Positions 1-64,000 of a stretch of 64,000 nucleotides of DNA are shown here, one piece after another. Both the position numbers and the translations under genes were made by a program. This DNA is from a phage. Within the stretch, counting starts at the first letter, position 1. The number at the start of each line of letters is the position of its first letter. The notes beneath the pieces are model-generated. The model worked only from the letters and a program-made list of their open reading frames with translations. It was not told the DNA's origin and ran no database searches. Location: sequence record PX246731.1. One strand, given 5' to 3'.

Positions 1-434
1 CATTCGCTGATATTAGCTCCAGTACTAACCCATCTGCTGCTACTGCAACACTGACACTTAACGACGTAACAGCTGCTTCCGCTGGTACTTATAAAGTGAT
101 TGCTACTGATGCTAATGGAACCACGGTAGAAGATACGTCACTGCTGGCTGTAGGCTACTACGAAGCAAGCTCCCTGGTAGCTACTCCTGCTTCACTGGCT
201 CTGTCTGTTGCTGCCGATCTTGCTGCTGGTAAGACTGTAACAATTGCTGCTATGCCTGTTGGTTCTTCTGCTGGTACTTTGTCTATCAAAACTGCTCCAG
301 ATTCTGGTCGTGCTACGGCTACCATTGCTGGTAACGTACTGACAGTTAAACCAGTAGCTGCTGGTGATGCTACTTCTGTAGTAGTTACCAACGGTACGGT
401 CGATGTAACCATCGCTGTTACTGTTGCAGAGTAA
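1..434 (+). CDS. Ig-like domain protein, 5'-truncated at window edge (possible capsid decoration protein)
   Basis: Frame is open from position 3 to the stop at 432-434, so the gene enters from upstream. Thr/Ala/Val-rich sequence with TYKVIATDANGT resembles bacterial Ig-like (Big_2-type) domains. N4 has an Ig-like decoration gene in its early region. Confidence 0.45.
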   Translation, partial: FADISSSTNPSAATATLTLNDVTAASAGTYKVIATDANGTTVEDTSLLAVGYYEASSLVATPASLALSVAADLAAGKTVTIAAMPVGSSAGTLSIKTAPDSGRATATIAGNVLTVKPVAAGDATSVVVTNGTVDVTIAVTVAE

Positions 435-486
435 GGGTATCCCTTATTTGGGGTTATAAACCCTGAAAGGAAACCCTCAAGATTGG

Positions 487-514
487 CCTCCCTATTGAAG
501 GGAGGTCTTTTTTT
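487..514 (+). terminator. Rho-independent terminator
   Basis: Stem cctccc(487-492)/gggagg(500-505) with 7-nt loop, followed by a T-run (tcttttttt). Confidence 0.6.
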
Positions 515-539
515 GACTTAAACAAACCGGAGCCAGGAA

Positions 540-728
540 ATGTATAAAGAGATTGCATTCTTCTCGTTCTTATTAGGTGGGTTAATTGGTGCAGGATTTG
601 TAGCTATTTCTAATACCTACTTTGGTTCTACTCCAAACTCTGTAACACAAACCCTCAAGCATGAATGTGAATTGAATATCCCTCGTAATCAAAACTGTGT
701 AATGCAGTTCGTACCGGAGAAGAAATGA
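540..728 (+). CDS. small hydrophobic protein (putative membrane protein)
   Basis: 62-aa ORF with a hydrophobic N-terminal segment (FFSFLLGGLIGAGFVAI); stop overlaps the next ORF start. Confidence 0.35.
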   Translation: MYKEIAFFSFLLGGLIGAGFVAISNTYFGSTPNSVTQTLKHECELNIPRNQNCVMQFVPEKK

Positions 729-910
729 AACTTACTCAGTCCCAAGCAATCTTCCTTCGCATGGTTCAAGGTGGTTCTGCCACTAGTAACCGTAATAACA
801 AAACCGCACAGTCTCTTAAGAAGCTGGGCTTAGTACAGTTCAATGCTGGTCTTGGGTGGTCATTAACCCCTACCGGAGTACTGCAACTCAACGAGATGAA
901 AGGTAACTAA
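725..910 (+). CDS. hypothetical protein
   Basis: 61-aa ORF, start overlaps the upstream stop (ATGA), tightly packed with neighbours. Confidence 0.3.
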   Translation: MKLTQSQAIFLRMVQGGSATSNRNNKTAQSLKKLGLVQFNAGLGWSLTPTGVLQLNEMKGN

Positions 911-1240
911 ATGAAAACTTTACTTAAAGGTATTGCAGTAGCTGCACTGATAGCTTTGGCTCCAAATGCACAAGCAATTGAGCCAGAACCAATTCTGGAA
1001 GGTGCTCAGGCTTATCTGGATGACACTCGCGATGCGTTCGGACAAGGATTCTTCATGGGCAGTATGATCTCTTACATCGAGAGCACAAATAACTGTGTTC
1101 CGGATGGTATGAAGTATTCCGACATTCTACCTAAGATTGCCAAAGTAGTTATTTATGATTCTGCAATCCTCAAATTGAAGAATACATCTCAAATTGTCGT
1201 GTACTCCGTACACAAGGCATATCCCTGCACTAAATCTTAA
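911..1240 (+). CDS. small secreted/periplasmic protein (signal peptide)
   Basis: N-terminus MKTLLKGIAVAALIALAPNAQA has a basic n-region, hydrophobic core and AxA cleavage motif. Confidence 0.45.
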   Translation: MKTLLKGIAVAALIALAPNAQAIEPEPILEGAQAYLDDTRDAFGQGFFMGSMISYIESTNNCVPDGMKYSDILPKIAKVVIYDSAILKLKNTSQIVVYSVHKAYPCTKS

Positions 1241-1274
1241 TCAGTAATCCCATTAGCTTTAGGAGAGTAAGTAA

Positions 1275-1588
1275 ATGGCAAGCATCGACTCCTTGACTGT
1301 ATGTAATTCACGTCAAGCTCGTAACTTTATTATCCGTGCCCTGAAAGCAGGTAACGTACCGTTCCTGACTTCATCACCTGGCATGGGTAAATCTGCAATC
1401 ATTCGTTCTATTGCAGAAGAATTTGGTATGAAGTTAATTGACCACCGTCTATCTACTTCTGCCCCGGAAGACCTGTCTGGCTTACCTTTCCGTAATGGTG
1501 ACCGTGCAGAGTTTATTCCATTCGCTGACTTATTCCCCATTGAGGGAGACGAAGTACCAGAAGGCTATAATGGCTGGCTCTTATTCCT
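1275..1588 (+). CDS. MoxR-like AAA+ ATPase, exon 1 of 3 (join 1275..1588, 2471..2804, 3671..4075)
   Basis: RBS aggag upstream of ATG 1275. Walker A SSPGMGKS. The ORF ends LLFL just before an in-frame stop; the Walker B continuation DEFN is found 882 nt downstream in frame. Confidence 0.7.
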
Positions 1589-2470
1589 TAACTGACGGGG
1601 CTTCATGAGAGCAATCTCATGTCGAAAGTTACCTAAACAGGGAACCTCTTCTAATATGGTTGGCTCAGGTGTATACTTGAGTTTTAATCAATTGGAGACA
1701 ATCCTGTGCTAAATAATGAAATTTGGAAAGATGTGCCCGACTTACCGTATGAAGTTTCCAACTTTGGTGTAGTACGCCGAAAAGAAGGAAAGTATAAATA
1801 CAAAAATAGGACACATATAAAACCGTATCTTAATAACAAAGGGTACTACTGCGTGAACCTGTACATGAATAGTAAAGTGTACAAATATCAAGTTCATCGT
1901 CTGGTAGGCATAGCCTTTGTACCAAACCCCAATAACTATCCAGTTATTAATCATATAGATGGAAACCCTCTTAATAACCACGAGAGTAACCTGGAATGGT
2001 GTACCCAGTCCCAAAATATTAAACATGCTTGGGATACTGGATTATTGTCAAACAGACATGCCAACGCTAGTAACAAAAATCGTGGAGGCTCCTCCAAATA
2101 CGTAGGTGTATCCTGGAGTGAGCAAAGACAAAGATGGTGTGCCCATATAAGGGTTAACAAGAAATCTATTGGTTTGGGACGTTACAAAACAGAGGAAGAG
2201 GCTGCCAAAGCCTATGACTCCTACGTAACTAACAACAATCTTACACAGATTGGGTACAGTACCAATTTCATTTAAACGCCAAACGACTATCGAAAACACA
2301 CAGAAATGTGGAAGTGAGTAGAGTAGGGTGCAAGCCAATGGCACTCGAAACGGTAACAGCCCTAGCAATAGGGCTTTGATATAGTCTCCTCTGCATGGTG
2401 ACATGCAGCAGTCAGTATTCACTGAGTGTACTGACGGCATTAGTAGTTGCGAACTAATGTGAAGATAATG
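1589..2470 (+). mobile_element. Group I intron 1 (self-splicing intron carrying an HNH homing endonuclease ORF)
   Basis: 5' exon ends in U (1588); intron ends in G (2470). GNRA hairpin catgaga-gcaa-tctcatg at 1604-1621. Core 2276-2470 contains gatatagtct (group IA S-element-like) and hairpin ctgcatg-gtga-catgcag at 2391-2408. Strong similarity with covariation to the second element at 2805-3670. Confidence 0.7.
1706..2275 (+). CDS. HNH homing endonuclease (NUMOD4 / HNH_3-type, intron-encoded)
   Basis: GTG start at 1706 with ggag RBS. N-terminal EIWKDV..YEVSNFGVV (NUMOD4-like), HRLVGIAF and NHIDGNPLNNHESNLEW (HNH), C-terminal AP2-like YVGVSW..W.A.I. Lies inside intron 1. Confidence 0.75.
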   Translation: MLNNEIWKDVPDLPYEVSNFGVVRRKEGKYKYKNRTHIKPYLNNKGYYCVNLYMNSKVYKYQVHRLVGIAFVPNPNNYPVINHIDGNPLNNHESNLEWCTQSQNIKHAWDTGLLSNRHANASNKNRGGSSKYVGVSWSEQRQRWCAHIRVNKKSIGLGRYKTEEEAAKAYDSYVTNNNLTQIGYSTNFI

Positions 2471-2804
2471 CGACGAGTTCAACTCAGCTAAGAAAGAAGT
2501 AGTAGCTGCTGCATACAAGCTGATTCTCGACCGTATGACTGGTCAGAAAAAGCTTCATCCTAACGTGATGATTGTCTGTGCTGGTAACAAAGCTACCGAC
2601 CGTGCCATTGTTAACCCATTGGGTACTGCAATGCAGTCTCGTGTGGTTCACTTTGAAATGGAACTTAACTTCGACATCTTTGTTGAAGACGTAATGATTC
2701 CTCAGCAATGGGATGAACGTCTGGTTGCATTCTTACATGCTAACCCAGGTTACCTGCATGACTTCGACCCAGCACACAAGAACAAAACGTTCTGTTGCCC
2801 ACGT
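2471..2804 (+). CDS. MoxR-like AAA+ ATPase, exon 2 of 3
   Basis: Begins DEFNSAKKEVVAAAYKLILDR, completing Walker B (LLFL|DEFN). Contains sensor-1-like VMIVCAGN. Proposed end at 2804 (U, codon boundary), 15 nt upstream of the intron 2 GNRA hairpin, the same spacing as in intron 1. Confidence 0.6.
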
Positions 2805-3670
2805 AAACACACTGCGATTCAGGGGAGTAATTCCCTGTCTAAAGCTGCCTAAAACGGGAAACACTTTACATTCTGTTGCCTAAAGGTAATATGTAAAAGT
2901 CAATCCGTTACTAAATTGGGAGTCAGCATGAGTGAGATTTGGAAAGATGTTGTTGAATTTGAAGGTTTATACCAAGTATCTAATACAGGTAAATACCGTA
3001 AGCATGAGTCACGCCAATCTGTAAATAAGTACAGAGAAGTTAAGCCCCTTATCAGGGCACTTAACAAGAACCGATTAGGTTATCTGTATGCCTCTATGTA
3101 CAAAGATGGGAAGACTCATAAGAAAACTATTCATCAACTCGTTTGTGCAGCATTTAAACCAGGCTTTAAGTATGGTGATCCTGTTAACCACTTAGATGGT
3201 AATAAGGAGAATAACCATGAAGACAACCTGGAACCATGCACCGCACAAGACAATAATCTCCATGCTCATAAAACTGGGCTAGCCCCTAAACCAGGTAAGT
3301 CTGTGTACCACAATGTGCACATACGTCGTAGTAAGTATAAAGATAAAATTTACACTTATTACGAAGCCAAGGTTAAAGATAATTACAAGGTAGTATTCTA
3401 CAAACAGTTTAAAGATGAGGTAGCTGCTGCTAAAGCCGTAGATGCCTATCTGGACTCAATTGGGGATACTAGACGTAAACGTAATTTCTGACTTCCATAA
3501 ATGTCCAACGACTATCCCGGGGAGGGAGTAGAGCATAAGCCAATGATGCTCGAAATGGTAGCCACCCTACAGGTAATGCTAAGGGTGTTGATATAGTCTA
3601 GTCTGCATGGTGACATGCAGCAGTTCATAAGAGAACGGGCGTAGTCTTGCGAACTACGTCGAATATCACG
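2805..3670 (+). mobile_element. Group I intron 2 (self-splicing intron carrying an HNH homing endonuclease ORF)
   Basis: GNRA hairpin cagggga-gtaa-ttccctg at 2820-2837. Core 3520-3670 shares gatatagtct and the ctgcatg-gtga-catgcag hairpin (3603-3620) with intron 1. 3'-terminal hairpin cgtagt/actacg (3640-3658) covaries with intron 1 attagt/actaat (2439-2458). Terminal G at 3670, 12 nt after that hairpin in both introns. Confidence 0.65.
2928..3491 (+). CDS. HNH homing endonuclease (NUMOD4 / HNH_3-type, intron-encoded)
   Basis: ATG 2928 with gggag RBS (ORF track starts at TTG 2916). SEIWKDVVEFEGLYQVSNTG (NUMOD4-like), HQLVCAAF and NHLDGNKENNHEDNLE (HNH). Distinct sequence from the intron 1 endonuclease. 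Confidence 0.75.
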   Translation: MSEIWKDVVEFEGLYQVSNTGKYRKHESRQSVNKYREVKPLIRALNKNRLGYLYASMYKDGKTHKKTIHQLVCAAFKPGFKYGDPVNHLDGNKENNHEDNLEPCTAQDNNLHAHKTGLAPKPGKSVYHNVHIRRSKYKDKIYTYYEAKVKDNYKVVFYKQFKDEVAAAKAVDAYLDSIGDTRRKRNF

Positions 3671-4075
3671 ACCTGGGACTTTGTTAATAAAGACCTCAAG
3701 AACCTACCGGAAGGTGCTCTGCCTGATGAGGATTCTATCTACTATGCAGGACACGTTACTGCTGGTAAGGCTACAGAGTTTGTTCAGTTTACACAGGTGT
3801 ACAATCGTATCATTACGATTGAGAAAGTAGTCAAAGACCCACTGGGCTGTGCACTACCGGAAGATAACAACCTGTGCTGGGCTACTGTTAACCATCTGGC
3901 TAACAAAACTACTGAAGAGAACTTCGCTGATGTTCTTCAGTACATTGAACGCTTTAAAACGTTCACCCATAAGATTCTGTACTTCCGTACAGTAGGCAAT
4001 GCATTACCAGATCTTCAGGCTACCCCTGAATGGCGTAAGGCTGCTGCTAATATCTCTCGCTATATTCACGGATAA
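3671..4075 (+). CDS. MoxR-like AAA+ ATPase, exon 3 of 3
   Basis: Frame is open from 3614; first exon codon proposed at 3671 (acc, TWDFVNKDL...) immediately after the intron terminal G. Stop at 4073-4075. The three exons sum to 1053 nt (350 aa). Confidence 0.6.
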   Translation, partial: TWDFVNKDLKNLPEGALPDEDSIYYAGHVTAGKATEFVQFTQVYNRIITIEKVVKDPLGCALPEDNNLCWATVNHLANKTTEENFADVLQYIERFKTFTHKILYFRTVGNALPDLQATPEWRKAAANISRYIHG

Positions 4076-4082
4076 TCACAAC

Positions 4083-5258
4083 ATGAACCAATTTCCTCAG
4101 CACACACTTAGTGATGAACAACTCATGCGTGAGTATGACCGTATTCAGGCTCAGGCCTTCCTGGGCAAGTCTGCTGCGTTCTTTGGTTCATTGCTGTGTA
4201 GTCTTAAGTTCTCATGGAAACGTGAGGATTGCCCCACTGCATGTACTGATGGGATAGAACTCCATTTCAACCCAGACTTCTTTATCTGGATGTGTCCAGA
4301 TGCAAGAGAAACAGTATTAATGCATGAACTATGGCATGTAGCATATCTACATGACATCCGTCGTGGAAGCCGTGACCCGGAAATCTGGAACCAGGCTTGT
4401 GACCACTTCATTAACCTTCAGTTAGAAGAAGATGGTTACAAGTTCACTGGCATTGACAAAGGCATTTGCAAAGACCCTCAATATAAAGGATGGGTCGAAG
4501 AAGACATCTACGATGACCTGATGAAGAACCCTCAGAAAAGGCAGAAGCCGTCAGGGGGTGCTGGAGCAGGTCTTGCTGGCGACATGAAATCCCCCACTTC
4601 GGGGCAGTCCCAGGGTGCTGTTGTCAACAACGTAGTACGTGCAATGCAGAGCCAAAAGATGGCTGGTGGAACAATGCCCGGTAAGGGTGCTGGTCGTATG
4701 GAAGAGGTTATTACCCAATTCCTTAAACCAGTGGTTCCATGGCAGGAAGTTCTCATGAACTTCTTTACCGACATTGATGACACACATTATACGTGGGCCA
4801 GACCTAACCGTCGTTACACTGACATCTATCTACCTTCACTGGAAGATGATGAAGGTCGTTTACGCCACTTAGCCTACTTTGAGGATGTGTCTGGTTCTAT
4901 TAGTAGTGCTGACTCTCTGCGTTTTAACTCAGAGGTCGCCTATGTTAAGAGCCAGTTTAATCCTAAGAAGATGACCCTAATTACCTTCGACGATACTATT
5001 CAAGAAGAGATAGACATCACTGAAGAAGATACTTTTGAAGAGATTAAGATTACTGGTCGTGGTGGTACAAACCTGGAACCAGTACGCGAGTGGATTATTA
5101 AGAATAAGCCAACCGCTGCAATCATATTCTCCGATATGTATGTTCGCCCAATGGAAGAATTGCCATTTGATATCCCTATCATCTGGTGTGTTCTGAATAA
5201 TCCTAATGCTACCGTACCTTTTGGGGAGGTAGTTCATATCCCTAAAGGAATGAAATAA
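4083..5258 (+). CDS. VWA-like domain protein with HExxH metallopeptidase-like N-domain (MoxR partner, DUF2201/COG3864-like)
   Basis: HELWH motif (HExxH) in the N-domain; C-terminal VWA-like region (MTLITFDDT..ITGRGGTN). Sits directly downstream of the MoxR ATPase, the canonical MoxR-VWA arrangement. Start chosen at the first ATG after the exon 3 stop; ORF track shows an upstream extension from 3999. Confidence 0.6.
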   Translation: MNQFPQHTLSDEQLMREYDRIQAQAFLGKSAAFFGSLLCSLKFSWKREDCPTACTDGIELHFNPDFFIWMCPDARETVLMHELWHVAYLHDIRRGSRDPEIWNQACDHFINLQLEEDGYKFTGIDKGICKDPQYKGWVEEDIYDDLMKNPQKRQKPSGGAGAGLAGDMKSPTSGQSQGAVVNNVVRAMQSQKMAGGTMPGKGAGRMEEVITQFLKPVVPWQEVLMNFFTDIDDTHYTWARPNRRYTDIYLPSLEDDEGRLRHLAYFEDVSGSISSADSLRFNSEVAYVKSQFNPKKMTLITFDDTIQEEIDITEEDTFEEIKITGRGGTNLEPVREWIIKNKPTAAIIFSDMYVRPMEELPFDIPIIWCVLNNPNATVPFGEVVHIPKGMK

Positions 5259-5800
5259 TGGAAACACCCATAAAAACCTGTCGCAAGTGTTTGCAGGAGT
5301 TCCCGGCTACGCTTGAGTTCTTTTACAAGAACGCTGGTGGCAAATATGGGGTAACTCCACGGTGCAAATCATGTGTTAATGAGGATAATGCAGCCGGGCA
5401 TGCAAAACGTTTGGCTGCTAATCCAGAAAAGATACGTGCTCAAGCTGCTGCCCGTAGTAAAAAACATTATTACAAAGATTTGGAACAATCGCGTGAACGA
5501 CAGTGTATAGCTCAAAAGAAAGCGAGAAATGATCCCGTAAGGGGAGAACGTATTAAAGCACGTAAACGTGCAAATGGTGCTGGGCTAACACCGGAAGAGA
5601 TACAACAACTCCTCATTAGTCAAGGAGGCGTGTGTGCTATCTGTGGTGATCCACCTACCGATTTAGACCATTGCCATAAAACAGGTAAAGTTAGATTTCT
5701 ACTATGTAAGCATTGCAATAGAGGACTGGGTGCTTTTAAAGATAAGCCAGAACTAATGCGAAAAGCTGCACAACTACTGGAAGACTTCAATGATAATTAA
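5258..5800 (+). CDS. Endonuclease VII-like HNH nuclease (free-standing homing-endonuclease-like)
   Basis: Paired Cys motifs: CRKC..C.SC at the N-terminus and GGVCAICGD..DLDHCHKTGKVRFLLCKHCNRGLGAFKD (Endonuclease_7/HNH-type zinc site). Start overlaps the upstream stop (TAATG). Confidence 0.65.
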   Translation: METPIKTCRKCLQEFPATLEFFYKNAGGKYGVTPRCKSCVNEDNAAGHAKRLAANPEKIRAQAAARSKKHYYKDLEQSRERQCIAQKKARNDPVRGERIKARKRANGAGLTPEEIQQLLISQGGVCAICGDPPTDLDHCHKTGKVRFLLCKHCNRGLGAFKDKPELMRKAAQLLEDFNDN

Positions 5801-6242
5801 CCGTAATCGCTTACTTGAATTGTCTCCAATAAAAAACATGGTTAACTCAAAGCAAACCTTTAATGGTTTTTCTTGGGGATTAACAGAATGCGGATACGAT
5901 ATTCGTATTAAGCAAGATGTGACCATGTTTTTAGGTCGTCGTTTCGTGTTGGCTTCTGCCATAGAAGAATTCGATGTACCTCATAACCTAATGGGACGAG
6001 TACTCAACAAGAGTACCTGGGCCAGAAAGGGTATTGATGCAAGCATGACTACCAATATCGAACCAGGATGGAAAGGTTTCTTGACTCTTGAGCTTCGTTA
6101 TTCGGGAATATTGCCCATTACAATCAAAGCTGGTACTGGTATTGCACAGGTTATCTTCGAAGAGATAGCTGAACATTGTAGTTACAATGGCAAGTATCAG
6201 AACCAGGAAAACCAACCAGTAGCTGCTAGACCTTCAAAATAA
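5790..6242 (+). CDS. dCTP deaminase-like (dUTPase-fold) protein
   Basis: Motifs resemble the dCTP deaminase/dUTPase superfamily: NKSTWARKGI, NIEPGWKGFLTLEL, GIAQVIF. Start is uncertain (internal ATG candidates exist). Confidence 0.45.
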   Translation: MIINRNRLLELSPIKNMVNSKQTFNGFSWGLTECGYDIRIKQDVTMFLGRRFVLASAIEEFDVPHNLMGRVLNKSTWARKGIDASMTTNIEPGWKGFLTLELRYSGILPITIKAGTGIAQVIFEEIAEHCSYNGKYQNQENQPVAARPSK

Positions 6243-6272
6243 AAGGCTATCCGGCTTAATCAAGGAAACAAC

Positions 6273-6479
6273 ATGTCAGCATTTCAAGTAACTCAAGAAA
6301 GTACTGGTATTCGCCTGACCCTTAATGCGAACCAAGTGATTGCAGTACAAGAACTTACCGCAGGTAACTCTGCTATTACTACCGTAGGTGGTGATGTATT
6401 AATTACCAAAGAAACCTATCGTTCAGTACGTAATTACCTGAAGAAAGCTCTTGCTCCTACAAGCAAAGATGCTGAGTAA
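6273..6479 (+). CDS. hypothetical protein
   Basis: 68-aa ORF with aagga RBS, followed by a hairpin at 6491-6517. Confidence 0.4.
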   Translation: MSAFQVTQESTGIRLTLNANQVIAVQELTAGNSAITTVGGDVLITKETYRSVRNYLKKALAPTSKDAE

Positions 6480-6552
6480 GTAGCTGCCTAAATAGCCCAG
6501 CATTGTTGGGCTATTTGTGAAGAAACTAACTCAACCCCACATAGGAACCATC

Positions 6553-6813
6553 ATGGAATCTTTAGCAGCAATCCTTGTTATGTTGTTTGTATTAGCTGTA
6601 TACCTTATCCCTACTATCATTGCTTTTGCACGAGGCCATGCCTCTAAGTGGGGCATTGGTGTGCTAAACATCGTATTAGGTTGGTCACTGGTATTCTGGG
6701 TAGTAACACTGATTTGGGCACTGTCCAATAAAGGACAGTCTCAGACTACAATCGTTAACGTTGGTAGTGGTAACCAGTACAACGTGTCCCAAACGAGCAG
6801 TAAAGCAGAGTAA
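6553..6813 (+). CDS. Superinfection-immunity-like small membrane protein (Imm_superinfect-like)
   Basis: Two predicted TM helices with IPTIIAFARGH....GVLNIVLGWSLVFWVVTLIWA, matching the signature of the Imm superinfection immunity family. Start at ATG 6553 (aggaa RBS) preferred over 6517, which overlaps the upstream hairpin. Confidence 0.5.
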   Translation: MESLAAILVMLFVLAVYLIPTIIAFARGHASKWGIGVLNIVLGWSLVFWVVTLIWALSNKGQSQTTIVNVGSGNQYNVSQTSSKAE

Positions 6814-6886
6814 CTAACCGAAGTATCCCCAAGAGGGTACTTCTGGAAGTTACTTCCAGCTCATTGCTTATCCATCTCCTAACCCA

Positions 6887-6916
6887 AGCCCACCTAACCC
6901 GTGGGCTTTTTTATTT
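6887..6916 (+). terminator. Rho-independent terminator
   Basis: Stem agcccac(6887-6893)/gtgggct(6901-6907) followed by ttttttattt. It lies inside ORF-track ORF 6864..7310, arguing for a later start of that gene. Confidence 0.6.
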
Positions 6917-6929
6917 AAAGGTACTTCTT

Positions 6930-7310
6930 ATGTCAAGTAGACGAAATGGTAAGTCTATCCTACAAGGACTGGACTTCGGTAAGCTGGAACAAACTGCAAT
7001 GCTTGCTTTAGGTAAAACTATCCATGATCAAGTGGAAAGTGAAATTGAAGCAGATATTTATACAAGAATGCAGGTTCTTATTAAGAAAAAATGGGTTACT
7101 ACCAGATCCCTTCATTCATACATTCCCCCAGAACCTCATCTGAAATCTAAGGTAGACCGAATCATAGATAAGTTCTGGCTTAACCCATGTAAGGATGACA
7201 CGCAACTTTATCTGGCTCAAATACAAAAGAATCCTCGTACTAAGGATGTATTCAAAGGCAAGAGCACTACCCATCACTACCCCTGGTATAGAAGAGGTAG
7301 TAAATACTAA
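6930..7310 (+). CDS. hypothetical protein
   Basis: ATG 6930 downstream of the terminator, with aaagg RBS; same frame as ORF-track ORF 6864..7310. Confidence 0.4.
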   Translation: MSSRRNGKSILQGLDFGKLEQTAMLALGKTIHDQVESEIEADIYTRMQVLIKKKWVTTRSLHSYIPPEPHLKSKVDRIIDKFWLNPCKDDTQLYLAQIQKNPRTKDVFKGKSTTHHYPWYRRGSKY

Positions 7311-7753
7311 TGCGTATTCCATTCCTAAGAAAAAGAGAACGAAATCCTGTTCTTTATAATAAAGGCATAGAGGATGAGTATGAACTCAACCGTAAAGCTC
7401 GTTCCTACACAACAAAATTATTCATGGGGACTAAAAACCCTGATAGATTATTGGACTTTGTTTTTGAACAAGTCTTTATCATATACAGCTTAGCTATGTC
7501 TGCTGGTTCACAAGAAGTGAGTGATAAGGCAAGAGATGCTCTCTGTATGCTCCATAAAGAGTATGAAGCCCTCATGTATGAAGACTTATACTCCTTTAAA
7601 AAAGAAACCGCTGTAGCGTGTTCTGTGGCTCTTACTGAAGGTGTAGCAGTATTACAGGAACTACCTCGTAGTGAGTTTAAGCTGGTATACGTTCAGGTTA
7701 AGAAAATCACAGAGACGAGAAGTGGTATCACCAACTATCTAAGGTCATTCTAA
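7310..7753 (+). CDS. hypothetical protein
   Basis: 147-aa ORF; start overlaps the upstream stop, stop overlaps the downstream start (translational coupling). Confidence 0.4.
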   Translation: MRIPFLRKRERNPVLYNKGIEDEYELNRKARSYTTKLFMGTKNPDRLLDFVFEQVFIIYSLAMSAGSQEVSDKARDALCMLHKEYEALMYEDLYSFKKETAVACSVALTEGVAVLQELPRSEFKLVYVQVKKITETRSGITNYLRSF

Positions 7754-8697
7754 TGATTAAGGCAACTGTCATTGCAGATTCCGTTCATCCAGAAACAGGA
7801 ACTCGTATCACAACCTTTGAATTGGTTTACCCCCGATTCATTCACAGTGAGTTTATGACTCACCGTGTATTTAACCGTAACGCTTCAAGCAGTCGTGCTA
7901 TCCCAACTGCTAAGTTCATCGAACAGGTTCGTAATGAACCAGTGATGCCAAGTCACTGGGGTAAGAACCAGAAAGGTATGCAAGCAGAGGAAGAACTCAC
8001 TCCTTTGGAGATTGTAGACGCTACATTTGCATGGAAGCAAGCTGCCACAAGTGCAGCTATCTATGCTGAAATCCTTCGTCGTGGGCAAGTACATAAGCAA
8101 ATTGTTAACCGTATTCTGGAACCGTTCACACATATCCGTGTAGTGGTAACTTCAACTAGCTGGGCTAACTTCTATGGATTGCGTGACCACAAAGATGCAC
8201 AACCAGAGATTCGTAAACTGGCTCAAGCAATGCGTAAGGCACATGAGGAAAGTACGCCAAGGGCATTACCATATGGGCAATGGCATCTACCTTATATTGC
8301 TCATATTGACCGTGTTGGGGCTTACAATTTCTGCAAACGTAATCGAATTACACGCGATGAACCAAGTGATGCAGAAGTGCATGGACTACTTCTCAAAGTA
8401 AGTGCTGCACGTTGTGCCCGTGCTTCATATAACAACTTTGAAGGACGCCCGTCCACTATCGAAGAAGATCTCGGTTTATTTGCTAAGTTAGTGGAAAACC
8501 AACCTATTCATGCTTCCCCAACGGAACATCAGGCTACGCCTATGAACCTTGGTGAGAAGTACGTGAATAACATGAACCCAGTTACATGGGAGCAAGGTGT
8601 TACATCCATGGATAAAGAAGGGAATCTGTATTCAGGTAACCTGCTCCACTTTATCCAATTCCGTAAGTTAATTCCTGGTGAGACTATTACTGAATGA
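7753..8697 (+). CDS. ThyX-like flavin-dependent thymidylate synthase (putative)
   Basis: HRVFNRNASSSR fits the ThyX signature H-R-x7-S; the N-terminal region resembles ThyX. Longer than typical ThyX, so the assignment is tentative. Confidence 0.45.
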   Translation: MIKATVIADSVHPETGTRITTFELVYPRFIHSEFMTHRVFNRNASSSRAIPTAKFIEQVRNEPVMPSHWGKNQKGMQAEEELTPLEIVDATFAWKQAATSAAIYAEILRRGQVHKQIVNRILEPFTHIRVVVTSTSWANFYGLRDHKDAQPEIRKLAQAMRKAHEESTPRALPYGQWHLPYIAHIDRVGAYNFCKRNRITRDEPSDAEVHGLLLKVSAARCARASYNNFEGRPSTIEEDLGLFAKLVENQPIHASPTEHQATPMNLGEKYVNNMNPVTWEQGVTSMDKEGNLYSGNLLHFIQFRKLIPGETITE

Positions 8698-8933
8698 AAA
8701 AACTAGCTCTATATGCAATGCTAACTAGTGGCTTACTCTCATTAATTTTCGCATACAAAGTCGCCTTTGTATTAGAAACAGATATGCAGTTCATTCGAGC
8801 CAGTATTCTGTTCTTCGTAAGTGAGATTGGTTTGTGGTGTCTTTATTATATTGCCCGTGACTATGAAGCAATTCGTGAGCAAGAAGAAGTGAAAAAACAA
8901 ATGATACGTTTTGTAGAACAAAATCGTAAGTAA
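8694..8933 (+). CDS. small membrane protein
   Basis: 79-aa ORF with two hydrophobic segments (LALYAMLTSGLLSLIFAY; ILFFVSEIGLWCLYYIA). Confidence 0.4.
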   Translation: MKKLALYAMLTSGLLSLIFAYKVAFVLETDMQFIRASILFFVSEIGLWCLYYIARDYEAIREQEEVKKQMIRFVEQNRK

Positions 8934-8939
8934 ACCTAA

Positions 8940-8964
8940 GACCTCCTCCGGGAGGTCTTTTTTT
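8940..8964 (+). terminator. Rho-independent terminator
   Basis: Stem acctcc(8941-8946)/ggaggt(8951-8956) with 4-nt loop, followed by a 7-T run. Confidence 0.7.
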
Positions 8965-8993
8965 GGTTTCAATTAACTCTTTTAGGAGGGTTT

Positions 8994-9206
8994 ATGCCTG
9001 CTAAATACCGTATCAAAGACACACCTGTAATGTGTGAGGGTGAGAAGGGTGACATTGTATATGCCTGTATCCAGGATGATTTCAATGCTGCTCTTATGTT
9101 AACCCAAATGACAAATACACTGCATGTATCTGTAACACTGGACCCTACCGGTGACTATCCATGCTTTCCTATTCCTGCCCATAATCTGGAGCAAATTCAT
9201 GATTAA
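8994..9206 (+). CDS. hypothetical protein
   Basis: 70-aa ORF with ggaggg RBS upstream. Confidence 0.4.
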   Translation: MPAKYRIKDTPVMCEGEKGDIVYACIQDDFNAALMLTQMTNTLHVSVTLDPTGDYPCFPIPAHNLEQIHD

Positions 9207-9513
9207 TCCTGAAGTAATTCATAGTAAAACCGGTAAAGCTGTCCCACTTAGTGAAATTGCAGTAACTGGTGATATTGCTGCTTGTCCAGCTAACATCGCT
9301 TCTCTATGTATGTGCATTGCTGCACTGGCAGAAGAACGTAAGTTATGGCTGGAGCCAAGTAAAGAAATGGTACTGGCTGGTATGGCTGAACTGAATGCAC
9401 TTCTAAAAGAAATGTATGACGAGAATGGTCAATTAGTTGAACCAACCGATGACCAAATTTCTGACGCTGTAGTATTTGTCCTTCAAGCAATGGCAGGTAA
9501 ACGCAATGGCTAA
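9199..9513 (+). CDS. hypothetical protein
   Basis: Start at internal ATG 9199 (ggag RBS), overlapping the upstream stop; ORF track begins at 9151. Confidence 0.4.
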   Translation: MINPEVIHSKTGKAVPLSEIAVTGDIAACPANIASLCMCIAALAEERKLWLEPSKEMVLAGMAELNALLKEMYDENGQLVEPTDDQISDAVVFVLQAMAGKRNG

Positions 9514-9697
9514 TGTAAATATCGCCTCAGAAAAGACGTATAGTATTCAGATTAACGGCTTAACCGAGTATCAGGTCTTATTCCTAATGAATGCTTTTCA
9601 AAATAGTCCTGTAGGTCACCATCCTAATGATGAACCACGGGAAGAAGCTGAACTTCGTAAAGCTATTTTTGATAAGTGTAAACAAATTCTAATGTAA
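9476..9697 (+). CDS. hypothetical protein
   Basis: 73-aa ORF; alternative start at 9506. Confidence 0.3.
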   Translation: MSFKQWQVNAMANVNIASEKTYSIQINGLTEYQVLFLMNAFQNSPVGHHPNDEPREEAELRKAIFDKCKQILM

Positions 9698-9724
9698 GCA
9701 ACATTTAATCTGGAGAGTAAATAA

Positions 9725-12292
9725 ATGTTAGTTGCAGATACCAATGAAGTAGCTACCTCAGCGACACTGGGTGGCAAAGAAACAATTGCCTTTGGCATCT
9801 CTGATGACCCGGCATTCTTCCATGTATTAAGTACTTCCCTATATAACAATCCTACCTTAGCAGTAGTTCGTGAGACTATCTGTAACAGTTGGGATGCTCA
9901 TATAGAAGCTGGTAAGACTGATAATCCTATTCGTATCACTATTGATACTGATAACTTTATTACCTTTCGTGACTACGGTAATGGTATTCCAGATGAACTC
10001 ATTGGTTCCATTTATGGTGTCTATGGTGCATCTACTAAGAAGTCCAACAGTAGTGTTACCGGTGGCTTTGGTCTGGGATGTAAATCCCCATTCGCTTATA
10101 CAGATAGCTTCCAGGTTACTTCATGGAACCAGGGAAAGATGTCGGTATACAACGTAGCTAAGGCTGCGATTGAGAATGATGGTAAGCCTGGTATTGTTCC
10201 TATTGTTACTGGTATTCCTACTGAGAAATCTGGTCTAGAAGTTAAATTCCAGTTAGGCAAACATGACGTAAATACCTTCATACATTACATCACATCAATC
10301 GTATTTAACGGTGAGATTAAAGCTGAGCTTAGTATTCCTAAACTAGTTAAAACAGAAGCAGGAAATAATATTCAACAAGGTGACTACACTTTACTAAATA
10401 CGCTGGGAATGTCATTTGAACCTGGTTCATATGATATGTCTGATAGCTGGTATCAGGGTTATATGGGTAACAGTAACATATTCGTTCGTTACGGCAACGT
10501 AATGTACCCAATAGTATCTAGCCCAGCTAGTGAAGAAGCTGTAGGTCTTATCCTCAACTTTATGAACATCATTGGTGCATCTAATTTAGTAGTTCAGGCT
10601 GCACCGGATACTCTAGCTATTGCCCCTAGTCGAGAAACACTGTCTAATCAGAAGTTAACCGACGATGGTATTACTACTCTATGTGTAGATTTAGTAAACC
10701 GTATGGAGAAAGAGATTAAGGCTAAGATTCCTGAAGCTATTAAGCAGGTTGAAGAATATGCCTCTAAATCCTCTACCTGCTTCTGGACCTATCCGTCTTT
10801 CCTGCTTGCTGTTACAGACAGAATCGTTCAACGTTATATGTCCTCTAGTTTGTGGGCTAAGCAACGTAAGCATCACATCAAGCATTGGCGTAATCTATCC
10901 AATAAAGCATTATTAGCTCGTCCTGAATATGCAGGTCTTAAGAAACTGTATGGTAAGGCTATGCGTGCTCTTAAGGATACTCGCGAAGAAAGTACATACT
11001 CCCCATTCCATGAATTAGTATATCGTCATCTACACTTACCTCAGCTTGCTGCTTTAAAAGCTGCTGGTATTAAGTGGTCTGGTTACATAGTGAACCAGGG
11101 TAACAGTGTTGACTTGGAGAAGGGTAAACTCGCTGACTACTTTAGGATATTCCATAACTCTCATCAAAGTATTGGCATATTCACTACCAAGAACGTTGTA
11201 GTTACCCGACGTTTATCTGATTGTGCAGACTCTTTCTCATACTTCCCCGAATACAACCGAGGTGACCTGGAGCGTACAGCTTTTGTTCACTTAGTTGGTC
11301 CTAAGAAGGGTGCAGCAGAAGAAGCTGTAGCTAAGTTCACTGCTATGGGTTATCGGGTGATTGACCTTACTCAATATAATGAGTGGGACAAACCAACCAA
11401 CTACCGCAGAGAGCAGGCTAAGATAGCTGCTGAGAAACGGGCTAAGACAATAGCTGCCAATAAAACCAAAGCAGGGGGTAAAACTAATGCTCTGATTTCA
11501 TTGAATGCAGTTCTTGGTACTACTCCTGTACATAATAAAAACGGTGATTGGGAATTTAAGCCGTATATTCAGAAGGAGTTTGCTGACCCAAGTCGCCATG
11601 AAAAGTATGGTTTCGTTGAAGTAGAGCATCCTAAGTACTATGTACTGGCTAATCAGGTTGGTTCTGGTAGTCCATTAACTGCCAGAATTGGAACCATGTG
11701 GAAATGGTATGAGCTATCTGATGAGATGAAAGCAGATACTGTTGTCTGTCGCAATCGAATCGAAGCTAATAAGGCCAAACGACGAGGTGCTATCCACATT
11801 GATGATGTTCGCTTTAATGAGTTGATGTCAGTTATTACCAGTAAAGGCTTCAAGAAGTATGTTACTGAACACCGCATCAGTATTCTGGATTACATAGGAC
11901 TGGATGACAGAGAGTATTGGGAAATCCTTGACATACTGGGTCTAACGTTCAAACCATTACAGAATCTGATTTTTAAACCAGAGTATGAATGGGCATATGA
12001 CTTTCTACGGAGTCGACCACATGACAACAAAGAAAAACTTGTTGAAATGGGCTGTATTAAATCAGTAGATGACTTAGAGCCATATAGAATGATGGCTAAT
12101 CCACGTAATCATAAGTACTTTAAAATTCTTAATGATTACAAAGAATTATTCAGTTATAGCTGGAATAAAAATGACATCCTACAGACGCTGGACTTAGGTA
12201 GTTTGGTAAAACACCTTAAGAAGAATCCAGAGGATATTCCTGGGTTTAAGTCCCTCTACCGTAACCGTCTAAATAAACTGAAAGGTAACTAA
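9725..12292 (+). CDS. rIIA: rIIA-like protein (GHKL-type ATPase domain)
   Basis: N-terminal GHKL/HATPase_c motifs: ICNSWDAH (N-box-like), FRDYGNGIP (G1-like), TGGFGLGCKSPF (G2-like). 855 aa, directly followed by a second large ORF, the rIIA-rIIB pair arrangement known in N4-like phages. Confidence 0.65.
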   Translation: MLVADTNEVATSATLGGKETIAFGISDDPAFFHVLSTSLYNNPTLAVVRETICNSWDAHIEAGKTDNPIRITIDTDNFITFRDYGNGIPDELIGSIYGVYGASTKKSNSSVTGGFGLGCKSPFAYTDSFQVTSWNQGKMSVYNVAKAAIENDGKPGIVPIVTGIPTEKSGLEVKFQLGKHDVNTFIHYITSIVFNGEIKAELSIPKLVKTEAGNNIQQGDYTLLNTLGMSFEPGSYDMSDSWYQGYMGNSNIFVRYGNVMYPIVSSPASEEAVGLILNFMNIIGASNLVVQAAPDTLAIAPSRETLSNQKLTDDGITTLCVDLVNRMEKEIKAKIPEAIKQVEEYASKSSTCFWTYPSFLLAVTDRIVQRYMSSSLWAKQRKHHIKHWRNLSNKALLARPEYAGLKKLYGKAMRALKDTREESTYSPFHELVYRHLHLPQLAALKAAGIKWSGYIVNQGNSVDLEKGKLADYFRIFHNSHQSIGIFTTKNVVVTRRLSDCADSFSYFPEYNRGDLERTAFVHLVGPKKGAAEEAVAKFTAMGYRVIDLTQYNEWDKPTNYRREQAKIAAEKRAKTIAANKTKAGGKTNALISLNAVLGTTPVHNKNGDWEFKPYIQKEFADPSRHEKYGFVEVEHPKYYVLANQVGSGSPLTARIGTMWKWYELSDEMKADTVVCRNRIEANKAKRRGAIHIDDVRFNELMSVITSKGFKKYVTEHRISILDYIGLDDREYWEILDILGLTFKPLQNLIFKPEYEWAYDFLRSRPHDNKEKLVEMGCIKSVDDLEPYRMMANPRNHKYFKILNDYKELFSYSWNKNDILQTLDLGSLVKHLKKNPEDIPGFKSLYRNRLNKLKGN

Positions 12293-12296
12293 TCTG

Positions 12297-14345
12297 ATGA
12301 AAATCGAACTGATTTCTATCATCGCACTGGCAGTTGACAGTCGTAATCTTACATTGTGGAAGCCTGATGGCTCCACGATTGTATATCCTCAGAGCGACCC
12401 ACGGGTTGCTCGCATTGTATCTGAAGCACAAACCAAAGGTTTGGGAACTACTAAAGACCAGATAGAAGTAAACATTGCACCAGAAGAAAACCTGCGTACT
12501 GAATATCTGGAAGCAGAGAAGAACACTAATGGATTCGTCCGTTTCTTCAAGGTAGCTAAAGCTAAACTTAAAGAGTTCTTCCAGGATGGTACAGGTGTCC
12601 AACCTGCACACATAGTCTCAGATATTAAGTTGGGTAATCCTACTAAGACATTAGTATCTAAAGCCATGGATACCTTCCTGGCTGTACAGGCTAATGAACC
12701 AGAAGTAACAGTAGTAGATGGTTGTTATGACAGACGTGACAACCTGATGTGGGTTACTGGCTGGGATAAGGACCATAACCATCTTGCACTGGTTCGCTTT
12801 ATTAACGATGTATTGTATTGGGGTTATGTCCATACCGACCGTATTCTTGCACAAGAGTGGCCTATTGCAATTCGTGCAGTATCCGATGATGAAATGAGTG
12901 AGTTTGCTAAACAAGCTAAGCACATCAAAGGAGTACACATTGTATTTACCAGTCGTGATGTAACTCCATTTCCTTACGTAGAAGTAGCTAAAACTACGAA
13001 CCAGGATAAACTGGCTGCTGCTTCTGAGAAGTTAGCTGCATTGGGGGCTATTAGTACCGATGATGCTAACTTCCATACTGATGTGAAAGAAGATGAGGTG
13101 GTTGTTGCTGTTACCAACAATGGGGTTATCCCTGGGGTTGAAAACCTGCATCGTCACTTACGTCAGTCTGCCAAGCTTAAAGACTACAAGGGCTTTACTA
13201 AGTTCCTTGAACGCCTGGCTCCGGTTATTAAAGACCGTCTGCACTCAGTAGAAGACCTGATGAAGTTCATGGAGACTGCTGAATTACCTATTGCTGATGA
13301 TGGTTCAATCCTGTTCCTGAAACGCCTGCAGTATAAAGGCAACGAAGATGGTAAGCGTGTATTCGTTGACTGTCACTCAGGTAACATCAAACAGTGGGTA
13401 GGTTGTAAAGTGCAGGTACGTGAAGACCTGGTAGACCCTGACCGTCGTCAGGACTGCTCAAATGGTCTGCATGTAGCATCCATGAGTTATATCCGTAGCT
13501 TCGGTGGTAATGTGACCATCCTTGGTAAAGTAGCACCAGAAGACGTATTTGCTGTTCCTCAGTACAACACTAATAAGATGCGTGTATCTGCGTATCATAT
13601 TATTGCTGAACTACCGGAAGAGGAGCGTAATAACGTTAACAATGGTATCTACCTGTCTAAGACAGAAGTAGGTAAAAAGCTGCTTAATGATGCCATCGTT
13701 GGTAACCATAGTTCACCTACCACACTTATTATGGTTGGTGGTCATTATGGTACTAACCTCAAATACACTAATCTCACATCTGGTTCTGTAGAACAATTCC
13801 GTACAATTGCTAGTAAAGAAGCACTGAACATGGAAGAGTCACTGAATGAAGCTGTAGCTGCTGAACCAGTGAAGGCTACTGACCTTAAACCTGTTATTAA
13901 GAAGGCTCCTACTGTGAAAGAACAAATCCAGGAACTGGTAAAAGAGTTCCTCAATGCAACAACACCAGAAGATAAGTTAGCTGCTGCTGATTTGCTTGTG
14001 GAAATGCGAGGCAAGGCTCGTAAGCCATGGGCTGCTTTAGGTGTTAGTTCCGATGTGGTGGATGCAATTGCTACTATCCGTAGTACTCGCATTCCTGTAC
14101 CTAAAGCTGTTAAGCAGGATAAGACAGTTAAACCTACGCGTTATGCTACTGCCACTAAAGTAGCTACGTCTGGTAAACACGCTGATAATCTGCGAAGCAT
14201 CCTTAATGATACGACGTACTCTGACTATCAGAAAGGCCATGCTCTGCAAGACTATAAGCGTCATGCTAAGAAGTCATTCACTGCAATGGGTCTGACTGAG
14301 GAAGAAGCTAAGTTAGCTACCAATCTGGTCAAAGCTGCTAAGTAA
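12297..14345 (+). CDS. rIIB: rIIB-like protein (putative)
   Basis: 682-aa ORF immediately downstream of the rIIA-like gene; assignment is by synteny only. Confidence 0.4.
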   Translation: MKIELISIIALAVDSRNLTLWKPDGSTIVYPQSDPRVARIVSEAQTKGLGTTKDQIEVNIAPEENLRTEYLEAEKNTNGFVRFFKVAKAKLKEFFQDGTGVQPAHIVSDIKLGNPTKTLVSKAMDTFLAVQANEPEVTVVDGCYDRRDNLMWVTGWDKDHNHLALVRFINDVLYWGYVHTDRILAQEWPIAIRAVSDDEMSEFAKQAKHIKGVHIVFTSRDVTPFPYVEVAKTTNQDKLAAASEKLAALGAISTDDANFHTDVKEDEVVVAVTNNGVIPGVENLHRHLRQSAKLKDYKGFTKFLERLAPVIKDRLHSVEDLMKFMETAELPIADDGSILFLKRLQYKGNEDGKRVFVDCHSGNIKQWVGCKVQVREDLVDPDRRQDCSNGLHVASMSYIRSFGGNVTILGKVAPEDVFAVPQYNTNKMRVSAYHIIAELPEEERNNVNNGIYLSKTEVGKKLLNDAIVGNHSSPTTLIMVGGHYGTNLKYTNLTSGSVEQFRTIASKEALNMEESLNEAVAAEPVKATDLKPVIKKAPTVKEQIQELVKEFLNATTPEDKLAAADLLVEMRGKARKPWAALGVSSDVVDAIATIRSTRIPVPKAVKQDKTVKPTRYATATKVATSGKHADNLRSILNDTTYSDYQKGHALQDYKRHAKKSFTAMGLTEEEAKLATNLVKAAK

Positions 14346-14357
14346 TAGCCTGTTCAA

Positions 14358-14391
14358 ATAGCCTCACTTATAATAAAGTGAGGCTATCTTT
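14358..14391 (+). terminator. Terminator-like hairpin
   Basis: Perfect 11-bp stem atagcctcact(14358-14368)/agtgaggctat(14377-14387); the downstream T-run is weak (ctttg). Confidence 0.45.
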
Positions 14392-14407
14392 GAAGAGGAA
14401 ATAAGCT

Positions 14408-14803
14408 ATGTCTAAAGTATTCAGAAGTAATCGCAAAGCAACTGATGAAGACATCATTCGTATGAATGCTGTTGGTCTGTCCCTCGCAACTATCGCTAAG
14501 ACGTTGGGGGTTCACCCCACTACGGTTACTTTGCGATTGCGTTCTCTAAACATTGAACCAGCCGACACACGTCGGACGTTCATGGAAAACGTATTACGAC
14601 CTTTACCAACCCATGTGGCTGATTGGCTGTCAGAACAAGTTGGTCCTGCTTATGAGATTCGCTCATATGTAAGAGACTTGATTCTGGAAGCATATAATAA
14701 TCGCCACCTTAACCAAGAGAGTGAGCATGACAAGTTCATCCGTTTGTACGCTGGCAAATACGGAAGCCTGGTTCCGGAAAGCAGTACCAAATCCGACAAG
14801 TAA
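14408..14803 (+). CDS. HTH-type DNA-binding protein (putative regulator)
   Basis: Helix-turn-helix-like segment LSLATIAKTLGVHPTTVTLRL; gaggaa RBS. Confidence 0.45.
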   Translation: MSKVFRSNRKATDEDIIRMNAVGLSLATIAKTLGVHPTTVTLRLRSLNIEPADTRRTFMENVLRPLPTHVADWLSEQVGPAYEIRSYVRDLILEAYNNRHLNQESEHDKFIRLYAGKYGSLVPESSTKSDK

Positions 14804-14819
14804 GAACATTAGTACCCAG

Positions 14820-15182
14820 ATGGGTTGCCATCTGGAAGAAGTAGAAGAAATGCTTCAAACCATTTATCCAAATGGTAGCTACGATGCAGAATTACTGCAA
14901 CGTGCACAAGATGCTCTTACAAATCTGGCAAACCATATGAAACGTAATGATGATGCTTATCGCATTGACGCTAGTACCAACCTGCTGGATTCACTGGCAG
15001 ACCAGATTGTTACAGCAACTGGCGTCGGTACTTTCCTTGGGATGAATGTCCCTGGAGCATTGGCTGAGGTCAATCGCTCAAACTATTCTAAGTTTGAGGA
15101 TGGGGAACCAGTCTTCAACGAGAATAAAAAAGTTATGAAAGGGAAAGACTACACTCCCCCGGATTTAACCCCTTACATCTAA
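14820..15182 (+). CDS. hypothetical protein (possible MazG-like nucleotide pyrophosphohydrolase)
   Basis: Start at the first ATG after the upstream stop (ORF track 14721). Helical E-rich sequence with a weak resemblance to MazG/HisE-like pyrophosphohydrolases. Confidence 0.3.
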   Translation: MGCHLEEVEEMLQTIYPNGSYDAELLQRAQDALTNLANHMKRNDDAYRIDASTNLLDSLADQIVTATGVGTFLGMNVPGALAEVNRSNYSKFEDGEPVFNENKKVMKGKDYTPPDLTPYI

Positions 15183-15202
15183 CCCTCTACGGAGGGTTTT
15201 TT
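15183..15202 (+). terminator. Rho-independent terminator
   Basis: Stem ccctc(15183-15187)/gaggg(15192-15196) with 4-nt loop, followed by tttttt. Confidence 0.65.
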
Positions 15203-15215
15203 ACTGGAGATTTTA

Positions 15216-16526
15216 ATGTTTTCCAAATCTACCAAAGCCCCACTGAACAAGGGGCAAGAAGCGGTTGCGAAGGAGTTCTTCGACTTCCTGCTCAACCCTA
15301 ATGCTACCGAATTCAATATTAGTGGCCCAGGGGGAACTGGCAAGACATTCCTGATGTCGCATCTCATTGATGACACTATGCCTGCATATATGGAAACTTG
15401 CTCCCTTATGGGAACCAAGCCCCTGTATAACGAAGTTGTTATGACTGCGACCACGAACAAGGCTGCTGAAGTTCTGGCTCAGGCTACTGGACGTTCAACA
15501 TCTACCTATCACTCCTTTCAGGGACTGATTGTTAAGAATGACTTTAAGACTGGTGAGGCTAATGTCGTACCTTCTAAATCATTCAATATTAAGAAGAACA
15601 AAATCATCTTCGTAGATGAAGCATCCATGATTGACCGTCAGTTACTTAAGTATGCTCGTGAAGGTACTCACCAGTGCAAACTGGTATTTGTAGGTGATGC
15701 TTCTCAGCTTCTGCCTGTTAAAGAGAATAAGTCTCCAGTGTATGCAGGTAATATCCCAACACACTATCTGACTGAACAGATGCGTACCGATGCACCGGAA
15801 CTCAAAGCATTGCACCAGCAATTGCGTGATACGGTGGAGGGTAAGACGGGCTTCCTGCCTATTAAATGTATTCCAGGCATTATTGACTGGGTACAAGGAG
15901 AGGAGATGGAGAAACTGGTTCTTAGTCACTTCACTCAACCTACCAACAGCCGTATTGTTGCTTACACTAATGACCAGGTTATTAATTACAATAACTACAT
16001 TCGTGAAGCCAATGGCTACGTGGGTGAATACTCCATCGGTGAGCAGTTAGTATCTAACTCTGCTGTTCGCTTAGGGGTGGAAGACCGTCTGTCTATTGAG
16101 CAGGACGTAAAACTCATTGACCAGGATAGTAGTACTCGAATGATTCAGGTTACTGGTGACCTGGAACTAGAAGTCCGTGATAGTACACTTGACCTTGGTT
16201 ATGGTGGTATTGTAAGTGAAGTTCCAGTACCCACTGACCCAGAATACTTCAACCGTTTGGTTAAGTGGCTAGGAAAGGAGAAGAACTGGGAACCTTACTT
16301 CCGTCTTAAAGAAACCATTCCAGACCTACGTGCTACTCATGCATGTACTGTCCATAAATCACAAGGCTCTACTTACGACACAATCTTCATTGATGCAGAT
16401 GACCTCTCAAGCTGTCGCCAACCCGATATGGTTGCCCGTCTGCTTTACGTCGCTGTGTCCCGTGCACGTAAGCGAGTAGTGTTCTATGGCAATCTTGCCA
16501 GTAAGTATGGTGGTCTAACTTTCTAA
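15216..16526 (+). CDS. SF1 DNA helicase (Dda/RecD-like)
   Basis: Walker A GPGGTGKT, Walker B IIFVDEASM, C-terminal VHKSQGSTYDTIFID and LLYVAVSRARKRV, typical of RecD/Dda-family helicases. Confidence 0.8.
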   Translation: MFSKSTKAPLNKGQEAVAKEFFDFLLNPNATEFNISGPGGTGKTFLMSHLIDDTMPAYMETCSLMGTKPLYNEVVMTATTNKAAEVLAQATGRSTSTYHSFQGLIVKNDFKTGEANVVPSKSFNIKKNKIIFVDEASMIDRQLLKYAREGTHQCKLVFVGDASQLLPVKENKSPVYAGNIPTHYLTEQMRTDAPELKALHQQLRDTVEGKTGFLPIKCIPGIIDWVQGEEMEKLVLSHFTQPTNSRIVAYTNDQVINYNNYIREANGYVGEYSIGEQLVSNSAVRLGVEDRLSIEQDVKLIDQDSSTRMIQVTGDLELEVRDSTLDLGYGGIVSEVPVPTDPEYFNRLVKWLGKEKNWEPYFRLKETIPDLRATHACTVHKSQGSTYDTIFIDADDLSSCRQPDMVARLLYVAVSRARKRVVFYGNLASKYGGLTF

Positions 16527-16536
16527 GGGAGGATAT

Positions 16537-17067
16537 ATGCCTCAGATTGGTTCAGCGACTATTGGTCAGGTTGCCAATAGCAGTGAGATAGTCAAACACC
16601 TGTTCTTAGCAGAACTGGTTCGTCTTGATAGTGTGTTAAACGGTATCATTGATAAGAACGACCGTATTAATGGTATTGATGTATCGGCTGGGTTCCTTTA
16701 TCAAGGGGAGTTCTATCAGCGTTCTAATGCTGCCAGACCTCCAACCTACGGTGAACGATTAACGCTTAATCCAGAACTCTGGCCTGCAATGGACAAGTAT
16801 CTGAAAGCCTCCAGCCGTCTGATTATGGAAGTACACCTTGTGAACCAGACTGTATATCGCCTGGTTCGTGGTTGTATGTCCTATCAGGATGTACGTGATG
16901 CTTTGCCTGAATGTTTGGTAGCACAGGACCAGACTGGTAAGTACAAGGAACTGCCACGTACTCGTGAAGCAGCCTGGACACTTGCCGGTGATCCTATGGC
17001 AATAAAGCAGTATGAGAAGATTCTGCCTTCTATTGAGTACTATGCAGCTTCCCATCTGATTTTCTAA
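16537..17067 (+). CDS. hypothetical protein
   Basis: 176-aa ORF with gggagg RBS, in the replication module. Confidence 0.45.
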   Translation: MPQIGSATIGQVANSSEIVKHLFLAELVRLDSVLNGIIDKNDRINGIDVSAGFLYQGEFYQRSNAARPPTYGERLTLNPELWPAMDKYLKASSRLIMEVHLVNQTVYRLVRGCMSYQDVRDALPECLVAQDQTGKYKELPRTREAAWTLAGDPMAIKQYEKILPSIEYYAASHLIF

Positions 17068-17076
17068 GGTAAAGCT

Positions 17077-19656
17077 ATGCGTTACATCACCTCTCAAGAT
17101 ACGGGTAAGTATCCCATTGCTATCCTCGGTCATCAAATCCGAAGGGAGGAGATGATTAAAACCTACTTGCTGCCTAATGACCTAAGTATGGAAGATTTCA
17201 TCTTCATTGAACTTCATTCTGCCCCTGGTAAGAAGAAGACTCCTGCAAGGGAGATTAAGGAGTTCATACAGCAGGAACTGCAACAAGTACTGGATGATGC
17301 AGAGACTCAGTACATTATCTGTACCGATTCTGATTACTTTAAAATACTGACTAAAGAAGCTAAAGCAGAGGCTAACCTCGGCTATGTTTGTGACTCAGTA
17401 TGGGGTAAGCAGAAGGTTATCTATGCACCTAGCTACAGACAGGTCTTTTATGACCCTCCTGTAGTGAAATCCAAGATTGCTCAGGGTATGGATGCATTAC
17501 TTAACCACATTCGTGGACAGTATGCTGAACCAGGTCATGGAATCATTGAGTTTGAAGCCTACCCGGATACTCCAGAAAAGATTAAAGCCTGGCTAGACCA
17601 GTTGCTTGAGATGAATAAGCCACTGGCTATAGACATTGAAGCATTCGGTTTAAAGCACTATAACGCAGGTATAGGGACAATTACATTCTGTTGGAGTAAG
17701 ACACAAGGCATAGCCTTTAATGTGGACTACGAGCCAATTCCTGGAGCTACTGAAGCACCATATGGACGTATCAACAGGAATGATGTTGTTCGAAATCTTC
17801 TACGCGAGTTCTTCATTAAGTACACACAACGGCAGATGTATCACAACATTAGCTATGACGTGTATGTACTTATCTATCAGTTATTCATGGATAACCTGAT
17901 TGATACAGAAGGCTTACTGCATGGCATGGAAATCATGCTGCGTAATTGGGACTGTACTAAGCTAATCACTTACTTAGCTACTAACAGTTGTGCTGGTAAT
18001 CACCTTAGTCTGAAAGATCAAGCTCAGGAGTATGCTGGTAACTATGCTCAGGATGATATTAAAGACATTCGTCTTATTCCTAATGAGCAACTGTTACGCT
18101 ACAACCTCATTGATGGTTTATGTACTTGGTACACCTATGAGAAGCACTGGGATACCTTGGTAGCTGATGACCAACTGGATGTTTACAACAACATCTTTAA
18201 GCCAGCTTGTGAAGACATCATCCAGATGCAATTAACCGGTATGCCTATGAATATGGATACCGTTAACCAAGTAGCTAAGGAGATGGAAACTGACAGGAAC
18301 CAAGCTCTGAAAACTATTCGTGAGTCTAAGCTCATGAAGAACTTCACCCTGATGCTTCGTCAGGAATGGGTAGATGATAAGAATGCTAAGCTTAAGAAGA
18401 AACAAGTAACGCTTGCTGACTGTGACATCGAGTTTAATCCAAACTCCGGTCCACAATTACAGAAGCTGTTATTTGATTATATTGGCTTACCGGTTCTTGG
18501 TCTTACTAAGAACAAGCAACCTGCTACTGACGGTGACACTATTAAAGCACTGCGTACACACACGCAGAGTGAAGATGTTAAGGAACTGCTCAATGCACTT
18601 ATCGACTATAAGCTCGTGGATAAGATTATCACTAGCTTTATACCAGCTTTCAGGAATGCCCAACCCGGGCCGGATGGATGGCACTACCTATTCGGCAACC
18701 TCAATTTGGGAGGCACAGTCTCCGGTAGGCTATCGGCTTCAGAGCCAAATCTACAAACAATTCCATCCGGCTCTAAATATGCCAAGAAGATTAAGAAATG
18801 CTTCGAAGCTCCTCCAGGCTGGATATTTTGCGGCTTGGATTTCGCCTCGCTGGAAGACAGAATCTCTGCACTAACTACTAAAGACCCACAGAAGCTTAAG
18901 GTATATACCGATGGCTATGATGGGCACAGTCTCCGTGCATATGCTTACTTTGGTGAGCAGATGCCAGACATAGAAGACACAGTAGAATCCATTAACTCCA
19001 TTCAGCATAAGTACAAATCATTACGTAGTGACTCGAAGGCTCCAACCTTCTTGCTTACCTATGGTGGTACGTATATGGGGTTAATGAAAAACTGTGGCTT
19101 CTCTGAAGAGAAAGCTAAGACTACAGAGAAACGTTATCACGACCTCTATGTAGTTAGCGACAAGTGGGTTCAGGCTAAGCTAGACGAAGCTGCCAAAACT
19201 GGTTATGTTACTGCCGCATTCGGTTTGAGAGTGCGTACTCCTTTACTGGCTCAGGTTTTACGTGGGACATGTAAGACTCCGTATGAAGCAGAAGCAGAAG
19301 GCAGAACTGCTGGTAATGCTTTAGGGCAAAGCTGGTGTCTACTGAATAACCGTGCTGGTTCAGAATTTATGCGTAAAGTCAGAGCCAGTGAGTTCAGGTT
19401 AGATATACGTCCTAGTATTCATATTCACGATGCTCAGTACTTCATGATTCGTGACAACATGGATACCTTGCAGTTCACGAACAAGCACTTGGTTGAGGCC
19501 GTTAACTGGCAAGACCATCCCGATATTGCTCATCCAGAAGTTGGTTTGGGTGGGGAACTATCCTTGTTTTACCCAACGTGGGCTAACGAGATTGAAATTC
19601 CAAATCACGCTACCCCAGAAGAAGTTCATCAAATAATTCAAAAGGCATTCGCATGA
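17077..19656 (+). CDS. DNA polymerase, family A (with 3'-5' exonuclease domain)
   Basis: Exo motif LAIDIEAFG; motif A GLDFASLEDRI; motif B KAPTFLLTYGGTYMGL; motif C IHIHDAQYF. Size (859 aa) is similar to the N4 DNA polymerase. Confidence 0.85.
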   Translation: MRYITSQDTGKYPIAILGHQIRREEMIKTYLLPNDLSMEDFIFIELHSAPGKKKTPAREIKEFIQQELQQVLDDAETQYIICTDSDYFKILTKEAKAEANLGYVCDSVWGKQKVIYAPSYRQVFYDPPVVKSKIAQGMDALLNHIRGQYAEPGHGIIEFEAYPDTPEKIKAWLDQLLEMNKPLAIDIEAFGLKHYNAGIGTITFCWSKTQGIAFNVDYEPIPGATEAPYGRINRNDVVRNLLREFFIKYTQRQMYHNISYDVYVLIYQLFMDNLIDTEGLLHGMEIMLRNWDCTKLITYLATNSCAGNHLSLKDQAQEYAGNYAQDDIKDIRLIPNEQLLRYNLIDGLCTWYTYEKHWDTLVADDQLDVYNNIFKPACEDIIQMQLTGMPMNMDTVNQVAKEMETDRNQALKTIRESKLMKNFTLMLRQEWVDDKNAKLKKKQVTLADCDIEFNPNSGPQLQKLLFDYIGLPVLGLTKNKQPATDGDTIKALRTHTQSEDVKELLNALIDYKLVDKIITSFIPAFRNAQPGPDGWHYLFGNLNLGGTVSGRLSASEPNLQTIPSGSKYAKKIKKCFEAPPGWIFCGLDFASLEDRISALTTKDPQKLKVYTDGYDGHSLRAYAYFGEQMPDIEDTVESINSIQHKYKSLRSDSKAPTFLLTYGGTYMGLMKNCGFSEEKAKTTEKRYHDLYVVSDKWVQAKLDEAAKTGYVTAAFGLRVRTPLLAQVLRGTCKTPYEAEAEGRTAGNALGQSWCLLNNRAGSEFMRKVRASEFRLDIRPSIHIHDAQYFMIRDNMDTLQFTNKHLVEAVNWQDHPDIAHPEVGLGGELSLFYPTWANEIEIPNHATPEEVHQIIQKAFA

Positions 19657-19958
19657 CCAAAAGCACTAAAGAAACTGTAGTCAGAAAATATCATTGGATG
19701 GTAGCAGCACAGGTAGTATTCCAACTTCCTAAAGTGGATGATGGTTCCCTGCTTACCATGAATACAATGTTGCTCACTGATGAACCTTATGTGACCTATA
19801 AAGATTTGGCCCGTGCCAATCACTCCCTGAAAATTAGTCTGGACCAACGCTTCGATACCTCAGTTGACTTGAAAGACATTGTTTACCTGTCTCTTAGCAA
19901 CCTGGGTCTGATGTCTGAACCAGAGTTCCAGGCAAACATGATTCCTAAGGAGAAGTAA
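19653..19958 (+). CDS. hypothetical protein
   Basis: 101-aa ORF overlapping the polymerase stop. Confidence 0.4.
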   Translation: MTKSTKETVVRKYHWMVAAQVVFQLPKVDDGSLLTMNTMLLTDEPYVTYKDLARANHSLKISLDQRFDTSVDLKDIVYLSLSNLGLMSEPEFQANMIPKEK

Positions 19959-20425
19959 TGGCTAAGCTCTCCGGTGGATTGAATAACTGGTATGTAGTAC
20001 CAGTTAAGCACCCTCAACGGAAAGAGCAAGAGCCATATCAAGCGGAGTGTGAGGATATTATCCAAGCACTGGGCATGACCTTCGATGAAGGTTGTGCCTT
20101 TAAAGCTCTATGGCGAAATGCTGCTGCCCGTATGGGTAATGGTAAACCAGGAAACACTTCAGTATATGACGCTGAAAAGCTAGTTCATTACGCTAATCGT
20201 ATTCTTACTAAGGAGAAGTTAGTAGATGAATTGCCTGCCACAGATACCACTGCTATTGGGAGATGCTGGCATTACCCAGGAAATGGGAAGCCTTATATAA
20301 CAACAAACTTTCAGTTCATTGAGGTAGCGTACAAAGGTGAGCTAGATAATATAGTCAGCTATAACTTCGATGAGGTAGAGGGTATTCGCTGGAACCAGGT
20401 GCATAAATACAGGATTACTTACTGA
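19958..20425 (+). CDS. hypothetical protein (replication-module associated)
   Basis: 155-aa ORF, translationally coupled to its neighbours. Confidence 0.4.
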   Translation: MAKLSGGLNNWYVVPVKHPQRKEQEPYQAECEDIIQALGMTFDEGCAFKALWRNAAARMGNGKPGNTSVYDAEKLVHYANRILTKEKLVDELPATDTTAIGRCWHYPGNGKPYITTNFQFIEVAYKGELDNIVSYNFDEVEGIRWNQVHKYRITY

Positions 20426-21405
20426 TGAAGATAACCAACAATCATGGTGTCTCACTGGCCCTGGCTGTATGGCTATTACATGACGAGTATGATTACGTAG
20501 ACAATCCTAAGTATTTGTCTGTTACTACATTGCTTAAGCCTATTAAGCAAATCGTCATGAAACATCGTGTAGATCTTAGTGACCAGTCAATTGATGTTAT
20601 GGATTTCGTCTCCACATCAATGGGTACTGGTTTACATGATTCTATCGAGAAAGCCTGGAAGCTGGGACATAAGACTGCATTGAAGAAGTTGGGATATCCT
20701 CAGCGAGTAATTGATGCAGTAGTTATTAACCCAACCAAAGCAGACTTTGATGCTAACCCTGACCTTATCCCAATCTACATTGAACAACGTGGAACCAGGG
20801 TAGTTAAGGGTTGGACTATCGGTGGTAAGTTCGACATCGTAACAGAAGGTCTGCTGCAAGACTTTAAGTCCACCTCAACCTATTCCTGGGTTGCTGGTTC
20901 CCGTGATGATGAACACAAGATGCAAGGCAGCTTGTACCGTTGGATTCACAACGACATCATTACTGAGGATGTAATCCGTATTAACTACATCTTCACTGAT
21001 TTCATGAAGCACATGGCTAATAGCAACCCGAACTATCCTGCTAATCGTATTATGCACAAGGATATTCCGTTGCTATCTGTCGAGAATACTGAACGTTGGG
21101 TAGAAGAGAAGATTCACCTCATTGAGAAGTACTGGAATGCACCTGAAGAGGAAATTCCTGAATGTACTGACGAGGAGTTGTGGCGAACAGAGCCACAGTT
21201 CAAATACTTCTCTGATGCTTCCAAGGTAGATGTGCCTGGAGCCAGAAGTACCAAAAACTTTGACGATATGGCATCTGCTCGTATCTTCATGGCTGAAAAA
21301 GGTGGCAAGGGTGCTATCAAGGTCGTGGAGGGGCAGGTTAAGCGTTGTCTATACTGCCCTGTCGCGTCCATTTGCAAACAAAGAGAGAGATATTTTCCAT
21401 CATGA
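20425..21405 (+). CDS. putative nuclease (PD-(D/E)XK / Cas4-RecB-like, tentative)
   Basis: 326-aa ORF in the replication module with a C-terminal Cys cluster (CLYCPVASIC); the call is tentative. Confidence 0.3.
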   Translation: MKITNNHGVSLALAVWLLHDEYDYVDNPKYLSVTTLLKPIKQIVMKHRVDLSDQSIDVMDFVSTSMGTGLHDSIEKAWKLGHKTALKKLGYPQRVIDAVVINPTKADFDANPDLIPIYIEQRGTRVVKGWTIGGKFDIVTEGLLQDFKSTSTYSWVAGSRDDEHKMQGSLYRWIHNDIITEDVIRINYIFTDFMKHMANSNPNYPANRIMHKDIPLLSVENTERWVEEKIHLIEKYWNAPEEEIPECTDEELWRTEPQFKYFSDASKVDVPGARSTKNFDDMASARIFMAEKGGKGAIKVVEGQVKRCLYCPVASICKQRERYFPS

Positions 21406-23555
21406 GTATTGACCTGACCGGAGTCACTCACCACCCTGCAATTGAAGAAATTGTAGACGTGCTGTGTAACAAGACGCAAAACAACGACAGAGGATTCTTC
21501 CGTGTCGAAGTAGCCTACTTCCTGGCTAAAATGGCATCCTGCATGGGTGCAACCATTGTCACTAAAGACCGTGGTGACTTACCAGTCAACATTTACGCTA
21601 TGGCATTAGCAACGTCTGGCTTCGGTAAAGGTCACTCGGTAAATATTATTGAAGACGGGTTCATGACTGGCTTCCGTAAACGCTTTATGGAAGACACCAT
21701 GCCCGTCATTGCAAATGACCGTTTATGGAAGATTGCTAACGAACGTGCTGCTCGTCAGGGTACAGACCAGAACGATGAGTTTGATAAAGTTGAAGCAGAA
21801 TATAAACGTGCTGGGGCATACCCGTTTACGTTTGACTCGGGTACTCCACCAGCAGTGAAACAGCTACGGCATAAGCTGTTAATGGCTGGGTGTGGTTCAA
21901 TCAACCTTCAGATTGATGAGATTGGTTCAAACCTGTTGGCTAACACAGATGTATTAACCCTGTTCCTGGAATTATATGACCAGGGTAAGGTTAAACAGAA
22001 GTTAACCAAGAATACTGCTGAAAGTGTCCGTGGGGAAGAACTGGATGGTAAGACTCCAGCTAACCTGTTGCTGTTTGGTACACCAAGTAAGCTACTGGAT
22101 GGTGGTCAGACTGAAGACCAGTTCTATGACTTTCTGGATACAGGATATGCTCGTCGCTGTCTGTTTGCCATTGGGCATATAGACAAACGAGCACATGCAA
22201 CAATGTCTCCAGAAGAAATCTACCGTAACCTGATTAAGCAGGATAACGTACAGTCTCTAGGTAAGTGGGCTAATCATTTCCATAGTTTGGCTGACCCAAA
22301 CCTGTTTGGCTTTAAGATGGTTGTGGAAGATGCAGTGGGCATTGCTCTGATTACTTACAAGATTGATTGTGAGAAACAAGCAGAAGCTATGGCTGACCAC
22401 GAAGAAATTCGTAAAGCTGAAATCTCTCACCGTTACTTCAAAGCTCTTAAGCTGGCTGGAGCACTGGCGTTTGTTGACCAGAGTTCATTCATTGAGATGT
22501 CCCACCTTAAACAAGCAATTCTGCTTGTAGAAGAATCCGGAGCAGCATTCCAGGGTATCCTCAATCGTGAGAAAGCCTACGTGAAGCTGGCTAAGTACAT
22601 TGCCTCTGTAGGTAAAGAAGTGACTCATGCTGACTTACTGGAGTCATTGCCGTTCTATAAGAGTGGCAATGCAGCTCGTAATGAGATGATGACTCTTGCT
22701 ACAGCATGGGGTTATAAGCAGCACATCATTATTAAGAAGACCTTCAATGAAGGTATTGAGTTCTTCCGTGGGGAAACTCTGAAAGAAACTGACATCAATG
22801 AGATGATAGTGGCATATAGTGATAGCTTTGCTTATGACTACATTGGTGAACGTGTACCGTTCGACCAGTTGCATGTATTAACCCAAGCTCCCGGTATGCA
22901 CTGGGTGAACCACCACATGAAGAATGGACATCGTTCTGAAGAGAACGTTATTCCAGGATTTAACATGATTGTTATTGACTGTGATGGTGGAGTACCACTG
23001 CATACGTGCCATGAACTGATGAAGGAATATAAGTTCATGACCTATACCACTAAGCGTCATTCCGATGAAGAGAATCGCTTCCGGCTGATTATTCCAATGA
23101 ACTATGAGTTACACCTCGATACCGAGGAATACAAAGAGTTCATGAATAACGTCATGTCTTGGCTACCGTTTGAAACGGATGAATCTGCTAATCAGCGAGC
23201 CAAGAAGTGGATGTCCTGTGAGACTGGTTCTTATCATTACAACCTTGAAGCAAATCTGTTGGACGTGCGTGACTTTATTCCTCGTACTAGTAAGAACGAG
23301 CAGTTCCAGAACCAGATGAAGGAAGTACAGTCGTTGGATAATCTGGAGCGTTGGTTCGCTAGTCGTATTGCTACCGGTAATCGTAATAATCAAATGATTA
23401 AGTACGCACTGGCATTGGTTGACAGTGGTTGGGATTTTGCCCAAGTACAGCAAGCCGTCCACTCATTCAATAAGAAACTGGCTAATCCATTGCCTGATGA
23501 TGAATTGAATGCAACCGTAATGGTCACCGTGGCTAAACGCTTCGCTGGCAAGTAA
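21402..23555 (+). CDS. putative DNA primase (N4 gp43-like by position)
   Basis: Start at ATG 21402 overlapping the upstream stop (ATGA). About 717 aa, placed between the polymerase and SSB as the N4 primase is. Confidence 0.4.
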   Translation: MSIDLTGVTHHPAIEEIVDVLCNKTQNNDRGFFRVEVAYFLAKMASCMGATIVTKDRGDLPVNIYAMALATSGFGKGHSVNIIEDGFMTGFRKRFMEDTMPVIANDRLWKIANERAARQGTDQNDEFDKVEAEYKRAGAYPFTFDSGTPPAVKQLRHKLLMAGCGSINLQIDEIGSNLLANTDVLTLFLELYDQGKVKQKLTKNTAESVRGEELDGKTPANLLLFGTPSKLLDGGQTEDQFYDFLDTGYARRCLFAIGHIDKRAHATMSPEEIYRNLIKQDNVQSLGKWANHFHSLADPNLFGFKMVVEDAVGIALITYKIDCEKQAEAMADHEEIRKAEISHRYFKALKLAGALAFVDQSSFIEMSHLKQAILLVEESGAAFQGILNREKAYVKLAKYIASVGKEVTHADLLESLPFYKSGNAARNEMMTLATAWGYKQHIIIKKTFNEGIEFFRGETLKETDINEMIVAYSDSFAYDYIGERVPFDQLHVLTQAPGMHWVNHHMKNGHRSEENVIPGFNMIVIDCDGGVPLHTCHELMKEYKFMTYTTKRHSDEENRFRLIIPMNYELHLDTEEYKEFMNNVMSWLPFETDESANQRAKKWMSCETGSYHYNLEANLLDVRDFIPRTSKNEQFQNQMKEVQSLDNLERWFASRIATGNRNNQMIKYALALVDSGWDFAQVQQAVHSFNKKLANPLPDDELNATVMVTVAKRFAGK

Positions 23556-23611
23556 GCAAACAGGAGTCTTTCTTTGGTTTGAAGGACTCCTAAATTAAAT
23601 GAGGAAAAATA

Positions 23612-24364
23612 ATGTCCGAAGTAATTCCCAATGATATGAACACTCAGCTAATCCTGATTGCAGGATTCTCAGCGAGTGGTAAATCAGCATCACTGCGTAA
23701 CATCCGGAACCAGGAACGCTGGCTCTATCTGAATACTGAAGCAGGTAAACGTCTGCCTTTCCGTAACAAATTTAATACTTACAACATTGAAGACCCATAC
23801 CAGATTTGGGAAGCATTTGATGTTGCATCTCCTGGTGGAGAAATGGCAGATGATGTTGATGGTATCATCATTGACTCAGCAACCTTTATGATGGATATGC
23901 TGGAATCCCAGTACGTATTGCCTTCTGCAAATACGCAAAAGGCATGGGGTGACTTTGCACAGTTCTTTAAGATACTGCTGCAACAAAAAGTCGTTAAGTT
24001 TGGTAAGCCAGTAATCATTACTGCTCATGCTAAAGACGAACTTGATGAAGCTGCTGGTGTAATGAAAACATTCATCCCAGTGAAAGGTTCTCTGAAGAAT
24101 AACGGGCTTGAAGCCTACTTCTCTACAGTGGTTTACGCAGAACGTGTAGACATTAAAGAACTGGAGAAGTACGGAAACAAGATGCTTGAAATTACGGAAG
24201 AAGAACGTGACTTAGGGTATAAGCACGTATTCCAGACCCGTCCAACTAAGAAGTCGGTCGGTAAACGACTTCGTTCTCCAATGGGTATGTTCGATAAGTC
24301 CGAGACTTACATTGATAACGATGCCCAAAAACTCTTAGACCATCTGGCTGAATACTACGCTTAA
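23612..24364 (+). CDS. P-loop ATPase (putative)
   Basis: Walker A-like ILIAGFSASGKSAS and Walker B-like GIIIDSATFM; gaggaa RBS. Confidence 0.45.
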   Translation: MSEVIPNDMNTQLILIAGFSASGKSASLRNIRNQERWLYLNTEAGKRLPFRNKFNTYNIEDPYQIWEAFDVASPGGEMADDVDGIIIDSATFMMDMLESQYVLPSANTQKAWGDFAQFFKILLQQKVVKFGKPVIITAHAKDELDEAAGVMKTFIPVKGSLKNNGLEAYFSTVVYAERVDIKELEKYGNKMLEITEEERDLGYKHVFQTRPTKKSVGKRLRSPMGMFDKSETYIDNDAQKLLDHLAEYYA

Positions 24365-24403
24365 GCGTTTGCCTGGTTGTTAATCACTTATTAGGAAAAT
24401 CAT

Positions 24404-25201
24404 ATGTCATTGTTCAGTAATCTGAAAGAAAAAACCAAAAACGTTGAAGCTGTTAAAGACTCCCTGGGTGGTGGTGGCTTCGGTGCAAAAGAAACCGATA
24501 TCTACACTGGTACTGTAAAAGTAGCTTACGTAGGCAAAGCTGACTCTGGTGCAGATTGGATGCAGTTAATCATTGAAGACCTGAAGAACTCTGATGGCGT
24601 ACCTGCTGGTGAGTTCCGTGCTCAGGTGTACTTCACTTCTGGTAATGCTAAAGGCAACAAGCCGACTTACGAGAAGAACGGTAAAGAGTACTTCTTGCCT
24701 GGCTACACTGTCATTAACGACATGATGCTGATGGCTACCGGTACTGAACTGCCTGAAGCTGACTTCGAAGAGAAGATTGTTAAAGTCTATGACTTCGATG
24801 CTAAAGCAGAAGTTAATAAATCCGTCATGGTTCCGGTTGACCTGGTAGGTCAGACTGTTACCTTCGCTCTGGAAAAGGTTCTGGAATCCAAGCAGGTTAA
24901 AGGTGACAACGGTTACGTTGACTCCGGTGAAACTCGTGAAGTAAACGAGATTCAGAAAGTGTTTCATCCGGAACTGTTGGTCACAGTCGTCGAAGCTCAG
25001 GAAGCAGAGAAGGCTGAGAAAGAACTGACCCCAGAACTGGCTGTATTCTATGCAGCATGGCTAGAGAAGAACAAAGGCAAGACTCGTGACAAGACTAAGA
25101 GTTCTGCTGGTGGTAATGGTAAAGGTGGCTTGCCTCCTAAACCTGGTGCTGGCACGGGTACTACTCCTACTGGTGGTAAATCACTGTTCGGTAAACGTTA
25201 A
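24404..25201 (+). CDS. single-stranded DNA-binding protein (N4 SSB-like)
   Basis: Position after the primase/ATPase genes and length (265 aa) match what I recall for the N4 SSB; Gly-rich segments. Identity is by synteny and size. Confidence 0.5.
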   Translation: MSLFSNLKEKTKNVEAVKDSLGGGGFGAKETDIYTGTVKVAYVGKADSGADWMQLIIEDLKNSDGVPAGEFRAQVYFTSGNAKGNKPTYEKNGKEYFLPGYTVINDMMLMATGTELPEADFEEKIVKVYDFDAKAEVNKSVMVPVDLVGQTVTFALEKVLESKQVKGDNGYVDSGETREVNEIQKVFHPELLVTVVEAQEAEKAEKELTPELAVFYAAWLEKNKGKTRDKTKSSAGGNGKGGLPPKPGAGTGTTPTGGKSLFGKR

Positions 25202-25755
25202 TGAAAATCCCAATTGTCGGTGCAGACATTAGTCTCCGCAATTGGGGTTTAGCTCGTGGGATGCTGGACATTGAGTCCGGCGTCTTCGAGCAGGTCGAAC
25301 TTAAACTGGTTCAAACTGAAGTTGACCACAACAAACAAGTTCGAACCAACTCCAAAGATATACAAGCCGCTCACGATTTGTTTCTTGGTTGTGAGGAATG
25401 GTTACGGTCTGCTAAAGCAGTATTCGTAGAAGTACCAGTAGGCTCTCAGTCTGCTAACGGTATGAAATCCTATGGCGTATGCGTAGGATTAATAGGTGCA
25501 TTTCGTGCATTGGGTTGTCCAATCTTTGAAGTATCCCCAATTGAAAACAAACTTGCACTGGTCGGTGATAAAACTGCATCCAAGGACACGATGATTCGTG
25601 CTGCTCATGCCATCTATCCTGAAGCCAACTGGCTCACGGATAAGAAAGGCAAACTTCTGAATAAGAATGAGCACTTAGCAGATGCAATCGGTGCAATCCA
25701 TGCTGGTGTAAATCTCCCAGCTTTCCAGAACCTCATTAAATTATTAAAGGCGTAA
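25201..25755 (+). CDS. RuvC-like Holliday junction resolvase
   Basis: IVGADISLRNWGLA resembles the RuvC N-terminal catalytic motif, and LADAIGAIHAG the C-terminal RuvC motif. Confidence 0.55.
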   Translation: MKIPIVGADISLRNWGLARGMLDIESGVFEQVELKLVQTEVDHNKQVRTNSKDIQAAHDLFLGCEEWLRSAKAVFVEVPVGSQSANGMKSYGVCVGLIGAFRALGCPIFEVSPIENKLALVGDKTASKDTMIRAAHAIYPEANWLTDKKGKLLNKNEHLADAIGAIHAGVNLPAFQNLIKLLKA

Positions 25756-25756
25756 T

Positions 25757-26203
25757 ATGCAAATCATTTTGAACCAGTCCGAAGTAGAAGCTGCTGTACA
25801 GGCTTATGTCGATGATCAAATCAATCTTGCTGGTGACATCAATATTGTCATCAATGCAGATGGTACTGCCTCCGTTGGTATTAATGAAGAGGTAAGTCAT
25901 GATGATGACACCCCACCCGTGGTAGAGAAGAAGACTCGTCGTTCTCGTAAGAACCCACAAGAAGCTAAACATCGTCCGGTAGAACCAGAACCGGAAGAAG
26001 TAGCTGAAGAGGTAAAGGTAGAAGAAACCCAGACCTCTACTGGTGGTCAGAACGAGAGTTCTACGCCGGAACCTGAAGAAGAAGAAGCAGTAACTGAACC
26101 AGAAGCACAAGAAGAAGTTGTGCAGGAAGAAGTTAAGGCTGAAGAACCAGCAGAAAAACCTGCTACTAAGCCTTCACTGTTCGCTGGCCTTAAACGTAGT
26201 TAA
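25757..26203 (+). CDS. highly acidic low-complexity protein
   Basis: The C-terminal two-thirds is E/P/T-rich (PEPEEVAEEVKVEE, EPEEEEAVTEPEAQEEVVQEEVKAEEP). Confidence 0.45.
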   Translation: MQIILNQSEVEAAVQAYVDDQINLAGDINIVINADGTASVGINEEVSHDDDTPPVVEKKTRRSRKNPQEAKHRPVEPEPEEVAEEVKVEETQTSTGGQNESSTPEPEEEEAVTEPEAQEEVVQEEVKAEEPAEKPATKPSLFAGLKRS

Positions 26204-26434
26204 TCTGGTAGGTGGCTCAGAAGCTGCTGCTAGGTGTGGTAGTGTTTATAGTCCTGATGCTACTACTGGTCAGGATTATAGACGTGTCGGCTCCATACAT
26301 AGCTTTTATCATCACTGTCATTATCCTGTGGAAATGCAGTGGTAAACACGGTGGTGACAAGCCGCCAGAGTAACAACAACCGAACCAGTGTGCAGGAATA
26401 CTCTCCCCTGTGCATTGGTTCAACTGAGGCCAAT

Positions 26435-26605
26435 ATGAACAAATTTACTATTCACTGGTTTAATGGAAAGGTTAGTTCTTTCATGGGTGGAGAACCTGCT
26501 GAAGGAAAGAAAGCATTTCACATTGAATCAGAAGGCTGCAAAATCTTAGTACCGTATGTTTGGTATAAAGATGGTGAAGTAGAAGCATTAAAAAAGAGTA
26601 GTTAA
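26435..26605 (+). CDS. hypothetical small protein
   Basis: 56-aa ORF from an internal ATG with tgagg RBS (ORF track 26339..26605). Confidence 0.3.
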   Translation: MNKFTIHWFNGKVSSFMGGEPAEGKKAFHIESEGCKILVPYVWYKDGEVEALKKSS

Positions 26606-27185
26606 TATCGTGAAGGGTTCTGTTAGAATCCTTTGAGATAGGAACTCCTATCATAACCTTTCTTAACTTAATCTTTGCCGTATGGCACTGACGCTAGGGT
26701 TGATGCCCATCCGTCAGTTAGACTATTTTAAGAATGGGTTATCACAGAAAATGTAAAGCAACATTCGGGTTAATCAATGGCCTCTCCCTATATGGGCCAT
26801 TTCTGAATCTTAGGCTATATCCCAAAGGTTAGTATCTTTGGGATAAGGCTTCAGATCCCTTATCAAACTAACGCTCATGTTGAGCACAACATTAACCCTT
26901 AATGTCGGATAGTTCATTAGGCTATTCCTCCAACATCGAGATGTTAGGTCTTACATGTAAGCTAAAACATAGGGTAAAGAGGGACTTGTCATCCCTCCCC
27001 TATTATGACATCCTATCAATGAGTACATTAAGCTAACGTGCGGAGGTTTACACTGTAGCCGGTGTAGATAGAGAAGACGGCAGGATAGCTACCTGTGCTT
27101 AGTGTACTCTTTGATAGGTTGTGCTATCAAAGTCCAGACGATATCTGAGTGACTTTAAAAACAGATGGAGCCAGGTGGAATCCCT

Positions 27186-27261
27186 GGCAATTAATTCCGG
27201 TGTAGGTACTAGTGTCGTGCACGGCATGAGCATTCTGGTTCGAGTCCAGACGCCGGAACCA
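27186..27261 (+). tRNA. tRNA-like gene 1 (3' half well defined; 5' boundary approximate)
   Basis: T-arm tctgg-ttcgagt-ccaga (27234-27250), 3' acceptor strand cgccgga (27251-57), discriminator A, encoded CCA (27259-61). A complementary tccggtg lies at 27196-27202, only 63 nt upstream, so the cloverleaf could not be completed by hand. Confidence 0.45.
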
Positions 27262-27263
27262 AT

Positions 27264-27387
27264 TACCAGTTGCACGAGATGGCTTGACATGTTCAAGTTT
27301 GGACTAAGTATGACACCGCTAGATTGGAGGGCTGCTGCGGTAAGCTATAGACTCCAACCGGGGGTTCGAATCCCTCACTGGTAACCA
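27264..27387 (+). tRNA. tRNA-like gene 2 (possibly carrying an insertion; boundaries approximate)
   Basis: T-arm ggggg-ttcgaat-ccctc (27360-76), 3' acceptor strand actggta (27377-83), A, CCA (27385-87). The only perfectly complementary 5' strand, taccagt, is at 27264-70, giving about 121 nt, longer than a canonical tRNA. Confidence 0.4.
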
Positions 27388-27439
27388 ATTCAAAGTAGCA
27401 TTGTGATAATCCATCCCGGAGTTCAAAGGCCAAACATGG

Positions 27440-27514
27440 AGCAGTGCTACTTTGAATTAGAAGAATTATGGCGGGTCTGGTGAAGTAGATGGGGTTCGAT
27501 TCCCTCCGGTGGGT
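27440..27514 (+). tRNA. tRNA-like element 3 (T-arm/acceptor-like 3' half; uncertain)
   Basis: ggggttcgattccctc T-arm-like motif at 27491-27506 followed by cggtggg; no convincing 5' acceptor strand found by hand. Confidence 0.3.
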
Positions 27515-27581
27515 AAAACCACTAGCGTGCTTGGTGCACGAATAAGACTTAATACTGGTGGTTCGATTCCATCCCCCGTTA
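27509..27581 (+). tRNA. tRNA-like element 4 (uncertain)
   Basis: T-arm ggtgg-ttcgatt-ccatc (27557-73), 3' acceptor-like ccccgtt (27574-80); partial 5' complement ggtgggt at 27509-15 (73-nt span). Candidate anticodon hairpin at 27525-41 with UGG in a 7-nt loop. No encoded CCA. Confidence 0.35.
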
Positions 27582-27890
27582 TTTGAAGTCGCCAGGTACT
27601 TATGGCAAACGGGTAGTAACGAACTAGTCATTCGTCAAACGCCCACCTTATTATGAGTCAGCAAGAACGCCTTCACTTAAACTTAAACAAAAAAAAGCTT
27701 AACGCAATAATTATGTAGGGGTATGTAAGGATTGCGAAGAAGGAGCCAGTTAAAGCCTGGCATGACTCAACTTATTAATAGAGAACATAGTCCTGATTGC
27801 ATTGCACTCTAAAGACAATGCCGGTGAGACAGTCCGGCACTCTAATTATTGTAAACATACAAGACTCGTTAGCTGCGTTAAAGCTACTAA

Positions 27891-27918
27891 GTCCCTCTTC
27901 GGAGGGACTTTTTTATTT
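27891..27918 (+). terminator. Rho-independent terminator
   Basis: Stem gtccctc(27891-97)/gagggac(27902-08) with 4-nt loop, followed by ttttttattt. Confidence 0.7.
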
Positions 27919-27978
27919 GAGTATTAATAAGCGCAACCATGTTTAAGTACAAATTCAAACCACTCTATGAGGCTAATA

Positions 27979-28359
27979 ATGGCAACAGTAAGTAAAGAAG
28001 CAATCGAATCTAAGATTAAGAGCGTTTACTATTTCAATGAAGCTGATGCAGTGAAGTCTGCATTCGTTGACCCATCCGCACTTCCAGCAGATGATTTGAC
28101 TAACCTGGGTCTGACAACCCATTGCATTATCATCTTGGAAAATGGCTTCAAAGTTGAAGGTGTCTCTGCCTGTGTAGACCCGGCTATCTATGATGAGCAA
28201 AAGGGTCGTCAGTATGCATATGAAAATGCATTCAATAAGATTTGGGAATTAGAGGGTTACCTGCTACGTCAGGCACTGCATGAGAAAGAAGAGACTGCTA
28301 AGGCTCTGGCTTCCTTTGCAGAAAACAATACCTGTGATGGTGGTGGTTGTACAATCTGA
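27979..28359 (+). CDS. hypothetical protein
   Basis: ATG 27979 with gagg RBS (ORF track 27967); C-terminal CDGGGC; isolated plus-strand gene between the tRNA region and the late block. Confidence 0.45.
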   Translation: MATVSKEAIESKIKSVYYFNEADAVKSAFVDPSALPADDLTNLGLTTHCIIILENGFKVEGVSACVDPAIYDEQKGRQYAYENAFNKIWELEGYLLRQALHEKEETAKALASFAENNTCDGGGCTI

Positions 28360-28440
28360 TCCAAAGGAGTAAGGTAGTTTTTACCGAAAGGTACTGAACT
28401 ACCCGACAAGTAGCAAGGCTCATGAAGCCAGTAAAATAAA

Positions 28441-28469
28441 AGCCCCTCTAATGAAGGGCTTTTTCATTT
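28441..28469. terminator. Bidirectional terminator hairpin between convergent genes
   Basis: Stem agcccct(28441-47)/agggct(28455-60) flanked by A-runs upstream and T-runs downstream; sits at the 3' ends of the plus-strand gene 27979..28359 and the minus-strand vRNAP gene. Confidence 0.6.
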
Positions 28470-31400
28470 AGTTAGTGAGGTTGAGCCATGGGTTCAGGGT
28501 ATGGGCACGTAAACCTTGTCCGAAACCGAAGGAGTAACCGAGATTACCCTGTGCAGCAATGCTAAAGATGTTGTCCTGAATAGGTAAACCAACGTTACCA
28601 AACATGGTAGGAGTTGGTGCTAACATAGCCATAGCAGCATGTACCGGGTTATTACGAATCATGGACACTGCAACTTTTGCAGAACGAATCTTAAAGTTGT
28701 AGAACCACATTAAACCAACACTTTCCATATATCCACGGAAGCGTCCTGGTAAACGGTCATAGTTAATGAACTCTTCCGTTACACGTCCTAGTGCTTCTTC
28801 ACGAGTCTTACCCTTACGCTGAGTCAGTTCATCATAAATGATTGCTTTAGCGATAAAGTCAGAGTACTCAACTGTCTTCTGAATACCCTGGAACAGAGCA
28901 GTATCCTTAGTGATAAGTGCATAACGACCAGCGTTACGTACAGACTTAGGCAGCTTATCAGCCAGCTTATCCATGTATTCGTGAAGTTTACCTTCAGTAA
29001 TCAGAATGTCATCACGCCCGATACCAGCATCTGCAATTGAAGAGAACTCTCCAGCTTCCAACAGAGGCCAGATACTCAAACGTTTATGGCTATCAGAGAT
29101 GGACTGAATCTCAGCCTTAAGTTTACGAATCTGGTTCGGGTTAGTAGCTGCACGTAATTCTGCTTCTGCATCTACCTGACGCAGACGAGATTTCAAGTAC
29201 TGGTTAATCTCAGCAGTTTTCTGTGGAATGCTCTTAGCAATATTCTTAACAGGTACACCACGAGCAACCATCTGGTAAAGGTTAGCCAGGAAGTTAACAG
29301 CAGGTACGACTACTGACTTAACTACAATCAGAGTCTTAGCTTCTTTAACTAAGTTCTGAACCAGGTTCTCACCACCCATTACGTACTTATAGGCACGGTT
29401 ACCAAATACACCCAGCATAGCTTTCTTGAAGGTATCCAGTGTTTCTGGGGACCAACGAGAATTACCAGACCAGGCATCACCAACAGAAGCTGCACGATAA
29501 CCAAGAGCATCATTCAGCATGTCACGACGTACCCACAATTCACCAGGACCAAACAGACTTTCTGCTTTCTGACGTGTTTCGCTGTTCATCAGTTTAAGAG
29601 CATCAGCAGTTACTGGGTCCAGTTTAGAACCAAGAAGGTTAACGTACTGGGACTTATTAGAGGCAGACATCTTAATGTCGTTCTCATACATGCTATGCAG
29701 GTTCTCAATCAGCATATCGTTGAAACGCTGAGCCTTAGCCTCTTCTACCTGACGTCCACGCCATACACCGATTGCACGAGCAAGATGGTTCTCACCTTCA
29801 ATATGCTTCAGCATGTTAGGGTCAATAGATTGCTCGTAAGCAACCACATTGCCATTGGCATCATATACAGGCAGCAGGGGTTCATTACCACGTTCACCAC
29901 GAGCCAGTGCTTTAGTGATACGGTCTACGGAAGGCTTGTCAGTAATACGACCAGCTACCATGGTTCCCATCGTAAAGCCTGTACCTAGGTCTACACCACC
30001 AGCAGTATTACGAACGTTCTGCAGGATACCCTGTGAGAATGGAGCCTGTGCCTGTACTGGTGCAAAGTAGTAGCTACGAGCAGAACCACGATTAGCAGAG
30101 CTACCCTGATACGTACCCAGTCGTACATAGGATTTCTCAATCAAATCAGCAAACTGACTATCTTCAGCAACAATCAGGTTAACGCCCTGTTTAGTTTCAC
30201 CAGGAATATACCCTTTGTACTGGTTCAGGGTTGCACGGCTATCAGACTTGGCTTTAGCCATTTCATCTTTACGCTGACCAACCAGGTAAGAAGTAGCAAA
30301 GTCCATGCCTTCAATTTCTGTCTGAGCCAGCGAAGATAACATCTCACGGTCAATCTTATTCATTGCTTCCAGTGCATATAGGGTAATGAGTTTATCCAGC
30401 TGAGCTACATCAACAACAGAACGTGTAGTCTTACGTTCACCAAGCAAGCGAGAAATTGCAGTAGCATTACGCAGTAGGTTATTACCAACTGTACCATTAA
30501 TCATGTACTGAGCCAGTTGCTTAGATTTACGATTAATCAGAGGCCAGTTACGCCCTGCTTGTTTCTGCAAATCTGCTTCCAGTTTATTAACCTCACGGTC
30601 AACAATCTTCTGGTCAGTCAGCAGGTCACGGATTTCATCCAGAGACATAGTGTCACGTAGAACAGCTAAGTCAGTTTTACCCATACCGGTATGCATTGCT
30701 TTCCACTCATCGTTGGTCAGCTTACGGCTGAACTTAGCTGCGATAGTGGTAGGCAAGTGTTCACGGAACTGTTGACGGTCAGCCTGTACCTGTGCACGTA
30801 CTGCTTTAATCAAATCATACACAGAAGCATTGCTCTTAGTACGTCCGATTATGTCATTAACCAGGTCATGGAAAGGTTGCCATACTTTACCCTGATTCAT
30901 TGCAGCCATAACACCCTCAGCTACGATTGAACCATTCTTCTCTGTAGCAATAGCAGCTACCAGTTGTGCAGCATGAGCAGCACCTTTAACCAGTGGGTTC
31001 TTGGTATTAGCTGCAACTTCACGAGCACCTTCCAGAGCACGGGTAGACAGTACATCAATAGAGTCCACCAGATACTGGTTAGCACGGTCAATAGCATTAC
31101 CAGTAGGAGTAGCAACGGAATCATAGAAGGACTCTGCATTAAGACTGGTCTGCATGATTGTCTGAGCCAGTGCATCCATACCTTCCTGTACGTTAGTGGC
31201 TTTAGTATCACCTGCTACACGAGCATTCAGACTAGCCATTGCAGCAGTACCGATGTTAGTCAGCATTGCATCAACAGTATTGCCTGACTTCTTATCCGCT
31301 TTCATAACAGGAATATCAGCCAGTACCTTACGTACCTCTTCACTTACCATTGCCAGACCTACAAAGGTAGGCAGCAAGGAAGAACGACCCTGTGCATCAA

Positions 31401-34400
31401 ACTCAATATTGTTAGCACCCATGATGGTATCGAACTTCTGCTGTGCATAGTAACGGTCAGCAGGGTTAGTACTATCCGGGTCAGCCATGAACGCTTCAAC
31501 AGTCAAGTTCTTAGTAACGTGTGTGTAGTATTCCTGTGCACGAGCCATAGCAGCAGGATTAATAGCAGCCTCGGTAGCCAGTGCAGCAACAATGTTAGTA
31601 AAGAGACGCTGTTCCTGCATATTCATGGTGAAGCCATGAGCCTGAACATCACGGGTTACTTTAGTTGCATTCACTACTGCATCAGAGAACTTACCTTTAC
31701 GAATTACTTGCTGTACTGGTTCTGAACCAATGTAGTTAGTAATTAGCTTATCGAAGGTTTTCCCTAACTCTTCCAGACGAGTATTGTCACCATATGCTTT
31801 GTTATGGAACAGGGTAGTGTCCTTAGCTACAGCAGCAGTAGGAGCTTGCCCACGCATTACTACAGCAGAGTTAAACAGTAAGCCAGAGAACATATCATCT
31901 GCATTAGCTGGAGCTTTCTTACGACCAAATACCAGACGTTTGATTGCTTCGTATACAGCCTGAACCATAGTTTTAAGTGCAGTGGTTTTCTTCTGCTTAC
32001 TAATCAGTTCTCGGTTGGTTAAACCCCAAGCCATGTACTCGTTCAGTGCAGCAGCTTTAGCCATTGCTGGTTCAATGAAGCCATTAGACAAGTGACCATT
32101 AATGGTATTAAGTGCATCAGCATATGCTTCACGTACTGCCGGAGATTCATCATTAACATCCAGAGCACGGAACTGGTTCATCAGGTCTTCAATATTCTGG
32201 ACAGCTTCATTAGGAGTACCTTCGTAGTGAGCCAGTACAGATTCAAAAGTAGAAGCATGTACCAATTCATGAACCAGAGTCTCTAATGAAGGAGTAACTA
32301 AGTAGATGGTCTTATCTTCAAAGTTAGTCCAGCCATATGCATTACCTGCTTCAGCAGCCTCAATATCTTCTGGTGCTGGGCGAGTAATATTCTTCTCAAT
32401 AGCATAGGCATCCAGTTGAGAAGGTGTACCATAAACAACCTTATAGTCTTTAGCAGCAAGGGATTTCTGTATTTCTTTCAATACTTCTTGCTGTTCAGGA
32501 GACATCTCTTTAGCCAATTTAGTAATAGCAGTATTAGACAGCAGACGTACACCAGATTTCAGTACACGACCAACTTGTTCCATTGCTGGTACTTCTTTCA
32601 CTGGTTCTGCTTTAGCAGCACGTACTGCATCACGACGCTTGTTTAATTCAGCATCAAACAGTTCGTTCAGCTTAGCTACTTGCTGGTCTACAGTAAGCCC
32701 TTCCAGAGAGATTTTACCGTTGTTCACATAAGGAGCACCAACAGCAGCCATCTGGTCAACAGTGACTTGTACCTGGTCCATTACCTTGTGACGAATATCT
32801 ACACCCAGGGCAATGTTACGCAGATTACGCTCAATCAATGCAATACCAGAATCCTTAATCATAGAAATTTTATAATCTCTATCACCATCTACTCTGGCAA
32901 TATGAGTACGTTGCTCAAAGTCTAAAGCAGACTTTGCAATAGCATCTATTGCTGAATCGGACAGCTTATTTAAATCAACATTCTTAACAAACTTAGAGAA
33001 AGACTCATAAACATTCTTGATAGGGTTACCCTGCCAGGAAGTGTATACAGCCTCATTAGCTTTACGGCTTGCATCAGTAATGTCATTGATACCAATGTTC
33101 ATACCATCAAAGATTTTAAGGGTATTCTTCGGAGCACCCTTCATAGTAGAAAGAGTCTGCATCATCATGCCATCACCAGTACCAATGGTCATAAATGGAA
33201 TACCTGCAACACCTGCTTGTGAAGGAGCATAGATGCTCATTGGCACACGCATACGGTCATCTAAGTTGGTAGCCAATACTTGGTTAGCAACATCAGTATT
33301 CTCGCTGCCAGCAATGTAGAAAGTCTGGGAACCAGTCTCAATCATTGGAGCCAGTGGTGCTAAACTATTCTGAATTTCATTCAGTTCTTTCTGTGTTAAG
33401 AAATCACCCTTCTTCCATGTTGGGTCTTTTTCTTTTTCTGCCAGTTTAGCCTGTACTGCCTGTTGGAACATATCCTGCAATACCAGAGATTGAATCTGAG
33501 TAGCCTTCTGCAAGTTCTCCGTAGATTGCATTAACCCATCGCCAACAGTGAATCGGATACCTTGTCTCATTGGCTCAACAAAGAAGTGCAGCATATTCTC
33601 TTGTAAGTTCTTAAGAGCATCTCCGGATACGGTAAACTCCTGGGGGTCTAACTTACCAGTCAGAACACCATCTACTTCTTTAATGAATAACTTACCTTTA
33701 CGCTTAGCTGGAATATTACCAGTCAATGCTTTCATAGAAGTAAGGAAGGTATCCAGCATAGCCTGAGCATCAGCCTCAGAAGCAGCCTCCTTACCAAACA
33801 TCGCCATAGCTGGGGAAATGTTAGGGTCAACAGCACGGGCTTTCAGAACGTCGCTTAGACGCTCATAGATGGTATCAGTAATTGCACTTACCATCTTGCC
33901 TGCAATACCACGAGCACCAGAACCATAAATGGTAATAGTCAGTGGGTTTTTAGCGATACCACGCTTCAGGTCCAGAGTACCATCTTCATTAAGATTGAAG
34001 TCTTTGATGAACAGGTCCATTAACTTCTGGAGATGGTCCATCTGGTTTATAACAGGAATATTTTTACTATAAGCATTGCGTAATTCATTTAGATAGAATT
34101 GCAGACTATTAGTAGATGCTTCATACAGGTCAACACTGTCTTCCTGAGTATGATGCTCATTCATGGTCTTACCGGCTTTACCGAAGAACAAACCACCTTT
34201 GGCAGTATTCTTAATCCAGTTTGGAGTGAACTTACCACCGGTCATTAATACCATTGCGTTGATTGGACCGTTGGTTACACCATCGGCTTCAACGTACAGT
34301 GGGGTATTAAAGTTGGCACGGTCATCACTGTTAAGGTAACGGGCATATTCCATAAGAGCCATAAGAGCTACAAAGGATTTATCATTACCCAAAGAGGTCG

Positions 34401-37400
34401 TCAGAATATTCACTGCATCGGTAGGTAAGTATCCAGACTTATCAAACTCAACCATCATATCTACAGCAGGTTTCAGCTTACCTTCCAGAGCTTTGGTAAG
34501 TTCCTCTGACATAGTTTCACGAGTCATTTTATGAACTTTGATACCCAATGCCTGAGCCAGTCCAAGCTGGAAGCCTGAGAAGTCTTCATTGTTCTGGTTC
34601 GATAAATCCAGAGTAGCTTTGGTAGGTAAGATAGCCTCACGAACTAGCTTAGCTGATTGAGGGTTATATTTACCTAACATCTGCATACGACCAACACGGG
34701 TCATATTGTAAGCATAGTGAATAGGTACAGAAGAAATGTCTTCACTCTGTGCTCTTACCTGTTCAATAACAGAGAACAATTGGTTGTAAGAATCCTCTAC
34801 TGAACGGTTTTTACCTTCCAGAGATTTAGCATGGTTCTTATTAAGTAAATCCTTATCCAGAGTACCAGCACCCATCAATTCGAGAATACGGTCTTTACCT
34901 AAAGCCTCATAGAACTGAACCATTGGGGTATGCACAAAGAACTCTGTAGCCTGCTCTGCTTTAAGGGCAGCTTTCTGTTCCGGAGTATTACGGACAGCAG
35001 GGTTACGTAACTGAGTATGAGCCACGGGAGGAATGTCATCACCGAAATACAGTTTCTCTACTGGTTCTACGAGGACAGCTTCCTCGATAGCAGTAGGGAA
35101 TTTGTTAATAGCGTCGGTATCATCCAGCTTCTCAATGGTATACAGACCAATAGTCTTATTGGATTCTGGGTCAATTTCAGACACATCCAGCATGGACTCT
35201 TTAACTTCACCCATTTCAATAAGGGAAGACAGAATCTCTGTAGCCATTGCCATCGGGATACCTTTGGTATAACCAAGTGGTGCATCAGCATTACGATTAA
35301 GTCCCCAGTAAGATTCAATCTTTTGAGCCAGTGAGTTAGTAGCTTCTACTAAGGTTTGTGCATTCTCAAATTCTGCGAGGATACCTTCTGGTAACAAGGA
35401 AGCATTTACACCAGTAATTGCAGCCACATCCTGCATGTCTTTAATAGCAGCATTCTGTGTAGCAGTAAGTCGCCATTGCAGACCAGCAAGTACAGCAGTC
35501 TCTAACAACTGGTCATTGAACTTAAAGGTGTCTCCGTCTTTCTCTACGATATTAAGTAACTTACCACCTACCCAACGGTTAGCTTCAGTACCTTCTGCAA
35601 AACGTTTACCAACGTTCTTGTTAGCAAGGAATTTAGCCAGACGGTCAGACAAAGTAGTCTTCAGAGTTTCACCAAACTCAAATAAGTCCTGGTAACGCTT
35701 AATCACATCACTTGTGAGAGCGTTATTTTCTTTTTGAGTAAATGCTTCAAAACGAGCAGCAGAAGACAGTGCTTTCTTAACATCAGTTAAAGGAGATTCA
35801 GAACCAATGGTACGGGACTTAGGTTCTTCTGGCAGACTAAATGCTTTAAGGAACTGGTTCGGTGTCTTTTCATTGTTATAGACAGGGAACACTGCTTCCA
35901 TTCCCGATAGAGGTTTACCACCAACAGTATAGTCTGCTTTCAGTTGAGCCAGTGATACTTCTTCTTTCTCAACATTATTGGTATTAAGCCCAGATGTATC
36001 TACACCAATCTGAATCAGTGCATTGTTTGCTTCTACGAATGATTGAACAGTATTGAATTGTTCAGCAGTTAGCTTCTGATTATCAAACAATTGCAGAGAT
36101 ACGAACGGTTGCTCACTACCTTTATAGAAAGTAGAACGTACAGCACCAGTATCCAGAGACATGTCACGATAACCATCATGACCAAATACGTCAGACAGAC
36201 TGATATGGTCGCCATTGGAACCAACAACAGTACCATCAGCGAATAGCCATGGACTATCTCTACGGTCACCATACTTATTAAGAGTATCTTGTGAAATAGT
36301 ATTCTCTTTCACATAAGAATCTCTTTCAGATTCAGTAGGCTGTTCAACGATATCCTGTTTTTCAGACTGGTTCTCAGGTTCTTTTACGGTTTGTGGTTTA
36401 GACTCTTTAATAGTAGGTTCTGTTTTAACAGCTTCACTAACAGAGGGTTTAGTCTGTACAGTAGGGGTAACTGGTTCCTGTTTTATAACAGGAGCTTCAT
36501 CAACCTGATTCACTGGTTCATTGGTCTGTTGGGATTGAGCAGCATCAAGATTGCCCTGACGGAACTCTTTAACTACCTGGGCAGCAGGTTTGTCCAGACG
36601 TGAATCCAATGGGGTAACTTTCACATGAGAAACATTAAGCTCCGGGTAAGCCGTAGCAAGTGCGTTAGCAATATCAGCTACGGTCTTGGCTTCCAGTCCT
36701 ACTTGCTGGGCAAACTTAACAGACTTGGTATCATACGGATTGACACCGAGGCCAGTACGACTACGTACCCATTCACGCGAGGGAGTAAGAGCCTGATAAT
36801 GGACAGACTTATTCTTATCCGCATTCCCAGAAATCAAATGCTCATTCAATGCTCCGACCTTATTCTGCATGTGCTGGGCGAACTTCATAAAGTCGTCGAG
36901 ATAAGCGGAAGCCAAATCGAAGTTACCAGAGTTGTACGCAGAACGAATGCGTTTAGCATGTTGCAACGCAGAGTACTGGCCTTCATTAGAACGAGATTCG
37001 TCGGTTTTAATCTGTTTACTAACAATGTCTTGAGGACGTAAGCCTAGTTCTTCTGCTTTAGCGTCAAATTCTCGTGCTCCTTGCAATAAAGCAGCAGCAG
37101 ATTGCAGGGCAGCACGCTGACGATTACCCAGTGTAATCTTACCTTCACTTGCATGTTTCAGAACCATGTTCACTGAATCCGCATCCAGCACTTCTGGAGA
37201 CATATCAGCAGCCATAGCAATGTTGTTTGCCTGAGCTTGGTTAGCTTTTTCAGTAGCTTTCAGTTTACCTGCTTCAGCCTGTTCCTGAATCATAGAATGG
37301 ATGGCACGGAATGCACGGAGTACCTTCGGTGTATTCTGAACATTAGCCATCAGGCCAGAGAATTGGTCAACAATATTAGCAGCAGGAGAACCCTGTTCCA

Positions 37401-39273
37401 GATTAGCCAGAGCACCCGGGTCACGGTTAATGAAGCTATCCATAGACATGATGTTGTCATACATCTGGATTGCAGCTTCCATTTGAACGTTAGGGTCTTC
37501 GGCAGTATTAACCAAGTCAGCCATCTTCTGAATAGCTTCAACACGGTTAGTGGAACCAGAAACAGCTTCACGGATTGCCGGGCTAGCCTGTTCCAGTTCT
37601 ACTGGGTCAAACTTCATTACCTGAGTTAAGTCAGCAGCATACTGTGTAGCAGCAGCTTTCTCTTCAGGAGAAATGTCCATTGCATCTACTGCTTCCTGAA
37701 CAGTTGCCTGTGCCTGTTCTGCCTGAGCAGTAGCTTCTTGTGCAGCAGCGTTAACCGTAGCATCAGATACAGGGGATGCTTGCTCATTACGCTTAGCAAC
37801 TTCTTCACCACGCTGAACCAGGATGTTAGTAATAGGTGAAGCTACTTTCGCTAATGCTTTACCAGCCAGAGAAGCACCAGCCAGGGTAGTACGTACAGCA
37901 GGACCTACGGCAGCACCAGCAGCCTTAACAGTTGCACCAGGAGCTTGAGCAACTCCAGCACTACCGAAGCCATACAGTGCACCAAGCCCGGTTTGTTCAC
38001 CCACACCTTTAAGCAAATCACGATTAGCATCTACATTACCTTGAATTGCTTTGTTCTGTGCAAACTGACTTGTACCAGACTGGATACCTTCTTCTACAGT
38101 CTCACGCAGCATGTTAGAACCAGCTCCAGCCAGTGAACCTACCTTAAGTGGGTTAAGTTCAAACTTGGATACCAGTGGAGCAGTAAGAGCAGCAACTGGA
38201 GCAGTTAAGCCAGCAGCAGTGATACCTGTTTCAGATGCAGTCTGACGACGTGCTTCTTCAGGAGACAGACCATCTTTAATATGCTGTTGGTATACAGGAG
38301 ATTTAGCAGCCAGTTCACTGAACGGCATTTCCATAATTTCATTAGCAGTCTGCTGGTATGCACCACCAGCTTCCATACCACCAATTGCTATAGCAGGTGC
38401 AGCAACACGACCAGTAGCTAATGCAGTACGTGCAGGACGCGAACCTAATTCAGCAGCTAGGGTAATACCCTTAACAGCTTTATCACCACCTACCATTACT
38501 TTACCAAGTGCAGATACACCACGGATAAGTGGACCACCAGTAAACAATGAACCAACACCCTCAGCCAGACCATCTGTAGCAGCCATGCCATTAGATAAGG
38601 TGTTAGCAACAGAATCATAAGCATCACGACCAATTCGAGATAGGGAAGCAACGAGTTCACTTTCTCCTTTATCAATATCTTGCTTATAGAGTTTCTCATT
38701 CTCCTGAGCAGATATTACGTTCTGGTTCTGTACTACATTACGGCGAGCATTCAGTGCATCAGACTGTAGGTTGTGTACACCTTTATTTAACCAGTCAAGA
38801 CCGGAAGCAGTGGATGCCCCGGCATTATCATTGACCAAACCTGTGCCAAGAGCAGCAATGCCCCCAAGGGTATTAGCAACACCAAGACCAACACCAGAAA
38901 GGGTATCACCAAGTGCTTCACCATATGTACGACTCTTAGTTAAATCACGACGAACAGCATTAGCTGCATTGACACGAGCATTGAGAATGTCCATTCCTTG
39001 CTCATTGCCATACTTGTTTATGATTTCAAGAGGAGAGGCATTAGTAAAATCTGCCTGAATAGAACCTGGGTTAAATGCACCAGCACCTAAGTTACCAGCA
39101 CGGCCTGCCTGTAATTGGTAGGCGTTCTGTGGGGTTAATTGGAAAGGGTTTTGCCCTTGTTCAGCTTGTTTCCGAGAGGTTGCAGTAGAGACATCGACTT
39201 GCTTAGCAGTAGTGATGCTGTCTGCGAAACCTGCCAGACGGTCAAATGTTGACATAGCATGATTCCTGTTCAA
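28468..39273 (-). CDS. virion-encapsidated RNA polymerase (N4 vRNAP-like giant protein)
   Basis: Single uninterrupted 3601-aa ORF. A roughly 3500-aa virion RNA polymerase is the hallmark of N4-like phages, and the position at the start of the minus-strand late block matches N4 gp50. Confidence 0.8.
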   Translation of the reverse strand: MNRNHAMSTFDRLAGFADSITTAKQVDVSTATSRKQAEQGQNPFQLTPQNAYQLQAGRAGNLGAGAFNPGSIQADFTNASPLEIINKYGNEQGMDILNARVNAANAVRRDLTKSRTYGEALGDTLSGVGLGVANTLGGIAALGTGLVNDNAGASTASGLDWLNKGVHNLQSDALNARRNVVQNQNVISAQENEKLYKQDIDKGESELVASLSRIGRDAYDSVANTLSNGMAATDGLAEGVGSLFTGGPLIRGVSALGKVMVGGDKAVKGITLAAELGSRPARTALATGRVAAPAIAIGGMEAGGAYQQTANEIMEMPFSELAAKSPVYQQHIKDGLSPEEARRQTASETGITAAGLTAPVAALTAPLVSKFELNPLKVGSLAGAGSNMLRETVEEGIQSGTSQFAQNKAIQGNVDANRDLLKGVGEQTGLGALYGFGSAGVAQAPGATVKAAGAAVGPAVRTTLAGASLAGKALAKVASPITNILVQRGEEVAKRNEQASPVSDATVNAAAQEATAQAEQAQATVQEAVDAMDISPEEKAAATQYAADLTQVMKFDPVELEQASPAIREAVSGSTNRVEAIQKMADLVNTAEDPNVQMEAAIQMYDNIMSMDSFINRDPGALANLEQGSPAANIVDQFSGLMANVQNTPKVLRAFRAIHSMIQEQAEAGKLKATEKANQAQANNIAMAADMSPEVLDADSVNMVLKHASEGKITLGNRQRAALQSAAALLQGAREFDAKAEELGLRPQDIVSKQIKTDESRSNEGQYSALQHAKRIRSAYNSGNFDLASAYLDDFMKFAQHMQNKVGALNEHLISGNADKNKSVHYQALTPSREWVRSRTGLGVNPYDTKSVKFAQQVGLEAKTVADIANALATAYPELNVSHVKVTPLDSRLDKPAAQVVKEFRQGNLDAAQSQQTNEPVNQVDEAPVIKQEPVTPTVQTKPSVSEAVKTEPTIKESKPQTVKEPENQSEKQDIVEQPTESERDSYVKENTISQDTLNKYGDRRDSPWLFADGTVVGSNGDHISLSDVFGHDGYRDMSLDTGAVRSTFYKGSEQPFVSLQLFDNQKLTAEQFNTVQSFVEANNALIQIGVDTSGLNTNNVEKEEVSLAQLKADYTVGGKPLSGMEAVFPVYNNEKTPNQFLKAFSLPEEPKSRTIGSESPLTDVKKALSSAARFEAFTQKENNALTSDVIKRYQDLFEFGETLKTTLSDRLAKFLANKNVGKRFAEGTEANRWVGGKLLNIVEKDGDTFKFNDQLLETAVLAGLQWRLTATQNAAIKDMQDVAAITGVNASLLPEGILAEFENAQTLVEATNSLAQKIESYWGLNRNADAPLGYTKGIPMAMATEILSSLIEMGEVKESMLDVSEIDPESNKTIGLYTIEKLDDTDAINKFPTAIEEAVLVEPVEKLYFGDDIPPVAHTQLRNPAVRNTPEQKAALKAEQATEFFVHTPMVQFYEALGKDRILELMGAGTLDKDLLNKNHAKSLEGKNRSVEDSYNQLFSVIEQVRAQSEDISSVPIHYAYNMTRVGRMQMLGKYNPQSAKLVREAILPTKATLDLSNQNNEDFSGFQLGLAQALGIKVHKMTRETMSEELTKALEGKLKPAVDMMVEFDKSGYLPTDAVNILTTSLGNDKSFVALMALMEYARYLNSDDRANFNTPLYVEADGVTNGPINAMVLMTGGKFTPNWIKNTAKGGLFFGKAGKTMNEHHTQEDSVDLYEASTNSLQFYLNELRNAYSKNIPVINQMDHLQKLMDLFIKDFNLNEDGTLDLKRGIAKNPLTITIYGSGARGIAGKMVSAITDTIYERLSDVLKARAVDPNISPAMAMFGKEAASEADAQAMLDTFLTSMKALTGNIPAKRKGKLFIKEVDGVLTGKLDPQEFTVSGDALKNLQENMLHFFVEPMRQGIRFTVGDGLMQSTENLQKATQIQSLVLQDMFQQAVQAKLAEKEKDPTWKKGDFLTQKELNEIQNSLAPLAPMIETGSQTFYIAGSENTDVANQVLATNLDDRMRVPMSIYAPSQAGVAGIPFMTIGTGDGMMMQTLSTMKGAPKNTLKIFDGMNIGINDITDASRKANEAVYTSWQGNPIKNVYESFSKFVKNVDLNKLSDSAIDAIAKSALDFEQRTHIARVDGDRDYKISMIKDSGIALIERNLRNIALGVDIRHKVMDQVQVTVDQMAAVGAPYVNNGKISLEGLTVDQQVAKLNELFDAELNKRRDAVRAAKAEPVKEVPAMEQVGRVLKSGVRLLSNTAITKLAKEMSPEQQEVLKEIQKSLAAKDYKVVYGTPSQLDAYAIEKNITRPAPEDIEAAEAGNAYGWTNFEDKTIYLVTPSLETLVHELVHASTFESVLAHYEGTPNEAVQNIEDLMNQFRALDVNDESPAVREAYADALNTINGHLSNGFIEPAMAKAAALNEYMAWGLTNRELISKQKKTTALKTMVQAVYEAIKRLVFGRKKAPANADDMFSGLLFNSAVVMRGQAPTAAVAKDTTLFHNKAYGDNTRLEELGKTFDKLITNYIGSEPVQQVIRKGKFSDAVVNATKVTRDVQAHGFTMNMQEQRLFTNIVAALATEAAINPAAMARAQEYYTHVTKNLTVEAFMADPDSTNPADRYYAQQKFDTIMGANNIEFDAQGRSSLLPTFVGLAMVSEEVRKVLADIPVMKADKKSGNTVDAMLTNIGTAAMASLNARVAGDTKATNVQEGMDALAQTIMQTSLNAESFYDSVATPTGNAIDRANQYLVDSIDVLSTRALEGAREVAANTKNPLVKGAAHAAQLVAAIATEKNGSIVAEGVMAAMNQGKVWQPFHDLVNDIIGRTKSNASVYDLIKAVRAQVQADRQQFREHLPTTIAAKFSRKLTNDEWKAMHTGMGKTDLAVLRDTMSLDEIRDLLTDQKIVDREVNKLEADLQKQAGRNWPLINRKSKQLAQYMINGTVGNNLLRNATAISRLLGERKTTRSVVDVAQLDKLITLYALEAMNKIDREMLSSLAQTEIEGMDFATSYLVGQRKDEMAKAKSDSRATLNQYKGYIPGETKQGVNLIVAEDSQFADLIEKSYVRLGTYQGSSANRGSARSYYFAPVQAQAPFSQGILQNVRNTAGGVDLGTGFTMGTMVAGRITDKPSVDRITKALARGERGNEPLLPVYDANGNVVAYEQSIDPNMLKHIEGENHLARAIGVWRGRQVEEAKAQRFNDMLIENLHSMYENDIKMSASNKSQYVNLLGSKLDPVTADALKLMNSETRQKAESLFGPGELWVRRDMLNDALGYRAASVGDAWSGNSRWSPETLDTFKKAMLGVFGNRAYKYVMGGENLVQNLVKEAKTLIVVKSVVVPAVNFLANLYQMVARGVPVKNIAKSIPQKTAEINQYLKSRLRQVDAEAELRAATNPNQIRKLKAEIQSISDSHKRLSIWPLLEAGEFSSIADAGIGRDDILITEGKLHEYMDKLADKLPKSVRNAGRYALITKDTALFQGIQKTVEYSDFIAKAIIYDELTQRKGKTREEALGRVTEEFINYDRLPGRFRGYMESVGLMWFYNFKIRSAKVAVSMIRNNPVHAAMAMLAPTPTMFGNVGLPIQDNIFSIAAQGNLGYSFGFGQGLRAHTLNPWLNLTN

Positions 39274-39358
39274 ACTTATATCGTATAAGAAGATTCACTG
39301 TACAGTAAGTGAATGTAAGAGAAAAGCCCCGGATGGGGCTTTATTAGTATGTAAGATT

Positions 39359-41305
39359 TTATCGAGGTTGCATATAGGGAGGTAAACCCTCTGCCAATTT
39401 TCGATAACGTTTAGCTCGTTCTTCATCTTCACGACTACGCTCACGTTCTACTGAAGCATTAGAACGGAAGTTCTGTGGAACCAGGTTTCCTTGGTTAGCC
39501 ACCACAGTATTAACAGCAGCATCAAGTGCAGCACGTGCTCTTGCTAACTCAGCCTCACGAGCAGGAATAGTAGCAGCAAGTCCACTTTGCCCAGCAGCCA
39601 CACGACGACGAGTATCAGCAAGCAAGGCTTCTGCTTGTGTTACCTGGTTCTGAGCATTTTCAATATTACCCTGTACCTGAGTAAGAACATTATCACGAGC
39701 AGTAGCTTCAATACCTTCTCCACGTCGTACTGAACGTGCTAGTTCTCTGGCAACGGTATCATCAATACGAATACCATTACCACCCTCGTTAGAAATGAAT
39801 GGGTTAATAGCATCTAGTGCTCGACTAATCATACCTTCAGGTACGTTGGTAGTAGACTGCTTAAGAATCTCAGCAGCTACAGCAGGAGACTGCCCGGATT
39901 CCTGCATAACATCATTAAGTCGAGCTATCATCCATCCTTTCTCAGAACCTTTGAAAGCATCCTTAAGAAGACGGTCTGCTACTTCACCAATAGTAGAGTT
40001 GTCACGCAATGCACGGGCATAGTTAGCAGTAATAGTTCCAGTATTATCTTCAGACTGGCGAGCAGCAACTGTATTGCCTGCCATGTTTGAGACTACTTGC
40101 TGGGTCTGTAACTGTTCAAGAGGTGCACCTACTTCTGCCTGTGCAATTAACTGACGTGCTTCACTCCATGGCATATCCTTATAACCACCAACACCCAAGT
40201 CAGGCAATGCAGCCCAAGTCTTAGAAAGGTTACCACTCTTACGGTCATTGAAGATTGCTTCAGCTATTTTGTCCTGTACTTCAGGAGTCATTTGCTGATT
40301 ACGCCAATCTGAACCAAGCACCTTAGGTGCATAGTCTTCCAGAGTAGCTTTATTAATCTGAAATGCTCCTACAGGGGAATGACCTTGTGACGGGTTATTA
40401 ATCATAGTTTGTTGATGATTAGTAACCTCACCCAGTGTCATTTCAGTAATAGGCTTATCAGTAGCAGCAAAGGTATATGTTGCATCATAAGGAGAACCAG
40501 AACGAGTACCAGCAGTTCCCGGAGCAGAGCCAGAAGGAGACACAGCATAAGTACCCGGGAATCTCTGATTCACACCTCGCATGATTGCAGCACGTACACC
40601 AGGAGAAGCATTCTGCATAGCAGACTCTGCCAGTGTAAGAGCATCCATAGGTGTAGAAGCACTACGGAAAATGTCTGTCAATATACCGGATGCAGCTTGT
40701 GAATCAGCATCATTACGTTGAGCCACACCCAAATCAAAACGGTTCTGTGCTTGGTTAATAGCCTGACCACCTTGCCCTTGAAGACGACTCAGCATATCCA
40801 GTTGTTGATCAGCAGGGAGTGTAGACAGTGACTCTCGGGTTTGTCCCAATGCAGAATTAATACGGTTCTGGTCACCGGACTGATAAGCCTCAGACAGCAA
40901 TCGAATAGCTGGAGAAGCATTATCCAGTGCAGAGTTAACATCCTTTAAGCGACCAAAGTTATAAGCATTGAAGTCATTGATTCCCTGTTGACCTTGCTGA
41001 GTCAGAAGTGTACCTGCTCGCTCATCCAGATTCTGAAGGGTATGTTGGTTTACCAATGAAGGGTCAACCCCCTGAAACAGTGCACCAGATGCCAGAGCAT
41101 TACGATACTCAGTAGGGTCTTGATACTGCATAGCATTCATCATGACGGCATTGCCAGCCTCCTGCTTGGCAGCGTTCTGGAAGTTACCCAGTGCATCACT
41201 TAAGCCGGAGGTGGCGTTACCAATCATGCTTCCAAATGTGCGAATGCTGTCACCAACTCCGGAGAAGTTAGGTGCATCAACATTACGCCATGTAATTTGA
41301 GCCAT
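39359..41305 (-). CDS. virion protein (N4 gp51-like by position)
   Basis: 648-aa ORF immediately upstream (in transcription order) of the vRNAP gene; Gly/Ala/Ser/Gln-rich. Confidence 0.45.
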   Translation of the reverse strand: MAQITWRNVDAPNFSGVGDSIRTFGSMIGNATSGLSDALGNFQNAAKQEAGNAVMMNAMQYQDPTEYRNALASGALFQGVDPSLVNQHTLQNLDERAGTLLTQQGQQGINDFNAYNFGRLKDVNSALDNASPAIRLLSEAYQSGDQNRINSALGQTRESLSTLPADQQLDMLSRLQGQGGQAINQAQNRFDLGVAQRNDADSQAASGILTDIFRSASTPMDALTLAESAMQNASPGVRAAIMRGVNQRFPGTYAVSPSGSAPGTAGTRSGSPYDATYTFAATDKPITEMTLGEVTNHQQTMINNPSQGHSPVGAFQINKATLEDYAPKVLGSDWRNQQMTPEVQDKIAEAIFNDRKSGNLSKTWAALPDLGVGGYKDMPWSEARQLIAQAEVGAPLEQLQTQQVVSNMAGNTVAARQSEDNTGTITANYARALRDNSTIGEVADRLLKDAFKGSEKGWMIARLNDVMQESGQSPAVAAEILKQSTTNVPEGMISRALDAINPFISNEGGNGIRIDDTVARELARSVRRGEGIEATARDNVLTQVQGNIENAQNQVTQAEALLADTRRRVAAGQSGLAATIPAREAELARARAALDAAVNTVVANQGNLVPQNFRSNASVERERSREDEERAKRYRKLAEGLPPYMQPR

Positions 41306-41317
41306 GATGGTTTCCTA

Positions 41318-41761
41318 TTAACGAGTTAGCTTATTAGCTGCAATGTAAGCATCAGCTGAAGACTGGTCACGGTTCTCTGCTGTAGCACGACTACGAGCAC
41401 GGTCTTCTAGTGCAGTGTTATAAGACTTAATCTGGTTATTCAGGTTAGTGTTAGTAACACTCTTAGCAAAGTTCAACTGGTCTTTGGCTAACTTATTAGC
41501 CTGGAAACCACTGTAGATATTAGCTAATGAACCAAGTGCACCAAGCCCTAACTGAAAGGTAGGTACGTTTAGGCCCAACTGATTAGCTGAACCAGACATG
41601 AAAGAAGTAGGGGAAGATGCCCCTAAACTCGTACCCATACCAATAGCTGCACCAGGGTTATAGTTCATAGCCGGGGTATTAAAGTTCTGATTGTTATTAG
41701 ACATCCAAGACATAGCAGCTGGCTGTGGGGTTTGGTTGCCTGTTAAGAATGACAAATCCAT
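41318..41761 (-). CDS. virion protein (N4 gp52-like by position)
   Basis: 147-aa ORF in the structural block; Asn/Gly/Ala-rich. Confidence 0.4.
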   Translation of the reverse strand: MDLSFLTGNQTPQPAAMSWMSNNNQNFNTPAMNYNPGAAIGMGTSLGASSPTSFMSGSANQLGLNVPTFQLGLGALGSLANIYSGFQANKLAKDQLNFAKSVTNTNLNNQIKSYNTALEDRARSRATAENRDQSSADAYIAANKLTR

Positions 41762-41774
41762 GGGGATTCTCCTG

Positions 41775-44429
41775 TTAAACTAGGTCAGTATTAAGGGTCA
41801 TGTCAGAGTAGTTGCCAATCATGTCTAGAGACAAGTCAGCTATATCTGAACCAGTCATAAGAGTACGTGATAAGAATGAATCCAGTGACTCCATTGACAC
41901 GAATTGCATTGGGTCAATTACACCCTGCCCAGCAGTACCAAACATTTCTTCATACTGCTTATTGATTGCCATCATATCAGTATTGTACTGCTGCATTACT
42001 TTCTCTGCTTTCTGAATAGTAGCAGCCGTAGATGCATTAATATACTGACTAATACCATTACCTACCGAACTGGTAAGCTGCATGATGTTTTGGGCATTCA
42101 TCATCTCACCTGCTAGGGTGGATAAGGATGTACCAGTAGACAAAGCAGTACCAACATTCATAGCTACCAATGAAGCAATAGCAGCAATGATAAAACCTAG
42201 CTTATCTCCGAACAGTGCAGTGGATACTTTTGTAGTAATGGATATCAGAATCATTGCAGCAATAGCATTTGCTACAGCACCAACTATTACAGCAGCTAAT
42301 CCAACAAAACCAAGAGAAGCACCAACTGCACCATATGCTCCAAGTATACCTGCACCACCAGCACCCATAGTGAATACGGATACAACGACAGCAACTACAA
42401 CAACCACAATCTTAAAAGCAGATGTTTGATACCACTTCTGCTTAACCTTCTTATATGAGTTCATCACTAAGTAGGAACAGGCAGTGGATAACTGAGTACT
42501 TCGAACCAGTGACATTGAACGGTAGATGTTAGTATGTAGTGGAATAATGAATCCACTCTCCTCTGCATCACCCATTGCTTCGGCAACATCAATGTGCACT
42601 GACTTATTCTTATATACCCTGTTATTGTGGTTTAGACCCAGTACCCTGAGTTTACGGTAAGTGTTATTACCATCCTGCCAAAGCAACTCATACTCCTGCA
42701 TCGAATAGAATGTATATGTTACTTCAAGTTTCTTAGCAGAACCGGAGTTAGAAGCTGTCCTTATGTTCTTGCGAGTAAGAGTTATATCTCCTGCATACCT
42801 GGCTCGAAGTTGTCCTTGCTTAGCACCAGACCATGCTTGTCCTGAGTGAGTAGTTTCGGATACATAGTTCCAGCCAATAGTCATGTCATATTTGTAATGC
42901 TTATTACTATGTACCCTAAACTCTCGCTTAGGTATGACTGGATATTCTGGAAGTGGCGGGGGAGTTCCAATAGTATGCCCTTCAGTCCTGTTCCACCATT
43001 CTACATATGCATCAACTGCATCATTAGCTGCCCGATAACCTGCAATTACTGCTTCCAAAGTTGGGTAGGTTGGGTCAGGTGGGAATGCTTCAGTAGCCAT
43101 CTGAAAGAAACGGTAGATGTATTCCTTAGCAGTATCCTCTGGAGTATTAAGAGATACACCGAATGTGCCATAAATGTACTGAATATCACCAATATCCTTA
43201 TTCTTCTTAAGTTCTGTCACTACCTTATCAATTTTTCCACCAGTAGCTTTATAAAGAGCCTTTTTACAGTGAGGGTAGATTGAGTCATTCTCTACCCATT
43301 GCTTGTCATTCCTGATTGGAATGAATGGATAGAATCGGTTATCAGTAGCCTCAGTTTCAAACAGTGAATCTAGTGCAACGTTACCAGAGTTCTGCTTATA
43401 GATAAGCATCTTAGGTGTACCAACAGCAGTCATCTCAGTATCAGTACGAGTAGTCTGAGATGAGTACTTACGAACCAATGTCTCTGTGGTTGTAGTAATT
43501 GTATCAGTACGAGTAACTCCACCACCTATATCAACTACATTGGTAGTTACATTAGTACTGGATTGAACCTCACCAAACTTTTTATGGGTCATTACCCTGT
43601 CAGATACAACTACAGTCACATCATCAGGTTTCTCAGTGAATCCTCTACGGTAAACCTTAACGTAAGAGTTCCAGTTATCCACACTTGGCTCAGTGACAGT
43701 ACTATCTTCATCTGGTCTGCCATCAGAGTAAACAGAATGAGTATGTATAGTCTTAATAAGGTTGGTTGTATTAGCCGTCGTATCGCTTGAAATGGTAGTC
43801 CATAACAAAGTGGAGGGTAAGTCATCCTCATCATCATAGACAGTAGTCGGTCCTACTACAGGTGGATTAATAGAAGGGGATTTGTAAAAAGAGTAATCAG
43901 CATAGAGATACAAAGCACCTGGTTCAAAGTTAGTAGGTGTGAATTTAATAGTAGAACCTCCATCCAAGGAGGTCATAGTAATTTCATTGGTATCTTCATC
44001 AATGTCGATGTCGAATCGTTCCATGATTCGACTTGGAGCATTCTCATAAAGATACTGGTCACACCATTGTTCAAAGTCAGCAAAGCCAATCTCTGCTGCC
44101 TGAACGTAGACAGACTCTCCAGCAGGTGGTGTAATTTGACCCTCTATAACAGTAGGGTCAATCTTAGCCAGTACACCTAATGAAGAACCAGCCATGCCAA
44201 CTTCTGAATCATAGTGATTCTTACTCCAGCTGGAGAACAGTCGCATACGAATACCCGGCCCATTCAGATAACTATCAGAGATAGTGTCTGCCATAGTGAA
44301 TCCTGTATTTGAAACGATATTGCCTATGACTACAGTCTTCATATAGTTAGGGCGTTTATGTATATCCCCTGCCATGTTATAGACAGAGGATGCTACGTAT
44401 ACTTTGGTCTTCCCACTGAATAAGCCCAT
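41775..44429 (-). CDS. large virion protein with glycine-zipper hydrophobic segment (N4 gp53-like by position)
   Basis: 884 aa; about 90 residues of Gly/Ala/Val-rich hydrophobic sequence (VVVVVAVVVSVFTMGAGGAGILGAYGAVGASLGFVGLAAVIVGAVANAIAAMIL...). Confidence 0.45.
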   Translation of the reverse strand: MGLFSGKTKVYVASSVYNMAGDIHKRPNYMKTVVIGNIVSNTGFTMADTISDSYLNGPGIRMRLFSSWSKNHYDSEVGMAGSSLGVLAKIDPTVIEGQITPPAGESVYVQAAEIGFADFEQWCDQYLYENAPSRIMERFDIDIDEDTNEITMTSLDGGSTIKFTPTNFEPGALYLYADYSFYKSPSINPPVVGPTTVYDDEDDLPSTLLWTTISSDTTANTTNLIKTIHTHSVYSDGRPDEDSTVTEPSVDNWNSYVKVYRRGFTEKPDDVTVVVSDRVMTHKKFGEVQSSTNVTTNVVDIGGGVTRTDTITTTTETLVRKYSSQTTRTDTEMTAVGTPKMLIYKQNSGNVALDSLFETEATDNRFYPFIPIRNDKQWVENDSIYPHCKKALYKATGGKIDKVVTELKKNKDIGDIQYIYGTFGVSLNTPEDTAKEYIYRFFQMATEAFPPDPTYPTLEAVIAGYRAANDAVDAYVEWWNRTEGHTIGTPPPLPEYPVIPKREFRVHSNKHYKYDMTIGWNYVSETTHSGQAWSGAKQGQLRARYAGDITLTRKNIRTASNSGSAKKLEVTYTFYSMQEYELLWQDGNNTYRKLRVLGLNHNNRVYKNKSVHIDVAEAMGDAEESGFIIPLHTNIYRSMSLVRSTQLSTACSYLVMNSYKKVKQKWYQTSAFKIVVVVVAVVVSVFTMGAGGAGILGAYGAVGASLGFVGLAAVIVGAVANAIAAMILISITTKVSTALFGDKLGFIIAAIASLVAMNVGTALSTGTSLSTLAGEMMNAQNIMQLTSSVGNGISQYINASTAATIQKAEKVMQQYNTDMMAINKQYEEMFGTAGQGVIDPMQFVSMESLDSFLSRTLMTGSDIADLSLDMIGNYSDMTLNTDLV

Positions 44430-44430
44430 A

Positions 44431-45273
44431 TTAGTTCAGCCCGTTGTTAGACTTCAGCTTGGTCAGAATGGTATCAATACTTGCGTTAGTGAAGCCATTC
44501 GGTGGGTTCAAGCCTTCGTCAATAGTCTTCTGAGTAATCCATGCATCAGTAAACAACTTAGATGCTTTAACCTCTGCATCACGTTGGTAAGAAGTAATCT
44601 GTTGAGAGTACAACTCTTTCTGTTTACCTACAGAACCCTTAACTACTGCACCATCAGTACGAGTGTCCAGCGTCTGTGCACGTTGTGCTTCTGTCTGCTC
44701 AGTAAGCAATTTAAGCTGTTGGGGTAACATCTGACTAGCATTAAACAATGCAGCACAGTATGTCTCAGACTCAGTAGCAATCTTTAACTTAGTAAGTGCA
44801 TATTCACTCTTAGCAGACAGTGCCTGAAGCTTAGCCAGTACAAACTGTGCTTTAGAAGTTGCCAATGTAACACGTGCAGTAACTGCCTGAATCTGTGCCA
44901 GTGCAGCAGCCCAGTATGCCTGGTCACGACCAAGTAAGAACTGAACAGCATTACTCATGCAAGATTCCATCATAGCAATATATGCTTTGGTATATTCACC
45001 ACCCGTAATACGGTTAGCTTTAAACTCAGCTTTAAGGTGATTATGTGCAGATTCCATTAATGCATCAAACGTACCACTACCACCTACTTCACGGGTAGTA
45101 AGGGATTCATTGGTTATTTTAGTAATAGCACCAAAGATTGGAGAACCATCTCCACCAGGGATATCCCATTCAGGACCAGACATATCAATATCAGGAAGGG
45201 TAAAGTCATCACCCTTAGTTAGCTCTTCTAGGAGTCGGTTAGCTTCTACCTCAGCAGAACAAGACATAATCAT
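44431..45273 (-). CDS. structural protein (N4 gp54-like by position)
   Basis: 280-aa ORF tightly packed in the late operon; helical, Ala/Gln-rich. Confidence 0.4.
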
Positions 45274-45343
45274 TCCTCTTGGTTCAAAAAGAAACGGCCC
45301 ACGGAGTTACCCCAGTGAGCCGTGTTGAACTGTAGCTTATACG

Positions 45344-45985
45344 TTAATCGTTAAGGCTACCAGCAGCAATCTGTGCTTGAGCCAGCTGAGCCAATTCTGC
45401 TTCAGTCAACGGAGGCAGTACTTCAATGGAGAACTCACGTGCTTCTGTTGCACGGATGTCCGGTAAGCCATTCTTACCTTTACGGGTAGTAATGTTAATG
45501 AACTTACGTTCTTTAAGGAACTCGTAGATACAGTACGGAATATGATAACCATTGTCCGTTACTTCACCGAACGGGACAAACTTACGTACAGTACCCATAT
45601 ATTCGTTAGCTACGGTGATAATTTCACCCGGCAGGTCTTTCTTCTTAGGATCAAGGTTCTGGATACGTACACGAATCAGTCGAGTCTGTTCTGCACGAAT
45701 CTTCTGACCCAGGGTCATCTTCTTAACACCAACTTCCTGTTTTTCACCAAGGGGGTTAACAGCAGCTTCCTCTACTACTGGTTCATCTTTTACTTGTGCA
45801 GCTTCAATCTTCTCACGAAGCTTCTCAACGGAAATGTTGTTAGAGAACTTAATATTCATCAACGTTGCACGTTGCTTAAGAACTTCAAGTTCGCTAGGCA
45901 TTGCAATATCGTTAACGGTATCTTCGTTGCCCTGTACGTTTACTTCTACGTCAGTGGTCGGTTTATCGTTAATGCTCATGTTCAT
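45344..45985 (-). CDS. structural/assembly protein (N4 gp55-like by position)
   Basis: 213-aa ORF just downstream (in transcription order) of the capsid gene. Confidence 0.4.
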   Translation of the reverse strand: MNMSINDKPTTDVEVNVQGNEDTVNDIAMPSELEVLKQRATLMNIKFSNNISVEKLREKIEAAQVKDEPVVEEAAVNPLGEKQEVGVKKMTLGQKIRAEQTRLIRVRIQNLDPKKKDLPGEIITVANEYMGTVRKFVPFGEVTDNGYHIPYCIYEFLKERKFINITTRKGKNGLPDIRATEAREFSIEVLPPLTEAELAQLAQAQIAAGSLND

Positions 45986-46015
45986 ATTTCCTGTGGTTCA
46001 TTTAGTTTTATTAAG

Positions 46016-46046
46016 AGGGGGACATAAGTCCCCCTTGTTTTATTTC
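46016..46046. terminator. Stable hairpin between capsid gene and next late gene (terminator/attenuator)
   Basis: Perfect 8-bp stem agggggac(46016-23)/gtccccct(46028-35) with ataa loop, T-rich tract on the plus strand (tgttttatttc) and A/T-rich flank on the minus strand. Confidence 0.5.
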
Positions 46047-46052
46047 GGACTA

Positions 46053-47255
46053 TTACAGAGGAGCAACAGTCTTAATCAGAGCCAGACGTTCTGGGCGTTT
46101 AACCAGGATACCATAGTACCACTTGATAGAACTGAAGCCAGTTTCACCATACGGGTCATTACGGTCAGCAGTTTCTTTACCAGGCATCTTAGTCATGATG
46201 GTGAACTTAACAGACTTACCATCAGTCTGGAAGCCAATGGTAGAGAAGGAGTCATCACCAACTACCAGCATCGGGAACACGTCGTAGTGCTCCTGACCAG
46301 ATACCATAGAGCTACGATAACCTGGGTTATTGCTAACCTGTGCACCAGCACCTGCCCAATGCAGCATCTCAGGAACCTGGATAATACGGAACTTATCAAT
46401 ACAACCGATTTCACCATTCATCAGTGTACCAGCATCAGCATAGTGCTGAACTTCGATGAATGCTTTATTACCAAACAGGTCTTTCATCGCTTTCAGTTCT
46501 GGAACTAGTTCAGAACCAACGTACATCACACGAGTACCACCAAGTACTTTGGTATCTGTCAGTTTAGAACCAGTGATGATAGTAGTCTGGGTCGGGGTAC
46601 GGTTCTCAGTAAGAATCTGGTCAAGACGCATCAGGTTCTTATAAGAAACTACAGACGGAGTAGCACCTTCACCAGTGATGGTAGCATCAGAGACAGCAGC
46701 ACCTGCATACAGTACAGTACCAGCAGCAGCCAGCAGGTCTTTCTGGAGAACAGCTTCAGTCAACTGTACGGCACCATTCATCAGTTCACGAGACAGGTGT
46801 TCTTTCAGTTGGTCATCAGAATCAAAGTCCAGAGACTCTTGGGTAAATTCGTAGAAGAAACCGAACTTATGAATAGAACCTTCACGAGCCAGACGAGTGA
46901 AGCCTACACGGTTAACACGACCACCGTTCTCTGACAGCAGAGGCAGTTTAGAGGTGATGTTACCAACGTCTTTGGAAGAACCATACAGGTTACCGTTAAC
47001 GATGGTAGCACCATTAGCATCAATACCCTGGTCGTTAATGTTCTTATCGTCGAGCAGAGGAACGTACTCATACACCTTAACAGTCTTACCGTAGTTCTTC
47101 GGCATGTTAACGGTGTTAGCCAGAGGCATAAAATACTGATCTTTACGGGACTGAATAATAGCTTTCTTCAGCCAGTAATAGGTATTCATCTGGTCGGAGC
47201 CAGCACCATCAATGCTAGATTTCTGACCGTCAATTGGAGCGTTATAGTTTAACAT
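46053..47255 (-). CDS. major capsid protein (N4 gp56-like)
   Basis: 400 aa, matching what I recall of the N4 major capsid size; canonical position downstream of portal and scaffold; strong hairpin after its stop. Confidence 0.6.
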
Positions 47256-47271
47256 ATCATCTCATTCCTGT

Positions 47272-48492
47272 TTAAAGACTACCCGGTACTGGGAGTTTAG
47301 CGAAATCTTCATCACTCATAGCGAGTGGGTTTACAATAGGTGTTGCTTTACGTGTAGCAGCCCGATTAAGGGAAGCTGCTTTAGCTTGCTCGTTGTTAGC
47401 CAGAGTCTGCTTAGGTTGTGCTACACGCACTACCGGCTGAACTGCTGGTTTAACTGCTTGTACCGGTTCAGGCTTAGCCACTTGGTTAAATGCTCCCTGT
47501 TGTGCAAGGAGGTTACCAACGTAGTTATAAGCCTGAATGAACGGAGTACCTACCGGAATCTGACCTAACACCTGAAGACGATTCACTTCATTAGCAATGG
47601 TGTCATAAATACCATTCTCACGTTGTTCGTGAATAGTGTGGAGTAGACCACGATTCTGATAAAGAGCATCTTTACTGGCAGCATCCCATGTCGAGCTAAT
47701 AACACCTAATGTAGCTTGTCCTTCTTGAGTAGACTTTAAGTCGTCAATTTCGGTTGCAAAATCTGCTTCGGTGTCTGTAACACGGTGTTTGCCACCCTGG
47801 TAGTTAATTTCCTCTTCTGGATTAAAGTCCAGAGGATCTGTACCAGAGTCTTTCAACAACTTTTTAATGGCTTCAGGATTCTTCTTATCCAGGTCAATAA
47901 GGAAAGAAAGTTTTTCCTCATCCATTAAACCGTTGTTTTGTAACATCAGCATTACCTTACGGTACGGCTGAAGTTCTTGCATCTTACGAGTATAATTAGC
48001 ACCCATCTGCATCAGGCTAATGGCCTCCTCCGGTGAACGGGGAGTAATCATTTTGCCGTTAGCTTTAAAAGGAGCCATCAACTTCTCATAACCTTCCTTA
48101 TAGTTGAAGTCAGCAGGCAGACCTTCAGACTGTTTACCTTCTTCTTTCTGTTCCTGGCCTGGTTCAGTAGTAGAAGGTTCAGCTTCAGTAATCGGCTTAC
48201 CGTTACTATCAACTTCTGTGTCAACAACTTTATCATCAACTTTATCAGAAGTTAAAGAATTTGCTGAATCATCTTCAACTGGGTCAGTTTCAGTGGAGGT
48301 TTCTTCGGTTGGTAGGTCTTCAACAGCAGGGGGGTCAACTTCTTCATCAGGAGTCTGTACGCCGTTGGTTTCTGGGTTGTTCTGAGTGGAAGAATCTTCC
48401 TCAGCAATAATTGCTGGGGCTTCCATATTCAGAATCTCATCATCCGACATTGCGAGAATGTCGGAAGCTGTGGTTGCAGCTTCCGTAGTCAT
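47272..48492 (-). CDS. scaffolding-like protein (acidic N-terminus)
   Basis: 406 aa with a very acidic, low-complexity N-terminal third and helical C-terminal part; lies between the portal and capsid genes. Confidence 0.45.
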   Translation of the reverse strand: MTTEAATTASDILAMSDDEILNMEAPAIIAEEDSSTQNNPETNGVQTPDEEVDPPAVEDLPTEETSTETDPVEDDSANSLTSDKVDDKVVDTEVDSNGKPITEAEPSTTEPGQEQKEEGKQSEGLPADFNYKEGYEKLMAPFKANGKMITPRSPEEAISLMQMGANYTRKMQELQPYRKVMLMLQNNGLMDEEKLSFLIDLDKKNPEAIKKLLKDSGTDPLDFNPEEEINYQGGKHRVTDTEADFATEIDDLKSTQEGQATLGVISSTWDAASKDALYQNRGLLHTIHEQRENGIYDTIANEVNRLQVLGQIPVGTPFIQAYNYVGNLLAQQGAFNQVAKPEPVQAVKPAVQPVVRVAQPKQTLANNEQAKAASLNRAATRKATPIVNPLAMSDEDFAKLPVPGSL

Positions 48493-48511
48493 AGGAAATA
48501 TCTCCGGTTAA

Positions 48512-48856
48512 TTATTCGTCTTCAGGTTCAGCACGAACTGCATCGAGTTCTTCTTCTACCTGTAGAATAACGTCAGCTTCGTTTTCACCCATACGAATGG
48601 CGAGGTCGAGCCAACGACGTAGATGACCAGCAGCTTGAGCCATGTTCAGTGCGTCTGCACGGTTATTAGGTTCAAGCAGTGGGTCACCAGACTCCTGCAC
48701 GTAACGTGCACAGTCTTCCACACAGAACTGGCGAAGGATTACTTTACGGAACAGTGGGTTCTCCAGAAGTTTACGTACATCTTCTGCGTGTGCAACTGCA
48801 CCTTTAGCAGCTTCCAGTCGATGTTCCAGTCCTGCAATTGTTGATTCTTTACTCAT
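48512..48856 (-). CDS. hypothetical protein
   Basis: 114-aa ORF between portal and scaffold genes. Confidence 0.4.
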   Translation of the reverse strand: MSKESTIAGLEHRLEAAKGAVAHAEDVRKLLENPLFRKVILRQFCVEDCARYVQESGDPLLEPNNRADALNMAQAAGHLRRWLDLAIRMGENEADVILQVEEELDAVRAEPEDE

Positions 48857-48869
48857 GTGAAGGTCTGCC

Positions 48870-51140
48870 TTATAGGTTCATACCAAGAGCCGATGCTGGG
48901 TCTTGGCTAGGGTCATAATACTGGGAACTAAGTGAATAAGTCGGGTCTTGCTGTGCAGCTAAGTCACGTTCCTGTAAAGAGTTCCCGTTAGTCAAAGCGT
49001 TATATCCGACAGCAGCAGATATGTTGGGGGTAGTTTCACCTTCTTTAGTAGGTGTTGTCAACGCCTTAGTTATTTGAAGGTTCTGGTTTCCTTGCGATTG
49101 TGCTTTTTGTTTTTCCATATCACGAGCATGTTTAGTACCAGATTCCTGTTCCAGATAATCCAGGTCTTTAAGGTCACCACTAGAAATAGCTTCTTTAGCT
49201 TTAGCATTATTGAGTGCAATTTTACTTTTCAACTCTTCATTCTCAAGCTGTGCTTTCTGAATTGCTAGTTGCTTAAGCTGCTCTTCCATTGGGTCTGGTT
49301 GTGGTTTCCAGGTACGTAATTCATGAGCAAGGTCTGGCATACGTTTAAGTTCTGCAATCTTAGCTACGAGAGATAACGTAATAGTCTGGTCAACCGTATT
49401 ACCTAACGTTTGAACCATGAAGCTCAAGTCCTGAGATTTCTGGTTATCAATTTCAGCAGTATTAATATCAACCTCAATATCGAAGTTACCTTTAAGGTCT
49501 TCACGATTAATTTCTACATACTGCTCATTAGTAATACGTACTACTTCTTTCTCAGATAAGAACACAGCATTCATTGCACAAATCTTAGTACCAATGTCTG
49601 CCATACCCTTAGCTAACCGACGAAGGATTGCCATCTCACGTTTGGACGCTGCATCGAGTGCACCACGAATACCAGCAGCCACATCCCCGTAAGCTGCACC
49701 AGTTACACCACCAGAGAATGCTTTAACACCAGTTAGTGCTTCTGCTTCCTGGTTCTGCATCTGAGTCATTACTATTGCCGACTGAGGTAACTCAGGGAAC
49801 TTATGCTCCATAATGGCCTGACTAGGATTACCCTGCATTGGGTTGTATTCATAGTCTTGCCCGTCATCATATCGACGTCGGTTCAGGGTATCTAACATCC
49901 CTTTAGGATAACCACGTTGCCCGTTTGCACTTCGGCCTAACAGGTCAATCATCCCACGCATGGTTGCACCAAGAATTGCTTGGTTATCCCCCAACAATTC
50001 AGCATCAGCTTCACCATAGAGTTCACGTTTACGAGGCATATAGGGAACAACTACCAAGGGCAACTTACCATCCGGGAATGGGTTCTTCTCCATACGAATA
50101 AGAGTAGAGCCAATCCAGGTAGCGACAATTGGTTCCAGTGAACCATCATCGTTGATGTCATAGAATCCCCAGTATTCATAAGCGACTACTTTCTTACGAA
50201 GTGCATCCTTAAACTGGAAGTCACCAGGAGTTTTACTTTCATGGTCTGGGTCAGTCATAGGACTGGAACTTTCCCAGTCAATCTTATCCAGGTTATGGTA
50301 ACGGTCTTTGTTCTTCATAAGGTCTGCTTTGCACGTCTCAAATGAGATAACTGCATAAAGAGCCTTATCCAAATCACCATTACAGCTTGGGTCAATAACT
50401 ACGTTATTTGGGTTAAGCATTTCAACAGTAGGTCTGTTAACCAGTGCTTTCTCTACTTCTACTTCAGTAACACCAGTCTGAATTGCATAGGTAGCTTCTC
50501 CAGTTTCATTGAAGTAGTTAACAGCTTCCTTGATATCTTCCGGCATTGTTTCATCATACTCACGGGGATTCTCTGCCTGAAGCTGTAGAGCCTGCTGAAG
50601 AATATCTGCTTGTTCCTGGTTCTCAATTGGATACAACTGGAAGACTGGAGTTTCTGTTTTAATCTTAACAGTCTTACGTTCCCAACCGATACGAGCAATA
50701 CCAGTACCATCATCTACGACACTGTGTACGTAATCATCCACCAATTTTACTTTATTAAGCTGGGTACGGAATTGGTAGTTAAGAACTAGCTCATTCTGAC
50801 GTGCAGCTAACTCATCTTCAAAAGTTACAGGAGTTACCTTAAAGAGTTTATTGGATGAGAGGAATGGTTCAGACAATGGTGCATAACGCCATTCTGCCTG
50901 ACGGCGAACCAGTCTAGGTTGGACTTGTGAACGACCTTTAACCTTTGGGGGTTTAGCCTTACCCTTAACTTCCATCAGGTCATTCCACTCACGAATCTGT
51001 GCCATGATTGCATCGTGAGCAGGTTTAGCTGATTCCAGATCACCTTTCAGTAATTGGATACTTGGTTCCTTCTTCCAGTCCGTTAACTTCTCTGATTGAG
51101 CCGGGTCTGGTAAAGGCTTAAAAGTGTCTTGGTGTTCCAT
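48870..51140 (-). CDS. portal protein (N4 gp59-like)
   Basis: 756 aa, similar in size to the N4 portal; position upstream of scaffold and capsid genes. Confidence 0.55.
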
Positions 51141-51142
51141 AG

Positions 51143-51649
51143 TTATTCCTGTTCAAAAAGTTTACGGTCAGCCTGAATCTGCTTACCCAACTCAATTAGT
51201 TGGCTGTCACGGAGTCTAACAGTTGCCCGGAGTTCTTCAACCAAACGTCTGCCTTCTTCAAGACTGTTGTCGAGTCTGGCTGCATGGCTTGCAAGACTTC
51301 TGCACTCAAAGGTTCCGGCTTCGGCTTGACGTTTATATACCGATGCCCGTCTTTCAGACTGTTGCATCCGGCTGTCATAATCACTGCTAACGCGAGCAAG
51401 CTCGCTTGCGTAATTACTCTCAGCCGTCTGCAACCGGGAAGTGAGTAACCCGACTTCATAACTATGGTTTCTTTGGAGAGCATTGTATTTGTCCTGTAAT
51501 TTTTGCAGTGCCTTACGGTCTTCAATCTTTTGGTCATCCCACTTCTTTTGAACAGTAGACTGCCCATTGGAATTACCCCAAAAGTAAATGGTGGCCCCTA
51601 GGACCACCACCAGAAGATAAGGCCAACCTTTAGAGATTAGCATCTTCAT
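51143..51649 (-). CDS. i-spanin (Rz-like)
   Basis: N-terminal TM ([21 protein letters not shown]) followed by coiled-coil sequence; directly downstream of the endolysin gene; contains an embedded lipoprotein ORF in another frame. Start placed at an internal Met (ORF track 51670). Confidence 0.6.
51196..51459 (-). CDS. o-spanin (Rz1-like lipoprotein) embedded within the Rz reading frame region
   Basis: Alternate-frame ORF entirely inside Rz. Signal peptide ends in lipobox-like MTAGC; the mature part is short and Pro-rich ([18 protein letters not shown]). Start at the internal Met is inferred. Confidence 0.55.
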   Translation of the reverse strand: MKSGYSLPGCRRLRVITQASLLALAVIMTAGCNSLKDGHRYINVKPKPEPLSAEVLQAMQPDSTTVLKKADVWLKNSGQLLDSVTAN

Positions 51650-52265
51650 TACATGCCTCCAGTGGCACATTGCCTATTCGGTTAGCTACCCAACCATACG
51701 TAAAGTCTGGCATGTTTAATGAGGTGTAGTGGTTCAGTTGTTTGGCATCAAGTAACTTAATCATTACCTGACATGCTGCAACTTTGCCTCGTTTTTTCTG
51801 TAATGCTTTATATGCATTAACAGTACTTGTACCGACTTTACCATCAACCTGTATTTTAGGGTAGTCTTTGCCATCACGGGACATTTCATTGAGAGATTGC
51901 TGTAACCACTTAGCCGGACGGGTTACACCCGTATTAACACCAGCATCTACCAGCTTATGTGTTACAGCAGGAGATATATCAGCGAAGGCTACGAAGTTAG
52001 GCTTAAGTACGTAGTCATCAATGTATATCTCAGCAGCCATCTCTTTAGATAAACCTTTCATAGAACCATCCCAACCATACTCAGTAGCCAGAACTTCTTT
52101 ATGTGTCTTAGCTACAGCTTGGGTAATTCCGTGGTTAGTTTCCCCACCTGGGTCACGAAGATTGTTTACGTAACCCCCTTCCATATAGAACACTGCCCCC
52201 AGGATAGCAGCGATAACTCCTCCCACTGCACCACCTTTCGCAGCAAGTTTCTGTTTAGCTTTCAT
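51630..52265 (-). CDS. endolysin, GH108-type N-acetylmuramidase-like
   Basis: EGGYVNNLRDPGGETNHGIT matches the GH108 lysozyme signature (EGGYVNDP.D.GG.T..GIT); C-terminal region is consistent with a peptidoglycan-binding domain. Confidence 0.7.
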   Translation of the reverse strand: MKAKQKLAAKGGAVGGVIAAILGAVFYMEGGYVNNLRDPGGETNHGITQAVAKTHKEVLATEYGWDGSMKGLSKEMAAEIYIDDYVLKPNFVAFADISPAVTHKLVDAGVNTGVTRPAKWLQQSLNEMSRDGKDYPKIQVDGKVGTSTVNAYKALQKKRGKVAACQVMIKLLDAKQLNHYTSLNMPDFTYGWVANRIGNVPLEACNEDANL

Positions 52266-52515
52266 GTGAATCTTCCTTTGGTCGGAATCGTATCAATCTA
52301 CCAACGATGTTTAAGGCAAACAGTGCGATTGCAATATTGGAACCATGGGGAATATCTTCCAGGATGTGACGGGGTAATCCTGTCAACATTGGTTGTATAA
52401 TATCTACAGCAGAAAACAGAATTAAACCAAACGTACTAATCTGAATGGATGACCACTTCCAGCATCTTTTCCAGTTAGGTACTAACTCTACCTTTCTTTT
52501 TAACCTGCGAACCAT
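52255..52515 (-). CDS. holin-like small membrane protein
   Basis: About 86 aa from an internal Met, with two hydrophobic segments (ISTFGLILFSAVDII; IAIALFALNIVGRLI), immediately upstream of the endolysin. Confidence 0.45.
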   Translation of the reverse strand: MVRRLKRKVELVPNWKRCWKWSSIQISTFGLILFSAVDIIQPMLTGLPRHILEDIPHGSNIAIALFALNIVGRLIRFRPKEDSHES

Positions 52516-52829
52516 GCGAATATCTCCCGTCTTGCAGCAGCCAATACACCAATAATTGCACCTGCCCCAGCCCACACCCACTTACCGAAAATCCCAGCAC
52601 CAACGACTTTATGCTTAATGGTAATGAACTCTTCAATAGTAGGTTCGTTCTTAGCTAAGCTATCCTCCACGTTTTTCAGTCTATTGCCTATGTCATTGAT
52701 TGAATCCCGTAGTTCTACCAAAGTTTCCTCCAGTTTCTCACGGTCCTGTCTTTCCCTTGTCTGGTTCTCAAACAGAGTCTTCAATCGTTCCTCCAGTCTG
52801 ACTAGAAGCAGTTCACCCGATTCATTCAT
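52500..52829 (-). CDS. coiled-coil protein with C-terminal transmembrane helix (lysis-cassette associated)
   Basis: Charged helical N-terminus and C-terminal TM (GAGIFGKWVWAGAGAIIGVLAAA); overlaps the holin-like gene start. Confidence 0.4.
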   Translation of the reverse strand: MNESGELLLVRLEERLKTLFENQTRERQDREKLEETLVELRDSINDIGNRLKNVEDSLAKNEPTIEEFITIKHKVVGAGIFGKWVWAGAGAIIGVLAAARREIFAWFAG

Positions 52830-53186
52830 AATATTACCGTAGTTGTGTAGTTAGAATCCCCAATGGGGTCATATCATAAGATGCCTCTTAGATAATACTT
52901 AGTATGATGATGTACATCCAGACATAGTGTCTGCCCTAGAAATTATTGTAAGAAGTGCCGGTACAGCAAGAGAACGGAGAACACAAACAAGGCGAACCAA
53001 TGGAATCACAGTAGTAGGTTCAGACGCTAGTATTAAAGTACAGGGTACGGACATATCTAATAGAGATAATATATTAGCTGCATACACACTTGGTTCAACA
53101 GAACCTTTCATGGTAGAAGGTATTCAGTTAGGGTAATGCAAACAGTAACTCTATATAAAAAGTAATATTAATAAGTTAAAAACTAA

Positions 53187-53209
53187 CCCCGCCGAAGCGG
53201 GGTTTTTAT
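53187..53209. terminator. Terminator hairpin downstream of the tailspike gene
   Basis: Stem ccccgc(53187-92)/gcgggg(53197-53202) with cgaa loop, followed by tttttattt on the plus strand; adjacent to the tailspike stop (53210). Confidence 0.55.
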
Positions 53210-55774
53210 TTACATTGCTGATATGATGAAGCAAAGAAGCTGAGAGTATTCTATCCCCCAGCGATTGCCTGCTGGTTTTGCTGCGGAAAGAATTTTACCG
53301 GTCTTTTCATCAATGACTTCTGGAACATCGTCCCACTCCTCATAAGACAGGAAGTGATATAATTTATGATCAAGTCCGTTACGATTCAGTATCTCAGCAA
53401 CCTCTTGAGCCATTACACCGAAATGCCATTTAGCACCATCACCGTCTCTTTCAACTTCGTCATTGCGCTTGTATGCTCTGATTGATAACTTTATTTCAGC
53501 AGCCGCCTTCTTCTCTGCATCATAAAGCAATCTCTGCTGCTGTTTTTCTCTGATGTCTGATGTGTTAATCGTGCCGTTAACAGCGTAAATCTGTGCCCAC
53601 CTAAGCGAGGCCGATCCATTTGATTTGCTGTTATCCACCATCGGAGCAATTATGCCTTTGACGCTGACGTTACCTGACGCGCCAAACCACGTCATCACAG
53701 GGGAATTGTCACCGTTGAACTTGATGCTCCCATTACTCGCTGAGAAATCCAGCCCCTTCGTGACACCATCCATAGTTATCCATCTGAGGCCATCTTTTGT
53801 ATAAAAGTAATAGCCTCCTGGCGATGCTTCACTCGCACCTTCACGGAGCACGATTGCGTCATTCCCATTCGAGAACTGAACTCGGGTATTCGTCTCACGC
53901 CAGTTCTTCAGGATAAATGAACCATCAGTGAAGTCCGTCTTTATCTGTCGGTTGTCCAGAAAAGCATCACGCGGAGTGAACCCGGTGGTATCCGTAGACG
54001 CCTGAATATCTGATGCAAACAGGCGTAGGTTCCCTGTGTACCCCTGAGTTTCCGCGAGACTGTAGGCCACCATTATCCCGTTCTCGAACTCGGAAGATAC
54101 GATCTTCGTATCTCGACAATCCCCGAAAAGTGTATTCCCTTTATCAAAGGTCGTTTGCGCCTTGAACTTGTCGAAGCGAAGGTTACGCATCGGATAGCCA
54201 TCGATTTCAAGAGCAAACGCTACTGGCAAGCCCAACGAATCAGATGATTGTCCGGAAGAATGCCCAAAGCTGGTAGCAACCGTATTCTCGAACACAGTAC
54301 CGGAGAAGTTATTGCCAATGTTAGGGAAGCGAATGACGCCCAGGGACGCAGGCAATGACGGCGTAATACCAGTAAGCGTAATGTTCGTCCCATCACTCGT
54401 TGACCCGGTAAATGTATACAGGGCTGCGCTACCTGAAATCCTAAAGGAGTTGGTCGCGGTCAAACGGAGTGACGGTCTCTGTTTGAATGTAATGGTACTT
54501 GAGGTGTTACTCACCACATCTATTTGTGGGCTATTTCGAATTAGTAAACCACGAATACCCTGAGTATAGAAACGATTGAACCTGGTTCTTTCTGGGTTCC
54601 CTTTCATCGTCAGAGAGCCGTCGTTTTCAGTCAACAGCGTACCAGCAACGCGCCAGTACCCGCAGACCTGAACGTTCTCGATAACAGCCTCAGAGCTATC
54701 GTAGACGTGAAGACCGATATCCCAGTTATCACCCAGTGACGACGAACTAAAGTCGTTGTATCCATCAATGCCGTTGTTACTAAGCATGATGCGCAGGTTT
54801 TTTAGTTGCGATGTGTGAGTAGCCGTCACCGCCACACTGAACGATTTTAACGTTGCGGGAGTCGTTCCTACCGCGTCCTCATTCGTGAAAGACGTGAACT
54901 TGCAGTCAACGCCATTGACAGACTTAAGAGGCCGCTCGTTAGAGATATTTCCAAACGTTTTATCCTTCACGCCGGTCCCGGTGAACACCAGATGTGTGCC
55001 TTTGGACCAGCTTTTTAACAACCGGTCAGGGGCTGGGCGGTATGTGTCCCAGTAGTCGATACCGCTACCCTCAAGCGTTACCCCAGACGGAACAGCTATG
55101 GTCTTAGAAAGAATACAGCGGCCAGCGGGTATGCGTAATTTAGAACGACCTGAGTTAATTGCTGCGATCAGCGCATCTGAGTCATCTGTCTCACCGTCAA
55201 CTTTAACGCCCCAGCCCCGGACATCCCCTTCGTCGCGCCAGCGCGACATCTGAATGTCCGGAAACTTCTCTGCACCATCTGGGTCCGTTAACTGTGATCG
55301 CAGCACACCATCGCCAACACTAATCCACTTCCCTAAACCAATCCCACCAGCAGTTTCTGGAGTTGAGCCAGCAGTTACTGTTTTAGGGAATTCGCCATCC
55401 CAGCGATACTTACCTGTTGTATTGGTAAGCAATTCATTTTTAACATTAAGTGTAGCACCGGAATCAAACGACCCAGGCAATGTAACGTACTCTTCACGGG
55501 ATACGGCTAATTCCCCAAGGTCTACGGAACCTGCTGAATGTACAAGTACTGCCTGTTCACTAAGGCTTACGGCAGTGGTTCCTACTGGAAGTACGGGTAA
55601 TGAGTAAGCACGTTGGGTAATTTTATCGTAAATGACTTTGTATCCACCTAAGTCTACACCTACAGCAAAGTAGACTACCTCGTTCTGCTTAACACCAAAC
55701 TTACGGGCAATGGCTTGTTTGTTGGTAAGAATACCAGTGGAGCCTTTACCACCTTGTGAGAACATTCCGTTCAT
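53210..55774 (-). CDS. tailspike protein with C-terminal intramolecular chaperone (peptidase S74-like) domain
   Basis: Ser/Thr/Gly/Asn-rich repetitive central region typical of beta-helix tailspikes. C-terminal SDIREKQQQRLLYDAEKKAAAEIKLSIRAYKRNDE...WHFGVMAQEVAEIL matches the autoproteolytic chaperone domain of endosialidases and tail fibres. Confidence 0.65.
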   Translation of the reverse strand: MNGMFSQGGKGSTGILTNKQAIARKFGVKQNEVVYFAVGVDLGGYKVIYDKITQRAYSLPVLPVGTTAVSLSEQAVLVHSAGSVDLGELAVSREEYVTLPGSFDSGATLNVKNELLTNTTGKYRWDGEFPKTVTAGSTPETAGGIGLGKWISVGDGVLRSQLTDPDGAEKFPDIQMSRWRDEGDVRGWGVKVDGETDDSDALIAAINSGRSKLRIPAGRCILSKTIAVPSGVTLEGSGIDYWDTYRPAPDRLLKSWSKGTHLVFTGTGVKDKTFGNISNERPLKSVNGVDCKFTSFTNEDAVGTTPATLKSFSVAVTATHTSQLKNLRIMLSNNGIDGYNDFSSSSLGDNWDIGLHVYDSSEAVIENVQVCGYWRVAGTLLTENDGSLTMKGNPERTRFNRFYTQGIRGLLIRNSPQIDVVSNTSSTITFKQRPSLRLTATNSFRISGSAALYTFTGSTSDGTNITLTGITPSLPASLGVIRFPNIGNNFSGTVFENTVATSFGHSSGQSSDSLGLPVAFALEIDGYPMRNLRFDKFKAQTTFDKGNTLFGDCRDTKIVSSEFENGIMVAYSLAETQGYTGNLRLFASDIQASTDTTGFTPRDAFLDNRQIKTDFTDGSFILKNWRETNTRVQFSNGNDAIVLREGASEASPGGYYFYTKDGLRWITMDGVTKGLDFSASNGSIKFNGDNSPVMTWFGASGNVSVKGIIAPMVDNSKSNGSASLRWAQIYAVNGTINTSDIREKQQQRLLYDAEKKAAAEIKLSIRAYKRNDEVERDGDGAKWHFGVMAQEVAEILNRNGLDHKLYHFLSYEEWDDVPEVIDEKTGKILSAAKPAGNRWGIEYSQLLCFIISAM

Positions 55775-55831
55775 AACAACCTCTTTGTTTTTCTAGTAAA
55801 CCACCCCCTTGTGGGGGTGGGGAGTAGTTAA

Positions 55832-58800
55832 TTAGCTTAAGGGTTTTAATTCCCAACGCTTGTCGTAGTAATGTGCAAAACCACAGTAGGATACAGACAG
55901 ATGAACGATTGCATTTGTTAGGTTTGCCGTAGGCAATGCGATTCTAACAAATGTTTTACCATCTCGTACCAGTTTAGTTACTGTTATCCCGGAAAGGGAT
56001 TTATCACCAGCAATCATATTAGACCAGACTGCACCAGTGGCTACATTTTCCTGTGTGCTACCGGATAGCCCAAACAGAATACTGCCACCTGACTCAGTAC
56101 CAGCCAAACCATTTTTGTTAACTGGAATGATATCTGCACGTCCTGCAATGAAACAACCATCCGGGATTTTAGTCTCTTCCCCTACAGCACAAAGGAATAT
56201 ATCTAAAGCCCTGTTCCATGGAACCAGTACAGTAGCTTCCTTATGGTCAACACTTCTGAAGAAGGAATTACTATTAGAATGGATTGCTGACAAAGTAGTA
56301 CCCGTGTACGAGTTACGACCTTGTGCAATATCTTCTCCATATACCCTGCCCCGGTAAAGGTTGCCACGGTTATATGTAGATATTGTGTAGGAACCATCGC
56401 TAACTTTTAAAAATTCAAAATTACTGTTTAATGTAACACTACGCCCAATGTACTGGTTACTTGGGGAAGTAGAATTCTCCATTAATTTAATGACATAGTC
56501 AGAGTTAACGTAACCACTGTCAAAAATAATCCTACCAGCCTGGTACTCATTAGCAGGCAACTCAATAAAATGAGTTACACCAGTATTCATACTAGACTGA
56601 ATCCAACAAGAGACATCTCTGAACACAATTGTTGTTTGTGCAGCAGGAGAAGCTAACTGCGAGAAGTCTAATGCCACTGGACCATTTATCCCTTCAATAC
56701 CAAAGCCAGAGAACGAGAGGCTACGAATATCCCCATAGAATTTATGAGGTAAAGTACAACCATCTGCTGCAATGTTGCTGGTAGCAACATACATGACAGG
56801 TGTTCCATTATTAGCTGGCTCATACGTAGTACGGTTAATGGCAGCTCCCCACAAAAAGCCAATGTCGCAATGGTGTGCCCAAATAGATGACATATCCGTA
56901 CTAGTACTTCCACTGATACCGAATCCATAAGTACAGTCATATGCATACAAATTGGTCATAACACTGACAAAGCAAGCCATAGGTAAGGCGAACTTATAAT
57001 GGTAAAAATCTACATCATGCACATTAAATGTTTTACCACCACCACCGATGCCATTATTTTGGTCGAATGCGCTAATAATAAGAGGGCTACCCACATAAGC
57101 TGAATCAGCATTTCGGAAAGAGAGGCGACCAATAGTAATATTGTGTCCCCATCTGGTAGAGATGAATCCACCTTTACCTGATGTATAAATAATACTTTGT
57201 CTCTGACCAAGACCCATAATAGATAGAGATCTACCAGTCCAACGTGCATTACTAATATCAATCTGTGTATCACCAATATACATTGGCTGGGTAATTTTAA
57301 TATTCAACCCATTAGCTACAGCATACGAGTAAGTTGCCTGCAAAGCATCCCCATCATTATGCACACCAGACAGGTCAGCAGCCCCCATGCTTGGTGCTTT
57401 AGGGTACGGAGTTCCCTGAATGGTGTTGCCGTCGATATATGGGGCATCCATCCACGCACCAAACATAGATGGGGTAACTTCGGTGCTACCCCGTAAATCA
57501 CGTACCCAACGCTTGCCGGATGCAGTAACAATAGTCATACCATTGTCATCTGCTGATGTAACAGATGGTTTATATACAAAATACCCACCACCTAAATCGC
57601 CTGCATTGGTTGCAATCATACCGTCAGTATGGGCTTCTACGTAAATACGTTGTTCAGCATAAGTGGGTTCAATTGTTCGCAGTACTGCAATATTGGGGCA
57701 TGTACCAATCAGCTTACTACCATCAGGCTTACTCAGGTCTACCCTGAGACTAACACCAGAATTAGGAACTTCCAGCAAATCTACGGTAATGTTGCCCGGG
57801 CTGTAAGTTAACTGACCGTTAGATATGGAACTAATATAGACATTGGTCGGTAATGAAGGTAGACCATACAATTTCTGGGCAACTACGTCATAAATAATCT
57901 TCTTACCGTTCAGGTACTGAGTAGTGTTAGTACTCAAAATGACTTCAGTATCTTTAACGTTAGCAGAACGAGCCACTTCCTGAATGGTACGGTCAGACAT
58001 AATCAATGTCTCAGACTCACCACCAATCGTAACAATCAGACGGTCATTAGTTGCCAGTGGTTCAGTTAACAAAATACGCTGGTTAGCTGCATCAACGGTA
58101 TAAGAGTTTTCAGCCAGACCAGCATAGTAACGGACACCATTCTTATAGATAGCAGGTACAGACTGGAAGGTATATGGAATCTGAATTACCTGTTCACCAC
58201 CAGAAGCATAACCGCCATTATACAACCAGTTAATCTGAACCCAGTCAGTTACATTGGGGTTATCTGGAACAGCAGGAGTACCAGTCAGGAACAGATGTAC
58301 TTCATCACCTGGTTCCAATGCCTGAGCCAGGGTAACAGTTAATGTAGTCGCATCATAAGTAAAACCGTATCCAACTAAATTAGTGTAACCCCCTACTACA
58401 ATCATTGGCACACCAACGGTTCCAACAGGAACTGCAATAGTTGTTTCACCTCCTATAGCAGAACCATTGTTATAAGTGTAAGGGATGTATGGAGGCGATG
58501 TCTTACCATCAGTATCCTCACCACCACCAGAGTTAGTTGTAGCAACCAGAATCCAGGAACCAGTAGCAGCCGGGTCATCCGGAATTACACCAGTACGATC
58601 ACCATCTACATACAGATAGTCTGTAACAACTCGTTTATTAGTATTATCAAAACCATACAGTCGTGCGTAGGAGGCACTGGTAGTCATGGCCTTAAGTTCT
58701 GCCTCAGACTGTACACCAATAACCATTCCATATTGATTCAAGAAATCATACAGGAGTTTCAGGTTACCAAGGTTGCAGTACACAGTACGAACCACGTGGT

Positions 58801-58909
58801 AAGCATTGCCGAGTAGTGCATCTACCATTGGGTCATTGGAACTGTTCTGACAGTAAGGATTAGACCAATCCTTATTTGCATCAAAGGGGGTATGTGCGTT
58901 CATCGCCAT
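55832..58909 (-). CDS. tail fibre/tailspike protein (second receptor-binding protein)
   Basis: 1025 aa, Gly/Ser/Thr/Asn-rich with beta-strand repeats, adjacent to the other tailspike gene. Confidence 0.5.
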   Translation of the reverse strand: MAMNAHTPFDANKDWSNPYCQNSSNDPMVDALLGNAYHVVRTVYCNLGNLKLLYDFLNQYGMVIGVQSEAELKAMTTSASYARLYGFDNTNKRVVTDYLYVDGDRTGVIPDDPAATGSWILVATTNSGGGEDTDGKTSPPYIPYTYNNGSAIGGETTIAVPVGTVGVPMIVVGGYTNLVGYGFTYDATTLTVTLAQALEPGDEVHLFLTGTPAVPDNPNVTDWVQINWLYNGGYASGGEQVIQIPYTFQSVPAIYKNGVRYYAGLAENSYTVDAANQRILLTEPLATNDRLIVTIGGESETLIMSDRTIQEVARSANVKDTEVILSTNTTQYLNGKKIIYDVVAQKLYGLPSLPTNVYISSISNGQLTYSPGNITVDLLEVPNSGVSLRVDLSKPDGSKLIGTCPNIAVLRTIEPTYAEQRIYVEAHTDGMIATNAGDLGGGYFVYKPSVTSADDNGMTIVTASGKRWVRDLRGSTEVTPSMFGAWMDAPYIDGNTIQGTPYPKAPSMGAADLSGVHNDGDALQATYSYAVANGLNIKITQPMYIGDTQIDISNARWTGRSLSIMGLGQRQSIIYTSGKGGFISTRWGHNITIGRLSFRNADSAYVGSPLIISAFDQNNGIGGGGKTFNVHDVDFYHYKFALPMACFVSVMTNLYAYDCTYGFGISGSTSTDMSSIWAHHCDIGFLWGAAINRTTYEPANNGTPVMYVATSNIAADGCTLPHKFYGDIRSLSFSGFGIEGINGPVALDFSQLASPAAQTTIVFRDVSCWIQSSMNTGVTHFIELPANEYQAGRIIFDSGYVNSDYVIKLMENSTSPSNQYIGRSVTLNSNFEFLKVSDGSYTISTYNRGNLYRGRVYGEDIAQGRNSYTGTTLSAIHSNSNSFFRSVDHKEATVLVPWNRALDIFLCAVGEETKIPDGCFIAGRADIIPVNKNGLAGTESGGSILFGLSGSTQENVATGAVWSNMIAGDKSLSGITVTKLVRDGKTFVRIALPTANLTNAIVHLSVSYCGFAHYYDKRWELKPLS

Positions 58910-59610
58910 CCTCGTTGTTCAAATTTAGTTTCGGTAATTGAAATACTTCCATTAGCCAGGTCGTAATCAACAACCTCACCACAGATGCTTTCATACGTTT
59001 GCAGATACTCTGCTGCCTTAGCATTAGCTTCGGGAGTATTCAAACCAGTGTGGTAACGATAACCAACCCAGTTATGAAGTGCTGTCATTAGTGTGTCTGC
59101 TAAGTCAACTTCCTGTTCTTCATCACCCGTAAGTACTGGGTGCTTAGCTTGATAAGTTACGTTAAGTGCCTCGAAGTGTCGAGGCCGCATACACTGAATA
59201 GTATCAGGCCGAGGGGTGAAGATTGCATTAGGGTCTGAATCGTCGTTAAGTCTACGGCGATTTCCTGAGTTATCAAACACATTTAAGATTTTAATAACGT
59301 CATCCTGGAAAGGTTTCATGAACCCATCCATGATATATGGATATTGAATCTCAAGAGTAGGCTTAGTAAATCTGGAATAAGCATATTTGGATTGAAGGGG
59401 ATAGTCGGTGCGACCTTCCTTCATCTCCACAATACAACTATTAGTCCTAAGAGGGAAACGACTATGTAGTCGTATTAACCCTTCATTAATAGCAGCCAGT
59501 ATCTCAGGCTTGCTATCTGGTTCAATATCTAATCTGTCATCAGTGACTGCACCAGTACCCTTCAAGGTACTTAGTGCCAAGCCACGATATACTTCCGATA
59601 ATTTTTGCAT
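58900..59610 (-). CDS. virion/tail-associated protein (hypothetical)
   Basis: 236-aa ORF between the terminase and tail fibre genes; start overlaps the downstream gene. Confidence 0.4.
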   Translation of the reverse strand: MQKLSEVYRGLALSTLKGTGAVTDDRLDIEPDSKPEILAAINEGLIRLHSRFPLRTNSCIVEMKEGRTDYPLQSKYAYSRFTKPTLEIQYPYIMDGFMKPFQDDVIKILNVFDNSGNRRRLNDDSDPNAIFTPRPDTIQCMRPRHFEALNVTYQAKHPVLTGDEEQEVDLADTLMTALHNWVGYRYHTGLNTPEANAKAAEYLQTYESICGEVVDYDLANGSISITETKFEQRGWR

Positions 59611-59616
59611 GGTTCC

Positions 59617-61227
59617 TCACACAATGTATGAACGTAGAGGGTTAACACTATCTTCTTCTTCATCATCCCACATTGGGTCACCCTTGTTATCCACCATAGT
59701 CATACCTGCTTGTGGTTTCCAAGGATTGAGATAACCCAGCATGGAGATAGTATCAATACAGTCATCCTTACCTTTGATTCCATTAATGGTAGCTAGTTTA
59801 ATCTGGCCCATGAACAGACCCATAATAGTTGAATCTCTCAACTCTTCCGGGAAATACATCTTACCAGCCTTGAACCAGGGAACTACCAGGTTAAAACGTG
59901 ACAGCTTAGAGGTTACAGGACGTATACCTGGCTTACCACCCTCAGAGGATGCAAAGTTAAAGAAGACATTACGGTTAATCATTTCTTTCTGAAGGAGTGA
60001 AATGAAACCACCTTGTTGCCCTGTAATTTCGACCCCAACGTTTTGGGGTTGGTATTCTTGAACCAGACGGAATAAGTCATCAAAGTTTTTATCCATAAGC
60101 TGACGATTAGCCACACCATCAACCCAGAACCAATCTCCATTAGAACTATAAGCCCAAACTGATATGACACTGTAGTCACTGGTCTGTTTCTCCGAAGTAG
60201 CAAAGTCGGTTGTAATGTAATAGTTATAGCAAGACTTCATCCTTAACAGTTGCTGTCTGCTATACCATCTAATTTCACTATCCTGAACCAGTCTCTCATC
60301 TTCGGAGCTAATACGGAGCATAAGTTCCTGATAGAAGCCAGCCAACTTACCAGTTTTAACTGCCATGTCATATTGGGCTTTGATATAGTCGTAAGAGAAA
60401 CGGTCATCCCATGCACCCTGAAATTCTTCCCTACTACAGGGGAACTTCTCACACACAGGCCATACGTTGACATCCCATGCACCAGACTCTACTGCTTCAA
60501 TGATAATGTCTTCCTTATTAAAAGGAGTACCGTTGAAGATTACTTTACGTCGAGTTGGATCAAGAGCATGGTTCACACCTTTATAGACGGTATCCTTAAT
60601 AGCTTCCATGCTAGTCTTGGAGTTAGCATCACCATCACTAATCAAGTCATCCAGTACACATAGTGTTGGACGTTTACCATATATCTTCGTACCACGAAGA
60701 CCTGTCTTAGCACCAAACAGCTTAACACCAAGACGATGCCCTTCTACATTACGGAACTCCAGTAGGTTATCCGTAAAGGTAGCTTCAGGTATCCATTGCT
60801 GGAGGAACTCACTATTCTTGTAACGAAACTCAATGTTCTTACGTGCAGATTTAGCACCGTTATCCATTGAGTCAGATACGTAAATCATTCCTTCTACTTT
60901 ACCCAGGCTTGGTAAGTGACCAAACACTGCCAGGAACAGAGTAAAGTATTCCATGAACACAGCAGTCTTACCAGCACCACGGAAGCATAGGTTAACTACA
61001 TACTGGTTCGGACTAATCATCTTATCCAGCATCTTCAAGTGAACTGGAGGTGTTTTGTTGGATTCACCCTCTTTGCCATTAACCAACTTAATAAAGTTGG
61101 CAAAGGTAAGAGCAAACTGACTAGGAACATAGTTAGATGAATTAAGGTGTGAGTAATCCACCTGGTCCAGCCATTCATCCAGTTCCTGCTTAATTAACTC
61201 AGACATCTGTAATGTCCTCATCTGCAC
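59617..61227 (-). CDS. terminase large subunit
   Basis: Walker A-like LCFRGAGKTAV, Walker B-like LCVLDDLISD, C-terminal nuclease-like acidic motifs; 536 aa at the canonical end of the late block. Confidence 0.7.
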   Translation of the reverse strand: MQMRTLQMSELIKQELDEWLDQVDYSHLNSSNYVPSQFALTFANFIKLVNGKEGESNKTPPVHLKMLDKMISPNQYVVNLCFRGAGKTAVFMEYFTLFLAVFGHLPSLGKVEGMIYVSDSMDNGAKSARKNIEFRYKNSEFLQQWIPEATFTDNLLEFRNVEGHRLGVKLFGAKTGLRGTKIYGKRPTLCVLDDLISDGDANSKTSMEAIKDTVYKGVNHALDPTRRKVIFNGTPFNKEDIIIEAVESGAWDVNVWPVCEKFPCSREEFQGAWDDRFSYDYIKAQYDMAVKTGKLAGFYQELMLRISSEDERLVQDSEIRWYSRQQLLRMKSCYNYYITTDFATSEKQTSDYSVISVWAYSSNGDWFWVDGVANRQLMDKNFDDLFRLVQEYQPQNVGVEITGQQGGFISLLQKEMINRNVFFNFASSEGGKPGIRPVTSKLSRFNLVVPWFKAGKMYFPEELRDSTIMGLFMGQIKLATINGIKGKDDCIDTISMLGYLNPWKPQAGMTMVDNKGDPMWDDEEEDSVNPLRSYIV

Positions 61228-61888
61228 GTACTAGTTTAGAACCAGCAACCTCTTTAGTAGGTACTCCACTATTGATTGCATTAATTTGCTGTTCAGCTAA
61301 TGCAGCAAGCGTTGCCTTGAGGTCAGTTAATCCGGAGTTCTCTCTCAAGTCCAGATTGATATTCGTTACCTGGTCTTTTGGTTTAGCTAAGTGAGTAAGG
61401 ATAGAGTTAGCTGCATCACATCTTACTTTCTCACTTGCTGCTGTAGTCATCAGTTCAACCTGAACATTGATTGCCTTCTGATAATTGTCCTGGTTCACAA
61501 TCCACACTGGAACCAAACTTTGTTCCATGATGAGGTTAACTAGCTTACCTCTGTGATAAGCAGATACATAAGCACTAATATCTTTTTCACTGGTTCCTCG
61601 TGCTACAAGTTCTGCTTGTCGGTTGGGGAATGTCTTGAAGTAGGCTTCCTTGTTTGAGTAGCCCATATGTTTATAAGTCACATATTGAACTGCATTCATA
61701 TAGTCCTGTGTCTTAAACTTACCTTCCTTCATTACACCAGAGTAGGAGATAAAGTTTTCACGGAAGGACTCAGCAACCAGTTGGTCTTGGGTAATGTTGT
61801 TAATTGTATCTACTAACTCTTGGGTCACACTGTTTTTGAAGTTAGCAGGTAAGGCATTAATAATCTGCTGCTTAGTTAGTTCACTCAT
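61199..61888 (-). CDS. putative terminase small subunit / DNA-packaging protein
   Basis: 229-aa ORF immediately upstream of, and overlapping, the large terminase gene; first gene of the late block. Confidence 0.35.
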   Translation of the reverse strand: MSELTKQQIINALPANFKNSVTQELVDTINNITQDQLVAESFRENFISYSGVMKEGKFKTQDYMNAVQYVTYKHMGYSNKEAYFKTFPNRQAELVARGTSEKDISAYVSAYHRGKLVNLIMEQSLVPVWIVNQDNYQKAINVQVELMTTAASEKVRCDAANSILTHLAKPKDQVTNINLDLRENSGLTDLKATLAALAEQQINAINSGVPTKEVAGSKLVRADEDITDV

Positions 61889-62059
61889 ACTTATCTCGCT
61901 ACAAAGTTATGTCTATTAAAGAAGATTCTTTTCTTGGGGTGAGATACCCCTTGAAGAAACGATACCATACAGTTACACTTTAGTCATGATATAGAAAAAG
62001 TTCATGATACTAAATAGTATGTAATGTTCCGATGATCCTATTCCCAAAAGGAGTAACCT
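61889..62059. promoter_or_regulatory. Divergent intergenic region (candidate promoters for late minus-strand operon and right-end plus-strand genes)
   Basis: 171-bp AT-rich gap between divergent gene starts; contains hairpin ggggt-atctc-acccc and candidate sigma70-like hexamers (ttgaag, 17 nt, tacact); aaggag RBS before 62060. Confidence 0.35.
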
Positions 62060-62350
62060 TTGAGAATCTATATGAGAGTCCACGACTCTAAAGATGAATA
62101 CAAGGAGCTAGACCACACCAAAGCTGGTATTCTTTCAGATGATATTATCATTACTCATGATGAAGATACCTACCATGCATTAGCTGGGATGATGCTTTTA
62201 GAGAATCGACCTGGCATTAAAATCTTAGAACCAAGAGAAACTTACTCTTTAGAAAAACGCCCATCAGCTCTTGTGTTCTTCACAAAATTACCTCATAGTA
62301 TCTCCGTCAGGCGAAGCAAAGACAGTGTTCGGATGACGGTGACGATGTGA
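62060..62350 (+). CDS. small protein, member 1 of a tandem paralogous family
   Basis: TTG start 6 nt after aaggag RBS. Shares the motif block IIITHDEDTYHALAGMMLLEN with the four downstream ORFs. Confidence 0.4.
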   Translation: MRIYMRVHDSKDEYKELDHTKAGILSDDIIITHDEDTYHALAGMMLLENRPGIKILEPRETYSLEKRPSALVFFTKLPHSISVRRSKDSVRMTVTM

Positions 62351-62498
62351 TTAGTCATGCCGCCTAGTAGACAGTGGCGGTACTCGTAAAGAGTTAATAA
62401 CTTCTACAGTCAGGGTTGCCCGGCTCCTTTCCTACCTAGTAGGCTAACGATACACATGTATCTAGGGTGATGAACTGACCCGTGATAGAAAACGGTAA

Positions 62499-62535
62499 GG
62501 GGTAGAGTCGAGAGGCTCTACCCCATTTCTTTTTC
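62499..62535 (+). terminator. Rho-independent terminator
   Basis: Stem ggggtagag(62499-62507)/ctctacccc(62516-24), followed by atttctttttc. Confidence 0.6.
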
Positions 62536-62550
62536 AGGAGGTATGCAAAT

Positions 62551-62949
62551 ATGAGCATCTACTGTTTTGATATTGATATTACCGGAGTACTACTTAAACA
62601 GGAACCTTATTACCTTGGGGAACCAGAAGTAGTAAGTAAGTTAATTACCCCATGGCAAACAGTATTCTTACCTGACTGCGAAGAGTCCCATGAGGTTATT
62701 GGTTCTCTTTTCTTATCCAACCTGCAACTCAATACTAAGATACTTACTGAACCAAAGGTGTATGATCTTTCCTTTTACAGCGACTTTCAAATGATCTTCC
62801 CTGGTGTACGTTTCTATAAGATAGATGGTTGGGAATTGATAGCTGACCATAATGTTTTTAATAAAACACTTTCCATTTACTTCAGACCTATTCCTAAAGG
62901 AAGGAAAATCAATCATGAAATTCATAATGACCATCCCCAGTTTTGCTGA
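62551..62949 (+). CDS. small protein, member 2 of a tandem paralogous family
   Basis: Strong RBS aggagg; motif block TVFLPDCEESHEVIGSLFLSN. Confidence 0.5.
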   Translation: MSIYCFDIDITGVLLKQEPYYLGEPEVVSKLITPWQTVFLPDCEESHEVIGSLFLSNLQLNTKILTEPKVYDLSFYSDFQMIFPGVRFYKIDGWELIADHNVFNKTLSIYFRPIPKGRKINHEIHNDHPQFC

Positions 62950-63226
62950 AGAGCCTATGTATACAACTGATTTCACTTTAGAAGAAGTCATGAACAGCAA
63001 TCCTCATCAAGTAATCTTGGTTCCAACCTTAAAGGACTACCATGAAGTAAGGGGACAACTTTTCTTAGCAGGTAATGACCGTAAGGTTGTATGCATTATT
63101 CCTCCTTCTGTCTATACCAACTATAACGCTAATGACCCCATCCCATACATGATGGTATCTGATGACTACCAGTGGGAGAGTCATTATGAGAAGGGTGAGT
63201 ACCGTTACTACTATGTGAGGAAGTAA
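62915..63226 (+). CDS. small protein, member 3 of a tandem paralogous family
   Basis: ATG 62915 with aaggaagg RBS (ORF track 62852); motif block VILVPTLKDYHEVRGQLFLAGN. Confidence 0.5.
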   Translation: MKFIMTIPSFAEEPMYTTDFTLEEVMNSNPHQVILVPTLKDYHEVRGQLFLAGNDRKVVCIIPPSVYTNYNANDPIPYMMVSDDYQWESHYEKGEYRYYYVRK

Positions 63227-63229
63227 GCT

Positions 63230-63550
63230 ATGCACTTCTACTCATTAATTGCACTAAGTACAAGCTGCTATCGCAGTAAGGTAACTAAGCAAGATTTCTT
63301 AAGTGGTATACTGGATGGTGCTACCGTCTTATATGAACCAAGTGAAGAAGCTGATGAGTTTATAGGTTCCTGCCTAATGTTAGGTATACCAATTACATTC
63401 ACTAAGATAGATACATCGGTTGAAGTATCTGAGTTTGCACGGGTATACATATTCTCCTCCTGTGATCCTATGGTAGCTACTACTCTTACAGGTAGACTTA
63501 TTACTCTGTATCCTTCTTCCTCATATTTATCTAGCGACGGGAGCCTCTAA
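63230..63550 (+). CDS. small protein, member 4 of a tandem paralogous family
   Basis: RBS gaggaag; motif block TVLYEPSEEADEFIGSCLMLG. Confidence 0.5.
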   Translation: MHFYSLIALSTSCYRSKVTKQDFLSGILDGATVLYEPSEEADEFIGSCLMLGIPITFTKIDTSVEVSEFARVYIFSSCDPMVATTLTGRLITLYPSSSYLSSDGSL

Positions 63551-63593
63551 TGAAACTAAACACATCCCCCTATCCAGTACAAGGTGCAGAATC

Positions 63594-63932
63594 ATGAACG
63601 TTAAACTCTTAGGTATGCGTGGTACAGACTTACTGCACTATTCTTCTGAACCAGAGAAAGCAATCATCCACCTTATGTCCTTTGGGGATTCCACACTAAT
63701 AATGGAACCAGGAGAGTTAGCAGACTTTGCACAAGGACATAAGATTCTTACTAACAGCAATGCAAAGATAGTTATCTTGCAAAATGGTGAGTCAGCCTTC
63801 ATCTTATTAGGTGATTATGCTCATGTGTTTATCAAAGATGCTGCCGTAAGACATAGTAGTGGTAACCCTAACCATCCTGACTATTACTCTGGTATAGCTC
63901 GTATCATCACCCGAAAGCTCCCTCCTATTTAA
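63594..63932 (+). CDS. small protein, member 5 of a tandem paralogous family
   Basis: Motif block TLIMEPGELADFAQGHKILTN; last gene before the window end. Confidence 0.45.
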   Translation: MNVKLLGMRGTDLLHYSSEPEKAIIHLMSFGDSTLIMEPGELADFAQGHKILTNSNAKIVILQNGESAFILLGDYAHVFIKDAAVRHSSGNPNHPDYYSGIARIITRKLPPI

Positions 63933-64000
63933 CTGCTTATAAGTAAGATAGCTATCATATTTTTGCATATGAGAAGTAGCATAGTTATGTATAGCTACAG

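Follow-up and report, generated by a model that had tools for sequence, protein, structure and literature searches.

The tRNA-like sequences in this phage raise the question of whether they encode tRNAs of unusual build, the remains of a tRNA cluster or RNAs of another kind. The sequence analysed, the window, is the whole 64-kb stretch taken from record PX246731.1, and its phage is a G7C-like N4-like coliphage (Gamaleyavirus, Schitoviridae). The window is 92–97% identical to St11Ph5, U1G, EC1-UPM and ECBP1 over 20 kb, including the gene for the 3601-aa virion RNA polymerase. The T-arm motif GGTTCGANTCC occurs in it exactly four times, always on the + strand, with starts at 27237, 27363, 27493 and 27560. 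Dinucleotide-preserving shuffles give an expected count of 0.03, and 0 of 100 shuffles reach four copies, which bears out the clustering at 27186–27585 that an earlier note had described from the letters. All four T-loops read UUCGANU, and the stem pair adjoining the loop is G-C in each. The motifs fall into three units, E1, E2 and E3/4, with short AAUU linkers between them. These units are conserved tRNA-like RNAs and are neither tRNAs nor debris. They constitute three new structure-supported RNA families, which Rfam lacks and tRNA finders do not see; their kind is known but unexplained.

Homologues of the units were gathered from GenBank phages and IMG/VR. The resulting alignments are shallow (8 distinct sequences for E1, 11 for E2 and 14 for E3/4) and represent few independent lineages, and part of the covariation signal described below is therefore shared ancestry. 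The T stems of all three units covary.

E1 (27196–27261, + strand) is a tRNA-like RNA of 66 nt with an encoded ACCA end. The molecule is closed by a 7-bp acceptor stem in which UCCGGUG (27196–27202) pairs with its complement CGCCGGA (27251–27257), and the discriminator A and CCA follow at 27258–27261. A D-arm is absent: after U8 and A9, the acceptor 5' strand leads only into a 7-nt single strand, GGUACUA. Next come a central hairpin of 6 bp with a UGCA tetraloop (27212–27227), a 6-nt strand and the T-arm UCUGG-UUCGAGU-CCAGA (27234–27250). As the central loop comprises just 4 nt, there is no anticodon arm. Pairing is preserved in 100% of cells of the eight-sequence alignment, with four compensatory pairs in the central hairpin and the T stem versus 0–1 in slid controls, and RNAalifold agrees with this fold. 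E1 occurs in 58 phage records and is full length in 58/58. A pattern scan for its 5' part with CCGGTGTAGGTANTAG returned mostly unrelated coding sequence.

E2 (27264–27387, + strand) is a tRNA-shaped RNA of 124 nt with two over-long arms and an ACCA end. Its acceptor strands are UACCAGU (27264–27270) and ACUGGUA (27377–27383), the latter followed by A plus CCA at 27384–27387. The place of the missing D-arm is taken by a first long arm of 38 nt (27273–27310) that holds a hairpin at 27281–27299. A second long arm of 34 nt (27324–27357) is present, an anticodon arm with a 7-nt loop is absent, and the T-arm is GGGGG-UUCGAAU-CCCUC (27360–27376). Across 11 sequences 99.2% of cells are paired, and there are five compensatory pairs versus 0 in slid controls. 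Three of these lie in the acceptor stem, where UACCAGU/ACUGGUA changes to UACUGGU/ACCAGUA, one in the hairpin and one in the T stem; RNAalifold again agrees. The interior arms are invariant, so their pairing is predicted only. All 43 phage records with E2 (43/43) carry it at full length. The CCA positions of both units (27258–27261 and 27384–27387) had been read correctly from the sequence in the earlier note, which was also right that the 5' acceptor strands lie far upstream.

The two remaining motifs had been taken for separate elements, which does not hold: they are two hairpins of a single unit, E3/4 (27469–27581, + strand), a double-T-arm RNA of 113 nt without an encoded CCA. It is closed by a 7-bp acceptor-like stem (27469–27475/27575–27581), with a 1-nt bulge between the T-arm and the 3' strand. 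The 5' strand is followed by a 15-nt single strand that contains an invariant GG and forms no stem, so that there is no D-arm. Then come hairpin A (27491–27505; 4 bp and a UUCGAUU loop), which is motif 3, hairpin B (27508–27523), hairpin C (27526–27540; 5 bp and a UUGGU loop), a 16-nt linker and the T-arm GGUGG-UUCGAUU-CCAUC (27557–27573), which is motif 4. The claim that every motif is followed by an acceptor-like strand thus stands for E1, E2 and motif 4 and fails for motif 3, where the next 7 nt are the 5' strand of the following hairpin. An anticodon arm is absent here too. The UGG anticodon loop proposed at 27530–27536 is really the 5-nt loop UUGGU, since C27530 and G27536 form a closing pair that covaries from C-G to A-U in KP8-like relatives.

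The fold of E3/4 was recovered by RNAalifold unaided and matches the one derived by hand. In the alignment of 14 distinct sequences, three of them T4-like and two KP8-like, 97.3% of cells are paired and 14/27 pairs are changed on both sides, including five covarying pairs in the acceptor-like stem. Shuffles give a mean of 7.3 such double changes, with 0/500 reaching 14, and slid controls give 1–3. About 50 cells hold G-U pairs that would be C-A mismatches if read on the other strand, and the structure therefore belongs to the + strand RNA. E3/4 was found in 41 phage records, 41/41 of which cover at least 80% of the unit. It also occurs at ~80% identity in the T4-like myophages VR25, VR5, TH15/22/40, PEi20 and CkP1, where it sits in tRNA operons, with tRNA-Met 12 nt upstream and tRNA-Arg 3 nt downstream of it. 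The E3/4 family is thus common to N4-like podophages and T4-like myophages. A G3-U70 pair, the identity element of AlaRS, is seen in the window and is not conserved, being A-U in pSb-1 and G-C in KP8; we rejected it as an identity signal.

The array sits in a 1.36-kb gap (26605–27967) that contains 0 conserved ORFs and separates the last middle genes of the + strand from a gp48-like ORF (27967–28359). In relatives this gap is the tRNA region. ARAGORN and Rfam find ordinary tRNA genes there, none of them at the units homologous to E1, E2 and E3/4; a tRNA-Ile (AAU) is well supported by Rfam, and 'Ala-CGC' and 'Cys-ACA' are ARAGORN calls only. The canonical genes form discrete cassettes that occupy exactly the segments absent from the window, the corresponding junctions lying near 27006, 27120/27131 and 27779. 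No convincing direct repeats were seen around the cassettes of the relatives. The block with the four T-arms is present in all these tRNA-bearing phages, and neither ARAGORN nor Rfam calls a tRNA in it in any of them. U1G, whose layout matches that of the window collinearly, likewise has no tRNA. The tRNA-like units have been retained in the phage studied here though every canonical tRNA cassette is lost.

Other structured elements share the gap. Upstream of the array lies a long-hairpin module (27008–27122, + strand; MFE −51.8 kcal/mol, z = −5.8), whose closing stem is kept in relatives and in KP8, with a different interior in KP8. A second long hairpin forms the spacer between E2 and E3/4 (27388–27460, + strand). 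It has a perfect closing stem of 17 bp and an MFE of −26.5 kcal/mol (z = −5.0; 0/200 shuffles equally stable). In L005, L006, L020, L021 and L024 this closing stem encloses swapped interiors, some of which hold T-arms. A terminator scan identified an intrinsic terminator at 27889–27918 (+ strand), AAGUCCCUC-UUCG-GAGGGACUU followed by a U run, which in a search at E ≤ 10 was matched in part by Rfam sRNA models, through their terminator hairpins. This terminator most likely ends a non-coding RNA transcription unit ahead of the gp48-like ORF. No convincing sigma-70 promoter was found directly upstream of the array.

Across genera, the units are better conserved than the neighbouring protein genes. 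The block formed by E1 and the module immediately upstream of it, E0, is 92–96% identical in phage N4; set against the window, N4 has 92% identity in E0 and E1 versus 66–76% in the flanking genes. In KP8 the units are 76–87% identical to those of the window and the genes ~67%. Partial copies are absent (0 among 142 occurrences of E1, E2 and E3/4 in phage records, at a coverage of at least 80%). The order of the units varies: E2 precedes E0-E1 in KP8, E0 leads directly to E3/4 in L159, pSb-1 has E0, a hairpin and then E3/4, and in N4 the unit that comes after E0-E1 is another T-arm unit. Hence the units are reshuffled between genomes as intact modules. Even within the genus not every phage has the units, G7C being without E0, E1 and E2, and they are therefore dispensable.

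Searches for tRNA and tmRNA genes support the view that canonical cloverleafs cannot be folded here. ARAGORN in its default mode finds 0 tRNA or tmRNA genes in the whole window, and Rfam gives no match in it at the gathering threshold. At E ≤ 10 the tRNA model RF00005 matches neither E1 nor E2, and the single tRNA-type match is one to tRNA-Sec of 15.3 bits (E = 8.1) spanning E3/4. ARAGORN was also run with -i, -ps80/-ps60, -mt and -m; the low-threshold calls were inconsistent and were ignored. Intron mode (-i) returns a 181-nt 'tRNA-Pro(tgg)' at 27207–27387 with an 82-nt intron. We rejected this call as a chimera of two units, which borrows the internal UACUAGU of E1 as a 5' strand and joins it to the 3' end of E2; it contradicts the covarying acceptor stems of both units and cannot occur in KP8, which has E2 upstream of E1. 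A permuted layout, with the 3' half before the 5' half, was not seen by eye. What the units do share with canonical tRNAs is a 7-bp acceptor stem followed by discriminator and CCA in E1 and E2, a stem with a 1-nt bulge and no CCA in E3/4, and in all three a T-arm with a 5-bp stem, G53-C61 and a 7-nt UUCRANN loop. The earlier description of canonical 3' halves within a non-canonical overall architecture was therefore right at its core. A covariance model of E3/4 gives weak matches (12–22 bits) to real tRNAs through the acceptor stem and T-arm. An origin of E3/4 from tRNA-Pro(UGG) was discarded, as the N4 tRNA-Pro scores no better with this model than other tRNAs and the loop has 5 nt.

It remains to weigh what such RNAs could be. 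They might be decoding tRNAs of unusual architecture, armless or carrying an intron or insertion, that are aminoacylated and used in translation. The acceptor stems, the T-arms and the encoded ACCA of E1 and E2 would fit this, as would the public annotation of E1 as tRNA-Undet, the label of tRNAscan-SE, or tRNA-OTHER (SPSP, KP8). The mitochondrial mode of ARAGORN calls exactly 27196–27261 as 'mtRNA-???', and the intron-mode tRNA-Pro points the same way. The mitochondrial call, however, is of an armless molecule with a 2-nt 'anticodon', the intron-mode call clashes with covarying stems and with the order in KP8, and RF00005 has no match on E1 or E2. A 5-bp stem with a 7-nt loop and U33 is found in 0 units, the UGCA loop of E1 having 4 nt and the UUGGU loop of E3/4 being closed by a covarying pair. 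This reading is already largely refuted, and we consider it very improbable. A protein-coding region is scarcely credible. There are mechanical ORFs of 87 aa (27121–27384, +) and 112 aa (27293–27631, −), and some GenBank records say 'hypothetical protein'. Both ORFs, however, run into stops or frame changes in U1G, UE-M6, PhAPEC5, Bp4, KP8 and L020 and are disrupted by module rearrangement, so that a coding role is already refuted at the level of conservation.

A more natural suspicion is that the units are decaying tRNA pseudogenes or deletion scars of a former tRNA cluster, their conservation merely reflecting recent divergence. Relatives have a tRNA cluster in the surrounding region, and none of its canonical cassettes is left in this phage; hairpin A of E3/4 resembles the 3' part of a former tRNA, and the units are probably derived from tRNA genes. 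Decay nevertheless seems quite unlikely to us. Every helix is kept paired by compensatory changes, and identity across genera exceeds that of adjacent protein genes. E3/4 is shared at ~80% with T4-like myophages that BLAST matched nowhere else in a 460-nt query. These observations, together with copies that are always complete, are why we regard the units as not degenerate. Neither half of the earlier alternative, tRNAs with unusual features or degenerate fragments, fits fully; the RNAs are conserved, structured and non-decoding.

Among known systems, the closest in kind are RNAC and RNAD of phage T4 (species 1 and 2 RNAs), which still have no known role (PMC3014915, PMC9697503). Like the units described here, they are small and non-coding and are encoded on the tRNA strand of a phage tRNA cluster, a setting matched by E3/4 between tRNA-Met and tRNA-Arg in VR25. 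T4 RNAC, 139 nt long, has at its end a canonical T-arm (CCGGG-UUCGAAU-CCCGG) and after it an acceptor-like strand, as in our units, and the linker ACUUAAUA ahead of the T-arm is common to both. Homology, however, is not detectable: BLAST matches the 13-nt T-loop only, and the covariance model of E3/4 has no match at E ≤ 10 to T4 rnaC/rnaD (L012, 1409–1672). E3/4 was thus ruled out as a homologue of rnaC/rnaD by both methods. Moreover, VR25 has an rnaC homologue as well as E3/4, and the two are therefore distinct genes. To our knowledge, non-tRNA RNAs within phage tRNA clusters have had no function assigned to them since RNAC and RNAD were first described.

The units resemble canonical tRNAs (RF00005) in acceptor stem, T-arm, discriminator and CCA (E1, E2) and in their location in a tRNA cluster; they differ in lacking both the D-arm and the anticodon arm and in their lengths of 66, 124 and 113 nt. 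Other non-decoding RNAs have similar top halves, including the YrlA RNA, which is bacterial and Y RNA-like, and mascRNA, a eukaryotic tRNA-like small RNA. In these, in the tRNA-like domain of tmRNA and in plant mitochondrial t-elements, an acceptor/T-arm mimic recruits tRNA-processing enzymes to a non-decoding RNA (PMC11143913, PMC1920247). Unlike tmRNA, the units have no tag ORF and no pseudoknots, and a tmRNA search with ARAGORN was negative; from YrlA, mascRNA and t-elements they differ by the lack of an Rfam match to these families and by their genomic setting. Phage tRNA clusters are now viewed as a means of codon supply and of evading tRNA-cleaving defence. The tRNA genes that act against such defence are likewise accessory cassettes of lytic phages, gained and lost between close relatives, but they encode functional decoding tRNAs with anticodon loops, which the units lack.

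Our preferred explanation, which we hold to be probable, is that the array encodes non-decoding tRNA mimics matured by the tRNA-processing machinery, kin in kind to T4 RNAC/RNAD and not homologous to them. Acceptor stem and T-arm carry the features that RNase P, the CCA-adding enzyme and T-loop modification enzymes recognise. Transcription of the + strand of the 26.6–27.9 kb gap would yield a single structured precursor reaching to the terminator (27889–27918). E1, E2 and E3/4 retain the acceptor-stem/T-arm top half and have other hairpins in place of the D-arm and anticodon arm of a tRNA, and in E1 and E3/4 the invariant GG strand after the acceptor stem could form an elbow with the T-loop. 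RNase P, which recognises the acceptor/T-arm stack, is expected to generate the 5' end of every acceptor stem; its known non-tRNA substrates include tmRNA, 4.5S RNA, the phage M3 RNA and the P1/P7 C4 RNA (PMC11143913). On the 3' side, the A/U-rich AAUU linkers that adjoin the encoded CCA ends of E1 and E2 may be cut by RNase E, with exonuclease trimming to follow. The CCA-AUU junctions after both units fit cleavage just past CCA, and in E. coli tRNA precursors RNase E cuts 1–3 nt after CCA (PMC2190699). E3/4, without CCA, would need 3' trimming and CCA addition. From this we infer stable products of ~66, 124 and 113 nt that would be unable to read codons.

Such mimics would most likely occupy host proteins that bind the top half or elbow of tRNA, such as tRNA-targeting defence nucleases and processing or modifying enzymes, and would be accessory modules like phage tRNA genes. 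The idea of a decoy stems from the phage tRNA genes that counter tRNA-cleaving defence systems, and as a function it is speculative. We favour a role in trans because close relatives gain and lose the units in a way that recalls phage tRNA genes and other accessory modules; the significance of the units would grow if a trans-acting function, as decoy or tRNA binder, proved true. A literature search found nothing specific on small RNAs of N4-like phages or on phage tRNA-like decoys, and no RNA-seq or northern blot for any N4-like coliphage. The units are compact targets for deletion, pull-down and processing work, and public records mis-annotate them as 'tRNA-Undet', 'tRNA-OTHER' or 'hypothetical protein'.

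The same structures could instead have a purely cis-acting role in processing, punctuation or RNA stability, as signals that recruit RNase P/Z in the manner of plant mitochondrial t-elements to cut the precursor or protect neighbouring RNAs, the excised pieces having no function. Tight spacing with short linkers and the interleaving of the units with long closing-stem hairpins and E0 would be in keeping with this, and RNase P does cleave such structures (PMC11143913). Yet there is no mRNA to punctuate, as the gap has no conserved ORF and is set off from the next gene by a terminator. A mere cleavage signal, moreover, would not need conserved or covarying interiors, such as are seen in hairpins B and C, in the linker and in the UUGG loop. 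We therefore see a purely cis-acting role as unlikely, if the most serious of the rivals.

A bolder version of the trans-acting mimics, for which we would give somewhat less credit still, takes E0, E1, E2, E3/4 and the stem-closed inserts as mobile, swappable RNA cassettes that cross unrelated Enterobacterales phages and act in trans on host tRNA. At its boldest, E3/4 would bind tRNA, and E0 would be a new leader element with RNA polymerase or processing as its target. The invariant UUGG loop of E3/4 is complementary to NCCA 3' ends and might pair with them, while the two T-loops might dock on the tRNA. Complementarity to NCCA ends is also found in T-box leaders and in the L15 loop of RNase P RNA. 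If E3/4 is indeed such a binder, its effect during infection could be to sequester or to protect tRNAs, or else E1 and E2 with their ACCA ends.

E0 itself (27131–27190, + strand) is a 60-nt two-stem RNA module directly upstream of E1 and is not tRNA-like. It consists of stem 1 (27131–27154) and hairpin 2 (27170–27188; loop UGGAAUC). At least 120 viral contigs, many of them from phages unrelated to N4-likes, hold near-identical copies, and the ~100 GenBank phages that carry it are of unrelated types (N4-likes, 9NA-like, SopranoGao, DS8 and Klebsiella temperate phages); among bacterial genomes it was found in Enterobacterales only. Covariation supports both stems: pair 3:22 of stem 1 is U-A in 16 sequences and C-G in 28, and hairpin 2 has four compensatory pairs. 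An inner hairpin and a pseudoknot alternative fit equally well. No Rfam family matched E0.

A role of E0 as a transcript start was rejected, as no promoter-like hexamers were seen by eye upstream of it in several contexts. The put antiterminator RNA of HK022, which has two stems and about 70 nt and lies in the leader just past an early promoter, was considered for E0, whose two stems and position in temperate phages are similar. BLAST gave no match of E0 to HK022, and in lytic phages E0 lies within RNA clusters; that E0 is put itself seems unlikely, and a put-like role is suggested by positional analogy only. The sequence GCAGGUGGAACCC downstream of T4 rnaC was also considered and does not form the E0 hairpin. 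In temperate phages E0 is located downstream of a CI-like repressor gene and ahead of early genes; in other contexts it stands between structured units or immediately ahead of a ribosome-binding site. Next to it there is typically a variable insert with CACAACnG...CnGUUGUG as its closing sequences, and the hairpin right after tR' in phage lambda is one version of this insert.

The 60-nt RNA module E0 (27131-27190), which comprises two stems and lies directly upstream of the tRNA-like unit E1, is almost unchanged in sequence among unrelated Enterobacterales phages and prophages. It was found in at least 120 viral contigs and has neither an Rfam family nor an annotation; copies are located in L013-L016, L026-L143 and L249-L265 (L-numbers denote comparison sequences). 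In temperate phages E0 occupies a leader position, downstream of a CI-like repressor gene. Several phages carry E0 followed by a hairpin of the form 'CACAACAGGUAAGAGCA...UGCUCUUUCCGUUGUG'. This hairpin was located in L014, L016, L082, L001 (~1055-1160) and L267 (lambda 44787-44870), and its carriers include the N4-like phage St11Ph5. The same hairpin is present without E0 in 157 E. coli genomes. In the lambda late leader it directly follows tR'.

Two long, very stable hairpins were identified in the window, one upstream of E0 (27008-27122, z = -5.8) and a second at 27388-27460 (z = -5.0). The closing stem is conserved in each case, but what it encloses differs in relatives and sometimes includes T-arms. 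Both look like interchangeable cassettes closed by a stem, and their long perfect stems might act as RNase III sites.

Discrete cassettes are formed by the Ala-CGC, 'Cys'-ACA and Ile-AAU tRNA genes of relatives (L001 706-777, L002 1085-1163 and 1865-1939), all cleanly missing from both the window phage and the collinear U1G, with junctions at ~27006, 27120/27131 and 27779 of the window. No convincing flanking repeats were found around these cassettes. Although ARAGORN predicts both 'Ala-CGC' and 'Cys-ACA', these two score below the Rfam tRNA threshold. Directly downstream of the position that tRNA-Ile occupies in relatives lies a 52-nt block (27784-27835) that is 83-90% conserved in N4, KP8, UE-M6 and PhAPEC5, far more than the surrounding sequence.

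An additional non-canonical T-arm unit, not present in the window, occurs in N4 (L009 ~1636-1750) and G7C (L021 3001-3088), where the closing stem AAGAACUCUUA/UAAGAGUUCUU encloses UUAGG-UUCGAAU-CCUAA. A distinct conserved element with a terminal T-arm (…GGGUGAAAGUCCGCGCGGGUAGAUGAGGUUCAAGUCCUCCCUCGGC) adjoins tRNA-Met/Gln genes in unrelated viral contigs (L144, L145, L153 and L155), which suggests that non-tRNA units bearing T-arms are common in phage tRNA clusters.

The genome type was identified from an ORF on the minus strand (28468-39273) that encodes an N4-type virion RNA polymerase of 3601 aa.

Follow-up and report, generated by a model that had tools for sequence, protein, structure and literature searches.

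A conserved long-stem RNA hairpin among the tRNA-like elements of a Gamaleyavirus coliphage

Introduction

Phage tRNA clusters are usually annotated by tRNA count alone. The cluster of phage T4 also includes two small non-tRNA RNAs, species 1 and 2 (rnaC and rnaD), which lie back to back with the tRNAs and are annotated as small stable RNAs. In one of these, rnaC, an acceptor-like stem and a T-arm (CCGGGTTCGAATCCCGG) enclose a large interior unlike that of a tRNA. To our knowledge the function of both RNAs is still unknown after decades, and the question of phage non-tRNA small RNAs has been revived by work on tRNA-targeting defence systems.

In the RNase III stalks of the E. coli rrn operons (16S and 23S) and at T7 R1.1, a long helix flanks variable cargo in a polycistronic precursor. 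Such a helix runs for about two turns and frequently has an internal loop or a mismatch; a coliphage uses sites of this kind to punctuate a long transcript. The substrate of RNase III is approximately two turns of double-stranded RNA, roughly 20 bp, and shorter minimal substrates exist; in E. coli the helices fall in a range of ~17–28 bp, which is longer than hairpin stability alone needs. Internal mismatches are typical of phage RNase III sites, for instance T7 R1.1. We know of no described RNase III sites between the tRNA-type RNAs of a phage tRNA operon.

Three further systems deserve mention. The precursor of 4.5S RNA and the C4 RNA of phage P1 are RNase P substrates in which a long hairpin abuts the cleavage site and is freed by the tRNA-processing machinery. 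In YrlA (Rfam RF02553) the two ends form a long stem, which is combined with a tRNA-like domain bearing a T-arm. The promoters of the N4 virion RNA polymerase (vRNAP) are DNA hairpins with a stem of 5–7 bp and a 3-nt loop, situated at the early end of the genome.

Here we describe a hairpin of 72 nt which is a genuine, conserved and previously unannotated RNA structure, belonging to the familiar class of small RNAs and structured spacers found in the tRNA operons of phages. Like rnaC and rnaD, it is a non-tRNA element within a phage tRNA cluster, on the tRNA strand and in tRNA slots; unlike it, the T4 RNAs lack a terminal helix of 17–26 bp, and the 72-nt block itself possesses neither T-arm nor CCA. 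It shares with the RNase III stalks a long helix flanking variable cargo, and differs in that its helix has only 17 contiguous bp. The RNase P substrates have a long hairpin against a cleavage site; here the base of the hairpin lies exactly at a CCA/leader junction, but its helix is not followed by a 3′ RCCA.

The non-coding stretch and its tRNA-like elements

The DNA analyzed (64,000 nucleotides of sequence record PX246731.1, referred to as the window) is that of a Gamaleyavirus, a G7C-like coliphage of the N4 family (Schitoviridae); at the locus it is 94–95% identical to St11Ph5 and U1G. The inverted repeat lies inside a non-coding stretch between gp47.2 and gp48. Upstream are gp46 (RuvC-like), gp47 and gp47.2, a small ORF which ends at 26605, and downstream is gp48 (27967–28359; Pfam Phage_gp49_66), beyond which the vRNAP gene occupies the minus strand, with its own terminator ahead of the non-coding region. 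A terminator scan reveals a strong plus-strand intrinsic terminator at 27889–27915 (AAGTCCCTCTTCGGAGGGACTT followed by TTTTT), just before gp48, which closes the non-coding RNA cluster. It also constitutes the terminator portion of weak sRNA matches found in a permissive Rfam search.

Coding readings were rejected. Neither a minus-strand ORF of 112 aa (27293–27631) nor a plus-strand ORF of 87 aa (27121–27384) matches a PHROG family, and relatives carry them in frameshifted or truncated form. The recurrent sequence ATTATG, with a Shine-Dalgarno-like AGAAG upstream, was rejected as a start codon, since many relatives have AAG in place of the ATG and the resulting ORFs would be 6–22 codons long.

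The equivalent stretch in related phages is a variable tRNA cluster, all of whose tRNAs are on the plus strand. Phage N4 carries Asn, Ser, Thr and Pro; Jgk1 carries Tyr, Asn, Pro, Gln and Ile; KP8 carries Asn, Pro, Gln and Leu; and ECBP1 and Bp4 carry Ala(CGC), Cys(ACA) and Ile(AAT). All of the intact tRNAs carried by these relatives have been lost from the window, in which only tRNA-like RNAs remain. The repeat had originally been described as lying between tRNA-like elements. As tRNAs these do not stand, in that ARAGORN detects none in the window and no Rfam family, tRNA or other, is matched there at gathering score (in the relatives N4 and NAN33P5 only ordinary tRNAs pass this threshold), but their acceptor stems and T-arms are readable. 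The only tRNA-type signal in a permissive Rfam search is a 15-bit tRNA-Sec match at 27466–27581; over 27387–27458 there is no tRNA match even at E ≤ 10. A region with zero detectable tRNAs is still packed with structured RNAs kept by evolution.

The order of the elements, as read from the sequence, is M1, M2, E1, E2, the 72-nt block, an AU-rich spacer and E3. M2 (27131–27192) is a 60-nt element forming a hairpin, and E1 (27196–27261) has an acceptor stem, T-arm and CCA, without an anticodon arm. The upstream neighbor of the block, E2 (27264–27387, plus strand), is a 124-nt tRNA-like RNA with discriminator A and CCA at 27385–27387. Reading and folding of its sequence give an acceptor stem of TACCAGT (27264–27270) and ACTGGTA (27377–27383) and a T-arm (GGGGGTTCGAATCCCTC); the KP8 copy of E2 shows two compensatory changes in the acceptor stem (TTACTGGT / ACCAGTAA). 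With its acceptor-like stem and T-arm around a large non-tRNA interior, E2 is laid out like T4 rnaC. The downstream neighbor, E3 (27470–27581, plus strand), is a 112-nt tRNA-like RNA possessing two T-arm-like hairpins and no encoded CCA.

Pairwise BLAST reveals that the relatives differ from the window by precise indels of tRNA-sized blocks. The breakpoints of this mosaic fall, in the 5′ part, at ~27006, 27120/27130, 27197, 27255–27264, 27375–27387 and 27458–27474 and, in the 3′ part, at 27577–27586, ~27650, 27770–27780, 27835, 27860 and 27920–27932. For instance, St11Ph5 has a tRNA-Ala inserted at 27006, and ECBP1 a tRNA-Ile(AAT) at ~27779. The junctions carry the recurring motifs CCA-ATT and (R)RAAGAATTAWG / YTTATTATG; the ATTATG junction is also found at 27002–27007, 27651–27656 and 27711–27716.

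The hairpin

The arms of the repeat, at 27387–27403 (AATTCAAAGTAGCATTG) and 27442–27458 (CAGTGCTACTTTGAATT) of the plus strand, are 17 nt in length, 94% complementary and 38 nt apart; a repeat search recovered them as first noted. The stem consists of 14 perfect bp plus three more, including one U·G wobble, giving 17 contiguous pairs, of which the perfect Watson-Crick core spans 27387–27400 and 27445–27458. In our own scan, with G·T counted as a pair, 18 of 18 positions are paired (27387–27404 / 27441–27458), and an extended helix pairs 20 of 22 with two mismatches. The stem had also been said to start immediately after the CCA of E2. In fact the two overlap by one base, the first A of the 5′ arm being the A of that CCA end.

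This is the only perfect inverted repeat of 13 or 14 bp in the window at a loop of ≤130 nt, and the longest there. Dinucleotide-preserving shuffles gave a mean 14-mer count of 0.02, with 4 of 200 containing any. RNA structure prediction on 27380–27465, which had been suggested as a check, yields a stable hairpin of −28.1 kcal/mol compared with a shuffle mean of −14.5 (z = −4.6), and none of 200 shuffles was as good. The hairpin is retained in the minimum-free-energy fold of the wider region 27130–27600.

The 38-nt interior (27404–27441), which we refer to as cargo, is predicted to form an inner 5-bp stem between TCCAT (27410–27414) and ATGGA (27436–27440), and contains a motif, CCCGGAGTTCAAAG (27415–27428), which resembles a T-loop. 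The 3′ arm is followed by the AU-rich spacer (27459–27469; AGAAGAATTAT), for which the family consensus in alignment A1 (see below) is RRAAGAATTAW. Almost every copy of the hairpin has this spacer on its 3′ side, reaching to G(+1) of the element that follows.

A stable intergenic hairpin in a phage family known for hairpin promoters might be taken for a transcription terminator, an attenuator or a vRNAP promoter. This is extremely unlikely. The stem is followed by AGAAGAATTATG rather than a U tract, and the terminator scan finds nothing at 27387–27470, the real terminator being that at 27889; and a stem of 17 bp with a loop of 38 nt does not have the stem and loop size of the N4 promoters, which are of 5–7 bp and 3 nt.

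Conservation of the stem

Alignment A1 comprises 21 distinct copies drawn from GenBank phages and IMG/VR contigs. A scan of IMG/VR with the 5′-arm pattern gave 14 loci, four of them real and two of these already known. The pattern of 3′ arm plus spacer, which is too AT-rich, returned at least 120 chance matches and no true homologue among the matches listed. Anchoring on gp48 gave 12 N4-like loci, with new copies from L157, L159 and L160; L156 is a duplicate contig.

Across A1, 94.1% of the cells of the 17-pair helix are paired, and sliding the partner by 1–3 columns leaves only 19–41% paired. Pairing is kept in 94% of stem cells over the 21 homologues, so the possibility raised with the original prediction, that the repeat would be absent or unpaired in related phages, does not apply. 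Four pairs (5 cells) have changed on both sides, a figure reached by ≤1 of 500 shuffles. Pair 15 is U·G in nine copies and C-G in 12, an alternation which fits an RNA helix. The top pair of phiG17-type copies has flipped from G-C to C-G; this change was left uncounted because the alignment placed a gap there. Both-sided changes are contributed by a small number of divergent copies, namely those of KP8, UViG157 and the phiG17 type; the 15 closely related copies with short cargo show none.

The 5′ arm is almost invariant, its first 14 nt being identical in 19 of the 21 distinct homologues, and the 3′ arm gathers uncompensated A·C mismatches. In most copies T has been replaced by C or A at position 10′ or 11′ of this arm, and an A·C or A·A mismatch results. 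Pair 7 is such a mismatch in 14 of 21 copies, and pair 8 is unpaired in five of 21. The family consensus thus runs from a 6-bp helix through a 2×2 internal loop into a helix of 8–9 bp, and a perfect helix is not required. The copy in the window is among the most perfectly paired, unusually so for the family. It may be that the 5′ arm has a sequence-specific role.

The arms are near-palindromic, so that pairing on the minus strand is about as good; wobble counts, used as a strand test, leave 21 unpaired cells on the plus strand and about 15 on the minus strand. We infer the assignment of the helix to the plus strand from its context and from the scores of the covariance model R1, which is described below.

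Exchange of the cassette interior

BLAST searches with the 72-nt block matched 28 phage records, in every case over positions 1–72, with 73–97% identity. These are coliphages or Shigella phages, belonging to Gamaleyavirus where the taxonomy lines were read, and all 28 matches fall in one and the same operon of Gamaleyavirus genomes. The left neighbor of the block varies (E2 CCA, E1 CCA, another CCA end or the M2 hairpin), as does its right neighbor. Comparison with related phages, another of the checks suggested beforehand, thus finds the block present or absent as a unit and its stem paired in homologues. The proposal that it is a small insertion survives to the extent that it is a discrete presence/absence cassette, occurring as positions 1–72 in 28 records, but not in the sense of a transposable insertion, no other copies being found.

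Six unrelated interiors, of 38, 38, 41, 46, 52 and 86 nt, are found between the same arms. The largest is present in NAN33P5, IME11 and UViG160 and contains a T-arm in which compensatory changes have occurred (GTGGGG/CCTCAC versus GTAAGG/CCTTAC). The motif CCCGG-N-R-TTYAAAG recurs in three cargo types that are otherwise unlike one another and is absent from the other three; in PhAPEC7 and UViG157 a T-loop-like motif of the cargo lies in the opposite orientation. RNAalifold shows no conserved pairing inside the loop. To judge from these alignments, the interior of the cassette has evidently been exchanged freely while the helix was kept under selection.

Sharp cassette boundaries located at the repeat, together with presence/absence polymorphism, would fit an element acting at the DNA level. 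This could be a MITE with terminal inverted repeats, a palindrome bound by a protein, or a cruciform; it might also be a site that a homing endonuclease targets or has scarred, or a hotspot of recombination responsible for the shuffling of cassettes. HNH endonuclease genes occur nearby in G7C and ZQ2, the RuvC-like resolvase gene gp46 lies upstream, and the opposite motif of PhAPEC7 and UViG157 could reflect inversion between the arms. We nevertheless regard such readings as very unlikely. The arm pattern occurs at one locus of the window, with no second copy elsewhere in its 64 kb, and the 72-nt block has no match in 5,426 E. coli genomes; a MITE or transposon was rejected because there are no dispersed copies and every occurrence of the cassette is in one and the same slot of the operon. 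The substitutions, whether wobble-compatible or compensatory, suit an RNA helix and not cruciform DNA, and loops of 38–86 nt render cruciform extrusion unfavorable. Operator half-sites do not have variable spacers of 38–86 nt, and the suggestion of a protein-binding site on the DNA is not supported, the arms being separated by that length of unrelated sequence and carrying the U·G wobbles and compensatory changes of an RNA helix.

The principal rival to a processing role, which is set out below, is that the block is a stand-alone stable RNA of ~72 nt, freed in tRNA fashion by RNase P or E at its edges, with a functional T-loop-like motif (CCCGGNRUUCAAAG) in the loop, acting for example as a decoy or sponge whose target is a host tRNA-binding enzyme or a tRNA-targeting defence nuclease; the stem would then provide stability only. 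The block is tRNA-sized (72–75 nt) and occupies a tRNA slot, with CCA-AAUU on its left and the conserved spacer on its right. The motif CCCGG-N-R-UUYAAAG has been kept in three cargo types, larger relatives have genuine T-arms bearing compensatory changes, and the stable species 1 and 2 RNAs in the tRNA cluster of T4 provide a precedent. Yet the cargo is the least conserved part, three of its six unrelated types lacking the motif, the loop shows no conserved predicted pairing, and no CCA is encoded 3′ of the helix. On general grounds a helix of 17 contiguous bp (20 of 22 when extended) is unlikely to escape E. coli RNase III. We consider a stable RNA possible, though on the unlikely side.

Related long-stem modules

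A covariance model (R1) was built from alignment A1. Outside its training set it matched N4 (L006:2629–2753; 34 bits, E = 9e-5) and G7C (L018:1893–2016; 38 bits, E = 9e-6), in both cases on the plus strand only, and the training copies also score far higher on the plus than on the minus strand. The N4 and G7C hairpins have stems of 25–26 bp, with 25 of 26 pairs formed in the helix of N4 and 26 of 28 in that of G7C, and share the base of the block (CCAATTCG...CGAATTG). They occupy the same slot, the N4 hairpin following the CCA of E1 and the G7C hairpin preceding E3. Each encloses a small hairpin plus a T-arm (TTAGGTTCGAATCCTAA) which abuts the 3′ arm in the manner of a tRNA; these too have the rnaC-like arrangement of stem and T-arm around a large non-tRNA interior. 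The inner hairpin differs between N4 and G7C by a compensatory change (GAAGT/ACTTC versus GGAGT/ACTCC). The modules of N4, G7C, IME11 and NAN33P5 thus all enclose a T-arm-bearing, tRNA-like domain.

The window itself contains a paralogous long hairpin, M1 (27008–27122, plus strand), with arms ACATCCTATCAATGAGTACATTAAGC and GCTTAGTGTACTCTTTGATAGGTTGT and a 63-nt interior. Its arms resemble those of the block (CAATGAGTACATT versus CAAAGTAGCATT), and in alignment A2 (10 phages) six pairs have changed on both sides, with 94.1% of cells paired. Distant N4-like contigs, whose gp48 is 67–69% identical, have no R1 match; they possess a different hairpin with a 21-bp stem that ends exactly where tRNA-Asn starts. 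From N4, G7C, M1 and these contigs it follows that long helices at tRNA ends recur in the Enquatrovirinae operons examined. In the loci examined their lengths cluster at ~17–28 bp. On this comparative evidence the block evidently belongs to a family of long-stem modules in the tRNA-sized slots of the operon. The long-helix family was found in the three Enquatrovirinae genera examined: Enquatrovirus (N4), Gamaleyavirus and Kaypoctavirus (KP8). It is therefore present in the model phage N4 itself, where it was so far undescribed; in the literature on non-coding RNAs of N4 or Gamaleyavirus we found only tRNA counts and no paper on these hairpins.

The N4, G7C and IME11-type relatives are like YrlA in having a long stem formed by the ends together with a T-arm-bearing tRNA-like domain, whereas the copy in the window lacks such a domain. 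The relatives nonetheless do not qualify as YrlA RNAs, their partial T-arm matches reaching 17–20 bits against a gathering score of 69, and the window has no match. Among these matches only that at L006 2701–2777 (17.3 bits) overlaps a long-stem element, on the T-arm of the N4 hairpin (H2); the other two fall on ordinary tRNA genes. We know of no Rsr/Ro60 in these phages or in typical E. coli.

The existence of larger modules raises the question of whether the block is a decaying relic, that is, a pseudogene of a long-stem tRNA-like RNA of the N4/G7C/IME11 type which has shed the greater part of its interior, kept by recent ancestry and without function in this phage. The window is devoid of every intact tRNA of its relatives, and close relatives exhibit no both-sided changes. 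On visual inspection, a loop of the window type can be matched with the T-loop and 3′ T-stem region of the N4 element. Against decay, the stem has been kept at 94%, with compensatory changes, even though the interiors have diverged beyond alignment; the copy in the window is among the most perfectly paired, and its flanking spacer is conserved too. Short cargo is seen in no fewer than three separate types, an indication that this form has repeatedly been tolerated or selected. A relic is accordingly improbable, and both this and the DNA-level readings are less likely than a stable RNA.

A further proposal is that the block is the minimal member of an undescribed phage small-RNA family which, together with E1, E2, E3 and the odd tRNAs Ile-AAT and Cys-ACA, could comprise tRNA mimics or decoys rather than processing signals or tRNAs for translation. 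We consider this unlikely. Such a family would be characterized by a long terminal helix (base CCAAUUC...GAAUU), exchangeable cargo and, often, a tRNA-like domain with a T-arm and no D-arm. Possible targets of its members are tRNA-targeting defence systems and host enzymes that modify or process tRNAs.

Proposed processing

The interpretation that we favor, though tentatively, is that the repeat forms the stem of a conserved plus-strand RNA hairpin cassette in a tRNA/tRNA-like operon and acts as a processing stalk. The original prediction offered a processing signal as one of its three alternatives, and position, helix length and conservation of the stem together point to it. Transcription from the plus strand, the strand of the hairpin and the cleavages are inferred from sequence features.

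The operon would be transcribed as a polycistronic precursor of tRNA-like RNAs, in which the stem would form directly against the CCA of E2. Host RNase III would then cut the helix as a double-stranded processing stalk, and RNase E or RNase P, along with 3′ exonucleases, would finish the AU-rich spacer and the neighboring acceptor stems. RNase P could act at the latter; ahead of E3 its site would be ATTAT↓G, placing U at position −1 and G at +1. RNase E might cut within the spacer at GA↓AUU, a sequence that fits the known preference of this enzyme. As a result E2 and E3 would come apart, the former left with its 3′ CCA and the latter with its 5′ leader, and the apical cargo would be freed; in this phage the cargo is presumably a reduced 38-nt remnant that keeps only the T-loop-like motif.

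RNase III is favored because the family helices are of ~17–28 bp, because mismatches such as the one conserved at pair 7 are like those of T7 R1.1 and because a stalk around variable cargo mirrors the rRNA stalks. A length of 17 bp, as in the window, is short for a substrate of this enzyme. If the modules are indeed RNase III stalks, they would account for the way in which a coliphage punctuates the precursor of its tRNA-like RNAs. Should the cargo prove to be functional, it would join the T4 species 1 and 2 RNAs as a candidate among the long-unexplained non-tRNA small RNAs encoded with phage tRNAs. For annotation the outcome is modest: a family of the Rfam type could be built, and ORFs should not be called across the stretch.

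Sequence comparison with the T4 tRNA region

Homology to rnaC or rnaD at the sequence level was rejected after BLAST of 26600–28000 against the T4 tRNA region. The search gave short T-loop matches, the best of which (E = 0.2–0.8) align 27362–27374 and 27492–27526 with the T-arm of rnaC. One better match (E = 0.018) lies outside the tRNA-like elements, to the T4 trna.2 spacer. A copy of E3 with 80% identity is found between tRNA-Met and tRNA-Arg of T4-like phages.

tRNA content and cassette structure

Comparison of window positions 26606-27966 with the corresponding stretch of the relatives (L001-L020) reveals precise insertion and deletion of cassettes at two short conserved junctions, CCA-ATT and ATTATG. 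The phage possesses no intact tRNA, against one to five within this interval in the relatives. Where tRNAs are present in Gamaleyavirus members, they carry unusual anticodons (Ile-AAT, Cys-ACA and Ala-CGC).

M2 and the tRNA-like RNAs

M2 is a 60-nt element (27131-27192; AGTCCAGACGATATCTGAGTGACTTTAAAAACAGATGGAGCCAGGTGGAATCCCTGGCAA) of which copies, approximately 88-97% identical, are found in N4, in unrelated siphophages (Salmonella phage 9NA and many Klebsiella phages) and in E. coli prophages, the latter in 15 of 5,426 E. coli genomes. Its position is intergenic in every case. In 9NA the M2 hairpin carries compensatory changes (GCCAGG/CCTGGC versus GTAGG/CCTAC), and a search of Rfam returned no match to M2. 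M2 is a non-coding element that has travelled widely.

M2 is followed by E1 (27196-27261), a 66-nt tRNA-like RNA. Its acceptor stem is 7 bp long, its discriminator base is A, and both a T-arm and a CCA are encoded, but only a 5-bp hairpin with a 4-nt loop takes the place of the D and anticodon arms. Taken together, E1 and M2 share 92-96% identity with N4, which is far higher than the genome-wide similarity. In some records E1 is labeled tRNA-Undet. The adjacent E2 (27264-27387) is a 124-nt RNA in which an acceptor stem, T-arm and CCA enclose an interior of approximately 90 nt, an architecture it shares with T4 species 1 RNA (rnaC). Two compensatory changes are present in the E2 acceptor stem of KP8.

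E3 (27470-27581; also L005 2501-2592), a 112-nt RNA, possesses two T-arm-like hairpins and lacks CCA. Unannotated copies of approximately 80% identity are located between tRNA-Met and tRNA-Arg in the T4-like phages VR25, TH22, PEi20 and CkP1, and at least two of the hairpins show compensatory changes. E3 is a predicted structured RNA common to N4-like and T4-like phages.

Long hairpins

A second long hairpin, M1 (27008-27122), consists of a 22-26 bp stem and a 63-nt interior, and its arms are similar in sequence to those of the hairpin block at 27387-27458. It is retained in N4, KP8, Jgk1, NAN33P5 and others, with six compensatory pairs; one mismatch and one U·G within it are both conserved. 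Long hairpins seem to recur at tRNA boundaries in this subfamily of N4-like phages. More distant N4-like contigs carry a different long hairpin (L163 2250-2357; L165 190-298; CTTATTAATTAGG...), which has 21 of 23 stem pairs and whose 3′-end is directly adjoined by the first base of tRNA-Asn.

The block copies of PhAPEC7 (L016 1633-1718) and UViG157 (L157 2594-2679) share one cargo type, in which a T-loop-like motif (GGAACTCGAACCC) lies on the opposite strand. Recombination between the arms could have inverted the interior. In the lower stem of PhAPEC7 four consecutive pairs are broken, two of which are restored in UViG157 through compensatory changes.

Directly after the stop codon of gp47.2 lies a T-arm-like hairpin (26606-26640; TATCGTGAAGGGTTCGAATCCTTTGAGATA), which may be an additional tRNA remnant or a tRNA-like element opening the cluster. 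Two further strong hairpins were observed upstream of M1, one inside the gp47.2 ORF (26382-26421; perfect 15-bp stem, 10-nt loop) and the other in the non-coding stretch (26812-26851; 17 of 18 stem pairs, 4-nt loop).

What the first reader, a model, noticed from the sequence alone, without database searches (positions are those of the whole stretch)
28468..39273. Giant 3601-aa ORF consistent with an N4-type virion RNA polymerase
A single 10.8-kb gene at the start of the late block is the defining feature of N4-like phages, where the polymerase is injected with the DNA. This anchors the family assignment. The size is about 100 aa larger than I recall for N4 itself; domain boundaries were not verified.
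Basis: partly seen in the sequence, partly recalled or inferred. Interest (0 to 1): 0.4.

Follow-up and report, generated by a model that had tools for sequence, protein, structure and literature searches.

The report
N4-type virion RNA polymerase, extra domain
The giant gene is an ordinary, already-annotated virion RNA polymerase of a G7C-like (N4-family) coliphage; it is 95 residues longer than N4's because a small, strongly conserved domain of unknown function sits in the flexible tether between its membrane-anchoring and polymerase parts.

Summary
The ORF is real: minus strand, 28468-39273, 3601 codons from TTG. The likely start is the ATG at 39255, giving 3595 aa. It is a full-length orthologue of phage N4 gp50, the virion RNA polymerase (vRNAP). 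It is 68% identical to N4, 98.6% to the annotated gp50 of Gamaleyavirus St11Ph5, and matches the mini-vRNAP crystal structures with E=0. All catalytic and promoter-contact residues checked are conserved, the CTD HExxH motif is present, and the gp51/gp52 ejection-protein genes lie next to it.

One correction: it is the last gene of the leftward late block, not the first, and a terminator hairpin follows it.

The extra length has a specific cause. A 114-aa insertion (aa 991-1104) lies in "linker 1", which is disordered in N4 cryo-EM. It is predicted to fold into a compact α/β domain (pLDDT 95) and matches no Pfam, PHROG or NCBIfam family and no close PDB fold. It is under the strongest purifying selection in the protein (dN/dS 0.045). 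Within Gamaleyavirus it is present or absent (3450, 3595 or 3748 aa). It recurs in relaxases, DarB-like "polyvalent" proteins and a distant vRNAP. Its function is unknown.

The parts
28468..39255 (-). vRNAP (gp50 orthologue) coding sequence, 3595 aa plus stop
39256..39273 (-). Six extra codons of the mechanical ORF (TTG start), probably not translated. AGGA ribosome-binding site at 39267-39264.
36553..39255 (-). N-terminal domain (aa 1-901, equivalent to N4 1-906). Gly/Ala-rich hydrophobic stretch at about aa 224-274, equivalent to the predicted membrane-spanning helices of N4.
   Evidence: PMC13434306
35905..36552 (-). Linker 1 (aa 902-1117, equivalent to N4 907-1007): 216 aa here against 101 aa in N4
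35944..36285 (-). Inserted globular domain, core aa 991-1104 (predicted fold spans about aa 987-1110). Residues invariant across its relatives: S1001, P1002, L1004, G1008, D1016, H1017, R1040, Q1066.
32608..35904 (-). Polymerase (mini-vRNAP) domain, aa 1118-2216. Holds W1228 (-11G contact), TxxGR R1523, motif A D1658, motif B R1765/K1769/Y1777 and motif C D2050.
28471..32577 (-). C-terminal domain, aa 2227-3595, with the HExxH (HELVH) motif at aa 2329-2333 (nt 32257-32271)
   Evidence: PMC5512222, PMC13434306
28438..28463 (-). Terminator-like hairpin (11 pairs) plus T-run, directly after the stop codon, in the convergent intergenic gap
   Evidence: a bidirectional terminator is annotated at the same place in G7C
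39323..39342 (-). GC-rich hairpin AAAGCCCC-ATCC-GGGGCTTT followed by TCTCTT, between the gp51 stop and the vRNAP start. Seen by eye; the rule-based scan did not call it.
39359..41305 (-). gp51 orthologue (periplasmic-tunnel ejection protein), 45% identical to N4 gp51
41318..41761 (-). gp52 orthologue (outer-membrane ejection protein), 58% identical to N4 gp52

Best explanation
The gene encodes the virion-packaged, host-injected single-subunit RNA polymerase of a G7C-like (Gamaleyavirus) coliphage. It is a true orthologue of N4 gp50.

Inferred from N4 biology: a few copies are packed in the capsid and follow gp52 and gp51 out through the tail. The N-terminal domain lodges at the inner membrane. 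The polymerase and C-terminal domains refold in the cytoplasm, tethered by linker 1. The polymerase then transcribes the early genes from DNA-hairpin promoters, while the CTD auto-inhibits it until a promoter is bound.

Shown here: full-length collinear homology, intact catalytic and promoter-contact residues, the CTD HExxH motif, and synteny with gp51/gp52.

The 95-aa excess over N4 comes from one discrete, independently folding domain of about 115-125 aa inserted in linker 1. It behaves as an accessory module. It is present or absent among otherwise 87-95% identical Gamaleyavirus genes. It is under very strong purifying selection where present. It also belongs to a family found in proteins that travel with invading DNA: conjugative relaxases, DarB-like polyvalent proteins and another, distant vRNAP.

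My working inference is that it is delivered to the cytoplasmic face of the entry site with the first DNA and acts there as a ligand-binding or enzymatic helper or counter-defence module. That last step is inference only.
For: Identity as vRNAP:
- PDB phmmer gives E=0 to full-length N4 vRNAP and to mini-vRNAP.
- Pfam N4_RNAP_helical, vRNAP_dom_2, vRNAP_dom and vRNAP_plug are all found, as is PHROG 2206.
- Amino-acid identity is 98.6% to the annotated St11Ph5 gp50, 89.4% to G7C gp50 and 68.3% to N4.
- Residues D559, R666, K670, Y678, D951, R424, W129, R119 and K114 (mini-vRNAP numbering) are all conserved.
- HExxH aligns with the N4 motif.
- gp51 and gp52 orthologues are adjacent.

The insertion:
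- Alignment places 114+10 extra residues inside N4 linker 907-1007. That linker is unresolved in both cryo-EM studies.
- AF2 with 19 homologues gives pLDDT 95.1 and pTM 0.89.
- dN/dS against G7C is 0.045, compared with 0.10-0.17 for NTD, Pol and CTD.
- 29 phage records carry it, all Gamaleyavirus.
- PW8 (3452 aa), PhAPEC7 (3450 aa), AN24P2, PGN829.1, IME11 and others lack it, with conserved flanks. G7C carries a second module in the same linker (3748 aa).
- Homologues occur with TrwC+AAA_30, InPase, SLT, LPD22, LPD38, LPD39, ddrB-ParB, SNF2-type helicase and methyltransferase domains.
- It is also found in a mobC-adjacent LPD7 protein on a Vibrio plasmid.
- It is also found upstream of the Pol domain of a vRNAP only about 25% identical.
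Against: Nothing argues against the vRNAP assignment.

For the insertion, the function is untested:
- It matches no Pfam, PHROG or NCBIfam family.
- Several viable Gamaleyaviruses lack it, so it is not needed for the core polymerase or ejection function.
- A folded domain of about 13 kDa in the tether has to pass the roughly 30 Å tail channel.
- Packaging and injection are inferred from N4, not shown for this phage. The hairpin promoters lie outside the window.
Confidence: 0.9

Rival explanations
1. The inserted domain is a passive structural bead. It only lengthens or stiffens the tether, or helps packing in the capsid, and has no ligand or catalytic activity.
For: It sits in a region that is a flexible spacer in N4. 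The linker tolerates 0, 1 or 2 modules among close relatives. No enzymatic fold was recognised.
Against: Eight residues are invariant, five of them polar (S, D, H, R, Q), across homologues only 22-38% identical to the window's copy (the more distant members of A1). It has the lowest dN/dS in the protein. The same domain recurs in unrelated multidomain proteins and as a stand-alone 166-aa protein. None of this is expected of a mere spacer.
Confidence: 0.3
2. The extra 95 aa are an artefact: a wrong start codon, low-complexity repeat expansion of the linker, or an assembly error.
For: The mechanical ORF does begin six codons too early. N4's linker is low-complexity (P/T/E/K/Q-rich).
Against: The start-codon shift accounts for only 6 aa. 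The extra residues form one contiguous block. The block is identical in independently sequenced St11Ph5 and 92-98.5% identical in the other carrier records. It is predicted to fold with pLDDT 95.
Confidence: 0.01
3. The insertion is an intein or other self-removing selfish element rather than part of the mature protein.
For: It is a presence/absence polymorphism inside an essential gene. This phage group is rich in homing endonucleases and introns (bioRxiv 10.1101/542787).
Against: No Hint, intein or endonuclease family matches. The predicted fold is mixed α/β, not the all-β Hint fold. Homologues sit at varied positions in many unrelated proteins and occur alone.
Confidence: 0.02

Closest known systems
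Escherichia phage St11Ph5 gp50 (ATS92525.1) and other Gamaleyavirus vRNAPs (pSb-1, Bp4, ECBP1, EC1-UPM)
   Same: Same length (3595 aa). St11Ph5 is 98.6% identical in amino acids and 96.7% in nucleotides. Same linker-1 insertion (100% identical in St11Ph5) and same gene neighbourhood.
   Different: Only point differences within the gene. Elsewhere in the genome the window differs from St11Ph5: tailspike module and intron-like insertions.
Escherichia phage N4 gp50 vRNAP (YP_950528; PDB 2PO4, 3C2P, 3Q0A, 9PNQ, 11GP)
   Same: Collinear NTD-linker-Pol-linker-CTD architecture with 68% identity. All catalytic and promoter-recognition residues checked are conserved, as are the CTD HExxH motif and the adjacent gp51/gp52 genes.
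   Different: N4 lacks the 114-aa domain. Its linker 1 is about 101 disordered residues, against 216 here.
G7C gp50 (3748 aa), and PhAPEC7 / PW8 gp50 (3450 / 3452 aa)
   Same: Same genus, with 87-95% nucleotide identity in the flanks of the linker.
   Different: G7C carries a second, unrelated module of about 150 aa upstream in the same linker. PhAPEC7 and PW8 carry none. Linker 1 is therefore a hot spot for domain gain and loss.
Polyvalent proteins of phages and conjugative elements (Iyer, Burroughs, Anand, de Souza & Aravind 2017, PMC5512222), e.g. P1 DarB-like proteins and relaxase fusions
   Same: The inserted domain occurs in such proteins next to SLT, SNF2-type helicase, methyltransferase, ddrB-ParB, InPase, TrwC, LPD7, LPD22, LPD38 and LPD39 domains. 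That paper already classes N4-like vRNAPs as polyvalent proteins with variable extra domains (ART, lysozyme, PBECR).
   Different: This particular domain matches none of the named LPD or other Pfam families. I found no description of it in the papers I searched.
T7-type single-subunit RNA polymerases
   Same: Right-hand fold with motifs TxxGR, A, B and C (established knowledge; Kazmierczak et al. 2002, cited in PMC5512222).
   Different: vRNAP is about four times larger, is packaged and injected, and uses DNA-hairpin promoters on single-stranded template.

Membership tests
N4-type virion RNA polymerase (Schitoviridae gp50) | T7-like single-subunit RNAP catalytic motifs: TxxGR, motif A Asp, motif B R/K/Y, motif C Asp | tested here: met
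   R1523 (TRVGR), D1658, R1765, K1769, Y1777 and D2050 align with N4 R424, D559, R666, K670, Y678 and D951 in identical local sequence.
N4-type virion RNA polymerase (Schitoviridae gp50) | N4-specific polymerase subdomains (plug, helical and vRNAP domains) and sequence match to mini-vRNAP | tested here: met
   PF21624, PF21894, PF21867 and PF21769 all score far above their cut-offs. Matches to 3q0a, 3c2p and 2po4 are about 1735 bits.
N4-type virion RNA polymerase (Schitoviridae gp50) | Giant three-part architecture (NTD, Pol, CTD) collinear with N4 gp50 over the full length | tested here: met
   Query 1-990 matches N4 1-1004 and query 1129-3594 matches N4 1025-3499. Identity is 68.3% over 3459 aligned residues. 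PHROG 2206 covers aa 25-3594.
N4-type virion RNA polymerase (Schitoviridae gp50) | Zincin-like HExxH motif in the first CTD subdomain | tested here: met
   HELVH at aa 2329 aligns with N4 HELVH at aa 2228. The motif is described in PMC5512222 and PMC13434306. Activity was not tested.
N4-type virion RNA polymerase (Schitoviridae gp50) | Encoded with the ejection proteins gp51 and gp52 and the late structural genes, on the same strand | tested here: met
   The gp51 orthologue is 45% identical and the gp52 orthologue 58% identical, directly upstream on the minus strand. Synteny with St11Ph5 gp50-gp54 is shown.
N4-type virion RNA polymerase (Schitoviridae gp50) | Recognition of DNA-hairpin early promoters | tested here: inconclusive
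   The contact residues W129, R119 and K114 are conserved. The early region lies outside the window, which begins at about St11Ph5 position 8968. A search with the N4 P2 hairpin, typed from my memory of the literature and not checked against a record, gave one 2-mismatch match, no more than chance.
N4-type virion RNA polymerase (Schitoviridae gp50) | Physically packaged in the virion and ejected into the host | not testable with these tools
   Needs virion proteomics and an infection experiment. Inferred from N4 (PMC13434306).
Polyvalent-protein-associated domain (for the linker-1 insertion) | Occurs as one module among many in large proteins of phages or conjugative elements that are transferred with the DNA | tested here: met
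   Found in proteins with TrwC+AAA_30, InPase, SLT, LPD22/38/39, ddrB-ParB, helicase and methyltransferase domains. Also found in a mobC-adjacent LPD7 protein on a plasmid and in a second, distant vRNAP.
Polyvalent-protein-associated domain (for the linker-1 insertion) | Match to a named LPD or other curated family | tested here: not met
   None of the 19 family members matches any Pfam model at a meaningful level; the best single-member E-value is 0.049. No PHROG and no NCBIfam match.
Intein | Hint-fold splicing domain | tested here: not met
   No Hint or intein Pfam match. The predicted fold is α/β with four helices packed on a sheet. Splice-junction residues were not examined.

The most novel reading that the evidence does not exclude
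The linker-1 insertion is a previously undescribed family of cargo or effector domains. It rides into the cell on the cytoplasmic tether of the injected polymerase, and on relaxases and DarB-like proteins, and acts at the DNA entry site, for example against a host defence or on nucleic acid. On this reading linker 1 of Gamaleyavirus vRNAPs is a swap site where such cargo domains are gained and lost (0, 1 or 2 modules among near-identical phages).
Probability: 0.3. Interest if true: 0.5.

Novelty: already known. Interest (0 to 1): 0.2.

Why it matters
As a family anchor the gene does its job. It places the window firmly in Schitoviridae, genus Gamaleyavirus, and nothing about the polymerase itself is new.

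The one point of wider interest is the linker-1 module. The 2026 N4 structures describe linker 1 as a disordered tether of about 100 residues that holds the polymerase at the membrane. Here the same tether carries a tightly conserved, horizontally shared globular domain that close relatives do without. If that domain has an activity, vRNAPs are delivery vehicles for exchangeable early-acting domains. That extends the 'polyvalent protein' idea to a defined swap site, and natural plus/minus variants are available for direct tests.

Tried and rejected
- The word-indexed protein search found nothing with the insertion alone. With the 19-sequence profile it found only the stand-alone P0010. That database appears not to return the giant proteins, so the census of domain architectures rests on the single phmmer run.
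BFVD returned only the pSb-1 vRNAP fragment itself.
- Single-sequence AF2 was poor (pLDDT 57) and was superseded by the alignment-based model.
- Pfam, PHROGs and NCBIfam gave nothing for the insertion.
- The second G7C module gave no Pfam hit and only a marginal PHROG hit (E 0.0046). I did not interpret it.
- The search for an N4 P2-type hairpin promoter in the window was at chance level. The early region is not in the window.
- The rule-based terminator scan found nothing between gp51 and the vRNAP start, although a GC hairpin is visible there by eye.
- I considered and rejected three readings of the extra length: a start-codon or repeat artefact, an intein, and a degenerate non-catalytic polymerase. 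See the rival explanations.
Full report
**Observation**

The ORF exists as described. The ORF listing reports 28468..39273 on the minus strand, 3601 aa, starting at TTG, and the translation is uninterrupted. The first in-frame ATG is at 39255. It gives MSTFDRLAGF..., which is the N-terminus of N4 gp50 (MSVFDRLAGF). AGGA lies 8 nt upstream, and this is the start annotated for the nearly identical St11Ph5 gene. The gene is therefore best taken as 28468-39255, 3595 aa.

All large ORFs from 61888 down to 28468 are on the minus strand, and those from 1 to about 28359 are on the plus strand. The gene is at the left map edge of the late block but is the last gene transcribed. An 11-pair hairpin with a T-run at 28463-28438 follows the stop codon. 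G7C has a bidirectional terminator annotated at the same place.

**What it is**

- phmmer against PDB sequences gives E=0 to full-length N4 vRNAP (11gp, 9pnq; 5129 bits) and to the mini-vRNAP crystal structures (3q0a, 3c2p, 2po4; about 1735 bits over query aa 1116-2214).
- Pfam finds the four N4-vRNAP-specific domains at aa 1426-2170. PHROG 2206 'virion RNA polymerase' covers aa 25-3594.
- Megablast shows 96.7% nucleotide identity over the whole gene to Escherichia phage St11Ph5, genus Gamaleyavirus, where it is annotated 'virion RNA polymerase, gp50'. Identity to some 25 other G7C-like phages is 88-95%.
- Protein identities are 98.6% (St11Ph5), 89.4% (G7C) and 68.3% (N4).
- Residues corresponding to mini-vRNAP R424 (TxxGR), D559 (motif A), R666/K670/Y678 (motif B), D951 (motif C) and the promoter-hairpin contacts K114, R119 and W129 are all conserved in identical local contexts.
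- The HExxH motif of the first CTD subdomain is conserved (HELVH at aa 2329, equivalent to N4 2228). It was noted by Iyer et al. 2017 (PMC5512222) and in the 2026 N4 structure paper (PMC13434306).
- The two upstream genes are orthologues of the N4 ejection proteins gp51 (45% identity) and gp52 (58%).

**How it works (inferred from N4)**

About four copies are packaged. After gp52 and gp51 form the trans-envelope conduit, gp50 follows. The NTD associates with the inner membrane. Pol and CTD refold in the cytoplasm, held by linker 1. The CTD auto-inhibits Pol until a hairpin promoter is bound (PMC13434306, PMC13492108).

The sequence here shows the parts. Packaging, ejection and promoter use were not and cannot be tested with these tools. 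The early region that holds the promoters is not in the window, because window position 1 corresponds to about St11Ph5 position 8968.

**Why it is 95 aa longer than N4**

The alignment shows one contiguous block of 114 residues (aa 991-1104), plus 10 more at aa 1107-1116, with no counterpart in N4. It falls inside the segment equivalent to N4 residues 907-1007. That segment is 'linker 1', a roughly 100-residue tether unresolved in both cryo-EM studies.

The block is not low-complexity.
- A phmmer scan of 1.84 billion cluster representatives found 20 relatives.
- With 18 of them as an alignment (A1), AlphaFold2 predicts a compact α/β domain with mean pLDDT 95.1 and pTM 0.89. The single-sequence prediction reached only pLDDT 57.
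- Eight residues are invariant across relatives down to 22-38% identity to the window's copy: S1001, P1002, L1004, G1008, D1016, H1017, R1040 and Q1066. D997, W1003, D1007 and G1037 are nearly invariant.
- No Pfam model matches any of the 19 members, nor does any PHROG or NCBIfam model.

**Distribution of the insertion**

In the phage collection the domain is found in 29 records, all G7C-like, at 92.5-100% identity, and nowhere else. It is not fixed in the genus. PW8 (gp50 of 3452 aa), PhAPEC7 (3450 aa), AN24P2, PGN829.1, IME11, phi G17, SP5M and others match the flanks at 87-95% nucleotide identity but are about 400 nt shorter at this spot. In the protein alignment a short linker (QDVTLTNEDNTQEIAETKTE) replaces aa ~973-1117. 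G7C carries this module plus a second, unrelated one of about 150 aa further upstream in the same linker, giving 3748 aa. Linker 1 is thus a site where 0, 1 or 2 folded modules occur among close relatives.

Where present, the module is the most constrained part of the protein. Against G7C its dN/dS is 0.045 (dS 0.86). The other regions give 0.154 (Pol), 0.104 (CTD), 0.173 (NTD) and 0.21 (the rest of the linker).

**Relatives elsewhere**

The closest non-Gamaleyavirus copies (63-64% identity) sit in giant non-polymerase proteins.
- One has SLT, ResIII/Helicase_C, methyltransferase and LPD39 domains (3675 aa).
- Another has methyltransferase, ddrB-ParB and LPD39 (3253 aa).

More distant copies accompany LPD38, LPD22, SLT, the polyvalent-protein inorganic pyrophosphatase, and a TrwC relaxase with AAA_30. 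One lies in a 1417-aa LPD7 protein directly downstream of mobC on a Vibrio cholerae plasmid, near a type IV coupling protein.

One hit, P0015 (3597 aa), is itself a vRNAP only about 25% identical in Pol and CTD. It has the domain at the equivalent pre-Pol position. A stand-alone 166-aa version lies next to a ParB gene on a phage-like metagenomic contig.

These are the 'polyvalent proteins' of Iyer et al. 2017, which are transferred with invading DNA. That paper already lists N4-like vRNAPs among them, with variable added domains (ART, lysozyme, PBECR). I found no mention of this particular domain or of the linker-1 polymorphism in the papers I could search. That is absence of evidence in a limited library.

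**Interpretation of the module**

Shown:
- it is a real, foldable and strongly constrained domain;
- it is dispensable for the core function, since natural variants lack it;
- it is shared horizontally among DNA-co-transferred proteins.

Inferred: it lies C-terminal to the membrane-associated NTD, so it would end up on the cytoplasmic side of the entry site at the very start of infection. The invariant polar residues suggest a binding or catalytic site. I think an early-acting accessory function is somewhat more likely than a passive spacer, but this is a guess at roughly 0.35-0.4 against 0.3.

An intein is very unlikely. No Hint-family match was found, the predicted fold is α/β, and the domain occurs in varied contexts and on its own. 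An artefact is excluded by its presence in 29 phage records, representing about 20 differently named phages.

**Verdict**

The finding is confirmed and ordinary. It is a known gene of a known phage genus, already annotated in a 98.6% identical relative. The only added value is the explanation of the extra length: an uncurated, mobile, strongly conserved domain inserted in the tether. This is a modest lead, not a discovery.

Noticed in passing
window 1590-2471 and 2806-3670: Two insertions of about 870 bp split the homologue of St11Ph5 gp24 into three pieces (about 1275-1589, 2472-2805 and 3671-4075). Each carries an HNH homing-endonuclease ORF: 1706-2275 has NUMOD4+HNH_3+AP2 and 2916-3491 has NUMOD4+HNH_3. 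Each also has a sub-threshold Rfam group I intron match: 3447-3620 at 32.6 bits, E 7.6e-6, and 2098-2408 at 18.9 bits, E 0.096, against a gathering score of 50. These are probably group I introns, as reported for other genes of G7C-like phages (bioRxiv 10.1101/542787).
   Followed up: partly
window 52990-57832: This segment has no match to St11Ph5 although the flanks are 92-97% identical, so the tailspike module has been swapped. ORF 53210-55774 (minus strand, 854 aa) has Tail_spike_N, a pectate-lyase-like region and a Peptidase_S74 chaperone domain. ORF 55832-58909 (minus strand, 1025 aa) has no Pfam match.
   Followed up: partly
window 5262-6170: About 910 nt replace about 430 nt of St11Ph5 in the dCTP deaminase (gp26) region. 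ORF 5790-6242 matches only the C-terminal half of the DCD profile, so the gene may be split or interrupted.
   Followed up: no
window 27007-27129 and the whole window: ARAGORN finds no tRNA anywhere in the window. St11Ph5 annotates a tRNA-Ala(cgc) at 34352-34423. The collinear blastn match to St11Ph5 stops at its position 34348 (window 27006) and resumes only at 34813 (window 27130), so the tRNA region has no counterpart in the window.
   Followed up: no
window 39342-39323 (minus strand): A GC-rich hairpin, AAAGCCCC-ATCC-GGGGCTTT followed by TCTCTT, lies between the gp51 stop and the vRNAP start. The rule-based scan did not call it a terminator. It might attenuate read-through into the 10.8-kb gene.
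   Followed up: no
L002 (G7C) 3019-14265, protein aa about 965-1115: G7C gp50 carries a second module of about 150 aa in linker 1 that is absent from the window, St11Ph5 and N4. It has no Pfam match and only a marginal PHROG hit (HTH DNA-binding protein, E 0.0046).
   Followed up: partly
L004 7294-7794 (metagenome contig ERZ23491061 scaffold_4375): A stand-alone 166-aa copy of the insertion domain sits between a DNA_pol_B_exo2 gene and a ParB gene. It lies upstream of a Prok_Ub / Prok-E2 / JAB / ThiF ubiquitin-like cassette on a phage-like contig.
   Followed up: no

Follow-up and report, generated by a model that had tools for sequence, protein, structure and literature searches.

A lysis cassette of a Gamaleyavirus, with an o-spanin gene embedded in the i-spanin gene and a probable gene-for-gene counterpart in phage N4

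Between a tail-fiber gene on one side and the portal gene on the other, in the late gene block of the 64,000-nucleotide stretch of phage DNA analyzed here (the window; record PX246731.1), lie five overlapping minus-strand genes (52829-51143) that raise two questions: which of their products would trigger lysis, and whether a reading frame contained entirely within another gene is itself a gene. The window derives from a Gamaleyavirus, an N4-like Escherichia coli podophage resembling G7C and St11Ph5, with 95-96% nucleotide identity to deposited genomes over the whole cassette. The five predicted proteins are 55-67% identical to gp63, gp62, gp61, gp60 and gp60a of N4, and sequence comparison supports, with a probability of roughly 0.9, the reading of the region as a multigene lysis cassette whose genes are orthologous one by one to N4 gp63-gp62-gp61-gp60/gp60a. 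Functional results for N4 come from a preprint (Awuah et al., bioRxiv 10.1101/2025.11.12.688109), and all activities given below for the window proteins, signal-anchor-release (SAR) behavior included, are those that the N4 experiments would predict.

Read along the minus strand, the cassette begins with the gp63 homolog (52500..52829, 109 aa), followed by the gp62 homolog, a protein with two predicted transmembrane (TM) segments and a DUF7940 domain (52255..52515, 86 aa), an endolysin (51630..52265, 211 aa), an Rz-like i-spanin homologous to gp60 (51143..51649, 168 aa) and an Rz1-like o-spanin homologous to gp60a, which extends from 51196 to either 51483 or 51459 (95 or 87 aa). All genes named in the initial annotation, which had described the cassette as complete, were recovered at their minus-strand coordinates. 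Successive gene junctions overlap by 16, 11 and 20 nt, compatible with the translational coupling proposed there, and a gap of 2 nt separates the cassette from the portal gene.

A GC-rich hairpin flanked by T-runs on both sides (53185..53204), resembling a bidirectional terminator (fold energies -15.6 and -14.4 kcal/mol; z-scores -2.9 and -3.3), occurs directly after the tail-fiber stop codon and delimits, on its upstream side, the spacer in front of the cassette. Within this 380-nt spacer no promoter-like site was found on the cassette strand, and a sigma-70 promoter scan of positions 50900-53400 recovered three sites against 4.5 expected, none of them on that strand. Late promoters of N4 depend on the N4 SSB and are poor matches to the consensus. 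Another terminator-like hairpin, located in the TM codons of the i-spanin gene (51611-51587), was dropped as a regulatory element (z = -1.75; 12 of 200 shuffled sequences folded equally well).

The first protein of the cassette is 67% identical to N4 gp63 and 100% identical to gp63 of St11Ph5, and matches phrog_5211 (E 4.5e-50). Its N-terminal portion is predicted to be helical and cytoplasmic and to be followed by one TM helix at the C-terminus (residues 80-98, KD 1.59), and the ATG of its gene is preceded by a weak Shine-Dalgarno sequence. In databases, proteins of this type often carry the erroneous label "tail length tape-measure protein". Over the last 50 residues 43 are the same as in N4 and seven positions differ, the TM helix and the conserved "Receiver" segment (PTIEEFITIKHK) being about 86% identical between both phages. 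Also, residues T64 and T70 align with T65 and T71 of N4 gp63, mutation of which results in rapid lysis (bioRxiv 10.1101/2025.11.12.688109). A dual-start motif was considered and rejected as a conserved feature: the codon matching the alternative start Met17 of N4 gp63 is TTG (Leu) in the window and TTG, TTC, TTT or CTG in relatives, and the GGAGGA that precedes it simply encodes Glu-Glu.

The two-TM protein is 61% identical to N4 gp62, matches Pfam DUF7940 (52.2 bits, cutoff 27) and phrog_1356 (E 7e-30), and its hydropathy peaks twice, at residues 26-44 and 59-77. GGGAG occurs 8 nt 5' of its ATG (52515), and a longer in-frame form of 108 aa is possible from a GTG at 52581, the corresponding start in N4 being ATG.

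The endolysin contains Glyco_hydro_108 (PF05838; 68.2 bits, cutoff 21.2) and PG_binding_3 (PF09374; 34.4 bits, cutoff 24.6) domains and shares 67% identity with N4 gp61, with the EGGY motif aligned and retained. The initial annotation had correctly recognized the GH108 domain, and had overlooked the N-terminal SAR domain: a Gly/Ala-rich, weakly hydrophobic helix at about residues 7-28 (LAAKGGAVGGVIAAILGAVFYM; 50% G/A/S/T, KD 1.79), preceded by K2, K4, K6 and K10. N4 gp61 has been shown to be a SAR endolysin, and the substitution G12E in its SAR domain causes rapid lysis (bioRxiv 10.1101/2025.11.12.688109); the equivalent residue in the window endolysin, G15, is likewise Gly. By analogy with gp61, the window endolysin is predicted to be a GH108 N-acetylmuramidase of the SAR type, which would be tethered to the membrane and released upon its depolarization.

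In N4, the pinholin that times lysis is gp63, which on its own kills cells and complements an S21 pinholin defect but not S105, and gp62 is a non-essential lysis regulator with holin activity that appears only late and can be triggered by CCCP; the preprint leaves the role of gp62 incompletely resolved. Plasmid-driven lysis is unaltered by deletion of gp62, and mutations conferring rapid lysis were located in gp63 and gp61, never in gp62 (bioRxiv 10.1101/2025.11.12.688109). Homology with gp63 thus suggests the coiled-coil/TM protein as the likely lysis trigger of the window phage, a role that the initial annotation had not given it, having described the two-TM protein as holin-like instead. 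The reverse assignment, in which the DUF7940 protein would be the actual holin and the protein with coiled coil and C-terminal TM helix an antiholin or accessory regulator, agrees with the label "holin" borne by phrog_1356 and by gp62 homologs in many GenBank records, with the name "putative antiholin" given to the gp63 homolog of phage Piffle, and with the late holin activity of gp62. It is nevertheless unlikely in view of the killing and S21 complementation obtained with gp63 alone, the dispensability of gp62, and the conservation of the TM helix and Receiver segment in the window protein. With the gp63 homolog as the probable trigger, the SAR domain of the endolysin argues for a pinholin/SAR-endolysin system. 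A canonical lambda S/R-type system, combining a large-hole holin with a soluble endolysin and involving neither a pinholin nor a SAR domain, could be proposed inasmuch as the mode of export cannot be read from the GH108 and PG_binding_3 domains by themselves, but it is hardly credible for an endolysin whose Lys-flanked hydrophobic helix aligns with the SAR domain of gp61, given also the effect of G12E and the failure of gp63 to complement S105 in the N4 work.

The gp63 homolog and the DUF7940 protein might, with a rather low probability, provide Gamaleyaviruses too with a superinfection-responsive lysis inhibition in the manner of N4, in which a signal acting on the pinholin would delay lysis; the sole basis for this suggestion is the conservation of the segment in which the N4 rapid-lysis mutations cluster. 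The initial annotation had mentioned the delayed lysis of N4 together with the embedded spanins; the N4 experiments link this delay to pinholin and SAR endolysin and not to the spanins (bioRxiv 10.1101/2025.11.12.688109).

The i-spanin matches phrog_6197 ("Rz-like spanin", E 1.6e-77) over its full length, is 55% identical to N4 gp60 and has homologs in 159 phage records (tblastn). Its ATG is preceded by GGAGG at 6 nt. The sole hydrophobic peak (residues 3-21, KD 1.61) predicts an N-terminal TM helix and type II topology, followed by a long helical periplasmic domain with a single Cys (C116). The mature o-spanin has no periplasmic Cys, the pair therefore containing the minimum of at least one expected for a homotypic disulfide. 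C116 is absent from the phages JWAlpha, C121 and Meara, and is therefore not universal in the family.

As initially proposed, the o-spanin frame (51483/51459-51196) lies out of frame, in the +1 frame, wholly within the i-spanin gene (51649-51143), occupying 0.33-0.90 of its length and ending 53 nt upstream of its stop codon. The lipobox reads TAG|C, its Cys being encoded at 51366-51364, and the mature lipoprotein is 56 aa long; Thr at -3 is less canonical than the L-x-G/A-C pattern, and residue +2 is Asn and not Asp, as expected for sorting to the outer membrane. The lipobox-like signal reported in the initial annotation is thus present, but the description of the mature part as Pro-rich was overstated, four of its 56 residues (7%) being Pro, essentially in one KPKPEP motif. 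There is ambiguity as to the start codon. AGGA occurs 8 nt before ATG 51483, a start that implies an unusually long signal peptide of 39 aa; ATG 51459 has a poor Shine-Dalgarno sequence, and the resulting 87-aa product follows a PROSITE PS51257-like lipoprotein rule, with Cys at position 32 and K/R among the first seven residues. The same doubt was noted by the curators of Kongari et al., with a good LipoP match for the downstream start, for the near-identical gene of ECBP1 (PMC6139136). A second possible lipobox in the signal peptide (...SLPG|C), with Pro at -2 and lacking a hydrophobic core upstream, was rejected.

The occurrence of the nested frame was analyzed in 22 Schitoviridae loci, and every one of them retains the ORF together with the lipobox Cys and a mature length of 54-59 aa. 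Its retention extends to phages infecting Pseudomonas, Stenotrophomonas, Erwinia and Achromobacter, with i-spanin identities of only 39-47%, and the motif ...MQP.ST..LKKAD.W..NS.QLLDSV is conserved at i-spanin identities as low as 40%. In N4, KP8 and Axy13, the overlap of the spanin genes is 72-82% identical in both frames, compared to 39-43% in the N-terminal i-spanin region outside the overlap. Also, third-position diversity in the i-spanin frame is threefold lower in the overlap (0.047) than in its flanks (0.150 and 0.151; Fisher p = 0.003).

These comparisons indicate that the nested +1 ORF is a real gene and that both frames are under purifying selection. Were it a chance open frame, disruption of the outer membrane would fall to the i-spanin alone or to some other protein. 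The amino acid composition of the i-spanin does leave the +1 frame fairly open: when codons were resampled 20,000 times with the i-spanin protein held fixed, the longest open stretch averaged 68 codons. However, a stretch of at least 133 codons arose in 1.8% of these synonymous recodings and a lipoprotein-like ORF in only 0.5%. The nested ORF has no significant match in Pfam, NCBIfam or PHROGs, a result that is no evidence against the gene because these collections hold no curated model for it. Taken with the retention of the ORF, its invariant Cys and its motif in 22 of 22 loci, the reduced wobble diversity, and the complementation of lambda spanin mutants by an N4 gp60/gp60a construct, a chance origin is extremely improbable.

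Taking the nested ORF as the o-spanin gene, lysis by the window phage may be envisaged as follows. The SAR endolysin would be exported by Sec and held inactive, tethered in the inner membrane by its Gly/Ala-rich N-terminal helix, as the gp63 homolog accumulates. Triggering of the latter as a pinholin would depolarize the membrane and release the endolysin synchronously, at a time presumably modulated by the two-TM DUF7940 protein. After degradation of the murein, a complex of the i-spanin, in the inner membrane with type II topology, and the o-spanin, an outer-membrane lipoprotein whose translation would begin inside the i-spanin gene in its +1 frame, would fuse both membranes.

The layout of the cassette is already known, orthologs having been catalogued by 2018 at the latest and dissected experimentally in N4. 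The embedded architecture, initially regarded as notable for the N4 family, is that of gp60/gp60a of N4 itself, and Kongari et al. 2018 (PMC6139136) classified the spanins of N4, G7C, EC1-UPM and ECBP1 within an "N4" family of embedded ("emb") type. Those of EC1-UPM and ECBP1 are near-identical to the window pair. Both spanin genes are annotated in the GenBank records of St11Ph5 (gp60.2 and gp60.1) and G7C, and the o-spanin also in ShWW44. The value of these observations as a discovery is accordingly small, and their practical use concerns annotation: the embedded o-spanin is still unannotated in many deposited relatives, and the two-TM protein is labeled "holin", whereas the N4 data indicate another protein as the lysis trigger.

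Among Gamaleyavirus genomes (St11Ph5, G7C, EC1-UPM, ECBP1 and Bp4) the cassette differs by point substitutions only, with 94-99% identity to the window in the i-spanin and 93-98% in the mature o-spanin. Upstream of the cassette, the window lacks about 420 nt that in Bp4 and UE-S5a belong to a gene on the opposite strand. In the N4 cassette the five genes recur in identical order, likewise between tail genes and the portal gene, and its gp60/gp60a are functional embedded spanins that fully complement lambda Rz/Rz1 amber mutants (bioRxiv 10.1101/2025.11.12.688109). N4 and the window share the SAR-type N-terminus of the endolysin and the conserved TM/Receiver segment of gp63. Both o-spanins are embedded in the +1 frame and have a mature length of 56 aa, with 59% identity over the full length and 77% over the mature part, but their signal peptides and lipoboxes differ (...AVIMTAG|C in the window, ...TSTIVG|C in N4).

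More distant systems resemble the cassette in arrangement or in proposed logic. In lambda, Rz1 is likewise encoded wholly inside Rz in the +1 frame, adjoining the endolysin gene, and Rz is a type II i-spanin; functional equivalence has been demonstrated by the complementation obtained with the N4 orthologs. No sequence homology to lambda Rz/Rz1 is detectable in the window, a DUF2514 match (17 bits) remaining below threshold, and mature Rz1, with 40 aa, 10 Pro and a periplasmic Cys, differs from the window o-spanin, with its 56 aa, four Pro, predicted C-terminal helix and no such Cys. The proteins of phage 21 are similarly without sequence relationship: R21 is T4-lysozyme-like in contrast to the GH108 endolysin of the window, and S21 has two TM helices, whereas gp63-type proteins combine a single C-terminal TM helix with a long cytoplasmic helical domain. 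The logic proposed for S21/R21 and for the window cassette is the same, namely that of a tethered endolysin freed by depolarization through small holes.

Five tightly packed genes occupy the minus strand from 52829 to 51143, in the order and at the coordinates proposed by the initial annotation, with successive overlaps of 16, 11 and 20 nt. The first (52829-52500) encodes a 109-aa homologue of N4 gp63 with a helical, charged N-terminal part and a single C-terminal hydrophobic helix (residues 80-98), and falls in phrog_5211, of unknown function (E 4.5e-50). The second (52515-52255; 86 aa, or 108 aa from an in-frame GTG at 52581) encodes a protein with two hydrophobic helices that matches Pfam DUF7940 (52.2 bits, cutoff 27) and also phrog_1356, "holin". 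The third is the endolysin gene (52265-51630, 211 aa), with Glyco_hydro_108 (68.2 bits) and PG_binding_3 (34.4 bits) domains. The fourth (51649-51143, 168 aa) encodes an i-spanin with an N-terminal hydrophobic helix, assigned to phrog_6197, "Rz-like spanin" (E 1.6e-77), and its stop codon lies 2 nt before the portal gene ATG at 51140. Within it, in the +1 frame of the same strand, runs an ORF that can start at ATG 51483 or ATG 51459, ends at 51196 and matches nothing in Pfam, PHROGs or NCBIfam. A sigma-70 promoter scan of 50900-53400 revealed no excess of sites and none on the cassette strand. A hairpin within the i-spanin transmembrane codons was discarded as not significant (z = -1.75).

Over 1.8 kb the region shares 95-96% identity with genomes of the genus Gamaleyavirus (Schitoviridae, Enquatrovirinae), including St11Ph5, ShWW44, ECBP1, Bp4, EC1-UPM and pSb-1. 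In St11Ph5, gp63 is labelled hypothetical, gp62 a putative holin and gp61 an N-acetylmuramidase, while gp60.2 and the gp60.1 nested in it are both termed "putative Rz/RzI spanin protein"; ShWW44 annotates the pair likewise. Since both records carry the two spanins, the embedded o-spanin is already annotated in near-identical genomes. The lysis cassette put forward by the initial annotation is real, complete and correctly located, and it is the orthologue of a known, catalogued and experimentally characterised system.

Phage N4 carries all five genes in this order, flanked by tail genes on one side and the portal gene on the other. The window homologues are 67% (gp63), 61% (gp62), 67% (gp61), 55% (gp60) and 59% (gp60a; 77% over the mature part) identical to those of N4. 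According to a preprint from the Ramsey laboratory, the cloned N4 gp60-63 cluster causes rapid lysis of E. coli; gp63, named pinholin, is lethal alone and complements an S21 pinholin defect but not S105; gp62, named lysis regulator, is dispensable, with a holin activity that appears only late and can be triggered by CCCP; gp61 behaves as a SAR endolysin, in which the N-terminal helix change G12E brings on rapid lysis; and gp60 with the embedded gp60a, a lipoprotein of 56 residues when mature, fully complements lambda Rz/Rz1 amber mutants (10.1101/2025.11.12.688109). Rapid-lysis mutations in N4 gp63 cluster in the "Receiver" segment adjoining the transmembrane helix (10.1101/2025.11.12.688109). 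Across this segment and the helix the window homologue is identical to N4 at 43 of 50 positions, and it has equivalents of T65 and T71. The alternative Met17 start of N4 gp63 is not conserved, the codon being TTG in the window and TTC, TTT or CTG elsewhere. The endolysin N-terminal helix, LAAKGGAVGGVIAAILGAVFYM, is of the same kind as that of N4 gp61 (50% G/A/S/T, Lys-flanked), and both the EGGY motif and the Gly equivalent to G12 are kept; this apparent SAR character had been missed by the initial annotation.

The sequence analysis establishes the gene anatomy, the homologies, the targeting signals and selection on both frames; from the N4 experiments we infer the activities of the cassette, for which a pinholin/SAR-endolysin/two-component-spanin pathway is the best-supported model. 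After export, the SAR helix would hold the endolysin in the inner membrane in an inactive state; triggering by the gp63 homologue would depolarise the membrane and release the enzyme, with the DUF7940 protein modulating the timing; and once the murein is degraded, the i-spanin/o-spanin complex would fuse the two membranes. The initial annotation had given the "holin-like" role to the two-TM protein, and N4 gp62 does show some holin activity; nevertheless, the N4 gp63 data point to the coiled-coil protein with the C-terminal helix as the likely trigger, and a two-TM trigger has a low probability.

Homologues of the gp63-like protein in Bp4, PD38, UE-M6, KP8 and others are commonly labelled "tail length tape-measure protein" or "tail needle protein". 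This label is at odds with the N4 pinholin data, the 109-aa size and the single transmembrane helix, and is probably a propagated misannotation. The cytoplasmic N-terminal part of the protein is mosaic among Gamaleyaviruses: several relatives (loci L006-L011) with spanins 93-96% identical to those of the window reach only 70-78% identity in this protein, whereas St11Ph5 matches the window at 100%.

The 380-nt spacer upstream (52830-53209) holds a 69-aa ORF (52927-53136, plus strand) that matches, at 83% identity, residues about 120-183 of 208 in an opposite-strand hypothetical protein. The corresponding gene is intact in Bp4 (orf14) and UE-S5a (013), between the tail spike gene and the gp63 homologue; about 420 nt of it are missing from the window, and the ORF is therefore probably a deletion remnant. 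Directly after the stop (53210) of the 854-aa tail-fibre/tailspike ORF (53210-55774, minus strand) lies a GC-rich hairpin (53185-53204) whose loop is UUCG and which is flanked on either side by T-runs; it resembles an intrinsic terminator that works in both directions, and as such would separate this gene from the lysis cassette. The tail-fibre C-terminus (...SDIREKQQ...GIEYSQLLCFIISAM) resembles, by eye, an endosialidase-type intramolecular chaperone, and St11Ph5 carries a different host-recognition module.

Four lines of evidence establish that the embedded ORF is a gene, as initially proposed. Its 87-aa form matches a lipoprotein pattern like PROSITE PS51257: basic residues close to the N-terminus are followed by a core free of charges and by T-A-G-C, with the Cys at position 32 and predicted cleavage before |CNS; the +2 residue is Asn, whereas Asp would be an inner-membrane retention signal. 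When synonymous codons were resampled 20,000 times with the i-spanin protein fixed, a +1 open stretch of 133 codons, the observed length, or more arose in 1.8% of recodings and a lipoprotein-like ORF in 0.5%. The ORF is also kept in all 22 loci compared (the window, 11 Gamaleyavirus genomes or contigs, Moo19, N4, KP8, Axy13 and a near-identical viral contig, JWAlpha, Fifi450, C121, Piffle and Meara), each with the lipobox Cys, a mature part of 54-59 aa and the motif ...NVKP..EPL.....L.AMQP.ST..LKKAD.W..NS.QLLDSV, even where i-spanin identity falls to 39-47%. Lastly, the overlap DNA is conserved in both frames: against N4, KP8 and Axy13, identity is 72-81% for the i-spanin overlap segment and 77-82% for the mature o-spanin, versus 39-43% for the non-overlapped N-terminal part of the i-spanin. 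The third codon positions of the i-spanin are second positions of the o-spanin; their diversity (pi) among 13 close relatives is 0.150 before the overlap, 0.047 within the mature o-spanin overlap and 0.151 after it (variable sites 29/55 before versus 14/57 within; Fisher p = 0.003).

The two spanins have a single periplasmic Cys between them, C116 of the i-spanin (about 51304-51302). JWAlpha, C121 and Meara lack its equivalent; theirs would be Cys-less pairs, a class flagged as unexplained by Kongari et al. (PMC6139136); from this absence, a disulfide-linked dimer may not be essential across the N4-type spanin family.

The embedded layout, initially regarded as notable for the N4 family, is what this family, with N4 itself, is already known to have. 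Supplementary tables in Kongari et al. 2018 list N4, EC1-UPM, ECBP1, G7C, PhAPEC5 and PhAPEC7 spanins as "emb" (embedded), the N4, EC1-UPM and ECBP1 entries within an "N4" family, with 31 (EC1-UPM) or 39 (ECBP1) residues before |CNS and a mature length of 56 aa (PMC6139136). Those curators recorded a dilemma between an upstream ATG with a good SD and a poor LipoP score and a downstream ATG with the reverse (PMC6139136), and the window o-spanin presents the same one. The mature part had been described as Pro-rich, which overstates its 4 Pro in 56 residues as compared with 10 in 40 for lambda Rz1. Embedded systems account for 182 of 528 two-component spanins, and in ~70% of them the o-spanin starts at 0.4-0.5 L and ends at 0.9-1 L of the i-spanin (PMC6139136); that of the window ends typically, at 0.90 L, and starts slightly upstream of the range, at 0.33-0.37 L.
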